NCBI GenBank assembly: GCA_035937605.1
Contig: DASZHU010000146.1
Span: 1-34,985 of the forward strand
DNA from: Acidimicrobiales bacterium
GTDB taxonomy: Bacteria > Actinomycetota > Acidimicrobiia > Acidimicrobiales > JACDCH01
Reading direction: 5' to 3'
DNA: 34,985 bases
In this document: positions 1-34,985 of the stretch, piece by piece
Layout: each line of letters begins with the position of its first letter
How positions within the stretch are numbered: the first letter of the stretch is position 1
The notes under the pieces: model-generated
Told to the model about the DNA's origin: nothing
Seen by the model: only the letters and a program-made list of their open reading frames with translations
Database searches by the model: none
Program-made: the position numbers and the translations under genes

Positions 1-1
1 C

Positions 2-322
2 GATCTGCGGCTCGCTGTCACGGAGGCCTTCGCGAATGCCATCGACGCCGAACGCCGCAAGCCCGACGCCGAGCGTCGTGCCGTCGTGGTGCGCTGCGAT
101 CTCGATCCGGACTACGTGGCCGTCGAAGTTCACGACGAAGCAGGTGGATTCGATCCCGCCGCGCTGACGCCGCATCCGGATGTCACCAAGCCTGCGCGGT
201 TGCAGTTCGAGCGCGGGCTCGGGATCCCCCTCATGCGCGAGCTGACCGATCAGCTCGAGTTCCGGCCCGAGGGCGGCGGCACCACCGTCCGCCTCGTGCT
301 CACGTCGCACCTGCGCGGCTGA
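2..322 (+). CDS. GHKL/HATPase-type anti-sigma regulatory factor (RsbW-like Ser kinase), C-terminal part; 5' end lies outside the window
   Basis: The frame of ORF 86..322 stays open back to the window edge. It reads DLRLAVTEAFANAI...VVVRCDLDPDYVAVEVHDEAGGFDP...GLGIPLMRELTDQLEF..GGGTTVRLV, the usual block order of actinobacterial anti-sigma kinases. Confidence 0.7.
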   Translation, partial: DLRLAVTEAFANAIDAERRKPDAERRAVVVRCDLDPDYVAVEVHDEAGGFDPAALTPHPDVTKPARLQFERGLGIPLMRELTDQLEFRPEGGGTTVRLVLTSHLRG

Positions 323-340
323 CCGCCTCGAGTCAGGCGG
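323..340. terminator. Short GC hairpin between convergent stop codons (CCGCCT-cgagtc-AGGCGG)
   Basis: A 6-bp inverted repeat at 323-328/335-340 lies between the TGA at 320-322 (+ gene) and the stop at 333-335 (- gene). There is no U-tract. Candidate bidirectional terminator only. Confidence 0.3.
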
Positions 341-1544
341 GCTCGTGCTTGCGGAGCTCCCGCCGCGCCACCGTCAGACGATGGACCTCATCGGGGCCGT
401 CGGCGAGTCGGAGTGTCCGGAGGTGGGCGTAGAGCGACGACAGCCCGAAGTCGTCGCCGATGCCGGCGGCGCCATGGGCCTGGATGGCGTGGTCGACGAT
501 GTCGAGGGCCATCTGCGGCACGGCCACCTTGATACCCGAGATCTCGGTGCGCGCCGCCTTGTTGCCCTCCTTGTCCATGAGCCACGCGGTGTAGAGGGTG
601 TACAGGCGGGATTGGTCGATGTTGATGCGCGCGTCGGCGATCCACGTCTGGATCACGCCCTGCTCGGCGAGCTGCTTGCCGAAGGCCGTGCGCGTCGTGA
701 CGCGCTGGCACAGCATGTCGAGGGCGCGCTCGGCCGCGCCGATCGTGCGCATGCAGTGATGGATCCGGCCGGGGCCCAAGCGCGCCTGCGCGATCGCGAA
801 CCCGCCGCCTTGCTCGCCGAGCAGGTTCGTCTTGGGCACGCGCACGTTCTCGAACAGCAACTCGCAGTGGCCTTCCACGTCCTGGTAGCCGAACACGGGG
901 AGCGATCGCACGTTGGTGACGCCCGGTGTGTCCATCGGCACGAGCACCATCGACTGCTGGAGATGGCGCGGACCGCTGGGGTCGGTCTTGCCCATGACGA
1001 TCAGGATCTTGCAGCGCCTGCTCGCCGCACCCGAGATCCACCACTTGCGACCGTTGATGATGTAGTCGTCGCCGTCGGATTCGATGCGACACTCGATGTT
1101 CGTCGCATCGGACGACGCCACCGCCGGCTCGGTCATCGCGAACGCCGATCGGATCTCGCCCTCGAGCAACGGATGCAGCCATTGCTCCTGCTGTTCGGGC
1201 GTGCCGAACATGGTCAGGATCTCCATGTTGCCGGTGTCGGGCGCCGCACAGTTCGTTCCCTCCGACGCGAGGCTCGACCTCCCCATCACCTCGGCGAGCG
1301 GCGCATAGTCGAGGTTGGAGAGCCCGTCGGTCCACTGCGTCTTGTGCGGGAGGAACAGGTTCCACAAACCGCGCCGCTTCGCCTCCGCCTTCAACTCCTC
1401 CATCACCGGCGGGTGGAAGTGCGGATCGCCGGACTCCTCCAACTGCGTCCCGTAGACCGGTTCGGCCGGATACACCTTCTCGTTCATGAAGGCGAGCAGG
1501 TCATCTCGCAGCCGTGACGCGGTATCCGACAGGGCGAAGTCCAT
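333..1544 (-). CDS. Acyl-CoA dehydrogenase (FadE2 / ACAD10-11-like)
   Basis: 403-aa ORF carrying the ACAD blocks [31 protein letters not shown] and [11 protein letters not shown]. The + strand ORF 345..1517 is its Arg/Ala-rich shadow. Confidence 0.9.
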
Positions 1545-1568
1545 GAGCCGGACACTACGTTGCTTTTC

Positions 1569-2261
1569 ATGTCGGTCTCATTCGAACGTGACGGTGCCGT
1601 AGCGGTCATCTCGGTCGACGACGGCAAGGCAAACGCGTACTCGCCCGACGTCCTGTCCGCGATGAGCGACGCGTTCGACAAGGCGCACGACGACGCCGTG
1701 GGCGCCGTGCTGTTGCAGGGCCGTCCCGGACGGTTCTCCGCTGGGTTCGACCTGTCGATCATGACCTCGAGCACCGATGCGATGCGCGACCTCGTCACGC
1801 AGGGCGCCGAGTTGTTGCTGAAGATCTTCACGCATCCCACGCCGGTGGTCACCGCGTGCACCGGTCACGCGTTGGCCGCCGGCGCGCTGGTGCTGCTCGC
1901 GAGTGACGTACGCGTCGGCGCGGAGGGTGAATTCAAGATCGGCCTCAACGAGGTGGCGATCGGCATGCCGCTGCCGATCTTCGCCGTGGAGTTCGCGCGC
2001 TATCGCATGCCGCCCTCCGCATTCGACAGCGCGCTGTTGGGCGAGGTGTTCGGCCCTGCCGACGCGGTGCGGGCCGGCTACCTCGACCGCGCGAGCACCG
2101 ACGTGCTCCGTGACGCGGCCGCGATCGCGCAGCGCCTGTCTGGGCTACGCCGCGGCGCCGTCGCCCGCACGAAGGAGCATGCCCGTGCCGCGCTCGCCCT
2201 GCGAATCACCGAGACGCTCTACGCCGACATGGCCACGCTGGCCGGGCCCACACCACCCTGA
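1569..2261 (+). CDS. Enoyl-CoA hydratase/isomerase (crotonase) family protein
   Basis: Contains [23 protein letters not shown] (oxyanion-hole block) and [23 protein letters not shown] 1569 is preferred over the TTG at 1560. It is divergent from the acyl-CoA dehydrogenase. Confidence 0.85.
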
Positions 2262-2307
2262 AACCCACTCAGCAACATGAAGAGGTGGATCCCTGAGCGC
2301 GCAGTTC

Positions 2308-3786
2308 TCAGCTGACGTCCATGAGCATGCCTTCGCACGTGCGGATGAGCACACGCGAGGCATCGGCCGCTTCTCGGCTCGACAGCGGGTTCTCGGCGCG
2401 GCGCTGCCACCGGCCGATCGCGTTCTGGAGCGCGACTCGGATGTCGCCCGGCGTCGCGCCCGGATCGAGCCCGAGTCTCGTCGTCGGCGACGAACCCTCG
2501 GCTCCGAGCATCCGCTCCATCTCCTCGCACTCGGCGGGCTTCACACCCTTCACCACTCCCGCCCGGAGCGCGTTGAGGAGCCGCACCTCTGCAAACTCGT
2601 GCGCCCCGGCGGTGACACGCTCGAGCTCTGACGCAAGCTCGTCGGCGCCGGCAACGGGGTGATCGCGAACGACAGCCTCGAGCGCGAGCAGCGCGGACCG
2701 CGACTTCAGCACGTCGCGACGCGACGCGAACTGGGACAGGAGCACCTGCTTCAACTCCACAAGCCCACTGCGCAGCACGAGCTCGTTCGCCAGCTGGCTC
2801 GACGTCGTCACCGCACCCTGACGGATCAACGCCGCGGCGAGGCGCACGCCGAACAGCCCGAACCGATCGAGAAGGTGCTCGCGCTCCATCGAGGTCAGTG
2901 CGATCTGCGTCGGCGCTTGCACGAACCGATCGGTCGAGAGGAAGAGCCGATCGGCCTCGTCCTGTGGCGCGGTCGCGATCGTGTACAGCGCCTTGAACTC
3001 AGCCTCGCGCAGTGTCGAACCCGACTGCGCCAGGAGTCCGGCCACCGGCACCACGGTCTGGCAGAGGCGACGGACCTTGGCGTCGTGCTTGTAGCGCGTG
3101 GCGATGCGCGACGCGGACGCCATCGAGTCGAGTCGCCCCACGCCGATCTCGTCCGCCCGCGAGAGCACGGCGATCGCGTTCACCGGTGTTGCCTGCGCGA
3201 CCTCCTGGTCGTGGAACGCCTCCAGAAAGCCGATGTCGGTGGTGTGCAGGTGCCGCATCAGGTACAGCACCGCGTCGGCGGGAGTCACCTGGTCCTCGCC
3301 CGGGGTGAGGAACGCCTGGGCACGCGCCGAAACGTCGATCGACAGTGATGCGATGCCGGGTGTGTCGATCAGCGTGATCGCCCGCAACGACGACGACGGC
3401 CACTCAACCTCCAGCCGGTCGACCGTCTCGACCGGCGTGCCTTGCAGGTCGATGTCGATCGCGCCGGCATCACGCGAGAACGGCACCTGCCGGGGCTCGC
3501 CTTCCTTCGGGTGCATCATCACCCGGTACGTGATGCCGTCGCGGTACCACGTGACGATCTTCGAGCACTCGCCGGCGTCGGTCGGCGCCAGCTCTTCGCC
3601 GACAAGGGCGTTGAGCAGCGTCGACTTCCCCGCCTTCACCTTGCCCGCGATCGCGACACGGAGCGGCTCGTCGAGGCGCGCACGCTCGGCTTCGAGTTGC
3701 GCGCCCTGTGGCGTGTCGCGGTACACGCTGGTGGAGCGCGTCAGCAGGCCCCGCACCTCGTCGAGCAGCGTCGGGCGACGAGCCAC
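2308..3786 (-). CDS. Bacterial dynamin-like GTPase, IniC-like (492 aa)
   Basis: P-loop AIAGKVKAGKSTLLNALVG and G3 motif LIDTPGIAS, followed by a long helical stalk. No hydrophobic segment. Its GTG start shares one nucleotide with the upstream gene's TAG (TAGTG at 3786). Confidence 0.85.
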   Translation of the reverse strand: MARRPTLLDEVRGLLTRSTSVYRDTPQGAQLEAERARLDEPLRVAIAGKVKAGKSTLLNALVGEELAPTDAGECSKIVTWYRDGITYRVMMHPKEGEPRQVPFSRDAGAIDIDLQGTPVETVDRLEVEWPSSSLRAITLIDTPGIASLSIDVSARAQAFLTPGEDQVTPADAVLYLMRHLHTTDIGFLEAFHDQEVAQATPVNAIAVLSRADEIGVGRLDSMASASRIATRYKHDAKVRRLCQTVVPVAGLLAQSGSTLREAEFKALYTIATAPQDEADRLFLSTDRFVQAPTQIALTSMEREHLLDRFGLFGVRLAAALIRQGAVTTSSQLANELVLRSGLVELKQVLLSQFASRRDVLKSRSALLALEAVVRDHPVAGADELASELERVTAGAHEFAEVRLLNALRAGVVKGVKPAECEEMERMLGAEGSSPTTRLGLDPGATPGDIRVALQNAIGRWQRRAENPLSSREAADASRVLIRTCEGMLMDVS

Positions 3787-5639
3787 TACGACGCCTCGCT
3801 CGCGAGATCAGGTGCGAGCGACAACACCTCGTCGCGCAAACCTCGGATCCGCGCGATCTCCGCTTCGACGTCGGGCAGGCGCTTCGCCCGAGTCTTGGCG
3901 TCGGTGTCGACCGCGACCTGCGCCTTGTGCAGGGCTTCGGTGGTCGACCGATAGAGCTCCTCGGCCCGCGTCGTGAACTGATCTCGCAGCTGCCGCTGGA
4001 TACGACGCACTGTGTCACGTGCGTCCTTGCCGACCTGGAAGGCCAGCTCGTCGGTGTACTTGCGGTGCGCGTTCTTGGCTTGCGCCCGTCGTTGCGCGAG
4101 CGCGCGGTTCTTCTCGTCGCGGTAGGCCTTCCCACCGAAGATGATGCCGGCGACGACGCCGACGGGGTTGATCAACGCGAGACCGACCATCTGGCCAAAC
4201 ATGCCGAACATGAGCGCGCCGCCGTACGACGATCGCAGCGTGCTCATGCCGGTGCTCAAACCGTCGCCCTCCTGCAGCTCCACGTCGGCCGACGCCTCGA
4301 CCGCCTTCAACAGCTCGGAGGGGTTGGGGACGTCGAGCTGCACCGCGATCTCATTGCCGTCGATCGAGAACAGCTCGGACACCCGCGCCGCGATCTCGCC
4401 GGCCCGTCGCTGCATCATCGTGTAGTTGGCGACGACGTGGTCCGCCGCTTGTCGGTAGAGCCACGGCTCGAACTCCTCCCACGAGTCCGCCGGGTCGCTC
4501 TGGTCGAGTGCATCATCCGCGTCCTTGGTGAGCTGCCGGAGCCGCGAGCGAAGGTCGTGGTCGACGTCGGTCAGGAGGTCCATGAACCCGTCGTTCAGCG
4601 TGACCTGCCAACGCGCCGCCGTGCTGCGGAGCCGATCACCCTGGTCGGTGGCGATCTCGAGCTGGTGGACCAATTCCGATGCACGGTTCGGGTCGGCGAG
4701 CGCGCTGCGTTCCGACGCGAACTGGCTCTCGAGCTGCGTGACGACCGACAGCATCTCGGCCGCGGCGGTGCGCACCACGAGGCTCTCGCGCTTGCCCACG
4801 ATCTCGACGCCGAGGTACTGCTCGAGCGGGCCGAACCCCGACTCGGCATCGAGTGCGGCGTCGCTCGTCTCTTGCGACAGACGCCGGAGCGCGGACGACA
4901 GTTCGAGCACGGGAACCTCGACGTTTGCCGCGGCGAGATGACCCTGGTCGAGATCGACGATCTTGCGCCACGAGGGATAGAAGTCGATCTTCGTGATCAC
5001 GCAGCCGACGTTCGGGCACAACGACCGGGCGGTCTGCAGGAAGTCGAGCTCAGGTCGCGTGTACTCCTGCGACGCGTCGCTGACGAACAGCACGGCGTCG
5101 GCCATCGGCAGCGCGCCGATGGTGATCGCCGAGTGCGTCGATCCGAGACCTCCGACTCCCGGCGTGTCGACGAGGACGAGCCCCGGCTCGAGGAGGGGTG
5201 AGGGCACGCCGACATCGACGGACTCGATCCGCCTCCGGTTGTCCGGATTGGCCGCTTCGGTCACGTACTGCGCGACCTCGTCGAACGGCACCTGCTCGAT
5301 CGTCGACACCGAGCCCTCGGGTGCGTCGTCCGGCGGGCTGACGGTCGCAGTCGCGTTCGCCGCGAGCGCGTGATGCAGCTTGGTCGGCACGGCGGTAGCG
5401 ACGTCGTCGTCGACCGGGCACACGTCGAACCCCAGCAGGGCGTTGATCAGCGAGCTTTTGCCCTGTTTGAACTCGCCGACCACGAGCACGTGGAAGAGCG
5501 GATCGACGAGCCGAGCGCGGGTCTGGGCGAGGCGCTCCGACAGATCGGCGCGCTGGTAGGCGTCTGCCGCAGACGCGCAGATCTCGAGGATCGAGGTCGC
5601 CGCCTCGCGTGCCGGTGCCCCACGCTCCACCTGACTCAT
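3786..5639 (-). CDS. Bacterial dynamin-like GTPase, IniA-like (617 aa) with a membrane-insertion paddle
   Basis: P-loop VVGEFKQGKSSLINALLG and G3 motif LVDTPGVGG. A hydrophobic hairpin GGALMFGMFGQMVGLALINPVGVVAGIIFGG sits near the C-terminal third. Size and gene order match the IniA-then-IniC arrangement. Confidence 0.85.
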   Translation of the reverse strand: MSQVERGAPAREAATSILEICASAADAYQRADLSERLAQTRARLVDPLFHVLVVGEFKQGKSSLINALLGFDVCPVDDDVATAVPTKLHHALAANATATVSPPDDAPEGSVSTIEQVPFDEVAQYVTEAANPDNRRRIESVDVGVPSPLLEPGLVLVDTPGVGGLGSTHSAITIGALPMADAVLFVSDASQEYTRPELDFLQTARSLCPNVGCVITKIDFYPSWRKIVDLDQGHLAAANVEVPVLELSSALRRLSQETSDAALDAESGFGPLEQYLGVEIVGKRESLVVRTAAAEMLSVVTQLESQFASERSALADPNRASELVHQLEIATDQGDRLRSTAARWQVTLNDGFMDLLTDVDHDLRSRLRQLTKDADDALDQSDPADSWEEFEPWLYRQAADHVVANYTMMQRRAGEIAARVSELFSIDGNEIAVQLDVPNPSELLKAVEASADVELQEGDGLSTGMSTLRSSYGGALMFGMFGQMVGLALINPVGVVAGIIFGGKAYRDEKNRALAQRRAQAKNAHRKYTDELAFQVGKDARDTVRRIQRQLRDQFTTRAEELYRSTTEALHKAQVAVDTDAKTRAKRLPDVEAEIARIRGLRDEVLSLAPDLASEAS

Positions 5640-5662
5640 GTGAACCGCATCCTAAGGTTGCC

Positions 5663-7552
5663 GTGGTGGCGTGGGTGTTGGGTGTCGATCTGGGCACGAC
5701 CTTCACGGCCGCGGCCGTGTGGCGAGACGGGCGCGCCGAAATCATCACGCTGGGCACGCACACCGCGGCCATCCCGTCGGTCGTCTTCTACCGCGACGAC
5801 GGCAGCACGATCTCCGGTGACGCTGCGGAGCATCGTTCGGTCACCGAACCGGAGCGGGTCGCGCGCGAGTTCAAGCGTCGCGTCGGCGACACCACACCGC
5901 TCCTCGTCGGTGGCGCGCCTCGCTCGCCGGAGGCGCTCATGGCCGTGCTCTTGCGCGACGTCGTGCGCGACTCGGTCAGCCAGGAGGGGTCGCGCCCCGA
6001 CCGCATCGCCATCACCCATCCGGCGAGCTGGGGTCCGTACAAGCTCGACGTACTGCGCCAAGCCATCCGGCTCGCGGAGCTCGGCACCGAGACCGAGCTC
6101 GTTCCCGAGCCGGTCGCGGCGGCGGTGCACTACGCGACGCTGCAACGGGTGGAGATGCATGACTTCGTGGCCGTGTACGACCTTGGTGGCGGCACGTTCG
6201 ACGCCGCCGTCGTGCGGCGCACCGCGGACGGCTTCGAGCTCTACGGCCAACCGGAAGGAATCGAACGTTTGGGGGGCATCGATGTCGATGCGGCCGTGTT
6301 CGGTCACGTCCAGACGTCGCTCGGTCTCAAGCTCGACACCCTCGACCGTGACGATCCTGCGGTGGTGTCGGCGTTCGCGCGGCTGCGGGCCGACTGCGTC
6401 ACCGCGAAGGAGACGCTGTCGGCCGACACCGACGCGGTCATTCCGGTGATCCTTCCCGGTCTGTCGACCGAGGTGCGCATCACACGCGGCGAGCTCGAGT
6501 CGATGATCCGGCCGGCGATCACCGACACGCTCTCCGCGCTGCGCAGGGCGATCGCGTCGGGCGGACTCGTGCCAGAGCACGTGGAGCGGGTCCTGCTCGT
6601 CGGTGGGTCGTCGCGCATCCCACTGGTGGCCGAGATGGTCACGGCCGACCTCGGCCGGCCCATCGCGCTCGACACCCATCCAAAGCACGCGGTTGCACTC
6701 GGCGCGGCCACGATCGCCTCGCCCAAACCCGTTCCCGTCACGCCGGCGTCGCCGCCCCCGCCTCCGATCGTCCCGGTGGCCGCTCCCGTCGCGCCGGCGG
6801 GCCCACCACCGATGCCGCCGGCTGCTCCGGTTCCGGTCGTCGCGCCGGCACCTGGTCCACCCGGTCCACCCGGGCCACCCCGTCCCGCGACGCGGAAACG
6901 ATCTCCGGCGCTCGTCCCCGCGATCGTGGTCGTGGCGCTCGCCCTGCTCGTCGGCCTGTTCGCGATCACGAGATCGAGCGGCAACAACAAGAACGCATCC
7001 AGCTCGACCGCGACTTCCGGCACGTCGACGACCGACAGCTCCTCGAGCGACAGTTCGTCGACGAGCAGCTCCTCTACGGACAGCTCGTCGAGCTCGGACT
7101 TCCCGCTGTCCTCCGCCTCGTTCGGTGACACCGATGTGGAGGCGACGGCGTCGAATCTCATCCGCGTCTTCTTCACGTTCGACGACTCCAACGTCGACAC
7201 CCTCGCAGCTCGCACCCGCCCGCTGTCGACGGGCAAGTTCCTCGAACAGCTGAACGGCTTCAGCTCGGACTTCGTCAGCTCGGCGCAGAGCCAGCACGTG
7301 CACTCGAGCGGCAATGTCACCGCAGTGAAGTCGTTGGGTTTCGACGGCAGTCATGGCGAGGCTCTGGTGACAGCCGACGTGACGGTGACGAGCGACAACA
7401 GTGGCTCGCAGCTGAATACGTTCAAGCTGATCATGGCGCTCGACTCGGTCGCCGGTCACCTGCTCGTGTCCGACCTGGCCGAGTGCCCCGGATCGGCCGG
7501 CTTCACCGACTCGAGCTCCACGGCGCTGTCGAGCTTCTCGGGCTCTTGTTGA
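5663..7552 (+). CDS. Membrane-anchored Hsp70-family ATPase: nucleotide-binding domain only, then Pro-rich linker, TM helix, Ser-rich tract and Mam/SnoaL-like ectodomain
   Basis: Actin-fold motifs VDLGTTFT, YDLGGGTFD and LVGGSSRIP are present, but there is no DnaK substrate-binding domain. The Pro-rich tract is at about 6719-6890, the TM (ALVPAIVVVALALLVGLFAI) at about 6909-6970 and the Ser-rich tract at about 6990-7110. The C-terminal domain ends ...LVTADVTVTSDNSGSQLNTFKLIMALDSVAGHLLVSDL. The start is uncertain: GTG 5663 has AAGG 6 nt upstream, and ATG 5609 would overlap the divergent dynamin gene. Confidence 0.85.
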   Translation: MVAWVLGVDLGTTFTAAAVWRDGRAEIITLGTHTAAIPSVVFYRDDGSTISGDAAEHRSVTEPERVAREFKRRVGDTTPLLVGGAPRSPEALMAVLLRDVVRDSVSQEGSRPDRIAITHPASWGPYKLDVLRQAIRLAELGTETELVPEPVAAAVHYATLQRVEMHDFVAVYDLGGGTFDAAVVRRTADGFELYGQPEGIERLGGIDVDAAVFGHVQTSLGLKLDTLDRDDPAVVSAFARLRADCVTAKETLSADTDAVIPVILPGLSTEVRITRGELESMIRPAITDTLSALRRAIASGGLVPEHVERVLLVGGSSRIPLVAEMVTADLGRPIALDTHPKHAVALGAATIASPKPVPVTPASPPPPPIVPVAAPVAPAGPPPMPPAAPVPVVAPAPGPPGPPGPPRPATRKRSPALVPAIVVVALALLVGLFAITRSSGNNKNASSSTATSGTSTTDSSSSDSSSTSSSSTDSSSSSDFPLSSASFGDTDVEATASNLIRVFFTFDDSNVDTLAARTRPLSTGKFLEQLNGFSSDFVSSAQSQHVHSSGNVTAVKSLGFDGSHGEALVTADVTVTSDNSGSQLNTFKLIMALDSVAGHLLVSDLAECPGSAGFTDSSSTALSSFSGSC

Positions 7553-7581
7553 CAGCGGGGGTCCCGGCCTCGTAGGTCTGG

Positions 7582-10242
7582 ATGACCGTGACCAAGCCCC
7601 TCGTCATCGTCGAGTCGCCCGCCAAGGCCCGCACCATCGCGGGCTTCCTGGGGCGCGACTTCACGGTGATGGCCTCGATGGGCCACGTCCGTGACCTGCC
7701 CAGCAAGGGTCTGAGCGTCGACACGGACAACGGGTTCAAAGTGGATTACGAGGTCCATGCGAGCAAGAAGAACGTCATCAAGGAGCTGCGCGACGCCCTG
7801 AAGGGGGCCGACGAGCTCTACCTCGCCACCGACGAAGACCGCGAGGGAGAGGCGATCTCGTGGCACCTGCTCGAGGTGCTCAAGCCCAAGGTGCCCGTCA
7901 AGCGGATGGTCTTTCACGAGATCACGCAGCATGCCATCGAGGACGCCGTTGCCAACTGGAGAGACGTTAACTACGGGCTGGTCGACGCGCAGGAGAGCCG
8001 GCGCATCGTCGACCGCCTGTTCGGCTACCCGGTGTCCGAGGTCGTCTGGCGCAAGATCCGCACTGGTCTGTCGGCGGGACGGGTGCAGTCGCCGGCCGTG
8101 CGCCTCGTCGTCGAGCGGGAGCGCGAGCGCATGGCGTTCGTCGCGGCCGGCTACTGGGATCTCGCCGCTCAGTTCCCGACCGAGCCCGAGTTCACGGCCG
8201 GTCTCGTCGCGGTCGACGACGCGAAGGTCGCCGAGGGCAAGGACTTCGATTCTCTCGGACAGAAGAAGAAGGACGACGTGCTGGTGCTCGACGAGTCCGC
8301 CGCTCGCGGTCTCGCCGAACGACTCGACCGCGCCACCTTCACCGTCGGAAGCGTCGACACCAAGCCGTACACCTCGCGGCCGAAGCCACCCTTCATCACG
8401 TCGACGTTGCAGCAAGTCGGGGGAAGCCGCCTTCGGATGAGCGCGCAGCAGGTCATGCGCGTCGCGCAGGGTCTGTACGAGCGCGGCTACATCACGTACA
8501 TGCGCACCGACTCCACGACCTTGTCGGAGACCGCGTTGACCGCGGCGCGCCAACAGATCCGCGAGCTCTGGGGTGGCGAATACGTGCCCGACAAGCCGCG
8601 CTCGTACGCGAGCAAGTCGAAGAACGCGCAGGAGGCACACGAGGCGATCCGTCCCGCAGGCGATTCGTTCCGCACGCCCGACCAGCTGCGCACCGAGTTG
8701 AGCGGCGACGACCTCCGCCTGTACGAGCTGGTCTGGCAACGCACGATGGCCTCGCAGATGCCCGATGCGCGCGGGTCGACCGTTACTGCTCGCATCAACG
8801 CGCGCACGTCGGCTGGCGAGCTCACCGCCTGGACCGCGTCCGGCCGCACGATCACGTTTCCCGGGTATCTCGCCGCCTACGGCTTCGGTGGTGACGACGC
8901 CGAGGCCGACGGTGACACGGCGGCCAAGCTGCCCGAGCTCGCCGAAGGCCTCGAGCTTCCCTTCCCGGTCATCGAGGCGCTGGGCCACAGCACACAACCG
9001 CCGGCTCGTTACACGGAGGCCACGCTCGTGCGGGCACTGGAGGAGAAGGGCATCGGCCGTCCGTCCACGTACGCGTCGATCATGACGACGATCCAGGATC
9101 GCGGGTACGTGTGGAAGCGCGGGCAGGCGTTGGTGCCGACGCCCGACGCGTTCGCGGTCGTCAACCTTCTCGAGCAGCACTTCACCGACCTCGTCGACTA
9201 CGACTTCACCGCCCGCATGGAAGACGACCTCGACGAGATCGCCGGCGGTCACGAGCAACGCGAGCCGTGGCTCGGGAAGTTCTGGTTCGGCAACGGCACC
9301 CCTGGCGTCAAGTCGTTGTGCGCGCAGGCCCTCGAAAAGGCCGATCCCGTTACGATCAACGCGATACCGATCGGGATGGACGAGAGCGGCGAGCTGGTCG
9401 TTGTCCGCAACGGCAAGTACGGGCCCTATGTCAAGCGTGGTGACGACACTGCGTCGCTGCCGGACGACGTCGCCCTCGACGAGTTCACGATCGACCGCGC
9501 CATTGAGTTGCTCAATGCGCCGAAGGGCGACGATCCGATCGGAGCCGACCCGGCATCGGGCCTACCCGTGTATGCGAAGAACGGACGCTTCGGTCCCTAC
9601 GTGCAACTCGGTGACAGCGAGACGCTGCCCGACAAGCAGAAGCCGAAGATGGAGTCGTTGTTGAGCTCGATGTCGCTCACCGACATCACTCTTGACCAGG
9701 CACTGATGCTGTTGTCGCTGCCGCGCACCGTCGGCGTCGACGACGACGGCGTGGAGATCACCGCCCAGAACGGTCGCTACGGGCCGTACATCAAGAAGGG
9801 CGACGAAACCCGCAGCCTCGAGTCCGAGGACTCGATCTTCACCGTCACGCTCGATGACGCAAAGGCGCTGCTCGCGCAGCCCAAGCAGTTCGGTCGGCGT
9901 CGAGCCGCGCCGGCACCGCCGCTGCGCGAGCTGGGCAACGATCCCGCGTCCGGCCAGCCGGTCGTGGTGAAAGACGGTCGGTTCGGCCCGTACGTCACCG
10001 ACGGCGAGGTGAACGCGTCGCTGCGCAAGGGCGACACGGTCGACGGCATCACGATCGAGCGGGCGGCGGAGCTGCTGCAGATCCGGCGCGAGACGGCGCC
10101 ACGCAAGGCCAAGCGCGCGCCGGCGAAGAAGAAGGCGCCCGCGAAGAAGAAGGCGGCGACCAAGAAGGCCGCCCCGAAGAAGAAGGCGCCCGCGACAGAG
10201 GCCAGGGAGTCACAGTCGGGTGAATCGCCGTCAGTAACCTGA
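7582..10242 (+). CDS. topA: DNA topoisomerase I, actinobacterial type (no Zn fingers; GxxGPY repeats and Lys-rich tail)
   Basis: Toprim block LVIVESPAKARTI, the YITYMRTDS active-site Tyr block, and four NG(K/R)(Y/F)GPY repeats. The tail reads KKAPAKKKAATKKAAPKKKAPA. Confidence 0.97.
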   Translation: MTVTKPLVIVESPAKARTIAGFLGRDFTVMASMGHVRDLPSKGLSVDTDNGFKVDYEVHASKKNVIKELRDALKGADELYLATDEDREGEAISWHLLEVLKPKVPVKRMVFHEITQHAIEDAVANWRDVNYGLVDAQESRRIVDRLFGYPVSEVVWRKIRTGLSAGRVQSPAVRLVVERERERMAFVAAGYWDLAAQFPTEPEFTAGLVAVDDAKVAEGKDFDSLGQKKKDDVLVLDESAARGLAERLDRATFTVGSVDTKPYTSRPKPPFITSTLQQVGGSRLRMSAQQVMRVAQGLYERGYITYMRTDSTTLSETALTAARQQIRELWGGEYVPDKPRSYASKSKNAQEAHEAIRPAGDSFRTPDQLRTELSGDDLRLYELVWQRTMASQMPDARGSTVTARINARTSAGELTAWTASGRTITFPGYLAAYGFGGDDAEADGDTAAKLPELAEGLELPFPVIEALGHSTQPPARYTEATLVRALEEKGIGRPSTYASIMTTIQDRGYVWKRGQALVPTPDAFAVVNLLEQHFTDLVDYDFTARMEDDLDEIAGGHEQREPWLGKFWFGNGTPGVKSLCAQALEKADPVTINAIPIGMDESGELVVVRNGKYGPYVKRGDDTASLPDDVALDEFTIDRAIELLNAPKGDDPIGADPASGLPVYAKNGRFGPYVQLGDSETLPDKQKPKMESLLSSMSLTDITLDQALMLLSLPRTVGVDDDGVEITAQNGRYGPYIKKGDETRSLESEDSIFTVTLDDAKALLAQPKQFGRRRAAPAPPLRELGNDPASGQPVVVKDGRFGPYVTDGEVNASLRKGDTVDGITIERAAELLQIRRETAPRKAKRAPAKKKAPAKKKAATKKAAPKKKAPATEARESQSGESPSVT

Positions 10243-10248
10243 TCGGTC

Positions 10249-11718
10249 GTGGCAGAAGCGGCCTCTGAGCGGCACGAGGTCGAACCGACCGAGCCCGACC
10301 ACCCGGTCGTGGCCCTGCCGTTGCTCATCGACGAGGCCGTCGGCGCGGCCGAACCGGTCGCGCTGCACGTGCGGTTGTTCGGGAGTCACGCCTTCTTCCG
10401 ACTATGGATCGCTCAGGTGGTGTCCGCGCTCGGTGACTGGCTCGGCTTCCTGGCCATCACGATCCTCGCCGCGTCGCTCGGGAGCGGGACCGGCGGCACG
10501 GCCGTCGGTCTCGTGATGTCCGCCCGGATCATTCCCGGCTTCTTCCTCGCACCGGTGGCCGGTGTGATGATCGACCGCTGGGATCGCAAAAAGGTGATGG
10601 TCGTGTGCGACCTGGGTCGCGGTGCTGTGATCGCGTCGTTGCCGTTCGTGCACACGGTCACGGGACTCGTCATCGCGTCGCTCGTGCTCGAGGTGGGCAC
10701 GCTGTGCTGGTCGCCGGCGAAGGAAGCGTCGGTGCCCAACATCGTGCCCACCGATCGGCTCACGTCGGCCAACTCGTTGTCGCTGGCCGCGGCCTACGGC
10801 ACGTTCCCGATCGCGGCCGGGTTCTTCGCGCTCCTCGCACAAGCGGCGAAGGCGCTTGGTGGGATCGACGCGTTGAACTTCTTCAAGACTGATCAGACCG
10901 CGCTCGCGTTCTACGTCGACTGCGCGACGTTCCTGTTGTCCGCGTTGCTCATCTCCACGCTCGCGCTGCCCGACGCGGCGCGGCGTTCGAAGCACAAGGT
11001 CGACGGGGACGGCAAGCGCATCAACCTCACGCAGACGTTCCAGGAGCTGAAGGAGGGTTGGCAGTTCATCTTCGTCAACCCGGTGGTGCGGTCGGTGAAC
11101 CTCGGCCTCGCCACCGGGCTGATCGGGGGCGGGATGGTCGTGCCCCTGGGCTCGATCTTCTCCCGCGACATCCTCGGTGCCGGTGCCGCCGGCTACGGCG
11201 TTTTCATCACCGCGCTCGGGTTCGGAGTCGCGGTCGGCGTGCTCCTCCTGTCAGTCACGCAGAAGTGGCTGCCGAAGGCCAAGGCATTCGAGGCCGCAAT
11301 TTTCGTCGCCGGCGGATCGCTCATCTTCGCGGCGTCGATGTCCACGCTCACGCTTGCGATCATTGGCGTGTTCGTGCTCGGCATCTGTGGCGGCGCCGTG
11401 TACGTGGTCGGCTTCACGTTGCTGCACGAGAACGTGAACGACGCGCTCCGCGGCCGCATCTTCAGTGCCCTGTACACGATCGTGCGGCTGTGTCTGCTGA
11501 TCGCGTTCGCGCTCGGACCGTTCCTGGCCGAGTTCCTCGACCGAGTGTCGAACCGATTCTTCACCAACCGGACCATCACGATCGTCGGCCGCGACCTGTT
11601 CGTGCCCGGCGAGCGGCTGACGCTGTGGTTCGCCGGCGGCATCATCATCATCGCCGGCTGCATCGTGTTCTGGTCGCTGCGGGCGGGTGAGCGCGAGCGA
11701 AGCCGCGCGACGGTCTGA
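10249..11718 (+). CDS. MFS transporter
   Basis: 489-aa polytopic protein with multiple hydrophobic helices and an MFS loop motif (MIDRWDRKKV). Its stop overlaps the tmk start (TGATG at 11716-11720). The N-terminal extent is uncertain (GTG 10249). Confidence 0.8.
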   Translation: MAEAASERHEVEPTEPDHPVVALPLLIDEAVGAAEPVALHVRLFGSHAFFRLWIAQVVSALGDWLGFLAITILAASLGSGTGGTAVGLVMSARIIPGFFLAPVAGVMIDRWDRKKVMVVCDLGRGAVIASLPFVHTVTGLVIASLVLEVGTLCWSPAKEASVPNIVPTDRLTSANSLSLAAAYGTFPIAAGFFALLAQAAKALGGIDALNFFKTDQTALAFYVDCATFLLSALLISTLALPDAARRSKHKVDGDGKRINLTQTFQELKEGWQFIFVNPVVRSVNLGLATGLIGGGMVVPLGSIFSRDILGAGAAGYGVFITALGFGVAVGVLLLSVTQKWLPKAKAFEAAIFVAGGSLIFAASMSTLTLAIIGVFVLGICGGAVYVVGFTLLHENVNDALRGRIFSALYTIVRLCLLIAFALGPFLAEFLDRVSNRFFTNRTITIVGRDLFVPGERLTLWFAGGIIIIAGCIVFWSLRAGERERSRATV

Positions 11719-12299
11719 TGCTCATCGCCTTCGAAGGCGGAGAAGGCTCGGGGAAGTCGACGCAGGCCCGGTTGCTCGCCGAGCGCCTCGGTGCCGTGCT
11801 CACGCGCGAGCCCGGCGCGACGGCTGCCGGTGCCCGCATCCGGGCGCTGCTGCTCGATCCCGACGCGGACATCGACCGGCGGACGGAGGCGCTGCTGATG
11901 GCGGCCGACCGCGCCCAGCACCTGGCCGAGGTCGTCGGCCCTGCGTTGGCCAAGGGCGAGGACGTGGTGACCGACCGTTACCTGTACTCGTCGCTCGCGT
12001 ACCAGTCCTTCGGCCGCGGCCTCGACCGTCAGAAGGTGCGCGCTCTGTCCGCGTTCGCCGGCGCACCGGAGGCCGACCTCGTGATCCTCATCTCCGTCTC
12101 GCCCGAGGTGCGGGCGCAACGGCGCAAGCCATTGCCGGACCGTATCGAGGCGTCCGGCGATCGGTTCCACGAGCGCGTCGAAGCGGGGTTCCGGGCCATG
12201 GCCGAGGCGGATCCTCACCGTTGGACCGTGATCGACGGCGACGGCAGCGTCGAAGAGGTCGCCGCTCGAGTGTGGGCCGCGGTGCACGCGCGTCCGTGA
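11718..12299 (+). CDS. tmk: dTMP (thymidylate) kinase
   Basis: MLIAFEGGEGSGKSTQARLLAERL P-loop, DRY..SSLAYQ block and a lid region. Confidence 0.93.
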   Translation: MLIAFEGGEGSGKSTQARLLAERLGAVLTREPGATAAGARIRALLLDPDADIDRRTEALLMAADRAQHLAEVVGPALAKGEDVVTDRYLYSSLAYQSFGRGLDRQKVRALSAFAGAPEADLVILISVSPEVRAQRRKPLPDRIEASGDRFHERVEAGFRAMAEADPHRWTVIDGDGSVEEVAARVWAAVHARP

Positions 12300-12348
12300 G
12301 GTCAACGCGCGAGCCGCTCGATTCCGTGAGGGCCCGCGGCTGGCTACG

Positions 12349-13419
12349 TTGAGGGCCATCGCGCTCTCTGTCGATCCCTGGGCCGGCGTCATCGGCCAGC
12401 AGCACGCCGTTGCCGCGCTGCAAGCGGCCGCGGCGCGGCCGATCCACGCCTACCTGCTCGTCGGGCCGCGCGGGAGCGGAAAGCGTCAGCTCGCTCGCTC
12501 GTTCGCGGCGTCGCTGCTGGCCGCCACTGCGACGTCGGATCCCGACCGGACGGCGAGGCTGGCACTCGCCGGCCGCCATCCCGACCTGCACGAGTTCGAG
12601 CGGGCGGGCCCGTACATCACGGTCGAGCAGGCCGACTCGATCATCGCCGAATCGAGTCGAACCGGCGTCGAGAGCGACCGCAAGGTGCTCGTGCTGGTCG
12701 ACTTCCACCTCGTGCAGCCGGCCGTGGAAGGCAAGCTGCTCAAGAGCATCGAAGAGCCACCTGGCGACACCGTCTTCGTGGTGCTGGCGGAGTCGGTGCC
12801 GGCCCTGCTCGAGCCGATCGCCTCACGCTGCGTGCGCATCGACGTCGATCCGCTCCCCGAGTCGGTCGTCGCCGACGCGCTCGTCGCTTCCGGCGTCGAC
12901 GACGGGATCGCCGCCGAGGTCGCGTCCGCCGCCGGTGGCGATCTCGATCGCGCTCGATTGCTGGCCACGGATCCACGGTTCTCGTTGCGGCGCACGTTGT
13001 GGCGTTCGATCCCGGAGCAGCTGGACGACACCGGTGCGGCAGTGGTGCGGTTGGTGGGCGAGGTGCGGGCCACGATCGACGACGCGGCGGAACCGGTGCG
13101 GGCGCGTCATGCGCAGGAGCTCGTCGAGCTCGAGGAGCGAATCGAGCGGTACGGCGAACGGGGATCGGGAAAGACGCAACTCGTCGACCGCCAACGGCGC
13201 GAGCTGCGCCGGCATCGCACGGACGAGATCAAGTTCGGATTGGCCACGATGGCGGGTCGTTACCGCGACGAACTGCACGACAACTTGCGGCTCGCGCTCG
13301 CCGGACTCGACGCGATCGCGGACACACACGAGTCGATGGAACGGAACCCGAACGAGACGCTGTTGCTGCACGCGCTCCTGCTGCGGCTGCCTTCCGTGGC
13401 GGTGCTCGCTCGGTCATGA
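12349..13419 (+). CDS. holB: DNA polymerase III delta-prime subunit
   Basis: GQQHAVAAL....HAYLLVGPRGSGKRQLARSFAASLL (AAA+ clamp-loader Walker A) and SRC motif IASRCVRI. It follows tmk. TTG start at 12349. Confidence 0.85.
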   Translation: MRAIALSVDPWAGVIGQQHAVAALQAAAARPIHAYLLVGPRGSGKRQLARSFAASLLAATATSDPDRTARLALAGRHPDLHEFERAGPYITVEQADSIIAESSRTGVESDRKVLVLVDFHLVQPAVEGKLLKSIEEPPGDTVFVVLAESVPALLEPIASRCVRIDVDPLPESVVADALVASGVDDGIAAEVASAAGGDLDRARLLATDPRFSLRRTLWRSIPEQLDDTGAAVVRLVGEVRATIDDAAEPVRARHAQELVELEERIERYGERGSGKTQLVDRQRRELRRHRTDEIKFGLATMAGRYRDELHDNLRLALAGLDAIADTHESMERNPNETLLLHALLLRLPSVAVLARS

Positions 13420-13791
13420 CGCGCCCCCGTTCACGTCGACGATCAGCCATGGCGCGTCGCTTCGTGGGTCGTCGAACACGAGGCGGCACCGACCTTCCGA
13501 CCCATCAGCCGGCGCTGTCGCCAACAGCTCGACGACGGTGTCGCCTCGTCGCTCCAGCTGCACGCCGGCGTACGTGTCGCCCTCTCCTCGGCTGACGACG
13601 ATCGAGACCCCCGACGTGGGTTGTGAGGTCGCCGGGGACGATCGGATCTCGATGGCCGCGCGGCTGGCGTCGGCCTCGATCGTGATCAGCGGCCCGGCGT
13701 GACCGTCGCCGACGACCAGGCGCAGAGTCGTGATCTCGTCCATCAGTGCCCGCCGGAGTACGTCGAGCTGATCGGTCATCCAGGCCGGCAC
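13414..13791 (-). CDS. Hypothetical protein (125 aa), no recognisable domain
   Basis: Non-shadow-like composition with mostly G/C third positions. Its stop and the holB stop share the palindrome TCATGA (13414-13419). The start could be GTG 13791 or ATG 13779. Confidence 0.5.
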   Translation of the reverse strand: MPAWMTDQLDVLRRALMDEITTLRLVVGDGHAGPLITIEADASRAAIEIRSSPATSQPTSGVSIVVSRGEGDTYAGVQLERRGDTVVELLATAPADGSEGRCRLVFDDPRSDAPWLIVDVNGGAS

Positions 13792-14109
13792 GGGCAGGAG
13801 GTTCCGCAGCCGGCGTCGACGCCTTCGTGACTTGCATCGGTCACATCAATCGCCTCGCTCGGGATCCGGTCGGCGCTCGAAGCGCCGCCGGGATTGTGTG
13901 AGGACCGAGACCGGCCGAGCGCTCTCAAGGGGGATGCTGGCCGCGATCGCAGCGCGGTCGGGGTTCGACGAGGTGATGAGAAGTGTACGAAGGGAGTGCG
14001 ACAGTGAAGCGGGGATCCGCGTGACGGCTTCAGTTGACACGTCGAGCGGTCATCGCGAGCACCTTGTCCCAGTTGCGTCGCGTCCGTCAGGACGACGATC
14101 GGGCAGGAT

Positions 14110-14141
14110 GCTACTCATCAGTCTGTAGACGTATCAGTAGC
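14110..14141. promoter_or_regulatory. Candidate operator: inverted GCTACTCATCAGT / ACGTATCAGTAGC half-sites upstream of the XRE gene
   Basis: Arms at 14110-14122 and 14129-14141 match 10/13 as an inverted repeat. They lie 22-53 nt upstream of ATG 14163. The same GCTACTNAT core recurs at 14436-14451. Confidence 0.45.
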
Positions 14142-14162
14142 GACTTCGCTTCGCTCTAGGCG

Positions 14163-14387
14163 ATGAACGATGAACTCCTGCGACGAGTCGGCGCGAACCT
14201 TCGTCGGATGCGTCTGCAACAGGGTCTGTCCCAAGAGGAGTTCGCGGAGATGCTCGACGTGCATCGCACGTACGTCGGTGGACTCGAGCGGGGCGAACGC
14301 AACCTGACGCTTCGCTCGCTGGAGCGCCTCGCCGCGCGGCTCGATCTGGATCCGCTGGTTCTCCTGCGGCGTCCGCGCAACTCGTAG
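14163..14387 (+). CDS. XRE-family helix-turn-helix transcriptional regulator (74 aa)
   Basis: Classic Cro/C1 HTH layout: LRRMRLQQGLSQEEFAEMLDVHRTYVGGLERGERNLTLRSLERLAARL. Confidence 0.9.
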   Translation: MNDELLRRVGANLRRMRLQQGLSQEEFAEMLDVHRTYVGGLERGERNLTLRSLERLAARLDLDPLVLLRRPRNS

Positions 14388-14435
14388 CGGCACGACGACC
14401 CTCAGCGAGGTTCGGTCCGAGAGCTTTCCCTTCAC

Positions 14436-14451
14436 GCTACTGATAAGTAGC
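14436..14451. promoter_or_regulatory. Perfect-arm palindrome GCTACT-GATA-AGTAGC, second candidate XRE operator
   Basis: Read directly from the sequence. It sits 49 nt after the XRE stop and about 190 nt upstream of the surface-protein ATG at 14645. Confidence 0.4.
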
Positions 14452-14644
14452 ATGAAGTCGCGCAGGTGGCGGTGCGGGGATGCGGGGAAGGCGAGGAAGC
14501 AGCATGACGACAGGAGGTAGTACGGCGGAGCCGCTCGACGCGGCCGCCCTCGACTCCCGGGCGCGTACGCATCCGCGAGTCGCATTCCTCCTCGGTGCGT
14601 CGTTGCGCGCTTCTCGGAGTTCTGACCATGGAGGGAGCAGGAAG

Positions 14645-15148
14645 ATGCGAACACGTAGGTGGGTGGCGTTGATCGCATGCAGCGTGCTCGCCGTTGCGGC
14701 GCTGGCGCTCGTGGCGCCCGGGGCGCGGGCCCAGACATATGGTGGGCGTGGCACGCTCGCACCGAGCAGCTCGAACGTTGCCACCGGTGGGAGCCTCACC
14801 CTCAGCGGCGACGGGTTCGCGCCGAACTCCACGATCACGATCGAGATCCACACCGACCCGATCTCGCTGGGCACGGCGGTGGCGGACTCCACGGGTCACT
14901 TCGAGAAGCAGGTTACGCTGCCCATCGCCGTTGCCGCCGGACAGCACACCGTCACTGCGGTCGGCACGGCCCCCTGACGGCTCGAGCCTCGTGCTCTCGA
15001 CGACGATCATGGTCGGCGGCCAGGGACACTCAGCCGAACAGGGACGGACAGCACGCGTCCTGTCGTCGTCGCGCTCGTGCTCATCGCTGTCGGCGCGACG
15101 CTCGTCTCTGGTGTTCGGCGCCGCCGGCGTCGCGCCGTGGGCGTCTGA
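14645..15148 (+). pseudogene. Secreted Ig-like surface protein whose C-terminal sorting signal is cut off by an in-frame TGA (14975-14977)
   Basis: GGAGGGAGCAGGAAG RBS precedes ATG 14645. Signal peptide MRTRRWVALIACSVLAVAALALVAPGARA-Q is followed by a beta-rich domain ending ...HTVTAVGTAP, then TGA. The same frame continues RLEPRALDDDHGRRPGTLSRTGTDSTRPVVVALVLIAVGATLVSGVRRRRRRAVGV, then TGA (15146-15148). That is LxxTG + TM + Arg tail, a sortase-type sorting signal. Confidence 0.6.
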
Positions 15149-15172
15149 CGATCGAGCCGGCGTCACAGCCGC

Positions 15173-15790
15173 ATGACAGACGGACGTGGTCGTTGGCAAC
15201 ACCTCGCCCGGGCGCCCGACAGATGGATCCCCTCGCCGCGGGTCATCGGGTGGTGCGCGCTCGGCTTGGTGGTCACCGGCACGGTGGCTCTGCCCTTGCA
15301 GGCCACGACATCGCCCGCGCCGTCGCTGCGACTCGCTGGCCTCGTCACCAGGGTCGATGGCGCGCACGTACAGGTACTGATGCGAGCCACTGCCGCGCGC
15401 GCCACGTTCGAAGGCACCATGTCGTGGGCTCTCGCGCCGCACGGTTCGGCAGATTGCTGGGCACTGGATTCGCGATCGGGTTCGTCGTCGCGCTCGATCA
15501 GACCCTACGAACGCCGCATCCACGGAGTCTCGTCACCGCGGTGGTCTGTCTCGTCGGGACCTTGGCCACGTCCCATCTGATCGCTGCGTTCGCGGCCGCG
15601 TCTGCAGTCGTGCTCGTCGTGCTGCATCTCGTCCTACGCGTCGAGACGATGTATCGCCGCCGCCGCCGGCACAGCTTCGTGTGGCTCGGCCTCGCCGTCC
15701 TGCCGTTCGCACCGCTGTACCTGACGCTGGCTCGCACGGTCCTCGTCAGCGTGCACGGTCGTGACGCGTCGCGTCGTTCACCCACCGACT
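15173..15790 (+). pseudogene. Probable frameshifted or degraded polytopic membrane-protein gene
   Basis: A TM-like stretch (VIGWCALGLVVTGTVALPL) lies in the frame of ORF 15173..15580. Further helices (LLGTGFAIGFVVAL, LVTAVVCLVGTLATSHLIAAFAAASAVVLVVLHLVL, FVWLGLAVLPFAPLYLTLA) appear only in the frame of ORF 14659..15987, from about 15445. No single frame is intact. A short real gene starting at GTG 15424 cannot be excluded. Confidence 0.3.
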
Positions 15791-15892
15791 GGTGGAATGA
15801 GGTGCAGTTCATCCTCCGCTACGACCCTGGCCTGTGGGCTCCACGCCCTGGGCGGGCACGCACTTGGCGTGGTCGGGTCGGGCACACGTCTG

Positions 15893-16051
15893 GCCACCGG
15901 CCGGCTCTCGTGGGGCCACACCTCACTGGTGCATCGCTTCGTCGACGCCGTGCTCGACGGCACGCCGCCCCCGGTATCGATCGATGACGCGCTCGAGGTG
16001 GTCGCGTTGACCGACGGCATACTCGCCGCGCTGACCCATGTAGGACGGTGA
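15893..16051 (+). pseudogene. 3' remnant resembling the C-terminus of a Gfo/Idh/MocA-type oxidoreductase
   Basis: The tail of ORF 15761..16051 reads HRFVDAVLDGTPPPVSIDDALEVVALTDGILAAL, which resembles the conserved C-terminal block FVDAI..G..PPVS.EDGL.ALE...AI of that family. No Rossmann N-terminal domain is present upstream. Confidence 0.35.
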
Positions 16052-16087
16052 GGCCCGGGAGGACCGGCTGCTAGCTTTCGTCCTTCC

Positions 16088-16163
16088 GCCCGGGTAGCTC
16101 AGACGGCAGAGCAGCTCACTCGTAATGAGCAGGTCAGGAGTTCGATTCTCCTCTCGGGCTCCA
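16088..16163 (+). tRNA. tRNA-Thr, anticodon CGT, CCA encoded
   Basis: Hand-folded cloverleaf. Acceptor GCCCGGG/CTCGGGC (one G-U pair), D arm GCTC/GAGC, anticodon arm GCTCA-CTCGTAA-TGAGC (anticodon CGT at 16121-16123), variable loop AGGTC, T arm AGGAG-TTCGATT-CTCCT, discriminator T, CCA at 16161-16163. Confidence 0.93.
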
Positions 16164-16223
16164 CACACACACGGGCTCCACACCTGTGTGGCTCCACACA
16201 CGCTCCACACACGGGCTCCACAC
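16155..16223 (+). repeat. Five-fold direct reiteration of the tRNA-Thr 3' end (CGGGCTCCACAC / GCTCCACAC units)
   Basis: CGGGCTCCACAC is exact at 16155-16166 (the tRNA end), 16172-16183 and 16212-16223. The shorter GCTCCACAC occurs at 16191-16199 and 16202-16210. The tract includes a (CA)5 run and the palindrome CCACAC-CT-GTGTGG (16178-16191). Confidence 0.85.
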
Positions 16224-16244
16224 CCTCCGGCCTTCTGGCGTCAA

Positions 16245-17555
16245 TCAGTTCGAAATACCGAACTCCATGACGCCAGAACGGGATGCGACGTCGCTGTCGA
16301 CGGTGAGCTCGATGGCGCGGTTGCGCCGAACGGCGGTGAGCACGAGCGCGGACGTCGCGGTGACCGTGCCGGCGAGCGCGAACCCCGCGCGCGGATTCCA
16401 GTGCTGGCACACCCAACCCACGAACGGCCCGCCGACGACCGTGCTGCCGAGCGTGAGGAAGCTGTAGATCCCCATGACGCGGCCACGGAAGTGGGGCGCC
16501 GACCACATCTGCATGTGTGCGTTCGAAGTCGACCCGAAGAACACCGCCAACGCGCCGACCGGTACGAGCGCGACCATCACGAGCGCCTCGGCGGGCAGGA
16601 ACGCCGCCACGACCATCGAGAGGCCGAGCAGCGTCGCCGCGCCCAGAACGGTGCGGGAGCTCTGGCGCGATCGGTGTGCGGCGGACAGCGCGCCGATGAC
16701 GGTCCCGGCACCGAGCACCGCCATGAGCAGGCCGGCGAGCCCGGCACCGCCCTGGAAGGTGTCCTGGGCCATGAGCGTGAGGAACGTCGGGAAGTTGTAC
16801 ACGAGGGTGCCGACGACGCCGACCAGCACGATGGTCGCCCGGATCTCCGTGATGCTCCACGTGTAGGCGAGGCCCTCGCGCACGTGCGGCCGGGTCGAGG
16901 GCAGGTGCAGCGGCCGGAGATCAGCTCGGCGCATCGCCAGCAGCGCGATCACCACCGCAACGAATGAGATCGCGTTGACGAAGAACACCCACGACTCACC
17001 GATCGCGGCGATCATGAGCCCGGCGATCGCTGGTCCGGTGATTCGGGCGGAGTTGCTCACTGCGCTGTTGAGCGCCACCGCGTTCGACAGGCGATCGCGG
17101 CCGACCATCTCCTCGATGAAGGCGTGATGCGCCGGTTGATCGACCACCGTCACGAGCCCGAGCGCGACCGCCAGCGCGAACACCATCCACGCCTGCACCA
17201 CGCCGGTGAAGACGAGCAGCCACAGCACGAGCGCCAGCATCCCCGCGAGCGACTGCGTGATGATTAGTACGGTCCGCCGGTCGTAGCGGTCGACGATCGC
17301 GCCACCCCACAAACCGAACAGCAGCACCGGCAGGAACCGGAACGCGAACGTGGCCCCGACGGCGGCGCCGCTGTGCGTCAGCGTGAGCACGAGCCACGCC
17401 TCCGCCATCGTTTGCATCCACGAGCCGGTGTGCGAGATCAGCTCACCCGCGAAGTACAGGCGGTAGTTGTACGTGTCGAGCGAGCCGAACGTCCGCCGCA
17501 GCGCCATTCCGACTCTCCGCCCGCGCGACGGCGGCGGAACGAGCGGGCGCGCCAT
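16245..17555 (-). CDS. MFS transporter (EntS/MFS_3-like)
   Basis: 436-aa, roughly 12-TM protein. Contains FRFLPVLLFGLWGGAIVDRYDRR, the motif typical of this MFS subgroup. Confidence 0.85.
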   Translation of the reverse strand: MARPLVPPPSRGRRVGMALRRTFGSLDTYNYRLYFAGELISHTGSWMQTMAEAWLVLTLTHSGAAVGATFAFRFLPVLLFGLWGGAIVDRYDRRTVLIITQSLAGMLALVLWLLVFTGVVQAWMVFALAVALGLVTVVDQPAHHAFIEEMVGRDRLSNAVALNSAVSNSARITGPAIAGLMIAAIGESWVFFVNAISFVAVVIALLAMRRADLRPLHLPSTRPHVREGLAYTWSITEIRATIVLVGVVGTLVYNFPTFLTLMAQDTFQGGAGLAGLLMAVLGAGTVIGALSAAHRSRQSSRTVLGAATLLGLSMVVAAFLPAEALVMVALVPVGALAVFFGSTSNAHMQMWSAPHFRGRVMGIYSFLTLGSTVVGGPFVGWVCQHWNPRAGFALAGTVTATSALVLTAVRRNRAIELTVDSDVASRSGVMEFGISN

Positions 17556-17606
17556 GGCTGGCCCGAGAGTACCGATGTCGGCCGCGCGGCCCCAACCGAT
17601 TCGGTG

Positions 17607-18002
17607 TCAGGCGGTGTGTCGGAGCAGACCGGTGAGCGCGGTCGCGAACACGGCGCCGGTGGCGGCGACGAAGAGCCCGCCCATCGGCTGCGCGCCGGCG
17701 TGGAGCGTCACCCTCGCGACAGCACCGAGCAGAACGAGGCTCGCCGCGCCGCACAGTCCGAAGCTCGCCGTGAGGAGGGCCCGCCGGGTTCCACCCCCGA
17801 TTCGCCAGCGCAGGATCAACGCGCCGACAATTCCGCCGAGCAGCAAGGTGAGGTTGCCGAGACCGTCGGTGCCGCGCACGGTGTGGCCGAGCTGCTGTGC
17901 CCAAGGGAGAAACGAGCCGATCGAGACGGCGGCCACCGCGAGATACAGCGCGGTGACGCGGTCCGACGATGGGACGGCCGCGCTCGACGTGGTCGCGGTC
18001 AC
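17607..18002 (-). CDS. Small hydrophobic membrane protein, unknown function
   Basis: Three to four TM helices (ALYLAVAAVSIGSFLPW, LTLLLGGIVGALILRW, LLTASFGLCGAASLVLLGAV, GGLFVAATGAVFATALTGLL) with G/C-rich third positions. The longest ORF extends to 18170, but that N-terminal 56 aa is Gly/Arg/Asp-rich. GTG 18002 is a plausible start. Confidence 0.55.
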   Translation of the reverse strand: MTATTSSAAVPSSDRVTALYLAVAAVSIGSFLPWAQQLGHTVRGTDGLGNLTLLLGGIVGALILRWRIGGGTRRALLTASFGLCGAASLVLLGAVARVTLHAGAQPMGGLFVAATGAVFATALTGLLRHTA

Positions 18003-18222
18003 GACCCGGCGCGCTCCGGTCGATGCCACACCCCGTCCACCGACTTCCACCAACCCGAGGGATGGGTGACCGTGCTGATCGGCAGTGACGCCGACTCCTG
18101 CTCTTCGACCTCGATCGCTTCCGTCATTCCGGTCACCATCTGCCATATCTCCCGAAATCGGAAGAATCATTCGAAAAACGACACGATGTGACTAGACCGT
18201 CGGCACCGCGGGCGTGCTTCTT

Positions 18223-18228
18223 TAGAGT
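18223..18228 (+). promoter_or_regulatory. Candidate -10 hexamer TAGAGT placed for a leaderless transcript of the DinB-like gene
   Basis: A TANNNT hexamer ends 7 nt before ATG 18236, and no Shine-Dalgarno sequence lies between. The region just upstream (18140-18200) is locally AT-rich. Confidence 0.25.
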
Positions 18229-18235
18229 CCGGCCC

Positions 18236-19033
18236 ATGAGTCCCGCCGTGTCCCCGTCGATCGACCATCTCGAGCTCGCCTGGCGGTCGGTCGAATCGCT
18301 GTGCGCCGACCTGACCGAGGCGCAGTGGAACACCCCGACGGGCTGTCCCGGGTGGTCGGTGAAGGACAACCTCTCGCACCTCGTCGACTACGAGGCGCGG
18401 GCGTTGGGCCGGGCGGGACCCGACCACGCGCCCGCCGATGTGTCGCACACGAAGAACCCGTTGGGTGAGAGCAACGAGGTCGGCGTCGACTTCCGTCGCG
18501 CGGCGTCGGGAGCGACGGTGCTCGATGAGTTCCGGGAGGTGACCGCCGCGCGATCCGAGCAGCTGCGAGCGCTCCGCGCCGAGGACCTCCGCGCCGAGAT
18601 GGTGACGCCCGCCGGTCCCGGCACGCTCGCCGACATGCTCACCCTCCGCGTGATGGACACGTGGTCTCACGAGCAGGACATTCGTCGCGCCCTCGGGCGC
18701 CCGGGTCATGTCGACGGCCCGGCGGTGGTCGAGTCGGTCGAGTACTGGGCGCGGGTGCTGCCGTTGATCGTCGCCAAGCGCGCCGCCGCGTCCGACGGCT
18801 CGACCGTGCTCGTGGAGGTCGGTGACGTGTGTCGTCGTTCCATTGCCGTCGAGGGCGGCCGTGCCAGCGTCGTCGACGGGATCGCGGGGACACCGACGGT
18901 GGCGTTGAAGATTCCCGCCGCCACGTTTGCCGCGCTCGTCGGCGGCCGCTCCGACGCGCCCGATGACGTCCTCGTCGAAGGCGACGAGGCACTCGGGCGA
19001 GCCATCGTCGCAAAGCTGGGGTTCATGCCATAG
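18236..19033 (+). CDS. DinB / mycothiol-dependent maleylpyruvate-isomerase N-terminal-domain family protein
   Basis: Contains HLELAWRSVESLCADLTEAQWNTPTGCPGWSVKDNLSHLV...VMDTWSHEQDIRRALG, characteristic of the actinobacterial DinB-like family. The internal ATG 18236 is preferred over 18188. Confidence 0.8.
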   Translation: MSPAVSPSIDHLELAWRSVESLCADLTEAQWNTPTGCPGWSVKDNLSHLVDYEARALGRAGPDHAPADVSHTKNPLGESNEVGVDFRRAASGATVLDEFREVTAARSEQLRALRAEDLRAEMVTPAGPGTLADMLTLRVMDTWSHEQDIRRALGRPGHVDGPAVVESVEYWARVLPLIVAKRAAASDGSTVLVEVGDVCRRSIAVEGGRASVVDGIAGTPTVALKIPAATFAALVGGRSDAPDDVLVEGDEALGRAIVAKLGFMP

Positions 19034-19141
19034 CGGTGCGATGGTCGGGGCCGTAGCCTCGCGACTGGTGGGACCGCGGCACGCGCCTGACGGGTGAAGT
19101 GTTGCGGTAGCTCGGGCTCGGGCGTGGGGAAGGAGCGTGCG

Positions 19142-20884
19142 ATGCCGCTGAAGTGGGTGGAGTACGAGGGCGGCGGCGGCAACGAGGGACACCACGACGT
19201 CGACCTGACGTGGCTAAAGCGGCTGAGCGATGCAGATCTGCCGACGCTGGAGAGCGACGCGATCGACGAGCTCACGAAGGCGAGGAAGGCCTACAACGAG
19301 ACCACGAGTCCGAACCATGGGCCACTCGCGTCCTGGGTTTCCACCTGGGAGCGTGCTGTCGCGGAGATTCGCCAGGAGATCACCCGTCGCAAAACGCCAG
19401 TTGACGATCTCTTCGCTGGTGTCGCCGGCAATGACAACAAGCTCGTCTTCGACGCCCCGGCGAACACCGATCCGACGCTTGACACCGGCCATTACGACGA
19501 TGGCCACACGTTCGGTTGGAAGTCACCGGGCGGACCTGCGCCCGCGGCGACGGGCGTTACGCCGGAGCCGCTCGTAACCAAGTCCCATGTCGACGAGCTG
19601 CTCAACCGTGTGCAGCCGCGAGCGGAACCGACGTCACCGTCGAGTCTGGCGTCAACGGCGGACGTCTGGGCGCACGGTGACTACTGGGGAGATGGGTGGT
19701 GGAGTTACCAGGGCATCTGGTACTGGTCCGATGGCTGGACGGTGCTGGGGATAACCAACAACTACGTCTGGTACCTGGGCTACAACGGCACCTGGGTCAA
19801 GTACATGGACAGCGCGACGTACTGGGCCAAGGTGTACAGCGGCTGGGGCACGAACGTCACGACGTTCGTCGACACGCAGGTTGAGCAGCCGACGTTGCCG
19901 CCCAACGAAGTGTTCACGCCGCAACCGACGAGCCCCACGTTGGAGATCGCCGACGCCGGGACGAGCACGAAGACCAAGGTCGCGATCGGCGGCGGCATCC
20001 TGCTCGCCTGCTGTGCGGTCGCGGCGTTCGTGCTCATCGACCGGGGCGGGTCATCAACCAAGAACACGAGTGCCCCGGTGGTCGCAGGCGTGACGCCGGG
20101 CGCACAACTGTCCAACAGCAGCGCATCGAGTGGCGCGGTTGTGGCCGCAACGCCGCCCCCGAACACGGTGCTGGCCAGTTGCTTTCAGTTGGCGGTGAGT
20201 CCCGGTGCGACCATGTTCATCCCCACGTTCATCACCGCCCCGATGGTGCCGGGCGCGTATCAGGTCACGTTGAGGACGGGCAACGGCGACGTCACCGGGT
20301 CAGGCACCGTTGCTTCGGGTGCGACCTGGGCGGAGGTGCAGTTGGGGTTCACTCGCTTCACTGACATCACCGCCATCAACATCAGCGGACCGAACGGCCC
20401 GATCGCGCCGGGCACGTTCGCCAGTCAACTGCCGTTCCCGTTGGACGCCGCCCATGACCATCCAACCGATTGTGACGGCAGCAAGCTCACCATCCCTGTT
20501 CAACCTCCTTCGGGCGGCGGGGCCGACATCAAGACGCAGATGGCGACGTTTCTGGACACACTCGCCAACAACACCCACAGCCCGGCTGGCGTCGACGGCC
20601 TGATGGCCACGCTGAACCGTGCCGTCACCGATGTGTTCGGCGTCGATCAATGCCGATCGTTCCTGGCCACGACCACCGATCCGAGCGCGGCCTTCACGGT
20701 GCTCGACCTCAGCGCGCCCGGCCCGTTCGACTACACCATCGGTGCCCACACAACGACCGTGCCCGACACGTTCACCGTCACCACGCGGCACACTCACAAC
20801 GGTCAGACCACCCAAGACGCGGTTCATGTCGCCCGCGGCTCCGACGGATCGCTGTCCTGGTTCACCCGCTGCACCAGCGGCTGA
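19142..20884 (+). CDS. Orphan single-pass membrane protein (about 580 aa) with a Trp/Tyr/Gly-rich aromatic repeat block
   Basis: GGGGAAGGAG RBS precedes ATG 19142. No signal peptide. An aromatic block lies at 19661-19849, a TM helix (VAIGGGILLACCAVAAFVLI) at about 19979-20040, and a Thr/Ser/Gly-rich beta-type domain follows C-terminally. I recognise no known family. Confidence 0.7.
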   Translation: MPLKWVEYEGGGGNEGHHDVDLTWLKRLSDADLPTLESDAIDELTKARKAYNETTSPNHGPLASWVSTWERAVAEIRQEITRRKTPVDDLFAGVAGNDNKLVFDAPANTDPTLDTGHYDDGHTFGWKSPGGPAPAATGVTPEPLVTKSHVDELLNRVQPRAEPTSPSSLASTADVWAHGDYWGDGWWSYQGIWYWSDGWTVLGITNNYVWYLGYNGTWVKYMDSATYWAKVYSGWGTNVTTFVDTQVEQPTLPPNEVFTPQPTSPTLEIADAGTSTKTKVAIGGGILLACCAVAAFVLIDRGGSSTKNTSAPVVAGVTPGAQLSNSSASSGAVVAATPPPNTVLASCFQLAVSPGATMFIPTFITAPMVPGAYQVTLRTGNGDVTGSGTVASGATWAEVQLGFTRFTDITAINISGPNGPIAPGTFASQLPFPLDAAHDHPTDCDGSKLTIPVQPPSGGGADIKTQMATFLDTLANNTHSPAGVDGLMATLNRAVTDVFGVDQCRSFLATTTDPSAAFTVLDLSAPGPFDYTIGAHTTTVPDTFTVTTRHTHNGQTTQDAVHVARGSDGSLSWFTRCTSG

Positions 20885-20891
20885 AACGCCC

Positions 20892-21101
20892 CTACGCAGA
20901 CGAGTCGGCGACCGGCTTGGCCACACCGAGCGCGACCGCATCATCCCAGCGGATCAAGAACCACTCGTCGCAACGCTCGCAACGGCACCAGACCCGGCCT
21001 TCGTCTACCTCCACGCGCTGGGACCGCAAGTCCTGATACTCGTTGCAGTGACGGCATTGGGCGCGCAACGGGCGATCGGGCGACAAGTCTCGACGCTCCA
21101 C
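20892..21101 (-). CDS. Small Zn-ribbon-like protein (69 aa; 89 aa if GTG 21161 is used)
   Basis: This is the C-terminal tail of the otherwise spurious 381-aa ORF 20892..22037. It reads VERRDLSPDRPLRAQCRHCNEYQDLRSQRVEVDEGRVWCRCERCDEWFLIRWDD..., with CxxC ... CxCxxC. AGGAG lies 4 nt upstream of GTG 21101. It follows the FGGY kinase on the same strand. Confidence 0.5.
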   Translation of the reverse strand: MERRDLSPDRPLRAQCRHCNEYQDLRSQRVEVDEGRVWCRCERCDEWFLIRWDDAVALGVAKPVADSSA

Positions 21102-21192
21102 GGTGCTCCTATCGGCTGCCCGATCACCGATCTTGAACAGTCCCTGCGGCTTCTCGATCACCGGAAATGCCGCGCACCGCTGACCTGCACCG

Positions 21193-22785
21193 CTACGAAT
21201 CGCGGCTGGTCCCCTTGTTCTGCGGGCGGTTGAGCCGGTGGAACATGTCCTTCTGCGCCTTGTAGAGCTTGGTGAACTCCGCGTAGAGCCGGTCGTACTC
21301 GCCGTGCGTCGACGCATCCGGGGTGAACGTTGCGTCGATCGGCGCGTGGTCGCGGACGCTGGCGCGCTCGACGTCGCCGAGCGCGATGCCAGCGAGCAGG
21401 GCCGCGCCGCGGAGGCCCGTGTGCATCGGATCCGCCAGCCGTTCGACCGAGCGGTCCATGACGTCGGCGTGGATCTGGCACCAGAGATCGGAGCGGGCGC
21501 CTCCGCCGAACACGCGGATCGGCTCGAGCCGCCGCTTCGCGAACTTCTCGACCGCGTCGTGCAGCCATCGAGCGTTGAACGCGACCCCTTCGAGCACCGC
21601 GCGCACCAACACGGCGCGATTCGCCTCGATGCCCACGTTGTGGAAGCCAGCACGCGCGGTCTTGTCGTCGACCGGCGAGCGCTCGCCCGTGAGCCACGGC
21701 GTGAACAACACACCGTTCGCCCCCGCCGGTACGGACTCGGCGAGTGCACACAACGCGTCGAAGTCGGGACGCGCGCCGGTCGAGAGCGCGTCGTCGGGCG
21801 CGACGACCATGTCGCGCAGCCACTGCAGGCACGCGCCGGCGGTCTCGTGGTTGTTGGCGACGAGGTAACCGTCCGGTCCCGCTCCCGGCACCGATGCGAT
21901 TTGCGTGGGGATGTCGGTCTTCTTGAACGGAACCGGGCAACTGATCCACGACGTGGTGCTGATCGCCATGTGGGTCTGGAAGTCGAGCACCGTGCCCGCT
22001 CCGACCGACGCGGAGTGCAGGTCGGGTGTGCCGGCAACGACCTGTACCCCGTGCGGCAAGTCGAGCTCGTCGGCCAGGTCGTCGCGGACCGTTCCGATGA
22101 TGGATGCGGTCGGGCGCAACGGCGCGAGCTTCGAGGCGTCGACCCCCGAGAGCTCGATGAGCTTGCGGTCGTACGCGAGCGTCGAGAGGTTGCGGTTGTC
22201 GGTGAGCCACGCGCCGGTCATCGAGGCGTGGGTGGCGATCGCCTCACCGGTGAACCGCATGCCGAGGTAGTCGACCGGCTCGAGATACCAGCGCGCGGCG
22301 CGGGCGATGTCGGGGCGATCGGTGGCGAGGTGCAGCATGTGGCCGATCGGGTCGGCGCCGCTCGTCGCGGGCGCGCCGCCGGTTCGTCGGATCCAGTTCG
22401 CGATCGCCTTCGCCTTGTAGCCGGAGACCTTGCCGCCGATGCGGCGGCGGACGTGACGCCCGCCGCGGGTGTCCATCCAGAGGATGCACGGTCCGACGGG
22501 GACCCCCTGATCGTCGACCGGAACCGTGCTCGCCCATTCGCCGGTCGTGCTGACGGCGACGAGCTTGCCCGGATCGATCACGCCCGACCGCAGGGCCGCC
22601 CGGGTGGCGTCGCTGATCAGCCGCCACCACTCGTCGGCGTCCTGCTCGGCCCCGCCGTGCGGCAGGTGCACGGTCGTGAGCTCGGCGTCGGCCGTCCACA
22701 TGATCTCGCCGGTGGTGGACACGATCCCCACCTTGAGCCCGGTGGTGCCGAGATCGACGGCGAGCACGTACCGGTCGCTGGTCAT
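21193..22785 (-). CDS. FGGY-family carbohydrate kinase (xylulokinase-like)
   Basis: Contains YVLAVDLGTTGLKVGIV, the EQDADEWW block and a C-terminal FGGGARSDLWCQI motif. Confidence 0.9.
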   Translation of the reverse strand: MTSDRYVLAVDLGTTGLKVGIVSTTGEIMWTADAELTTVHLPHGGAEQDADEWWRLISDATRAALRSGVIDPGKLVAVSTTGEWASTVPVDDQGVPVGPCILWMDTRGGRHVRRRIGGKVSGYKAKAIANWIRRTGGAPATSGADPIGHMLHLATDRPDIARAARWYLEPVDYLGMRFTGEAIATHASMTGAWLTDNRNLSTLAYDRKLIELSGVDASKLAPLRPTASIIGTVRDDLADELDLPHGVQVVAGTPDLHSASVGAGTVLDFQTHMAISTTSWISCPVPFKKTDIPTQIASVPGAGPDGYLVANNHETAGACLQWLRDMVVAPDDALSTGARPDFDALCALAESVPAGANGVLFTPWLTGERSPVDDKTARAGFHNVGIEANRAVLVRAVLEGVAFNARWLHDAVEKFAKRRLEPIRVFGGGARSDLWCQIHADVMDRSVERLADPMHTGLRGAALLAGIALGDVERASVRDHAPIDATFTPDASTHGEYDRLYAEFTKLYKAQKDMFHRLNRPQNKGTSRDS

Positions 22786-23459
22786 CCTCGGGCCTCGAAG
22801 AACTCCACGATCCAGTCGCCGATCGTCTCGGCGTCCTTGCGATCGGCCACGCGCTCGAGGCTCGCCTTCGCGCGCGCGGTGAGCTCGGGCCCGATCCGGT
22901 CAACTCGAGCATCGAGCAGCGCGTCGAGGTACTCGACCGAGAACTCGGGATGGGCCTGCACACCGAGCATCGCGCCGGTCTGGAAGGCGGCGATCGGGCA
23001 GTGGTCGGCCCGTCCGAGGACGATCCCGCCGTCCGGCACGGCAACCACTTGGTCCTGATGCAGATACAGCAGGGGGGCGTCGGCGCCGGTGGCGTCGATC
23101 GTGGTGTCGATCGCGCCGACGCCCCAGCCGACGGCCGCCTTCTCGGTGCGGCCGCCAAGCGCGTGCGCAAGAAGCTGATGTCCGAAGCAGATGCCGACGT
23201 ACGGCGCGTCCGAACGCGCCACGTCGCGTACGAAGCCCTGGAGTGCGGCGATCCACGCGCTGTCGTCGTACACGGAGAACCGCGACCCGGTCGCGAGCCA
23301 CCCGTCGCACTCGTCCGGCGTGGCGGGAAGCACGCCGTTGACCGCGTCGTAGTGCACCAGCTCGACGTCGAGGAGGTTCGCGAACATGTCGCAGTAGTCG
23401 CCGTCGATCGCCACGAGGCGGTCGTCGACATGGTCGCACTCGAGGAGGCCGATCCGCAT
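22782..23459 (-). CDS. Class I glutamine amidotransferase-like protein (GATase1)
   Basis: MRIGLLECDH..., nucleophile elbow VGICFGHQLLAHALGG, and HPE in VQAHPEFS. ATG 23459 is used; the listed 426-aa ORF is an Arg-rich upstream extension. Its stop overlaps the kinase start (ATGA at 22782-22785). Confidence 0.85.
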   Translation of the reverse strand: MRIGLLECDHVDDRLVAIDGDYCDMFANLLDVELVHYDAVNGVLPATPDECDGWLATGSRFSVYDDSAWIAALQGFVRDVARSDAPYVGICFGHQLLAHALGGRTEKAAVGWGVGAIDTTIDATGADAPLLYLHQDQVVAVPDGGIVLGRADHCPIAAFQTGAMLGVQAHPEFSVEYLDALLDARVDRIGPELTARAKASLERVADRKDAETIGDWIVEFFEARG

Positions 23460-23461
23460 CG

Positions 23462-24853
23462 CTACAGCTCCGTTCGCAGGTGGAACGACTTGGGTCGCGT
23501 CAGCACCTGGTAACCGAGTGCGGACAAGGTGACGCCACGACCGGAGTCCTTCACTCCCGTCCACGCGAGCGCGGGGTCGAGGTAGTCGCAGCGATTGAGG
23601 TACCAAGTGCCCGTCTCGACGCGGTCGCCGATCGCCTCGGCGGCGTCGGCATCGGCCGTCCAGACCGACGCGGTGAGGCCGTACGCGCTGTCGTTCATCA
23701 GCGTGATGGCCTGGTCGTCGTCGTGTACGGCCATGATGCCGACGACTGGCCCGAAGGTCTCCTCGGTCATCACCCTCATGGAGTGGTCGACGTCGACGAG
23801 CACCTGAGGCGCGAGGTACGCGGTGCCCGGTTCGTCCGCCGGAAACTGGGCGGGATCGATCAGCGGGCGCGCCCCTTGCTTCACGGCCTCGGCGGTCTGG
23901 TCGCGCACGAAGGCCGCCGCTTGGCTGCGGACCACCGGCCCGATCGTCGTGGCCGGATCGAGCGGGTTGCCGAGGCGATACCGCTTCGTGACGGCCACGA
24001 ACCCGTCGACGAACTCGTCGTGCACACGCGCATCGACGTAGATGCGCTCGATTCCGCAACACGACTGGCCGGCGTTGAAGAACGATCCGTCCACCAGCTC
24101 CTCGATCGTGCGCTCGAGGTTGGCATCGGCGCGGACGTACGCGGGGTCCTTGCCACCGAGCTCGAGCCCAGTCGCCATGAATCGGTTGGCGGCGGCGCGC
24201 TGCACGGCGTGTCCACCCTCGACCGATCCCGTGAACGCAACGAAGTCGACGCGTGCGTCACCGACCATGGCGGCGACGCCCTGGTGGTCAGCGTGGACGT
24301 GTTGGAACAAACCCTCGGGCACGCCGGCCGCCGCGAACGCCTGCGACCATCGTTCGGCGACGAGCGGCGTCTGGCTCGCGACCTTGAGCACGACCGCGTT
24401 GCCGGCAATGATCGCCGGCACGATCGCGTTCACGGCCGCGAGGTACGGATAGTTCCACGGCGCGACCACGAGCACGACACCGAGTGGGTCGTGGCGGATG
24501 AATCGCCGGAAGCCCGGCCTCGGCTCGAGCTCGTCATCGGCCAGGGCCGCGGCGCCGATGGCGATCATGTGCCGGGCGCGCTCGTCGAACCCGCGACGGA
24601 TCTCGATCGGGCCGTGCGCGATCGGCCGGCCCATCTGCCATGCCAGCTCCTCCGCGATCGGATCGGCCTCGTCGACCATCGCCGAGACCATCCGCGCACA
24701 GGCCTCCGCTCGTTCGTCGACGGTCGTCGCCCGCCACGTGCGCTGCGCGACCCGAGCCCGTTTGAGCATCGCGTCGATCTCGTCGTGGGTGGCGAGCCGC
24801 CGCGTCGCGTACACCGACCCGTCGATCGGGCTCACCGTCCGCAGCTCTGCCAC
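23462..24853 (-). CDS. NAD(P)-dependent aldehyde dehydrogenase family protein
   Basis: Glu block LELGGKDP and Cys block FFNAGQSCCGIERIYV. 463 aa. Its stop lies 2 nt before the GATase start. Confidence 0.92.
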   Translation of the reverse strand: MAELRTVSPIDGSVYATRRLATHDEIDAMLKRARVAQRTWRATTVDERAEACARMVSAMVDEADPIAEELAWQMGRPIAHGPIEIRRGFDERARHMIAIGAAALADDELEPRPGFRRFIRHDPLGVVLVVAPWNYPYLAAVNAIVPAIIAGNAVVLKVASQTPLVAERWSQAFAAAGVPEGLFQHVHADHQGVAAMVGDARVDFVAFTGSVEGGHAVQRAAANRFMATGLELGGKDPAYVRADANLERTIEELVDGSFFNAGQSCCGIERIYVDARVHDEFVDGFVAVTKRYRLGNPLDPATTIGPVVRSQAAAFVRDQTAEAVKQGARPLIDPAQFPADEPGTAYLAPQVLVDVDHSMRVMTEETFGPVVGIMAVHDDDQAITLMNDSAYGLTASVWTADADAAEAIGDRVETGTWYLNRCDYLDPALAWTGVKDSGRGVTLSALGYQVLTRPKSFHLRTEL

Positions 24854-24868
24854 GGTCCGAGACGCTAG

Positions 24869-25480
24869 CTACAGCCAGCCCTTCTGCTCGGCGGTGGCGA
24901 TCGCCTCGGCGCGGTTGCGGGCGCCGAGCTTGTGCATCACCGACGAGAGGTAGTTCCGCACGGTGCCTTCGGACAGGTACAGGTGCTCGGCGAGCTCGGC
25001 CACGGTCGAGTGCACGCGGGCCGCCCGCAACACGTCGCGCTCGCGAGGCGTGAGCGGATCGTCTCCTTCACGAAGTGTGGAGAGCGCGAGCGCCGCGTCC
25101 ACGATCTGCTCGCCCGCGTGGGCGCGACGAACGACCGACGCCAGCTCGGCCGCGGGCGCCTCCTTCAGTACGAAGCCCGCCACGTTCGCGGCCATCGCCC
25201 GCCGGAGGTAACCCGGTCGCCCGAAGGTCGTCACGATGACCACGCGGCACGACGGCAGCGAGGTCGCGAGCGCTTCGGCGACCGAGAGCCCGTCGAGGTC
25301 GGGGAGCTCGATGTCGAGGAGCGCCACATCTGGCCGCAGCCGCGCCGCGGCGTCGAGCGCGTCCGCGCCGGTGCCGACCGCACCGACGACGGAGATGTCG
25401 GGTTCGAGCGAGAGCAGCGCGCTCACCGCGTCGCGTAGCAGCGTCTGATCCTCGACGATGAGCACGTCGATCATGGTCAC
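24869..25480 (-). CDS. Two-component response regulator, NarL/LuxR (DesR-like) family
   Basis: Receiver domain IDVLIVEDQ....DVALLDIELPDLDG, plus a C-terminal LuxR HTH (LTPRERDVLRA....ELAEHLYLSEGTVRNYLSSVMHKLGARNR). Confidence 0.93.
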   Translation of the reverse strand: MTMIDVLIVEDQTLLRDAVSALLSLEPDISVVGAVGTGADALDAAARLRPDVALLDIELPDLDGLSVAEALATSLPSCRVVIVTTFGRPGYLRRAMAANVAGFVLKEAPAAELASVVRRAHAGEQIVDAALALSTLREGDDPLTPRERDVLRAARVHSTVAELAEHLYLSEGTVRNYLSSVMHKLGARNRAEAIATAEQKGWL

Positions 25481-26583
25481 CTCGCGACGCGCGCTCGAGC
25501 GTGGAAGCCGCCGTCGGGGCCGGAGTCCAGCTCCAACGTGCCGCCGACGAGCGCGAGGCGTTCACGGGCGCCCGCGAGGCCGTTGCCGACCGTGCCCGAT
25601 GGTCCGTGTCCATCGTCGGTGACGGCGAGCGAGATGGCTCCGCGGTCGCCCGACGCCTCGATGCGGCACGACCGGGCGTGGCTGTGGCGTACGACGTTGG
25701 TCACCATCTCGCGCAAGACCCAGGCCAGGGTTTCGTCGAGGTCGTCCGGCACGTCGTCGACATCAGCGTGCACCTCGGCCTCGATACCCGCGGCATCGAG
25801 CGCGACGCGAGCGTTGGTCAGCTCGGCGGCGAGGTTCGGCCGCCGGTAGCCGGTCACGGTCTCGCGTACCTCGACGAGAGCCTCGCGGGCGAGGCGCTCG
25901 ACCTCGGTCATCTCCTGCACGGCCCTCTCCATGTCAGCCGGTGCCAGCCGGCTCGCCAGCTCGCTCTTGGCGCGGATGACCGTGAGCGAGTGCCCGAGCA
26001 GATCGTGCAGGTCGCGTGCGAAGCGCACCCGTTCGTCGAGCACCGCGAGGCGCGCCACTTCCTCGCGGGCGGCCATCAGTTGCCTGTTCGCCTCGGAGAG
26101 CCGCCGCAGTCCGAAGGTGAACAGCCCGACGACGAACACGATGATCCCCTGCGTGAAGATCTCCGACGGCGCGAAGTGGTTGGCGGTCGCGGAGATCACC
26201 ACGATGGCCGAGCCGGTGAGGATGATCGGCACGGACTGTCGGGGAGGAAGGCCTTCGCCCGCCATCGCCGCCACGGCGGCGACGTAGACCGCGGCCGTCA
26301 CCCCCAGCAGCGCGAGCACCACCGAGAGCACGCCCATCACGGCGATGGCCGCGTGGTACGAGCGCACGTCGAGCCTGTACGAGAACGTAAGCAGGAAGAA
26401 GGCTGCGGTGAACATCGCGATAGCGGCGACGCCGGCCAGCGCGACGGCCGTCGAATGCGAGTCGAAGAGATCTCGAGCCGAGAATCCCACGATCGCCAGG
26501 TACGCCGGCAGCCCGACGTAGAGCAGGGCAACCGGTGTCGAACGAGGGAAGCGATTCGACGTGGGCCGAGCCACGTCCGACAT
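25477..26583 (-). CDS. Sensor histidine kinase, HisKA_3 (DesK/NarX-like), membrane-embedded sensor
   Basis: Four or five N-terminal TM helices with almost no extracytoplasmic loop. H-box RFARDLHDLLGHSLTVI and HATPase blocks VLREMVTNVVRHS and DDGHG..G.GL.G..ER. Its stop overlaps the response-regulator start (GTGA). Confidence 0.9.
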   Translation of the reverse strand: MSDVARPTSNRFPRSTPVALLYVGLPAYLAIVGFSARDLFDSHSTAVALAGVAAIAMFTAAFFLLTFSYRLDVRSYHAAIAVMGVLSVVLALLGVTAAVYVAAVAAMAGEGLPPRQSVPIILTGSAIVVISATANHFAPSEIFTQGIIVFVVGLFTFGLRRLSEANRQLMAAREEVARLAVLDERVRFARDLHDLLGHSLTVIRAKSELASRLAPADMERAVQEMTEVERLAREALVEVRETVTGYRRPNLAAELTNARVALDAAGIEAEVHADVDDVPDDLDETLAWVLREMVTNVVRHSHARSCRIEASGDRGAISLAVTDDGHGPSGTVGNGLAGARERLALVGGTLELDSGPDGGFHARARVAR

Positions 26584-26589
26584 TGTGGT

Positions 26590-26757
26590 CTACGGCCGGC
26601 GGCTGGATGCGAGCTCGTCGAGCTGGAGGGCGACCCGTCGCTCGAGTGAGCCGAGCATGTGCTCGAAGCGCAGCTGCCGTGCGACCCACGAACGCGCTTC
26701 GCGCGTGCCGTCGGTCTCGTTCGTCGCCGTCGTTGCGGGGACTGCTGCGTGCGTCAT
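26590..26757 (-). CDS. Possible 55-aa leader ORF upstream of the sensor kinase (not in the ORF track)
   Basis: Hand translation gives MTHAAVPATTATNETDGTREARSWVARQLRFEHMLGSLERRVALQLDELASSRRP. Third positions are predominantly G/C. Its TAG (26590-26592) lies 6 nt before the kinase ATG. No convincing RBS. Confidence 0.3.
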   Translation of the reverse strand: MTHAAVPATTATNETDGTREARSWVARQLRFEHMLGSLERRVALQLDELASSRRP

Positions 26758-26840
26758 GGGAGCAACGTACGACGAGCTCGGCTTCCGCAGTAGTGCCGCG
26801 GGTCAGGACTCCGCCATGACAAAAGTCATGGATCGAGGGG

Positions 26841-28223
26841 TCAGGGCAGCGCCTGCTGCTCGTCCATCATGTCGGCCATCACGGCCTTGATGAACTCATC
26901 GGCTTCGTTGGTCATCCCTCCGGCCACACCGCCGTAGATCGCGCCGCTCTGCGCCGGCTGGTCCTTGTGGGCTCGCGCGTAGTCGACGGCCTCGGCCAGG
27001 TCGCGGGCGAACGCTTCGGCGACGCCGGTCTGGGTCTGCGGACGGGTGACGGCCATGTGCAGGGCGTTCGGGTACTGCTGGCCGTTGAACCGCCAACCTT
27101 TCGGACGCATGAAGTCGTTCACGTGGTACACGTCGAACTCGTCGGACGTGAAGCTGAACAGAAACGTCGGATCACCGAGCATCGACAGCTCCGCGTGCGA
27201 CCGGACGGCTTGTTGCATCGCCGCCGAGGTCTCGAAGATCTTGGCGGCGTAGCCGAGGTAGCCCTCCCACCCGAAGCTCACCATCGCGGCCCAGGTCGCG
27301 GCGAGCAGACCGCCCGATCGCGATCCCTCGATGCCCGGCGAGCAGTACTTGCCGCCGCTCCAGTCGGTGAGGAAGAAGTACTGGGCGTTGCGGTACTGCT
27401 TGTCGCGGAACGTGCAGACCGACGAGCCCTTGAACGCATAGCCGTACTTGTGTGTGTCGGCCGAGATGCTGGTGACGCCGGGCAGCCGGTAGTCGTACAC
27501 CGGAATGTTGTACCCGAGCTTCTGGCCGAACGGCAGGATGAACCCGCCGAGACAACTGTCCACATGAAGCCCGACGCCGCGCTCGAGCGCGAGCTGCGAC
27601 AGCTCCTGCATCGGATCGACGGTGCCGTAGCCGTAGTTGCATGCCGACCCGACGAGGGCGACAGTGTCGCTGTCGATGTGCTCGGCAACCCAGTCCACGT
27701 CGACCTGCGTGGTCGTGGGATCGACGGGAGCCTTGCGCAGTTCGATGCCGAACAGGTGGCAGGCCTTGTCGAACGCAGGGTGGGCGGTCTCCGGCTTGAT
27801 GATGTTGGGCGTCGTGATACCGCGTTGCTGCGAACCGAACTCGCGGTAGGCGAGAACCGCGTGCAGGATGCTGCCGGTCCCGCCGGTGGTGACCACGCCG
27901 ACCGGTTGCGTGTCTGTTACCGCGTCGCCGTTCAGCACGTCGAGCGTCATCGCGATGATCTCGGCCTCGAACTTCGTCTGGCTCGGGCACATGTCGCGCT
28001 GCAGAGCATTCACGTGGGCGAAGCGTCCGAACGCCTCGTTCATGAAGTGGTAGTGCTCATGGTCGCCGCAGTACATCGTCCCGGAGCACTTGCCCGTCTC
28101 CCAGAACGCGTCCTCCTGCACGGCCATGAAGGCCAGCTCGGCGAGGATCTCCGCGCGAGGCCGGCCCTTCTGCGGGAGGGTGCGGTTGACGGCGAAGCGA
28201 TCCTCGTACGGATATCCGGCCAT
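26841..28223 (-). CDS. PLP-dependent group II decarboxylase-fold enzyme, sphingosine-1-phosphate-lyase-like
   Basis: PLP-lysine block SISADTHKYGYAFKGSSV and GGTGSILHAVLAYRE. The overall N-terminal layout matches SPL-type enzymes, but no N-terminal TM is present. Confidence 0.8.
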   Translation of the reverse strand: MAGYPYEDRFAVNRTLPQKGRPRAEILAELAFMAVQEDAFWETGKCSGTMYCGDHEHYHFMNEAFGRFAHVNALQRDMCPSQTKFEAEIIAMTLDVLNGDAVTDTQPVGVVTTGGTGSILHAVLAYREFGSQQRGITTPNIIKPETAHPAFDKACHLFGIELRKAPVDPTTTQVDVDWVAEHIDSDTVALVGSACNYGYGTVDPMQELSQLALERGVGLHVDSCLGGFILPFGQKLGYNIPVYDYRLPGVTSISADTHKYGYAFKGSSVCTFRDKQYRNAQYFFLTDWSGGKYCSPGIEGSRSGGLLAATWAAMVSFGWEGYLGYAAKIFETSAAMQQAVRSHAELSMLGDPTFLFSFTSDEFDVYHVNDFMRPKGWRFNGQQYPNALHMAVTRPQTQTGVAEAFARDLAEAVDYARAHKDQPAQSGAIYGGVAGGMTNEADEFIKAVMADMMDEQQALP

Positions 28224-28266
28224 GACGGAACGCTAGATCGTCACCGGCGGGTGGCGCCGTTCGTCG

Positions 28267-28743
28267 TCAGGCGCGGCCTTCGGCGACGGCCTTGATGCGC
28301 TCGAGCGTCGCCTCCATGTTCCTCACGAGGTCGGCGCGACGATCCTTGACCCGCATGACCTGCTTCTCGAGGAACACGATGACGCCGGGCATGTCGTGCA
28401 TCATCTCGAACGACTCGATCACCTTCGTGCCCGTGCCATCGGGCTCGAACCGGTAGCGCCACTTGGTCGTGTCCTGCTTGCGGAAGTCGACCACGAAGGC
28501 GAACTCGCGACCCTCATCGGCGGCCACGACGCGCGGCTTGGTGCTCCAGCGCGCGAAGCCGTTTCGGTTCGAGCCCCGGAAGCGCGCGCCGACGGCGGGC
28601 TCCGTTGCGCCGTCGAGCCACTCGCACGAGCGACACTCCGGGCTCCACTCGCCCATACGGCGTACGTCGGTGACCAACTCGTAGACCTTCTCGGGCGGTG
28701 CCTCCACGTGGATGCTCGCCTCGCCAGTGGTGCCCTTCTTCAT
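28267..28743 (-). CDS. SRPBCC (START/polyketide-cyclase-like) family protein
   Basis: 158 aa from ATG 28743. Reads SIHVEAPPEKVYELVTDVRRMGEWSPEC....RFRGSN, the typical SRPBCC N-terminal pattern. The listed 448-aa ORF is an Arg-rich extension. Confidence 0.8.
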   Translation of the reverse strand: MKKGTTGEASIHVEAPPEKVYELVTDVRRMGEWSPECRSCEWLDGATEPAVGARFRGSNRNGFARWSTKPRVVAADEGREFAFVVDFRKQDTTKWRYRFEPDGTGTKVIESFEMMHDMPGVIVFLEKQVMRVKDRRADLVRNMEATLERIKAVAEGRA

Positions 28744-28763
28744 GCGGCCTCTCCCGTCCTGGT

Positions 28764-28808
28764 GAACCGGACAGAGGTCTACCGGTTCGAGTTCGTAGTG
28801 TGCGAACC
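28764..28808. promoter_or_regulatory. Three interlocking copies of GAACCGG/CCGGTTC, forming alternative hairpins in the thioesterase-SRPBCC spacer
   Basis: GAACCGG at 28764-28770 and CCGGTTC at 28782-28788 form an inverted pair. GGTTCG at 28784-28789 pairs with CGAACC at 28803-28808. Confidence 0.3.
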
Positions 28809-28820
28809 GATGAGCACCGG

Positions 28821-29690
28821 TCAGTCGCTGAACGTGAACAGGAACAACTGGGTCGCATACGCGACCAGCCGAGGCGCGTCGGTGCCATCGACGCCGCAAT
28901 CCCACATCGCCATGTCCGACGACGCGTAGCCGTCGCCGGCGTGGCGCGCGCGGTTGTGAGCCAGCAGCCAGGGTGAACGACAGTCGGCGAGCACGTGCAC
29001 AGTGAGGTCGACACTTGGCGCGAACCACATTCGCTCCTGTGGGCCGACCTTCTCGCCGACCGCTCCCGGCATCGTGTCGGCGAGCACGACGACCGCAAGC
29101 GGGTCCATCGTGCCGTCGTCGAGCATCGGCGGATCGTCGAAGCGGTACCACATGGCCCGCTCGGCGCGGTCCGGCACGTACGGCTCCCACCACGGATGCC
29201 CGATCGCGTTGCGGCCCTCGACGAGGTCGCGCCAGAACGGCATCTCGTCTGACATGACCTCGACGCCCGGCGGGGGCGGATCTCGGAACGACGGGCAATC
29301 CGCGGGCGATGGCACGCCGACAGGTGGCTCGAGATCGGTGAACTCGAAGCCGGGACGCGTCGACCCGAAGATCGCGGTCGTGAGATGGCCGCGGGCCGCG
29401 TCCACGTTCCTGACCTCGGCGCGCAGGTGTGACATGGATCGCCCTTGGCGCAACAGTTCGACGTCGATCGAAACCGGGCCGTGCGCCACCTGCGCGACGA
29501 AGGCTGTGTGCAACGTCCGGAGTCGTTGATCGGGGTGCGCGAGCGCGTCGGCCATCGCGCGCAGGGCGAGCGCGGTGACGAAGCCTCCTTGCGGAAGCGG
29601 TCGCAGGTTCCACGACTCACGGATCGTGGCGTCGTACCGGTTCACGCCGACTGGCGTGACGCGGGTGTCGTCGGCGAAGGGGCGTGCCAT
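28821..29690 (-). CDS. Acyl-CoA thioesterase, TesB-like double hot-dog family
   Basis: 289 aa from ATG 29690. Reads GGFVTALALRAM....LHTAFVAQV...VELLRQGRSMSHLRAEV, with a second half ...SVDLTVHV... The two-hot-dog layout is typical of thioesterase II-like proteins. Confidence 0.7.
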   Translation of the reverse strand: MARPFADDTRVTPVGVNRYDATIRESWNLRPLPQGGFVTALALRAMADALAHPDQRLRTLHTAFVAQVAHGPVSIDVELLRQGRSMSHLRAEVRNVDAARGHLTTAIFGSTRPGFEFTDLEPPVGVPSPADCPSFRDPPPPGVEVMSDEMPFWRDLVEGRNAIGHPWWEPYVPDRAERAMWYRFDDPPMLDDGTMDPLAVVVLADTMPGAVGEKVGPQERMWFAPSVDLTVHVLADCRSPWLLAHNRARHAGDGYASSDMAMWDCGVDGTDAPRLVAYATQLFLFTFSD

Positions 29691-29751
29691 GCAGCAGCCA
29701 CCTTTGACGGTCGCGGGACGGAGCGTCAATCGGATTCGGCATGCTGTACGC

Positions 29752-30414
29752 ATGAAGGCTGCCGCGATTCACGTCGACCGAGACGCGGTCATCGAGCGGA
29801 TCGACCTCGGGGCTGGCGCGTGGGTCGACGTCGCTCGCGGTTGGATGGCGGGGGCGGAGGCATTGTTCGAGCACCTCCTCCACGAGGTCGAGTGGAGTAC
29901 GAGTCGCCTCTTCCGCTACGACCACTTCGTCGAGGAACGGCGGCTGGGTTCGTCATGGACGCGCGGCAGACCGCTGCCCCACGACGCATTGGCTGACGCC
30001 ACGCGCACGTTGCAACACCGGTACCGCGTCGAGTTCGACCGCTTCGGGATGATGCAGTACCGCGACGGCCGCGACGGTCAGGCGTTCCACCGCGATACCG
30101 ACATGCGCTGGCTCGAGGACACTGTGATCGGAATCCTCAGCCTCGGCGTCCAACGGCCGTGGCTCCTGCGGCCGCGCTCGAGCCGTCACGACGAATCGCC
30201 CGGAAGGGGCGCGACGCACGACCTCGCCCCCGGCTCGGGAGACCTTCTGGTCATGGGAGGGCGCACGCAGGCCGATTGGGAGCATTCGGTGCCGTACCTC
30301 GGGGGACGAACCATGGCGCCGCGTATCTCGATCCAGTGGCGGCACGCCCGCCGCGTGGGTCAGCCATTCATGGGCGCGGGCTACCGCGCTCCGCTGACCT
30401 ACGGGCGCGACTGA
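29752..30414 (+). CDS. AlkB-like Fe(II)/2-oxoglutarate-dependent dioxygenase
   Basis: HxD in QAFHRDTD, distal His in DWEHSVP, and the 2OG-binding RISIQWR. ATG 29752 is preferred; longer starts overlap the divergent thioesterase. Confidence 0.8.
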   Translation: MKAAAIHVDRDAVIERIDLGAGAWVDVARGWMAGAEALFEHLLHEVEWSTSRLFRYDHFVEERRLGSSWTRGRPLPHDALADATRTLQHRYRVEFDRFGMMQYRDGRDGQAFHRDTDMRWLEDTVIGILSLGVQRPWLLRPRSSRHDESPGRGATHDLAPGSGDLLVMGGRTQADWEHSVPYLGGRTMAPRISIQWRHARRVGQPFMGAGYRAPLTYGRD

Positions 30415-30456
30415 ACGAGTACGGTCCGCGCGAGGGCGAGGTGGGGAGGGAAGATC

Positions 30457-31380
30457 ATGACCGAGGCGCGGCGCCGGTACCGGAATCTGGTGTTCGACAG
30501 CCAACGGTGGGACGGCTTCGAGTTCCGCGACGACGACATCCTGATCTCGACGCCGTCGAAGTGCGGCACCACTTGGATGCAGATGATGTGCGCGCTGTTG
30601 ATCTTCCAGGATCCCGCGCTGCCGCGTCCGCTCACGCGGCTGTCGCCGTGGGTCGACATCCAGACCGAGGCCCTCGAGAGCGTCGTCGCCGAGCTGAACG
30701 CGCAGACCCACCGCCGGTTCATCAAGTCGCACACACCGCTCGATGGTCTTCCGAACGACCCGCGGGTCACGTACGTCGCGGTCGGGCGAGATCCCCGCGA
30801 CGTCGCCCTCTCGTGGGACAATCACTTCCAGAACATGAACCTCGAGGTCGTGATGGGCCATCGCCTCGAGGTGGTCGGCATGGACGATCTGGCCGAAGTG
30901 ATGCCGGACGGGATCCCCGAGATCTCAGAGGATCCGGCCGTGCGGTTCTGGCAGTGGATGGAGTCGTCGGACGGCCCGACCGACGACATCGCGGGACTGG
31001 CCGGGATGCTCAACCACATCGGATCGTTCTGGGCTCGACGCGACGCGGACAACATCGCGTTGTTCCACTACGCCGACATGAAGGCGGATCTCGAGGGCCA
31101 GATGCGCCGGCTGGCCGGCGTGCTCGGGATCGAGGTCGACGACTCGCGGTGGCCGGTGCTCGTCGAGGCGGCCACCTTCGATCGGATGCGCGAGCGGGCC
31201 AGCGAGCTCGCGCCGCAGGTGACGCACGGCTTCTGGCGCGACGACGGCCAGTTCTTCCACCGCGGCACGAGCGGTCAATGGACTGCCTTCATTCGTGACG
31301 ACGCGGACCGCGGGCGTTACGAGCGGCGCGTCGCCGAGTTGGCGCCGGCTGATCTCGTGGAGTGGTTGCACCGGGGCTGA
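30457..31380 (+). CDS. PAPS-dependent sulfotransferase (Sulfotransfer_1-like)
   Basis: 5'-PSB loop TPSKCGTTWMQ, catalytic-region IKSHTPLD and 3'-PB block VGRDPRDVALS. Strong RBS GGGGAGGGAAG. Confidence 0.85.
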   Translation: MTEARRRYRNLVFDSQRWDGFEFRDDDILISTPSKCGTTWMQMMCALLIFQDPALPRPLTRLSPWVDIQTEALESVVAELNAQTHRRFIKSHTPLDGLPNDPRVTYVAVGRDPRDVALSWDNHFQNMNLEVVMGHRLEVVGMDDLAEVMPDGIPEISEDPAVRFWQWMESSDGPTDDIAGLAGMLNHIGSFWARRDADNIALFHYADMKADLEGQMRRLAGVLGIEVDDSRWPVLVEAATFDRMRERASELAPQVTHGFWRDDGQFFHRGTSGQWTAFIRDDADRGRYERRVAELAPADLVEWLHRG

Positions 31381-31459
31381 TCGATCGTGATCATCGAACA
31401 GGACGCACGGATGGTGATCGCGTACATGATGAACGGGATGGGTGAGGGGAACCGTCGGG

Positions 31460-32359
31460 CTACAGCTCGCCGCGAGCGAGCAGCTCGACCGGATCCTGCA
31501 TGCGAACCATGCCGAGGTAGCCGCCCCCGCGCGGGATGCTGTCGTGCACGGCGTAGCCGATGAGCTCTTGTGCAAGCCGCGGCAGCTTGGCGGCCACCGG
31601 TGGCGGGATCGACAAATAGTTGTTCTCCTCGGTGCGCAGCCATCCGAGGCAGTAGCTGAGGTGGGCGCCGCGGCGCGCGACGTCCGTCGAGTTCGCGCCG
31701 CCGGCATGGATCGTCCCGCCCAGGTACACGACCGCGGAGCCGGCGGGCATCTCGGCACAGGCGATCTGTTCGGGTGCCGGAGCGGTCGACATCACCTGCT
31801 CCGCGGGCGTGAGCGCGCGGTCCGGCCAGCGGTGGCTTCCCGGCACGACGCGGGTTGCGCCGTTCTCCCGCGTGAAGTCGACGAACGCGATCACCGTGGC
31901 CAGCTGGAGCTCGGGACCCGGTCGCGGAACGTCGCTCCATACGGCTTCGTCACGATGCAGCCACTGCTCGTCCGAGCCCGGGCCGCGTTGCAGGAGGTGT
32001 CCGAGGTTGAGCTGGTAGCGCGCGCACGACGGCAAGAGGATCCGATCCGCCAGTGCGAGCAGGAGCGGATGACACATCACGTCGACCGCGAACGTGGGTG
32101 AGATGCCCGGCGCGCCCGCGACCTGTCGCGTCTGCGGGCCGTGGAATGCCTGCATCACGGGGTTGAACATCGCTTCCGACGGATCCGCACGGTCGAGCGC
32201 GCCGCCGACCTCGTCGTTCACACGGTCGACCACGTCTCGCGTGAGGAGATGCTCGACAATCGCCGCGCCGTCCCGATCGATCGCGGCGAGAATGGGTTCG
32301 ACGTCGCTCGACGCGTCGAAGCGCTCGAGTGTCGCCTGGTCGGTGGTCGGTGTGCTCAT
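31460..32359 (-). CDS. Phytanoyl-CoA dioxygenase (PhyH) family Fe(II)/2OG oxygenase
   Basis: Contains IVEHLL..DVVDRV, HxD in WLHRDEAVW, and distal His in YLGGTIHAGGAN. Confidence 0.85.
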   Translation of the reverse strand: MSTPTTDQATLERFDASSDVEPILAAIDRDGAAIVEHLLTRDVVDRVNDEVGGALDRADPSEAMFNPVMQAFHGPQTRQVAGAPGISPTFAVDVMCHPLLLALADRILLPSCARYQLNLGHLLQRGPGSDEQWLHRDEAVWSDVPRPGPELQLATVIAFVDFTRENGATRVVPGSHRWPDRALTPAEQVMSTAPAPEQIACAEMPAGSAVVYLGGTIHAGGANSTDVARRGAHLSYCLGWLRTEENNYLSIPPPVAAKLPRLAQELIGYAVHDSIPRGGGYLGMVRMQDPVELLARGEL

Positions 32360-32395
32360 GTCTCACGCTCCTCAGCGCTCATTCTGGTCCGACCG

Positions 32396-34060
32396 CTACA
32401 AGGTGCCCCTACGTGCAGGTCGTCGCCGAACGGACAACCGCATGAGCAGCGCCAGCGCGATCAGCGCGAACGGTGGCAGCAGTGAGGTGGCCGTACCAGT
32501 ACGGACGAGTGCCGGTACGCCCACAGTCGTGACCGGAGTCGGCGTCGCCGGCGGCGCCGACACCGCCACCACCGCGGCGAGCGGCTGCCCGTAGGCCGGC
32601 GGCGAATACGTCGGGCACGGCGCGTTCGGCTGCCCGAAGCGAACGCTTGCCGCGCACACCCGCGTCATGAGGTCGATCGCGTCCGGCGGCAGCAGCCACC
32701 CGTCGGCCACGGCCTGGTCGGTGCGCGCCTTCATCAGCGCGTAGTACTTGGCGTGCGAGCCGTAGAGCGACTGGATCTGTTGGTCGCTGAACGGGGCCGT
32801 GATGCCGCCCAGCTGACAGATCGTCGACACGTAGTGCGCGACCGGCACGTCGATCGGCGGCATCCGGATCCCGCCGAGCGTGTTGCCGTACTGATCCGCC
32901 GCGAGCTTGCCCTGGGAGAAGGCAAACCGCGGCCCGTTGGGTGGAGGGGTGCCGCTCGCCACCCATTGGTTGAGCTCGTGGATCGCGGCGGAGTCGGCGT
33001 AGTGCATCGGCAACGTCGCGCCCGCCGCGGTGCAGACCGCGAGGAGCGGGTTGATGACCTCGCCGTAGTTGCCTGCTGCCTTCATCGTGGCGTCGAACTG
33101 AGCGGCGGTCTGCTTTGCCGCGCCGGCCAGCACGCGAGGGCCGTGACCGAACTCGGATTGGTAGCCGATGAAGTAGTCGGCGTGCGACGCGCCGGCGATC
33201 TCCCACAGGCGGTAGTTCGGTCCGACCGTCGCGGGATCGACGCCGTCGTCCTGCGCCTCGAAGTCGCTGAGGAGATGCACTACCGGAACCGGTGCCGCGG
33301 CCCCGAACGACTTGTCGCCGGGCACGTTGCCGTGCACGAGGATCCCGTCGAGCGTGGCGACGTCCTCGGGATGCTTCGGCAGCCATTTCTGGATGTAGTC
33401 CTGGAGCTCGTTCGCGGACTGTGACTGGCCGGCCGCGAGCACGCGCTTCACGCTCGCGTGGCCGAGTGAGCCCATCGGATCGATGTCCTTCGGCGCTTTG
33501 AAGGCCCGCGCGATCTGCGTGAACATGTCGAACGCGTACGCGTCGCCGGGATGGTCGAGTGCGGCGTAGCGCGTCGGGTCCCAGACCTTCGGCGTCAGCG
33601 GCGTGCAGCAGATGCCGGCCGATTGCGCGCTCACGTGCACGTACGCGAACCCTTCGCGCATCAGCATCTGACGGGTGAGCATCGTGTCGACCGCGTTCTC
33701 GAACTGCGCCGTCACGTTCACCCAGTCGAGCAGCACCGTGCCGTTGAACTTCGCCGGATCGGTTGGACGGGTGACGATGACACGCGTCGTGTATGGCTTG
33801 GTCGTCCCGTCGAGCGCCGTAGCGGAACCCGACACGAAGTACTCGTGCTCCGCGTACCCGAACGGCGTCAGGTCGTAGTAGCTGTCCCACAGCGGATAGC
33901 CGTGCACGCCGGCCGGTGGGTCCGTGAGGGTCGGCGACGGCGTGGATGCCGGCGCGGCATGCGCCGTGGAGCGTCCACTCACGAACGCGGCCACGATGAA
34001 CAGTGCGAACACGGCCGCGAGCGAACCGCGGCTGCGCTTCGATCCCCAGATTCCAACCAT
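32396..34060 (-). CDS. Secreted, cell-wall-sorted protein with a large putative alpha/beta-hydrolase-like domain
   Basis: Signal peptide MVGIWGSKRSRGSLAAVFALFIVAAFVSGRSTAHA-A. The body resembles uncharacterised actinobacterial alpha/beta-hydrolase-domain proteins (YAEHEYFVSG....VIVTRP.DPAKFNGTVLLDWVNV). The C-terminus reads PALVRTGTATSLLPPFALIALALLMRLSVRRRPARRGTL, i.e. LxxTG + TM + basic tail. Confidence 0.75.
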   Translation of the reverse strand: MVGIWGSKRSRGSLAAVFALFIVAAFVSGRSTAHAAPASTPSPTLTDPPAGVHGYPLWDSYYDLTPFGYAEHEYFVSGSATALDGTTKPYTTRVIVTRPTDPAKFNGTVLLDWVNVTAQFENAVDTMLTRQMLMREGFAYVHVSAQSAGICCTPLTPKVWDPTRYAALDHPGDAYAFDMFTQIARAFKAPKDIDPMGSLGHASVKRVLAAGQSQSANELQDYIQKWLPKHPEDVATLDGILVHGNVPGDKSFGAAAPVPVVHLLSDFEAQDDGVDPATVGPNYRLWEIAGASHADYFIGYQSEFGHGPRVLAGAAKQTAAQFDATMKAAGNYGEVINPLLAVCTAAGATLPMHYADSAAIHELNQWVASGTPPPNGPRFAFSQGKLAADQYGNTLGGIRMPPIDVPVAHYVSTICQLGGITAPFSDQQIQSLYGSHAKYYALMKARTDQAVADGWLLPPDAIDLMTRVCAASVRFGQPNAPCPTYSPPAYGQPLAAVVAVSAPPATPTPVTTVGVPALVRTGTATSLLPPFALIALALLMRLSVRRRPARRGTL

Positions 34061-34074
34061 GGCGCGTGGCCTTG

Positions 34075-34770
34075 CTAGCAGGTTCGGCCTCGGAACGTCA
34101 CGCCGCAGATCGTCGTCTCCCCGTCGAATCCGTCGAGCTCGACTGCGTCGATGCCTTCGTGGTCAGGACCGTTCGCCGTCGCGAACACCACGGGTTGGGG
34201 CCCGAACAGGTCGTGCCACCTCTGTCGAGCTGCGTCCGGGTCGAGCACACGGACGTGCAGCCCCGCGATGGACACGGTGCCGATGTCGGCGGGCGGGCCC
34301 TCGATCCACCGCGGGCCCGCCCACCGCCACGAGGCGGGCACGACCGGCGTGTCGAAGGACACGATCGCTCCTCGCACGTCTCGAGGATGCAGGTGCGTTC
34401 CGGAGATGTCGGGCAGGTCGATCGTCCACACGGTGCGCACGCCCAGCTCCGCGGCCCGACGGCGTGCCGCGGCCGTGTCGGGTACCTGGAAGAGCGCCAT
34501 GTAGCCGGCATCACCGCCGCGCCGTTCGAGATACCGACCGGCGGTGGTGCCCTCACGGGCCGGCGACACGACCTCGAGGAAGGTGTCGCCGAGCTCGTAC
34601 ACCGCGTTGACGAGACCGAACTCGCCGACACCCGGGTCGCGGAACGGATCCCGGGCGCCGAGCGCGGCCTCGATGCGGCTGCACGCCGCATCGAGATCCC
34701 GAGCGACTAGTGCAACCTGTCGCAGACGGGGAACGGCTTCGCTCACTCCGTCATTGTGGCCGGGCACCAC
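34075..34770 (-). CDS. VOC (glyoxalase/bleomycin-resistance-fold, glyoxalase-like domain) family protein
   Basis: LRQVALVARDLDAACSRIEAALG...NAVYELGDTFLEVVSP....GGDAGYMALFQV is the typical glyoxalase-like-domain pattern. The exact start is uncertain. Confidence 0.65.
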   Translation of the reverse strand: MVPGHNDGVSEAVPRLRQVALVARDLDAACSRIEAALGARDPFRDPGVGEFGLVNAVYELGDTFLEVVSPAREGTTAGRYLERRGGDAGYMALFQVPDTAAARRRAAELGVRTVWTIDLPDISGTHLHPRDVRGAIVSFDTPVVPASWRWAGPRWIEGPPADIGTVSIAGLHVRVLDPDAARQRWHDLFGPQPVVFATANGPDHEGIDAVELDGFDGETTICGVTFRGRTC

Positions 34771-34779
34771 CCTGATCGC

Positions 34780-34802
34780 CGCGCCTCCGGGGGGAGGGCG
34801 CG
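34780..34802 (-). other. GC-rich intercistronic hairpin (9 bp with one bulge, GGGG loop)
   Basis: CGCGCCTCC-gggg-GGAG(G)GCGCG lies between the stop of the partial upstream gene (34804-34806) and the VOC start (34770). It may be a terminator or attenuator, but there is little room for a separate promoter. Confidence 0.25.
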
Positions 34803-34803
34803 G

Positions 34804-34983
34804 CTACCAGGGGGTGGGTGTCCCGAATGCGTACGAGATCGGCGCGGCGGCGCCGTTGTTGGCGGCGCAGTAGTTGTCGCGGGTTGCGCTCGTCGTGAGC
34901 GGAGGCGCGTATGCCTCCGACATCACCAGCATCTGCGCCACGCCGGTGGCGTAGTCCTCGATCGACTGTGCAACCTGCGCACG
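34804..34983 (-). CDS. C-terminal 59 aa of an unidentified protein; gene continues beyond the window
   Basis: Hand translation of the minus strand gives ...AQVAQSIEDYATGVAQMLVMSEAYAPPLTTSATRDNYCAANNGAAAPISYAFGTPTPW, then TAG at 34804-34806. Composition is non-shadow-like. Confidence 0.45.
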   Translation of the reverse strand, partial: RAQVAQSIEDYATGVAQMLVMSEAYAPPLTTSATRDNYCAANNGAAAPISYAFGTPTPW

Positions 34984-34985
34984 CG

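Follow-up and report, generated by a model that had tools for sequence, protein, structure and literature searches.

The 35-kb stretch of DNA analysed here (the window) is a contig of an Acidimicrobiales MAG. Two genes for dynamin-like GTPases lie on its minus strand, an iniA-like gene (positions 3786–5639, 617 aa) and, following it, an iniC-like gene (2308–3786, 492 aa). Both proteins score above the Pfam Dynamin_N gathering cut-off of 27 bits (IniA-like, 85.7 bits; IniC-like, 40.9 bits). The IniA-like protein is a full-length homologue of Mycobacterium smegmatis IniA (PDB 6J72; E=7.2e-106, residues 19–609 against 9–596) and carries the GTPase motifs G1 GEFKQGKS (residue 55), G3 DTPG (158) and G4 TKID (216). 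It also has a hydrophobic membrane-insertion segment at residues ~472–505 (MVGLALINPVGVVAGIIFG), with a Kyte–Doolittle hydropathy peak of 2.08 at residues 484–502. This segment is absent from the IniC-like protein, whose best window on the same scale reaches only 1.19 and whose GTPase motifs are G1 GKVKAGKS (residue 48), G3 DTPG (141) and a G4-like RAD (210). IniC-like matches in the PDB are BDLP (2j68, E=3.8e-9) and IniA (E=6e-7); the protein is 53–87% identical to 30 syntenic IniC-like proteins, and in nearly all of the 80 related loci retrieved iniA is followed by an iniC-like gene. On the minus strand the junction reads ...GCG TCG TAG TG GCT..., the TAG stop of iniA and the GTG start of iniC sharing the G at 3786. 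The first-pass annotation had proposed an IniA/IniC-type pair joined by this TAGTG overlap, with a paddle in the first protein and none in the second, and it was right on each count; iniB- and iniR-type genes in the relatives' loci support the assignment.

Divergent from the pair, on the plus strand, is a gene for an Hsp70-like protein. Its GTG start at 5663 is separated from the iniA ATG, which ends at 5639, by a spacer (5640–5662) measured at 23 nt, matching the earlier estimate of about that length; the public annotation starts the gene at the next GTG (5666), giving 628 aa. The protein begins with an Hsp70-type nucleotide-binding domain (NBD; aa 1–352, 5663–6718; Pfam HSP70, E=3e-48), followed by a cytoplasmic tether with 45% Pro that is predicted to be disordered (aa 353–416, 6719–6910). 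A single TM helix comes next (aa 417–435, 6911–6967; hydropathy 3.0), with RKR just before it; the AF2 model places this helix at 418–436. The predicted topology is N terminus in and C terminus out. Beyond the membrane are a Ser/Thr-rich extracytoplasmic spacer (aa 436–484, 6968–7114; 65% Ser/Thr; AF2 pLDDT <50) and an NTF2-like domain of VirB8/DotI type (aa 485–610; 7115–7552 including the stop codon), assigned by AF2 and Foldseek. A tandem repeat occupies 7029–7091 within the spacer.

The NBD has the fold and the ATPase motifs of canonical Hsp70s such as DnaK and HscA and of their NBD-only relatives. The best 50 Foldseek matches of its AF2 model are all Hsp70 NBDs, with a TM-score normalised to target length of 0.7–0.78 for target chains that consist of the NBD alone, and sequence identity to DnaK NBDs is 26–29%. 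The motifs are intact (D9, G11–T13, K71, E149, D173–D180 and G314–R318) and invariant across 17 diverse homologues, a conservation that identifies the NBD as a predicted catalytically competent ATPase domain. Unlike DnaK and HscA, however, the protein has no lid, interdomain linker or substrate-binding domain: the Pfam HSP70 match ends at profile position 372 of 599, and neither Pfam nor an alignment to DnaK (2v7y) finds a linker or substrate-binding domain after the NBD. The Pro-rich tether takes their place, and the protein is instead anchored in the membrane with an ectodomain outside, the architecture that the first-pass annotation had described. The same layout of NBD, Pro-rich linker (median 102 aa, 27% Pro), one TM helix and a C-terminal region of ~177 aa recurs in 107 of 109 full-length homologues. 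The conserved neighbours of the Hsp70-like gene include neither GrpE nor DnaJ.

The ectodomain core is modelled with a pLDDT of ~90, and its Foldseek matches include DotI (3wz4; E=2e-5, TM-score normalised to target length 0.73), PrgL and VirB8. Two Cys are conserved in this region, at aa 608 and at the C-terminal position 629. The VirB8/NTF2-type ectodomain is present in only 14 of 107 homologues, all within the window's own Acidimicrobiales clade; ectodomain identity is 23–50% where NBD identity is 81–86%, and the type of ectodomain is swapped between lineages. As family members do not share a conserved ectodomain, they are unlikely to sense one common signal. The earlier proposal that it senses an envelope signal needs revision, for the domain has more the look of a module for anchoring or protein contact than of a conserved sensor of a ligand. 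The intermembrane-space (IMS) domains of ARC6 and PARC6 are also among its Foldseek matches (E=2e-4 to 2e-3). ARC6, which positions the dynamin ARC5/DRP5B in plastid division, combines a J-like domain, a TM helix and an NTF2-like intermembrane domain, and thus resembles the Hsp70-like protein in being bitopic, in having a domain of the Hsp70 system and an NTF2-like domain on opposite sides of the membrane, and in its place in a dynamin pathway. We regard this as analogy only and claim no homology; ARC6 has a J-like domain in place of the NBD, and the fold match is a generic NTF2/VirB8 one.

A search of the 23-nt spacer region gave no match to the sigma-70 consensus. The spacer cannot accommodate two promoters, so that presumably each promoter lies inside the opposite gene or the mRNAs are leaderless. 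Downstream, topA (DNA topoisomerase I; 7582–10242, plus strand; Pfam, NCBIfam) begins 29 nt beyond the Hsp70-like gene in the same orientation, and is itself followed by an MFS gene, tmk and holB. No convincing terminator was found in the 29-nt gap, and the Hsp70-like gene and topA are probably co-transcribed; the Hsp70-like gene may therefore share its expression with housekeeping genes and not form part of a stress module. The same topA synteny occurs in six related loci. This context marks the ini locus as core chromosome, and no mobile or defence-island genes were seen near it.

The linkage of the Hsp70-like gene to iniA and iniC is solid. It lies within 10 kb of them in 50 of 80 species-level IniA loci, and in 32 of the 39 loci with full flanks. 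Scored for the Hsp70-like (H), iniB-type (B) and iniR (R) genes, these 39 comprise 27 HBR, 4 HB, 1 HR, 4 with B only and 3 with none of the three. Outside Acidimicrobiia the Hsp70-like gene is present in 28 of 29 full-flank loci; the window's own class shows the weakest linkage (4 of 10). Four Acidimicrobiales loci keep the topA-ini synteny but lack the gene, and another, with IniA 80% identical to the window's, has none in 10 kb upstream. Conversely, dynamin genes lie beside 8 of 9 independently sampled Hsp70-like homologues, the remaining one having none within 8 kb. Gene order and orientation differ among Acidimicrobiia, Pseudonocardiales, Micromonosporales, Kineosporiales and Nitriliruptoria. 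The Hsp70-like gene is divergent and upstream in 35 of the 50 linked loci, downstream on the same strand in 14 and convergent in 1; in some genomes it directly follows iniC on the same strand after 35–66 nt. An adjacency limited to close relatives is ruled out, the pairing being found in at least five actinobacterial orders. Linkage persists in at least three different gene arrangements and in five taxonomic orders, which is difficult to account for unless co-inheritance or co-expression has been selected for.

The common form of the locus is Hsp70-like/iniB (one to three copies)/iniA/iniC/iniR. Neighbouring genes in relatives encode IniB_NTERM proteins (NF038175, 42–48 bits, cut-off 40) as well as IniR-like proteins (NF038181, E=2e-82). 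The HMM of the IniB N-terminal domain gives 111 matches in 61 related loci, but all frames of the 35-kb window are without a match (best E=2.6), bearing out the earlier observation that iniB is missing; the IniB-type proteins of non-mycobacterial relatives are acidic and rich in Asp, Asn, Ser and Thr, not in Gly and Ala. The window likewise lacks iniR and the iniB-type promoter motif that its relatives conserve, whereas the usual locus has all three. It is, then, a reduced version of the actinobacterial ini locus that has lost iniB, iniR and the iniB-type promoter element, and not the self-contained three-gene module first proposed. Elsewhere iniB genes lie between the Hsp70-like gene and iniA, or the Hsp70-like gene is downstream of iniC, and in 28 loci a divergent region of 50–300 bp is common to the Hsp70-like gene and the first iniB gene. 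The 23-nt abutment results from the loss of iniB; of the proposed head-to-head geometry, divergence from the ini operon is thus widespread but the tight abutment is particular to this loss.

The closest studied system is mycobacterial iniBAC (Wang et al. 2019; Boot et al. 2017; Gupta et al. 2023). There too iniC follows a full-length IniA homologue with a stop/start overlap, and the window's relatives share with it the upstream IniB N-terminal-domain genes and a nearby IniR-type ATPase/LuxR regulator. The window differs from it in the three elements lost and in the Hsp70-like gene abutting iniA, and its host is a member of the Acidimicrobiales, without a mycolate envelope. The M. smegmatis ini locus, like the window, has no iniB and does have a dnaK-like gene. 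That this gene adjoins iniR is mentioned in one sentence by Boot et al. 2017 (PMC5760070), and the earlier statement that no functional dynamin–Hsp70 pairing was known must be amended to that extent. Matched by published descriptions only, the family seems to be the uncharacterised Rv0312/MSMEG_0692, described as having an Hsp70/ATP-binding domain, a Pro/Thr-rich region and one TM helix. MSMEG_0692, a listed Rv0312 orthologue with one TMH and ATP binding, adjoins iniR (MSMEG_0691), lies near iniA (MSMEG_0695) and is among the proteins of the FhaA cell-envelope interactome (PMC11898655). Within the MtrA regulon, Rv0312 is annotated as Pro/Thr-rich and as having an Hsp70 domain (PMC11126594), and predicted MtrA targets include iniA (PMC2945938). 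In Pseudonocardiales the proteins of the family end in Pro/Thr/Gly-rich tails, as in these descriptions, whereas in the window's protein a folded NTF2-like ectodomain takes the place of the low-complexity tail.

We favour, on balance, a reduced ini membrane-remodelling locus in which the Hsp70-like protein is a dedicated dynamin accessory. It is possible, if doubtful, that the protein instead works in parallel as an independent envelope biogenesis or stress factor, for example in an FhaA/Ser-Thr-kinase network at poles or septa, sharing only a neighbourhood and perhaps regulation with the dynamins. MSMEG_0692 came down with FhaA in the company of MviN and CwsA and not of IniA or IniC, Rv0312 lies ~30 genes from iniBAC in M. 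tuberculosis (by locus number), the gene is absent from 7 of 39 full-flank ini loci, one homologue has no dynamin neighbours, and the conserved iniB promoter motif faces iniB and points away from the Hsp70-like gene. The survival of linkage through gene rearrangement and the position of the gene directly after iniC in some genomes speak against independence.

An Eleos-type (LeoA/LeoBC) anti-phage dynamin system, the fast-evolving ectodomain being a sensor or decoy at the phage-facing surface, is improbable. Eleos and Bacillus subtilis DynA, which contributes to phage resistance (PMC12998192), likewise pair dynamin-like GTPases at the membrane, and the identity contrast and type swaps of the ectodomain are a typical arms-race pattern. 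PADLOC profiles match the IniA-like (LeoBC, E=6e-21; LeoA, 1e-16) and IniC-like (LeoA, E=2e-10) proteins, but IniA is by far the best match and the Leo matches are explained by the shared dynamin fold. Nor has an Hsp70-like partner been described for Eleos or DynA. The locus lies in the core topA-tmk-holB synteny. Over 30 genomes IniA, IniC and the NBD of the Hsp70-like protein have diverged in parallel (r ~0.9), which fits vertical inheritance, not horizontal spread, and iniR and iniB in relatives are tied to cell-wall stress.

Chance adjacency, with the Hsp70-like gene belonging to the topA-MFS-tmk-holB genes and the dynamins merely next to it, draws on the short, terminator-free gap and the shared topA synteny; it is very improbable and largely refuted by the widespread linkage. 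In genomes from outside Acidimicrobiia the Hsp70-like gene remains beside the ini genes and topA is not nearby. Sister genomes, in turn, have topA beside iniB-iniA-iniC without the Hsp70-like gene, which thus does not belong to a fixed topA operon. The conflict systems with DO-GTPase and GAP1 described by Kaur, Burroughs, Iyer and Aravind 2020 (PMC7159879) likewise join two paralogous GTPases to HSP70, GrpE and in some cases an NBD-only HSP70 that has no peptide-binding domain, mainly in actinobacteria, but the GTPases here are of the dynamin/IniA family, from which the DO-GTPases are separate, and no GAP1 (GAP1-N2), GrpE, DnaJ-FNIII or effector genes occur in the window or conserved neighbourhoods, making this reading barely credible.

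In the favoured reading of a dedicated accessory, translationally coupled iniA and iniC would yield a membrane-inserting dynamin-like GTPase and a soluble partner, which may use GTP to drive fission or repair at the inner face of the membrane, as mycobacterial IniA has been shown to do. The Hsp70-like protein would be held at the membrane beside them, possibly positioned by wall contacts of its ectodomain, and its ATP cycle may serve to recruit, organize or recycle either the assembled dynamins or the IniB-type proteins associated with them. In eukaryotes, by analogy, Hsc70/auxilin acts alongside dynamin in endocytosis. Judged from gene neighbourhoods, the Hsp70-like family appears to be an ancestral and widely conserved neighbour of iniB, iniA, iniC and iniR in Actinomycetota. 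The recurrence of this pairing in many actinobacteria points to an unstudied partner of bacterial dynamins.

The window carries a reduced ini locus. The third gene of this locus encodes a membrane-anchored Hsp70 ATPase from a widespread and essentially unstudied family whose genes accompany iniA and iniC. An iniC-like gene (2308–3786, minus strand; 492 aa) and an iniA-like gene (3786–5639, minus strand; 617 aa) lie next to a divergent Hsp70-like gene (5663–7552, plus strand; 629 aa). The first-pass annotation had described the dynamin genes as translationally coupled through a TAGTG overlap, with a hydrophobic paddle in the first protein only and start codons of iniA and the Hsp70-like gene about 23 nt apart, all of which the sequence bears out. 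The minus strand reads TCG TAG TG GCT, stop codon TAG and start codon GTG sharing one base at 3786, and 23 nt separate the iniA ATG (5637–5639, complement) from 5663, where the Hsp70-like reading frame has its first GTG. The 617 aa protein has a Pro-kinked, strongly hydrophobic segment (MVGLALINPVGVVAGIIFG; KD 2.08 for residues 484–502), judged by hydropathy alone a putative membrane-interacting segment near the stalk tip, whereas the maximum in the 492 aa protein is 1.19.

The iniA-like protein scores 85.7 bits with Pfam Dynamin_N and contains the motifs GEFKQGKS, DTPG and TKID. Its residues 19–609 align to residues 9–596 of Mycobacterium smegmatis IniA (6J72; 6j72_A), neck and stalk included (E=7.2e-106), with Nostoc BDLP (2e-12) and Campylobacter DLP1/2 ranking next among PDB matches. 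The iniC-like protein also belongs to the dynamin family of GTPases but has diverged further (Dynamin_N 40.9 bits; BDLP 4e-9; IniA 6e-7), and its dynamin fold is predicted from these Pfam and PDB matches.

Residues 1–352 of the Hsp70-like protein form an Hsp70 nucleotide-binding domain (NBD) with 26–29% identity to those of DnaK proteins. Alignment to DnaK locates all of the expected motifs (phosphate-1, the K70 and E171 equivalents, phosphate-2 and adenosine), and the ATPase motifs, which are strongly constrained, are unchanged in 17 diverse homologues. The top 50 PDB fold matches of an AlphaFold model of the domain (Foldseek) are all Hsp70 NBDs, with TMt (TM-score normalised to target length) of 0.7–0.78 for targets that are isolated NBDs; MreB, FtsA and sugar kinases are absent from these 50. 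The JGI label 'actin-like ATPase', given to homologues, was rejected accordingly as an MreB/actin-like identity, the MreB_Mbl score of 26.9 bits falling below the cut-off of 27 and the HSP70 score reaching 164.9 bits. The catalytic Asp/Lys/Glu/Thr motifs are thus common to this protein and canonical DnaK/HscA, but neither profile extent nor model gives it the canonical linker, β-sandwich substrate-binding domain (SBD) or helical lid. As first annotated, the protein lacks an SBD: the Pfam HSP70 match stops at position 372 of 599, and scores with the NCBIfam DnaK and HscA equivalogs (155–163 bits) are far under their cut-offs (709–823). Without an SBD classical chaperone action is impossible, and only the NBD or the Pro-rich linker would be left to contact a client.

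This linker is a stretch of 64 residues predicted to be disordered (353–416; 45% Pro), followed by RKR, a single TM helix, a spacer that is 65% Ser/Thr and a folded C-terminal domain; the predicted topology agrees with the TM anchor and extracytoplasmic domain originally proposed. In 107 of 109 full-length homologues the layout is the same: the NBD leads into a Pro-rich linker, 102 aa long at the median, then a sole TM helix and finally ~177 residues. A PADLOC match to PD-T4-6 (E=4e-4, residues 345–476) was judged spurious because it is located on the low-complexity linker, and Pfam matches to DUF5862 and 'New_glue' are under cut-off and sited on hydrophobic or low-complexity segments.

The ectodomain, the part beyond the TM helix, is not conserved in type across the family. 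Most homologues (83/107) carry an uncharacterised Cys-rich domain without a Pfam model, 14/107, constituting the window's clade, have the window type, and others end in BON, fibronectin-III or repeat domains or in Pro/Thr/Gly-rich tails; entire ectodomain types have been swapped between lineages. The window ectodomain is modelled as an NTF2-like fold (core pLDDT ~90). DotI, PrgL and VirB8 match it most closely, each through its periplasmic domain, and the intermembrane domains of ARC6/PARC6 are among the matches too. Two Cys residues are invariant within the clade, where the ectodomain core has 23–50% identity versus 81–86% for the NBD (window 7115–7549 compared with homologues P0002–P0014). 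Such fast change could reflect either diversifying selection or relaxed constraint. Since VirB8-type domains mediate protein contacts, the ectodomain is more likely to act as a wall anchor or positioner than as a sensor of one common ligand.

We surveyed one genome per species by an IniA-type alignment scan, which gave at least 587 relatives, and fetched 80 loci. An IniC-like gene directly follows the IniA-like gene in essentially all 80. Most often the neighbouring genes encode an IniB N-terminal domain (NCBIfam NF038175, 42–48 bits against a cut-off of 40); another neighbour is an AAA+/LuxR protein matching the IniR model NF038181 over the full length (E=2e-82). By these matches the fetched loci are true ini loci. 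An Hsp70-like NBD gene lies within 10 kb of iniA in 50/80 loci, usually 0.5–3.8 kb away; in the remaining 30, 23 contigs are too short to tell and seven loci are without the gene, absence being scored only with ≥8 kb on both sides. Among the 39 loci with full flanks, 27 have the Hsp70-like gene with both iniB-type and iniR genes, four have it with iniB and one with iniR, while four have only iniB and three none of them. The Hsp70-like gene is present in all full-flank loci of Pseudonocardiales (16/16), Micromonosporales (3/3) and Nitriliruptoria (1/1), in 8/9 from unclassified Actinomycetota and in 4/10 from Acidimicrobiia. In a reverse look-up, eight of nine Hsp70-like homologues, picked solely for their long contigs, adjoin dynamin genes. 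The adjacency noted in the window is hence conserved well beyond this genome.

Gene order varies across these loci. In the most frequent layout the Hsp70-like gene points away from one or two iniB-type genes, which are followed in the forward direction by iniA and iniC and then by a reversed iniR. In Micromonosporales, Kineosporiales and some Acidimicrobiia, iniR, iniB, iniA and iniC all run forward and are followed by one reversed gene and a forward Hsp70-like gene. Elsewhere the Hsp70-like gene follows iniC on the same strand after 35–66 nt (loci L002 and L090) or, where iniB is missing, diverges from iniA across 68 nt (L087). Linkage that outlasts changes of gene order is a classical signature of functional coupling. 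Moreover, the Hsp70-like gene and the first iniB gene diverge from a common region of 50–300 bp in 28 loci, so the head-to-head arrangement first proposed holds at operon level. We consider the conserved linkage and the identity of the parts highly probable.

Two features were seen on the Pseudonocardiales side. In a subset of Pseudonocardia (L038, L039, L040, L051 and L083) a far more divergent Hsp70-like gene occupies the usual position, its NBD being 36–41% identical to the window's as against 50–55% in other Pseudonocardia. In Pseudonocardiales loci L028–L066, small conserved membrane proteins (90–160 aa with a weak 'Putative sensor' match; DMT-like, ~274 aa) are encoded downstream of the Hsp70-like gene on the same strand, which suggests a lineage-specific operon.

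The window differs from iniBAC–iniR loci, which cell-wall synthesis inhibitors or free trehalose induce, in what it has lost. As in those loci, an iniC-type dynamin gene lies directly downstream of iniA, but iniB, iniR and their promoter element are not in the window. The reported absence of an iniB-like gene holds: IniB_N searched in six frames of the 35-kb window gave no match (best E=2.6), and IniB_N proteins were found in 61 related loci. No member of the IniR cluster occurs within the 35 kb, and one may lie elsewhere in the genome; an IniR-type regulator was found in 49 related loci. The origin of the arrangement is most readily appreciated from an 'Acidobacteria' MAG (L017), in which reversed tmk, MFS, topA and Hsp70-like genes precede two iniB genes, iniA and iniC in forward orientation and a reversed iniR. 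The window's order is that of L017 minus iniB and iniR, and this is why the Hsp70-like gene abuts iniA. One further locus (L001) likewise keeps the Hsp70-like gene and is missing iniB, which L017 holds together with it, whereas sister Acidimicrobiales (L008, L010, L011 and L014) have lost the Hsp70-like gene and kept three iniB genes between a reversed topA and iniA–iniC. In L007 the IniA is 80% identical to the window's, yet there is no Hsp70-like gene within 10 kb upstream. Acidimicrobiia have thus undergone reciprocal losses within one synteny block of topA, Hsp70-like gene, one or more iniB, iniA and iniC, and the Hsp70-like gene and iniB are therefore each dispensable in the class.

The iniB-type genes of related loci share a cis-element, GATCCCCTA followed after 20–30 nt by (A/T)TCCCCGATGG, at an almost constant 80–102 nt ahead of their start codons (for example L017:7520-7600, L039:7930-7990, L029:7040-7100 and L031:1470-1540). 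Its distribution extends from Acidimicrobiia through Pseudonocardiales to Egibacteraceae and Kineosporia, and it recurs ahead of second and third copies of iniB. Of 26 intergenic regions, 15 contain the 9-mer, whereas shuffled sequences reach five at most; the strict pattern is present in 28/79 loci. The element is probably a promoter element that depends on IniR, and its absence from the window is consistent with the loss of iniR. IniB-type proteins outside mycobacteria keep the N-terminal domain (~50 aa), and their tails are acidic, repetitive and rich in Asp/Asn/Ser/Thr/Gly rather than Gly/Ala. Their genes come in one to three tandem copies (L017:7646-9773, L010:6147-9863, L029:7156-9844, L052:8663-9907), the two in L029 being near-identical. 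The N-terminal domain also weakly matches the NHLP-related RiPP leader model TIGR04509 (E ~1e-4).

The rest of the neighbourhood (window G+C ~68%) comprises housekeeping and metabolic genes. Acyl-CoA dehydrogenase (333–1544, minus) and enoyl-CoA hydratase (1560–2261, plus) genes lie on the iniC side; on the other, topA (7582–10242), an MFS transporter (10249–11718), tmk (11718–12299) and a holB-like gene (12349–13419) run on the plus strand. The Hsp70-like gene ends 29 nt before topA (7552–7582), a terminator scan of this gap gave no convincing candidate, and the gene may be expressed together with these housekeeping genes. A promoter scan around the divergent iniA and Hsp70-like starts gave nothing usable. 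Further along, topA encodes a Lys/Ala/Pro-rich C-terminal tail from a tandem repeat of period 18/33 (10117–10195). A stretch of ~2.3 kb (13800–16090) is poor in third-position G+C signal, and its ORFs are all short or overlapping; one of them (14480–14977, plus) has an N terminus resembling a signal peptide. The stretch is closed by a tRNA-Thr(CGT) gene (16088–16163), and AT skew flips sign sharply at ~16 kb. An ORF at 19094–20884 (plus, 596 aa) has a good coding signal and no Pfam match at E≤1e-4.

A dynamin–Hsp70 pairing had been thought undescribed. Our literature searches gave no fuller description of one in bacteria than a single sentence in Boot et al. 2017, which mentions a dnaK-like gene beside M. 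smegmatis iniR (PMC5760070); the claim must be qualified to that extent. The IniR orthologue is MSMEG_0691, and MSMEG_0692, like MviN and CwsA, was recovered in the FhaA interactome (PMC11898655). Rv0312, which is assigned to the MtrA regulon, carries the annotation 'Hsp70 family protein domain' (PMC11126594); MtrA is also predicted to target iniA (PMC2945938). IniA carries out GTP-dependent membrane fission, vesicle release requires IniA and IniC, and iniBAC answers cell-wall damage through IniR (PMC6715688, PMC10240201, PMC5760070). By published descriptions, Rv0312/MSMEG_0692 and the family studied here share an Hsp70-type ATPase domain, a region rich in Pro and Thr, and one TM helix, and we infer that they are one family. 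To those descriptions we know of little to add, both proteins being, to our knowledge, essentially unstudied.

The Hsp70-like protein would act as a membrane-resident accessory of the dynamin pair, its long flexible tether allowing the ATPase domain to sweep the inner membrane face, where IniA would insert. A direct functional partnership with the dynamins is an evenly balanced proposition; the statement as a whole, comprising linkage, part identities and partnership, we hold to be rather probable. The proposal of a three-gene membrane-remodelling or envelope-stress module is partly supported: linkage to ini genes is conserved, and the locus is a reduced ini locus without iniB and iniR. A more specific version, in which the IniA/IniC dynamin machine of actinobacteria has its missing regulatory subunit in the Rv0312-type ATPase, is tentative and on present evidence unlikely. 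In this version sites of envelope damage or remodelling would be marked by the wall-facing ectodomain, after which loading or stripping of the dynamin polymer would fall to the tethered ATPase.

Pairwise-identity (mirror-tree) correlations are high for IniA–IniC (0.965), IniA–Hsp70-like (0.906) and IniC–Hsp70-like (0.913) pairs, and do not discriminate, because vertical inheritance by itself accounts for them. It is a possible, if doubtful, alternative that the Hsp70-like protein is a parallel and independent envelope factor. An anti-phage system of Eleos type, in which the variable ectodomain would serve as sensor, is improbable: PADLOC does match the iniA-like protein to LeoBC (E=6e-21) and LeoA (1e-16) and the iniC-like protein to LeoA (2e-10), but the IniA match is much stronger, the setting is core chromosome with housekeeping and metabolic neighbours rather than a defence island, and the three proteins diverge congruently, all of which argues against a dedicated island. 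Chance or housekeeping adjacency is very improbable given linkage in 50 loci. Least credible is a DO-GTPase conflict system, a related theme in which paired DO-GTPases occur with HSP70, GrpE and NBD-only HSP70 (Kaur et al. 2020), but which we rejected on its family definition (PMC7159879), as the GTPases here are Dynamin_N/IniA proteins and neither the window nor the related loci have a conserved GAP1-like neighbour, the GAP1 core and the other GTPase family both being absent from the window.

The partnership reading leaves a catalytically intact (by motifs) tethered Hsp70 ATPase, kept beside ini genes through repeated rearrangement in several actinobacterial orders, as a concrete candidate partner. 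No bacterial dynamins of a pathogen lineage are better studied than IniA and IniC; in M. tuberculosis they serve membrane fission and extracellular-vesicle release and are the hallmark of the isoniazid and ethambutol response, and we know of no account of how they are recruited, regulated or recycled. Such a partner would also widen Hsp70 biology to NBD-only membrane proteins with swappable ectodomains. If true, the regulatory-subunit version would be a prokaryotic counterpart of the eukaryotic Hsc70–dynamin and ARC6–DRP5B partnerships. The window, with two dynamins and an ATPase and without iniB or iniR, is a minimal natural system suited to reconstitution, and published descriptions point to MSMEG_0692 in M. 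smegmatis and Rv0312 in M. tuberculosis as tractable orthologues. The finding is of value because it offers bacterial dynamins a testable candidate partner in organisms whose genetics are already established.

Follow-up and report, generated by a model that had tools for sequence, protein, structure and literature searches.

A predicted membrane-anchored Hsp70 nucleotide-binding-domain protein with a Mam/VirB8-type ectodomain is encoded beside an IniA/IniC-like dynamin pair in an Acidimicrobiales bacterium

The window analyzed here is a stretch of 34,985 nucleotides from an Acidimicrobiales bacterium (contig DASZHU010000146.1). On its forward strand, an open frame at 5609..7552 contains the gene (5666..7552) for a membrane-anchored Hsp70 nucleotide-binding-domain (NBD) protein of 628 amino acids, which was present in the ORF list and is identical to a database protein (P0002). 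GTG 5666 is the likely start codon, with GTG 5663 an equally possible alternative; the stop codon lies at 7550-7552, and the GC3 of the gene is 0.85. The protein consists of five parts: an Hsp70 NBD, a Pro linker, a transmembrane (TM) helix, a Ser/Thr tract, and an NTF2-like ectodomain. The original prediction had placed these same elements, with a Mam-like ectodomain, on one polypeptide, and the present analysis agrees. Divergently oriented, with the start codons of the two genes separated by 26 nt, is a gene for an IniA-like bacterial dynamin-like GTPase of 617 aa (3786..5639, reverse strand; Pfam Dynamin_N), whose homology to Mycobacterium smegmatis IniA (PDB 6j72) is full length (E=7.2e-106, residues 19-609). 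Its stop codon overlaps by 1 nt the start of a gene for a second, IniC-like dynamin-like GTPase of 492 aa (2308..3786, reverse strand; Pfam Dynamin_N), which is found together with the IniA-like gene in related loci; the two genes form one operon. This operon had gone unmentioned in the original prediction. Scanning the 26 nt between the divergent genes for promoters and terminators found nothing, and a tRNA was the sole Rfam match in the window.

The NBD spans aa 1-351 (5666..6718). It matched Pfam HSP70 (E=3.3e-48, 164.8 bits) over the NBD part of the model only, to approximately position 372 of 599, and the Geobacillus DnaK NBD (PDB 2v7y) was alignable over its full length (E=6e-38). Retained relative to 2v7y were DLGTT, the Lys of FKRRVG, the Glu of PEP, YDLGGGTFD, and LVGGSSRIP; the protein thus has the features of an Hsp70 superfamily NBD, namely phosphate-1 (DxGTT), phosphate-2 (DLGGGTFD), and adenosine (GGxxRxP) motifs together with the catalytic Lys and Glu. 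The three phosphate and adenosine motifs had been called from the sequence beforehand, and the alignment to DnaK, which had been proposed as a check on the catalytic residues, found all of them present. The domain is therefore a putative ATPase with complete phosphate- and adenosine-binding motifs. Its catalytic Asp/Lys/Glu/Asp/Thr motifs and ∼30% identity to DnaK NBDs are shared with the DnaK/HscA chaperones; in contrast to those chaperones, the protein is membrane anchored and lacks an interdomain linker, a beta-sandwich, and a lid. No substrate-binding domain, helical lid, or VLLLD interdomain linker was found after the NBD, where the Pfam match ends and the Pro-rich linker begins, which upholds the earlier claim that the DnaK beta-sandwich and lid are absent. 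NCBIfam DnaK/HscA models scored 150 to 160 bits against cutoffs of 620 to 820, well outside the range of canonical Hsp70 chaperones. In the 2v7y alignment, Glu and Pro occupy the positions of DnaK R167 and N170, residues that we take to be J-domain contacts in E. coli DnaK; this suggests that the protein stands outside the usual co-chaperone cycle. The protein is probably not a classical protein-folding chaperone. It exemplifies deployment of an Hsp70 ATPase domain as a module tethered to the membrane, with no substrate-binding domain attached.

The NBD is followed by a Pro/Ala/Val-rich linker (aa 352-414; 6719..6907) of 63 residues, 29 of which (46%) are Pro, with the basic patch RPATRKR at its end. 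A 9-nt tandem unit is repeated 4.1 times at 6849-6885 (Tandem Repeats Finder [TRF]), and direct reading gave GPP GPP GPP at 6854-6880, in keeping with the three tandem 9-nt units that had been described there. Judged by its sequence, the linker is a proline-rich tether of ∼60 residues that joins the NBD to the membrane. The single TM helix, ALVPAIVVVALALLVGLFAI (aa 415-434; 6908..6967), is the only segment of the whole protein whose Kyte-Doolittle mean over 19 residues exceeds 1.6 (maximum, 3.0), as had been anticipated. Beyond it lies a predicted extracytoplasmic Ser/Thr/Asp-rich spacer of 44 aa (6968..7099; 23 Ser and 8 Thr), in which a 15-nt unit is repeated 4.2 times at 7029-7091 (TRF); the GACAG(C/T)TC(C/G)TCGA units noted earlier at 7034, 7049, and 7079 were seen on direct reading. 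A match of the protein to the PADLOC PD-T4-6 model fell in a low-complexity region and was rejected. Topology was judged by simple rules (hydrophobicity, flanking K/R counts, Cys residues, and homologous domains). By these rules, the protein is predicted to be a bitopic cytoplasmic-membrane protein, N-in/C-out: there is one TM helix, flanked by four K/R residues on its N side versus two on its C side, the tail carries two invariant Cys residues, and the Mam and VirB8 homologues of the ectodomain are extracytoplasmic. This prediction agrees with the earlier placement of the ATPase in the cytoplasm and of the last domain outside. The suggestion that the repeat tracts vary in length between strains found no support, as the sole near-identical second contig (P0130) has the same tracts; among orthologues, linker lengths differ widely, from 22 to 57 aa.

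The ectodomain (7100..7483; ∼130 aa) was modeled by AF2 as four helices followed by four long antiparallel strands, with a pLDDT of 84.9 overall and above 90 for residues 11 to 130. A low-confidence C-terminal tail (7484..7549; pLDDT below 50 for ectodomain residues 132 to 149) lies between two Cys residues, C129 and C150 in ectodomain numbering (codons 7484-7486 and 7547-7549), that are invariant across 14 orthologues, and the second of these is the final residue of the protein. Searches of Pfam and NCBIfam and a single-sequence PDB search with the ectodomain gave nothing significant. A profile built from the 14 orthologues (A1) reached Mycobacterium tuberculosis OmamC (PDB 9r33; hmmsearch, E=9.1e-10 over 107 residues), as did no single-sequence search, and hhalign against an alignment of Mam/OmamC sequences gave a probability of 98.8% (E=1.2e-16). 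The top PDB fold matches of the AF2 model in Foldseek were IcmL, DotI, VirB8, and TraM, with ARC6/PARC6 and SnoaL-type cyclases also found. The original assignment to a Mam/SnoaL-like kind is therefore substantiated by the OmamC and hhalign matches and by the NTF2-like model. Resemblance to ARC6/PARC6 of plastid division and to the VirB8/DotI/IcmL scaffolds of type IV secretion, which are likewise bitopic with an NTF2-like domain across the membrane from a cytoplasmic or stromal part, is at the level of fold only (TM scores of 0.5 to 0.7, 9 to 18% identity); ARC6 carries a J-like domain rather than one of the Hsp70 NBD type. With the Mam/Omam proteins (OmamC/Rv1363c, OmamA, and Mam1A-D), the protein shares a single TM helix followed by a homologous VirB8-like NTF2 domain, here predicted to be extracytoplasmic, and Cys residues that could form extracytoplasmic disulfides. 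The Mam/Omam N-terminus, however, is short, cytoplasmic, and nonenzymatic, whereas here 414 residues, including the 351-aa Hsp70 NBD and the Pro tether, precede the TM helix. Mam ectodomains oligomerize with intermolecular disulfides (bioRxiv 10.1101/2025.03.26.645568), and the crystal form of OmamC is a trimer.

The layout of NBD, Pro linker, TM helix, and ectodomain is general to a large family, occurring in 100 of 110 top homologues, and only the type of ectodomain is special to the present clade. A TM helix follows the NBD in 61 of 70 complete GTDB ORFs of the family. The NBDs of the IniA/IniC-associated family, as defined here, carry the motifs PASWG, PEGIERLGGxD, and HPKHAVALGAA (family-invariant columns of alignment A2); the window protein has the layout and these motifs and adjoins a dynamin pair, the two marks of that family. 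Across the family the ATPase is highly conserved and the ectodomain is swapped: NBDs are ∼60% identical between classes, and ectodomains are of NTF2-like, four-Cys, BON, fn3, and repeat-domain kinds. Within the clade, NBDs are ∼83% identical versus 23 to 34% for the ectodomains. Most dynamin-linked orthologues (21 of 37, and also 70 top matches) have a four-cysteine ectodomain, which is unrelated to the Mam-like domain and found no match in a PDB search; the Mam-like domain is thus a clade-specific swap and not part of the family core. Homologues of the ectodomain itself are scarce, with one protein returned by a word-indexed search and nine by exhaustive phmmer. The divergence within alignment A1 prevented its use as the seed of a genome scan, a closer ectodomain alignment (A3) had no relative among GTDB species representatives, and a whole-protein genome scan for the clade returned only an unrelated Opitutus match, so that the NTF2-bearing clade is known from metagenome contigs only. 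A scan with the NBD alignment returned mostly ordinary dnaK loci (family members, 7 to 8 of the 80 loci returned).

Linkage to the dynamins recurs. In 8 of 10 loci centered on family members, spanning Acidimicrobiia, Actinoplanes, Actinomycetospora, Paractinoplanes, and Actinomycetota MAGs, both dynamin orthologues are no more than 8 kb away from the Hsp70-NBD gene, and the three-gene set is recurrent in Acidimicrobiia, Micromonosporaceae, and Pseudonocardiaceae. Among the 37 GTDB-species loci nearest to the window's NBD, at least 28 share an 8-kb block with a dynamin; more distant paralogue groups are rarely linked (at least 9 of 58), which implies that the NBD can function in other contexts. 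Because the family-specific DNA pattern search gave uncentered 8-kb blocks, these linkage counts are lower bounds. Sequence identity declines in parallel across loci for the NBD (84/61/58/57/54/48%), the IniC-like protein (87/57/54/54/48/46%), and the IniA-like protein (80/43/45/43/34/38%), and the three genes look vertically inherited. Together with the IniA-like/IniC-like pair, the Hsp70-like gene makes up a conserved set of three genes. A literature search on Hsp70 with dynamin or IniA found no study of an IniA/IniC-associated Hsp70-NBD family; the family, which adjoins IniA/IniC dynamins across Actinomycetota, is unstudied.

IniA and IniC are isoniazid- and ethambutol-induced mycobacterial dynamins. 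Like the IniB-IniA-IniC/IniR envelope-stress locus, the window has IniA and IniC homologues in operon order, here with the 1-nt overlap; IniB and IniR of the mycobacterial locus were not identified in the window. Mycolicibacterium ini loci also have membrane-anchored Hsp70-NBD-like genes: in 61 of 61, such an ORF is encoded on the strand opposite to iniA, no more than 4.5 kb upstream of it, 59 of them with a TM helix, and another ORF lies directly 3' of iniC in 29 of 66. These mycobacterial versions differ in having degenerate ATPase motifs (GLSVGATN and CDFGGSGTS) and, outside, only a Pro/Thr-rich tail without a globular ectodomain. The M. smegmatis ini locus has been described as containing a "dnaK-like gene" (Boot et al. 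2017, PMC5760070). Vesicle release requires IniA and IniC (PMC10240201), and IniA is reported to mediate membrane fission (PMC6715688). A DnaK-domain protein gene also stands beside a bacterial dynamin-like protein gene in the cyanobacterial "chaperone group" (Jilly et al. 2018, PMC5827413), a likeness that belongs to another phylum and comes from a literature neighborhood note only.

We propose that the protein works with IniA/IniC as an ATP-driven partner anchored in the membrane and couples dynamin membrane remodeling to the envelope side; with gene linkage as its functional basis, this reading is evenly poised. The protein would be a membrane-resident third component of an IniA/IniC module acting in fission, repair, or vesiculation. 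By analogy to Mam, VirB8, DotI, and ARC6 domains, the ectodomain would probably oligomerize or dock onto an envelope component, and on the cytoplasmic face the NBD may be a switch, driven by nucleotide, that would recruit, license, or disassemble dynamin oligomers at the docking site.

Other explanations were weighed against this proposal. An unlikely one is an envelope-damage- or phage-sensing conflict system, in which the ectodomain is a sensor or decoy and the ATPase licenses membrane sealing by the dynamins. It would account for the fast divergence of the ectodomain relative to the NBD and for the exchange of ectodomain kinds, and the dynamins matched the PADLOC LeoBC and LeoA models (E=6e-21 and 1e-16), although those matches reflect general dynamin homology. 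Bacillus subtilis DynA is reported to contribute to phage defense (PMC12998192). Conflict systems that combine a GTPase and HSP70 are known (Kaur et al. 2020, PMC7159879), but their GTPases are TRAFAC-clade DO-GTPases partnered by GAP1, whereas those here are dynamin-family IniA homologues. Moreover, the neighborhood is housekeeping and syntenic (topA, tmk, and holB), is kept in a related locus (L001), and is not a defense island, and the apparent vertical inheritance of the three genes also argues against a conflict system. It is distinctly improbable that the protein is an accessory of Mce transport, i.e., a Mam/Omam-family protein with its own ATPase attached that stabilizes an Mce lipid importer. 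Homology of the ectodomain to OmamC favors this idea, as do the cytoplasmic N-terminus, single TM helix, and NTF2-like domain of Mam/Omam proteins and their stabilization of Mce1/Mce4 (PMC13492129). However, Mam proteins are encoded after mce operons or work on Mce complexes, whereas this gene adjoins iniA/iniC-like genes; no Mce/MlaD or YrbE domain was found among the scanned ORFs of the window, the conserved neighbors are dynamins and not mce genes, NCBIfam Rv0361_Cterm scored below its cutoff (18.6 versus 37 bits), and the Mam-like domain is the clade-specific swap described above.

Two further explanations concern the NBD itself. That it polymerizes like MreB or FtsA and works as a membrane anchor during growth or division is very improbable. 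Pfam matches to MreB_Mbl (E=2.9e-6) and FtsA, both weak, and the name "actin-like ATPase involved in cell morphogenesis" given to relatives by JGI point that way; Actinomycetota are not known to have FtsA, and Streptomyces dynamins stabilize Z rings. Yet Hsp70 is far closer (164.8 bits) than MreB (26.8 bits, below cutoff), and no division genes were found among the scanned window ORFs. The least probable explanation is a membrane-tethered helper of canonical DnaK, such as a recruiter or an Hsp110-like NBD-NBD exchange factor, unrelated to the dynamins. The Hsp70-type NBD with intact motifs would suit such a role, and eight mycobacterial loci have a canonical dnaK no more than 10 kb from iniA; against it, dnaK, grpE, and dnaJ were not found among the scanned ORFs of the window, the conserved neighbors are dynamins, and the ectodomain is left unexplained.

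A membrane-anchored ATPase beside IniA/IniC is an obvious candidate for a partner in dynamin membrane targeting or regulation, including the degenerate copies in fast-growing mycobacteria that appear in the literature only as a "dnaK-like gene," and the idea of an IniA/IniC partner is directly testable in M. smegmatis. The locus also places a Mam/VirB8-type domain outside the Mce context. A bolder and rather doubtful extension is that IniA, IniC, and the membrane Hsp70 ATPase form a single ancient, phylum-wide machine, in which the swappable ectodomain would sense envelope condition or an external attacker (such as a phage or antibiotic), the signal would cross the membrane, and ATP turnover would set where and when the dynamins cut or seal. 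If this is true, bacteria would have in the three-protein machine a counterpart of the membrane-coat dynamics that Hsc70 assists, and the Hsp70-NBD protein would be the missing sensor or adaptor of the isoniazid-induced Ini response.

The Hsp70-like gene occupies an ORF at 5609..7552 (+) with a GC3 of 0.85, the codon-position GC bias typical of the window's genes. The GTG at 5666 is the start of an identical database protein, P0002 (628 aa), and adjoins GTG 5663, the start given originally. Pfam HSP70 matched the nucleotide-binding part only (E=3.3e-48), ending near position 372 of the 599 in the profile, and NCBIfam DnaK/HscA models scored ∼155 to 160 bits against cutoffs of 620 to 820. Residues 1 to 350 aligned end to end with DnaK nucleotide-binding domains (NBDs) of solved structure (Geobacillus 2v7y, E=6e-38). 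The Hsp70/actin phosphate and adenosine motifs assigned to this domain in the original prediction were all kept on the 2v7y alignment, which retained DLGTT, the Lys of FKRRVG, the Glu of PEP, YDLGGGTFD, and LVGGSSRIP. Glu and Pro occupy the positions equivalent to DnaK R167 and N170, which are J-domain contacts. The end of the Pfam match agrees with the predicted loss of the beta-sandwich and lid; neither these nor a VLLLD linker was found in the protein. Lacking both a substrate-binding domain and the interdomain linker, the protein is unlikely to run a classical chaperone cycle.

The NBD is followed by a linker in which 29 of 63 residues are proline, the protein's only hydrophobic segment (aa 415 to 434; 19-residue Kyte-Doolittle mean, 3.0), a Ser/Thr tract of 44 residues (23 Ser and 8 Thr), and a C-terminal region of 150 residues, confirming the proposed order of Pro tract, single transmembrane (TM) helix, and Ser tract. 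The individual repeat units described earlier are legible in the sequence, and Tandem Repeats Finder agrees, reporting a 9-nt unit at 6849-6885 (4.1 copies) and a 15-nt unit at 7029-7091 (4.2 copies). Linker and Ser tract lengths vary widely among orthologues (linkers of 22 to 57 aa within the Acidimicrobiia clade carrying this ectodomain type); the tracts are exactly identical in P0130, the sole independent near-identical contig.

Next, the kinship of the ectodomain was examined. Searched alone, the last 150 residues matched no Pfam or NCBIfam model and, among PDB sequences, only OmamC, marginally (E=0.87). The ectodomain is rare, since one homologue was found by word-indexed search and nine by exhaustive phmmer search of 1.8 billion representatives. 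Among the weaker phmmer matches, three (P0127 to P0129) are actinobacterial proteins of bitopic or lipoprotein-like type, and one of them matches NCBIfam Rv0361_Cterm below the cutoff. A profile of 14 orthologous ectodomains matched Mycobacterium tuberculosis OmamC (PDB 9r33) across 107 residues (E=9.1e-10). In a profile-profile comparison, a small alignment of Mam/OmamC sequences gave 98.8% probability (E=1.2e-16), a result that is partly circular because that alignment includes P0127 to P0129, which were found with the query; the 9r33 match is independent of it. An AlphaFold2 model built from the 14 ectodomains (mean pLDDT, 84.9; >90 over residues 11 to 130) has four helices and then four long strands. 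Foldseek matched it in the PDB (E, 1e-5 to 1e-3; TM-score, 0.5 to 0.7) to IcmL, DotI, VirB8, TraM, and CagV, to ARC6/PARC6 intermembrane-space domains, and to SnoaL-type cyclases. Thus, the inferred Mam/SnoaL-like nature of the C-terminal domain is supported at both the sequence and the fold levels. The likeness of the ARC6/PARC6 domain (PDB 5had/5u9o) to the ectodomain model (7100-7483) is at the fold level only. ARC6 carries a J-like domain across the membrane from its intermembrane-space domain, which would be a parallel arrangement of Hsp70-system module, TM, and NTF2-like domain. Mam proteins have been called VirB8-like (bioRxiv 10.1101/2025.03.26.645568) and OmamA NTF2-like (PMC13492129).

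Several features are evidence for a predicted N-in/C-out topology: the single TM helix, with four K/R residues before it (RPATRKR) versus two after; a predicted ATP-dependent N-terminal domain that lacks a signal peptide; the Ser/Thr spacer; two cysteines invariant in 14 of 14 orthologous ectodomains, one being the last residue, which fit an oxidizing extracytoplasmic location; and homology to Mam and VirB8 domains, which are extracytoplasmic and form disulfides in oligomers (bioRxiv 10.1101/2025.03.26.645568).

Divergent from the Hsp70-like gene is an operon of two dynamin-family GTPase genes with a 1-nt stop/start overlap, encoding an IniA-like protein of 617 aa (3786-5639, −) and an IniC-like protein of 492 aa (2308-3786, −). 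The former is homologous over its full length to M. smegmatis IniA (PDB 6j72; E=7.2e-106; residues 19 to 609 versus 9 to 596), and the latter behaves as its IniC-like partner. The divergent IniA-like and Hsp70-like start codons are 26 nt apart (5639-5666; 48 nt in syntenic locus L001), and no sigma-70-like promoter was found in this gap, which suggests leaderless transcripts or promoters inside the opposite coding region. Downstream lie topA, an MFS transporter gene, tmk, and holB; the window ORFs that were scanned contained no Mce or YrbE domain. Elsewhere in the window, a stretch of ∼2.2 kb at 13800-16090, immediately upstream of tRNA-Thr (16088-16163), does not show the strong GC bias at third positions that marks the window's genes. 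Its long ORFs (14659-15987, +; 14432-15523, −) had no Pfam match and the region no Rfam match; it may represent genes in decay, DNA of foreign origin, or non-coding sequence. A 596-aa ORF at 19094-20884 (+) has good coding signal (GC3, 0.83) and no Pfam match at E≤0.001.

The Hsp70-like gene and both dynamin genes recur in L001 and in Actinoplanes regularis, where a GerE-family regulator lies between them; the triad was present in 8 of 10 centered family loci, drawn from two Actinomycetota classes. Among GTDB loci with the NBD closest to that of the window (at least 440 bits), a dynamin lay within the same uncentered 8-kb block in 28 of 37 and both dynamins in 22 of 37; more distant paralogue groups were dynamin-linked in only 9 of 58. 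Identities of the three proteins fall together across loci, the NBD being best conserved. In a set of eighty Mycolicibacterium loci centered on iniA, all 61 with enough upstream sequence had an Hsp70-NBD-like ORF encoded opposite to iniA and no more than 4.5 kb away from it (59 with a TM after the NBD), and a second directly followed iniC in 29 of 66. In the mycobacterial versions the ATPase motifs are degenerate, and the external part is only a Pro/Thr-rich tail. Two to three paralogues of ∼600 aa occur per ini locus (L211 5936-7726, −, and 13340-15220, +; similar ORFs in L205 to L284). These Mycolicibacterium paralogues carry the NBD motifs GLSVGATN, CDFGGSGTS, and VGGGARIPLV, a long Pro/Thr-rich external tail, and, in the ORFs read, LPW[YF][RK] before the TM helix; they may be pseudo-enzymes, since the ATPase motifs look partly lost. 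A "dnaK-like gene" has been mentioned in the M. smegmatis ini locus (Boot et al. 2017, PMC5760070), as have DnaK-domain neighbors of cyanobacterial dynamins (Jilly et al. 2018, PMC5827413); our literature search found no study of the Hsp70-NBD family itself.

Searching with the full-length protein gave 7,452 matches at E≤1e-10, most of them annotated "Hsp70 family protein" or "actin-like ATPase"; 100 of the 110 best matches combine an NBD, a Pro-rich linker (20 to 200 aa), one TM, and 150 to 250 further residues. NBD identity is ∼83% within the Acidimicrobiia clade and ∼60% to Micromonosporaceae, with family-specific invariant motifs, versus only 23 to 34% for the ectodomain within the clade. 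Outside the clade a different ectodomain takes its place, usually a four-cysteine domain (70 of the best matches), in some cases BON, fn3, or repeat domains; no Mam-like ectodomain was found among 120 GTDB-species family loci or by a dedicated scan. The label "chimeric" is therefore apt, with the outer domain exchanged on a constant ATPase-tether-TM chassis. The four-cysteine domain (pattern CT..I..N.RWVC...GG.H.H.YG....W.V.D....VCARIA..H.L....TGNC.P; for example, the last ∼137 aa of P0033, L002 10001-11983) gave a beta-rich model of very high confidence (pLDDT, 95.9) that matched nothing significantly in the PDB (best E=6e-3, TM-score <0.4); it had no Pfam match either and may be an undescribed domain. 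The family NBD motif PEGIERLGGxD also occurs in L089, L099, L110, L121, L140, and L142, from MAGs labeled Acidobacteria, Gemmatimonadaceae, Thermomicrobiales, and Chloroflexia, with both dynamins alongside in L089; thus, the family may reach outside Actinomycetota, or these bins may contain contaminating contigs. One Ilumatobacteraceae MAG has another, more distant Hsp70-like ORF (107 bits; L007 11198-13138, +) directly downstream of its dynamin-linked member.

Direct observations comprise the protein's architecture, its intact ATPase motifs, its homology to Mam/VirB8 domains, and the conserved linkage to IniA/IniC homologues. IniA mediates membrane fission, and vesicle release requires IniA and IniC, both of which respond to envelope-targeting drugs (PMC6715688, PMC10240201). 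The Hsp70-like protein would join IniA and IniC as the third component of their module, residing in the membrane. By analogy with Mam, VirB8, DotI, and ARC6 domains, its outer NTF2-like domain most likely oligomerizes or docks on an envelope component; with the Pro-rich tether, the ATPase would be able to extend to dynamin assemblies at the inner face, and ATP binding and hydrolysis there could recruit, license, or dismantle them. Our confidence in this overall reading is evenly balanced, the uncertainty lying mostly in what the ATPase does.

The variable outer domain, together with the links of other bacterial dynamins to defense, might instead indicate a conflict or damage-sensor system, but the locus is syntenic, embedded in housekeeping genes, and apparently inherited vertically, making this unlikely. 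An Mce-accessory role, which would agree with the ectodomain type, is at odds with both the neighborhood and ectodomain swapping and is quite improbable. Fold resemblance is the sole argument for an actin-like cytoskeletal role, which we consider very improbable, and for a DnaK-helper role, the least probable of these alternatives.

These results bear out the original observation, support its reading, and identify the protein as a clade-specific, Mam-domain member of an uncharacterized family of membrane-anchored Hsp70 ATPases that spans the phylum and is linked to IniA/IniC dynamins. The parts are known domains, and the main addition to the original prediction is the genomic context. As a putative third component of the IniA/IniC module, the Hsp70-like protein is a concrete, testable candidate for how Ini dynamins couple to the envelope.
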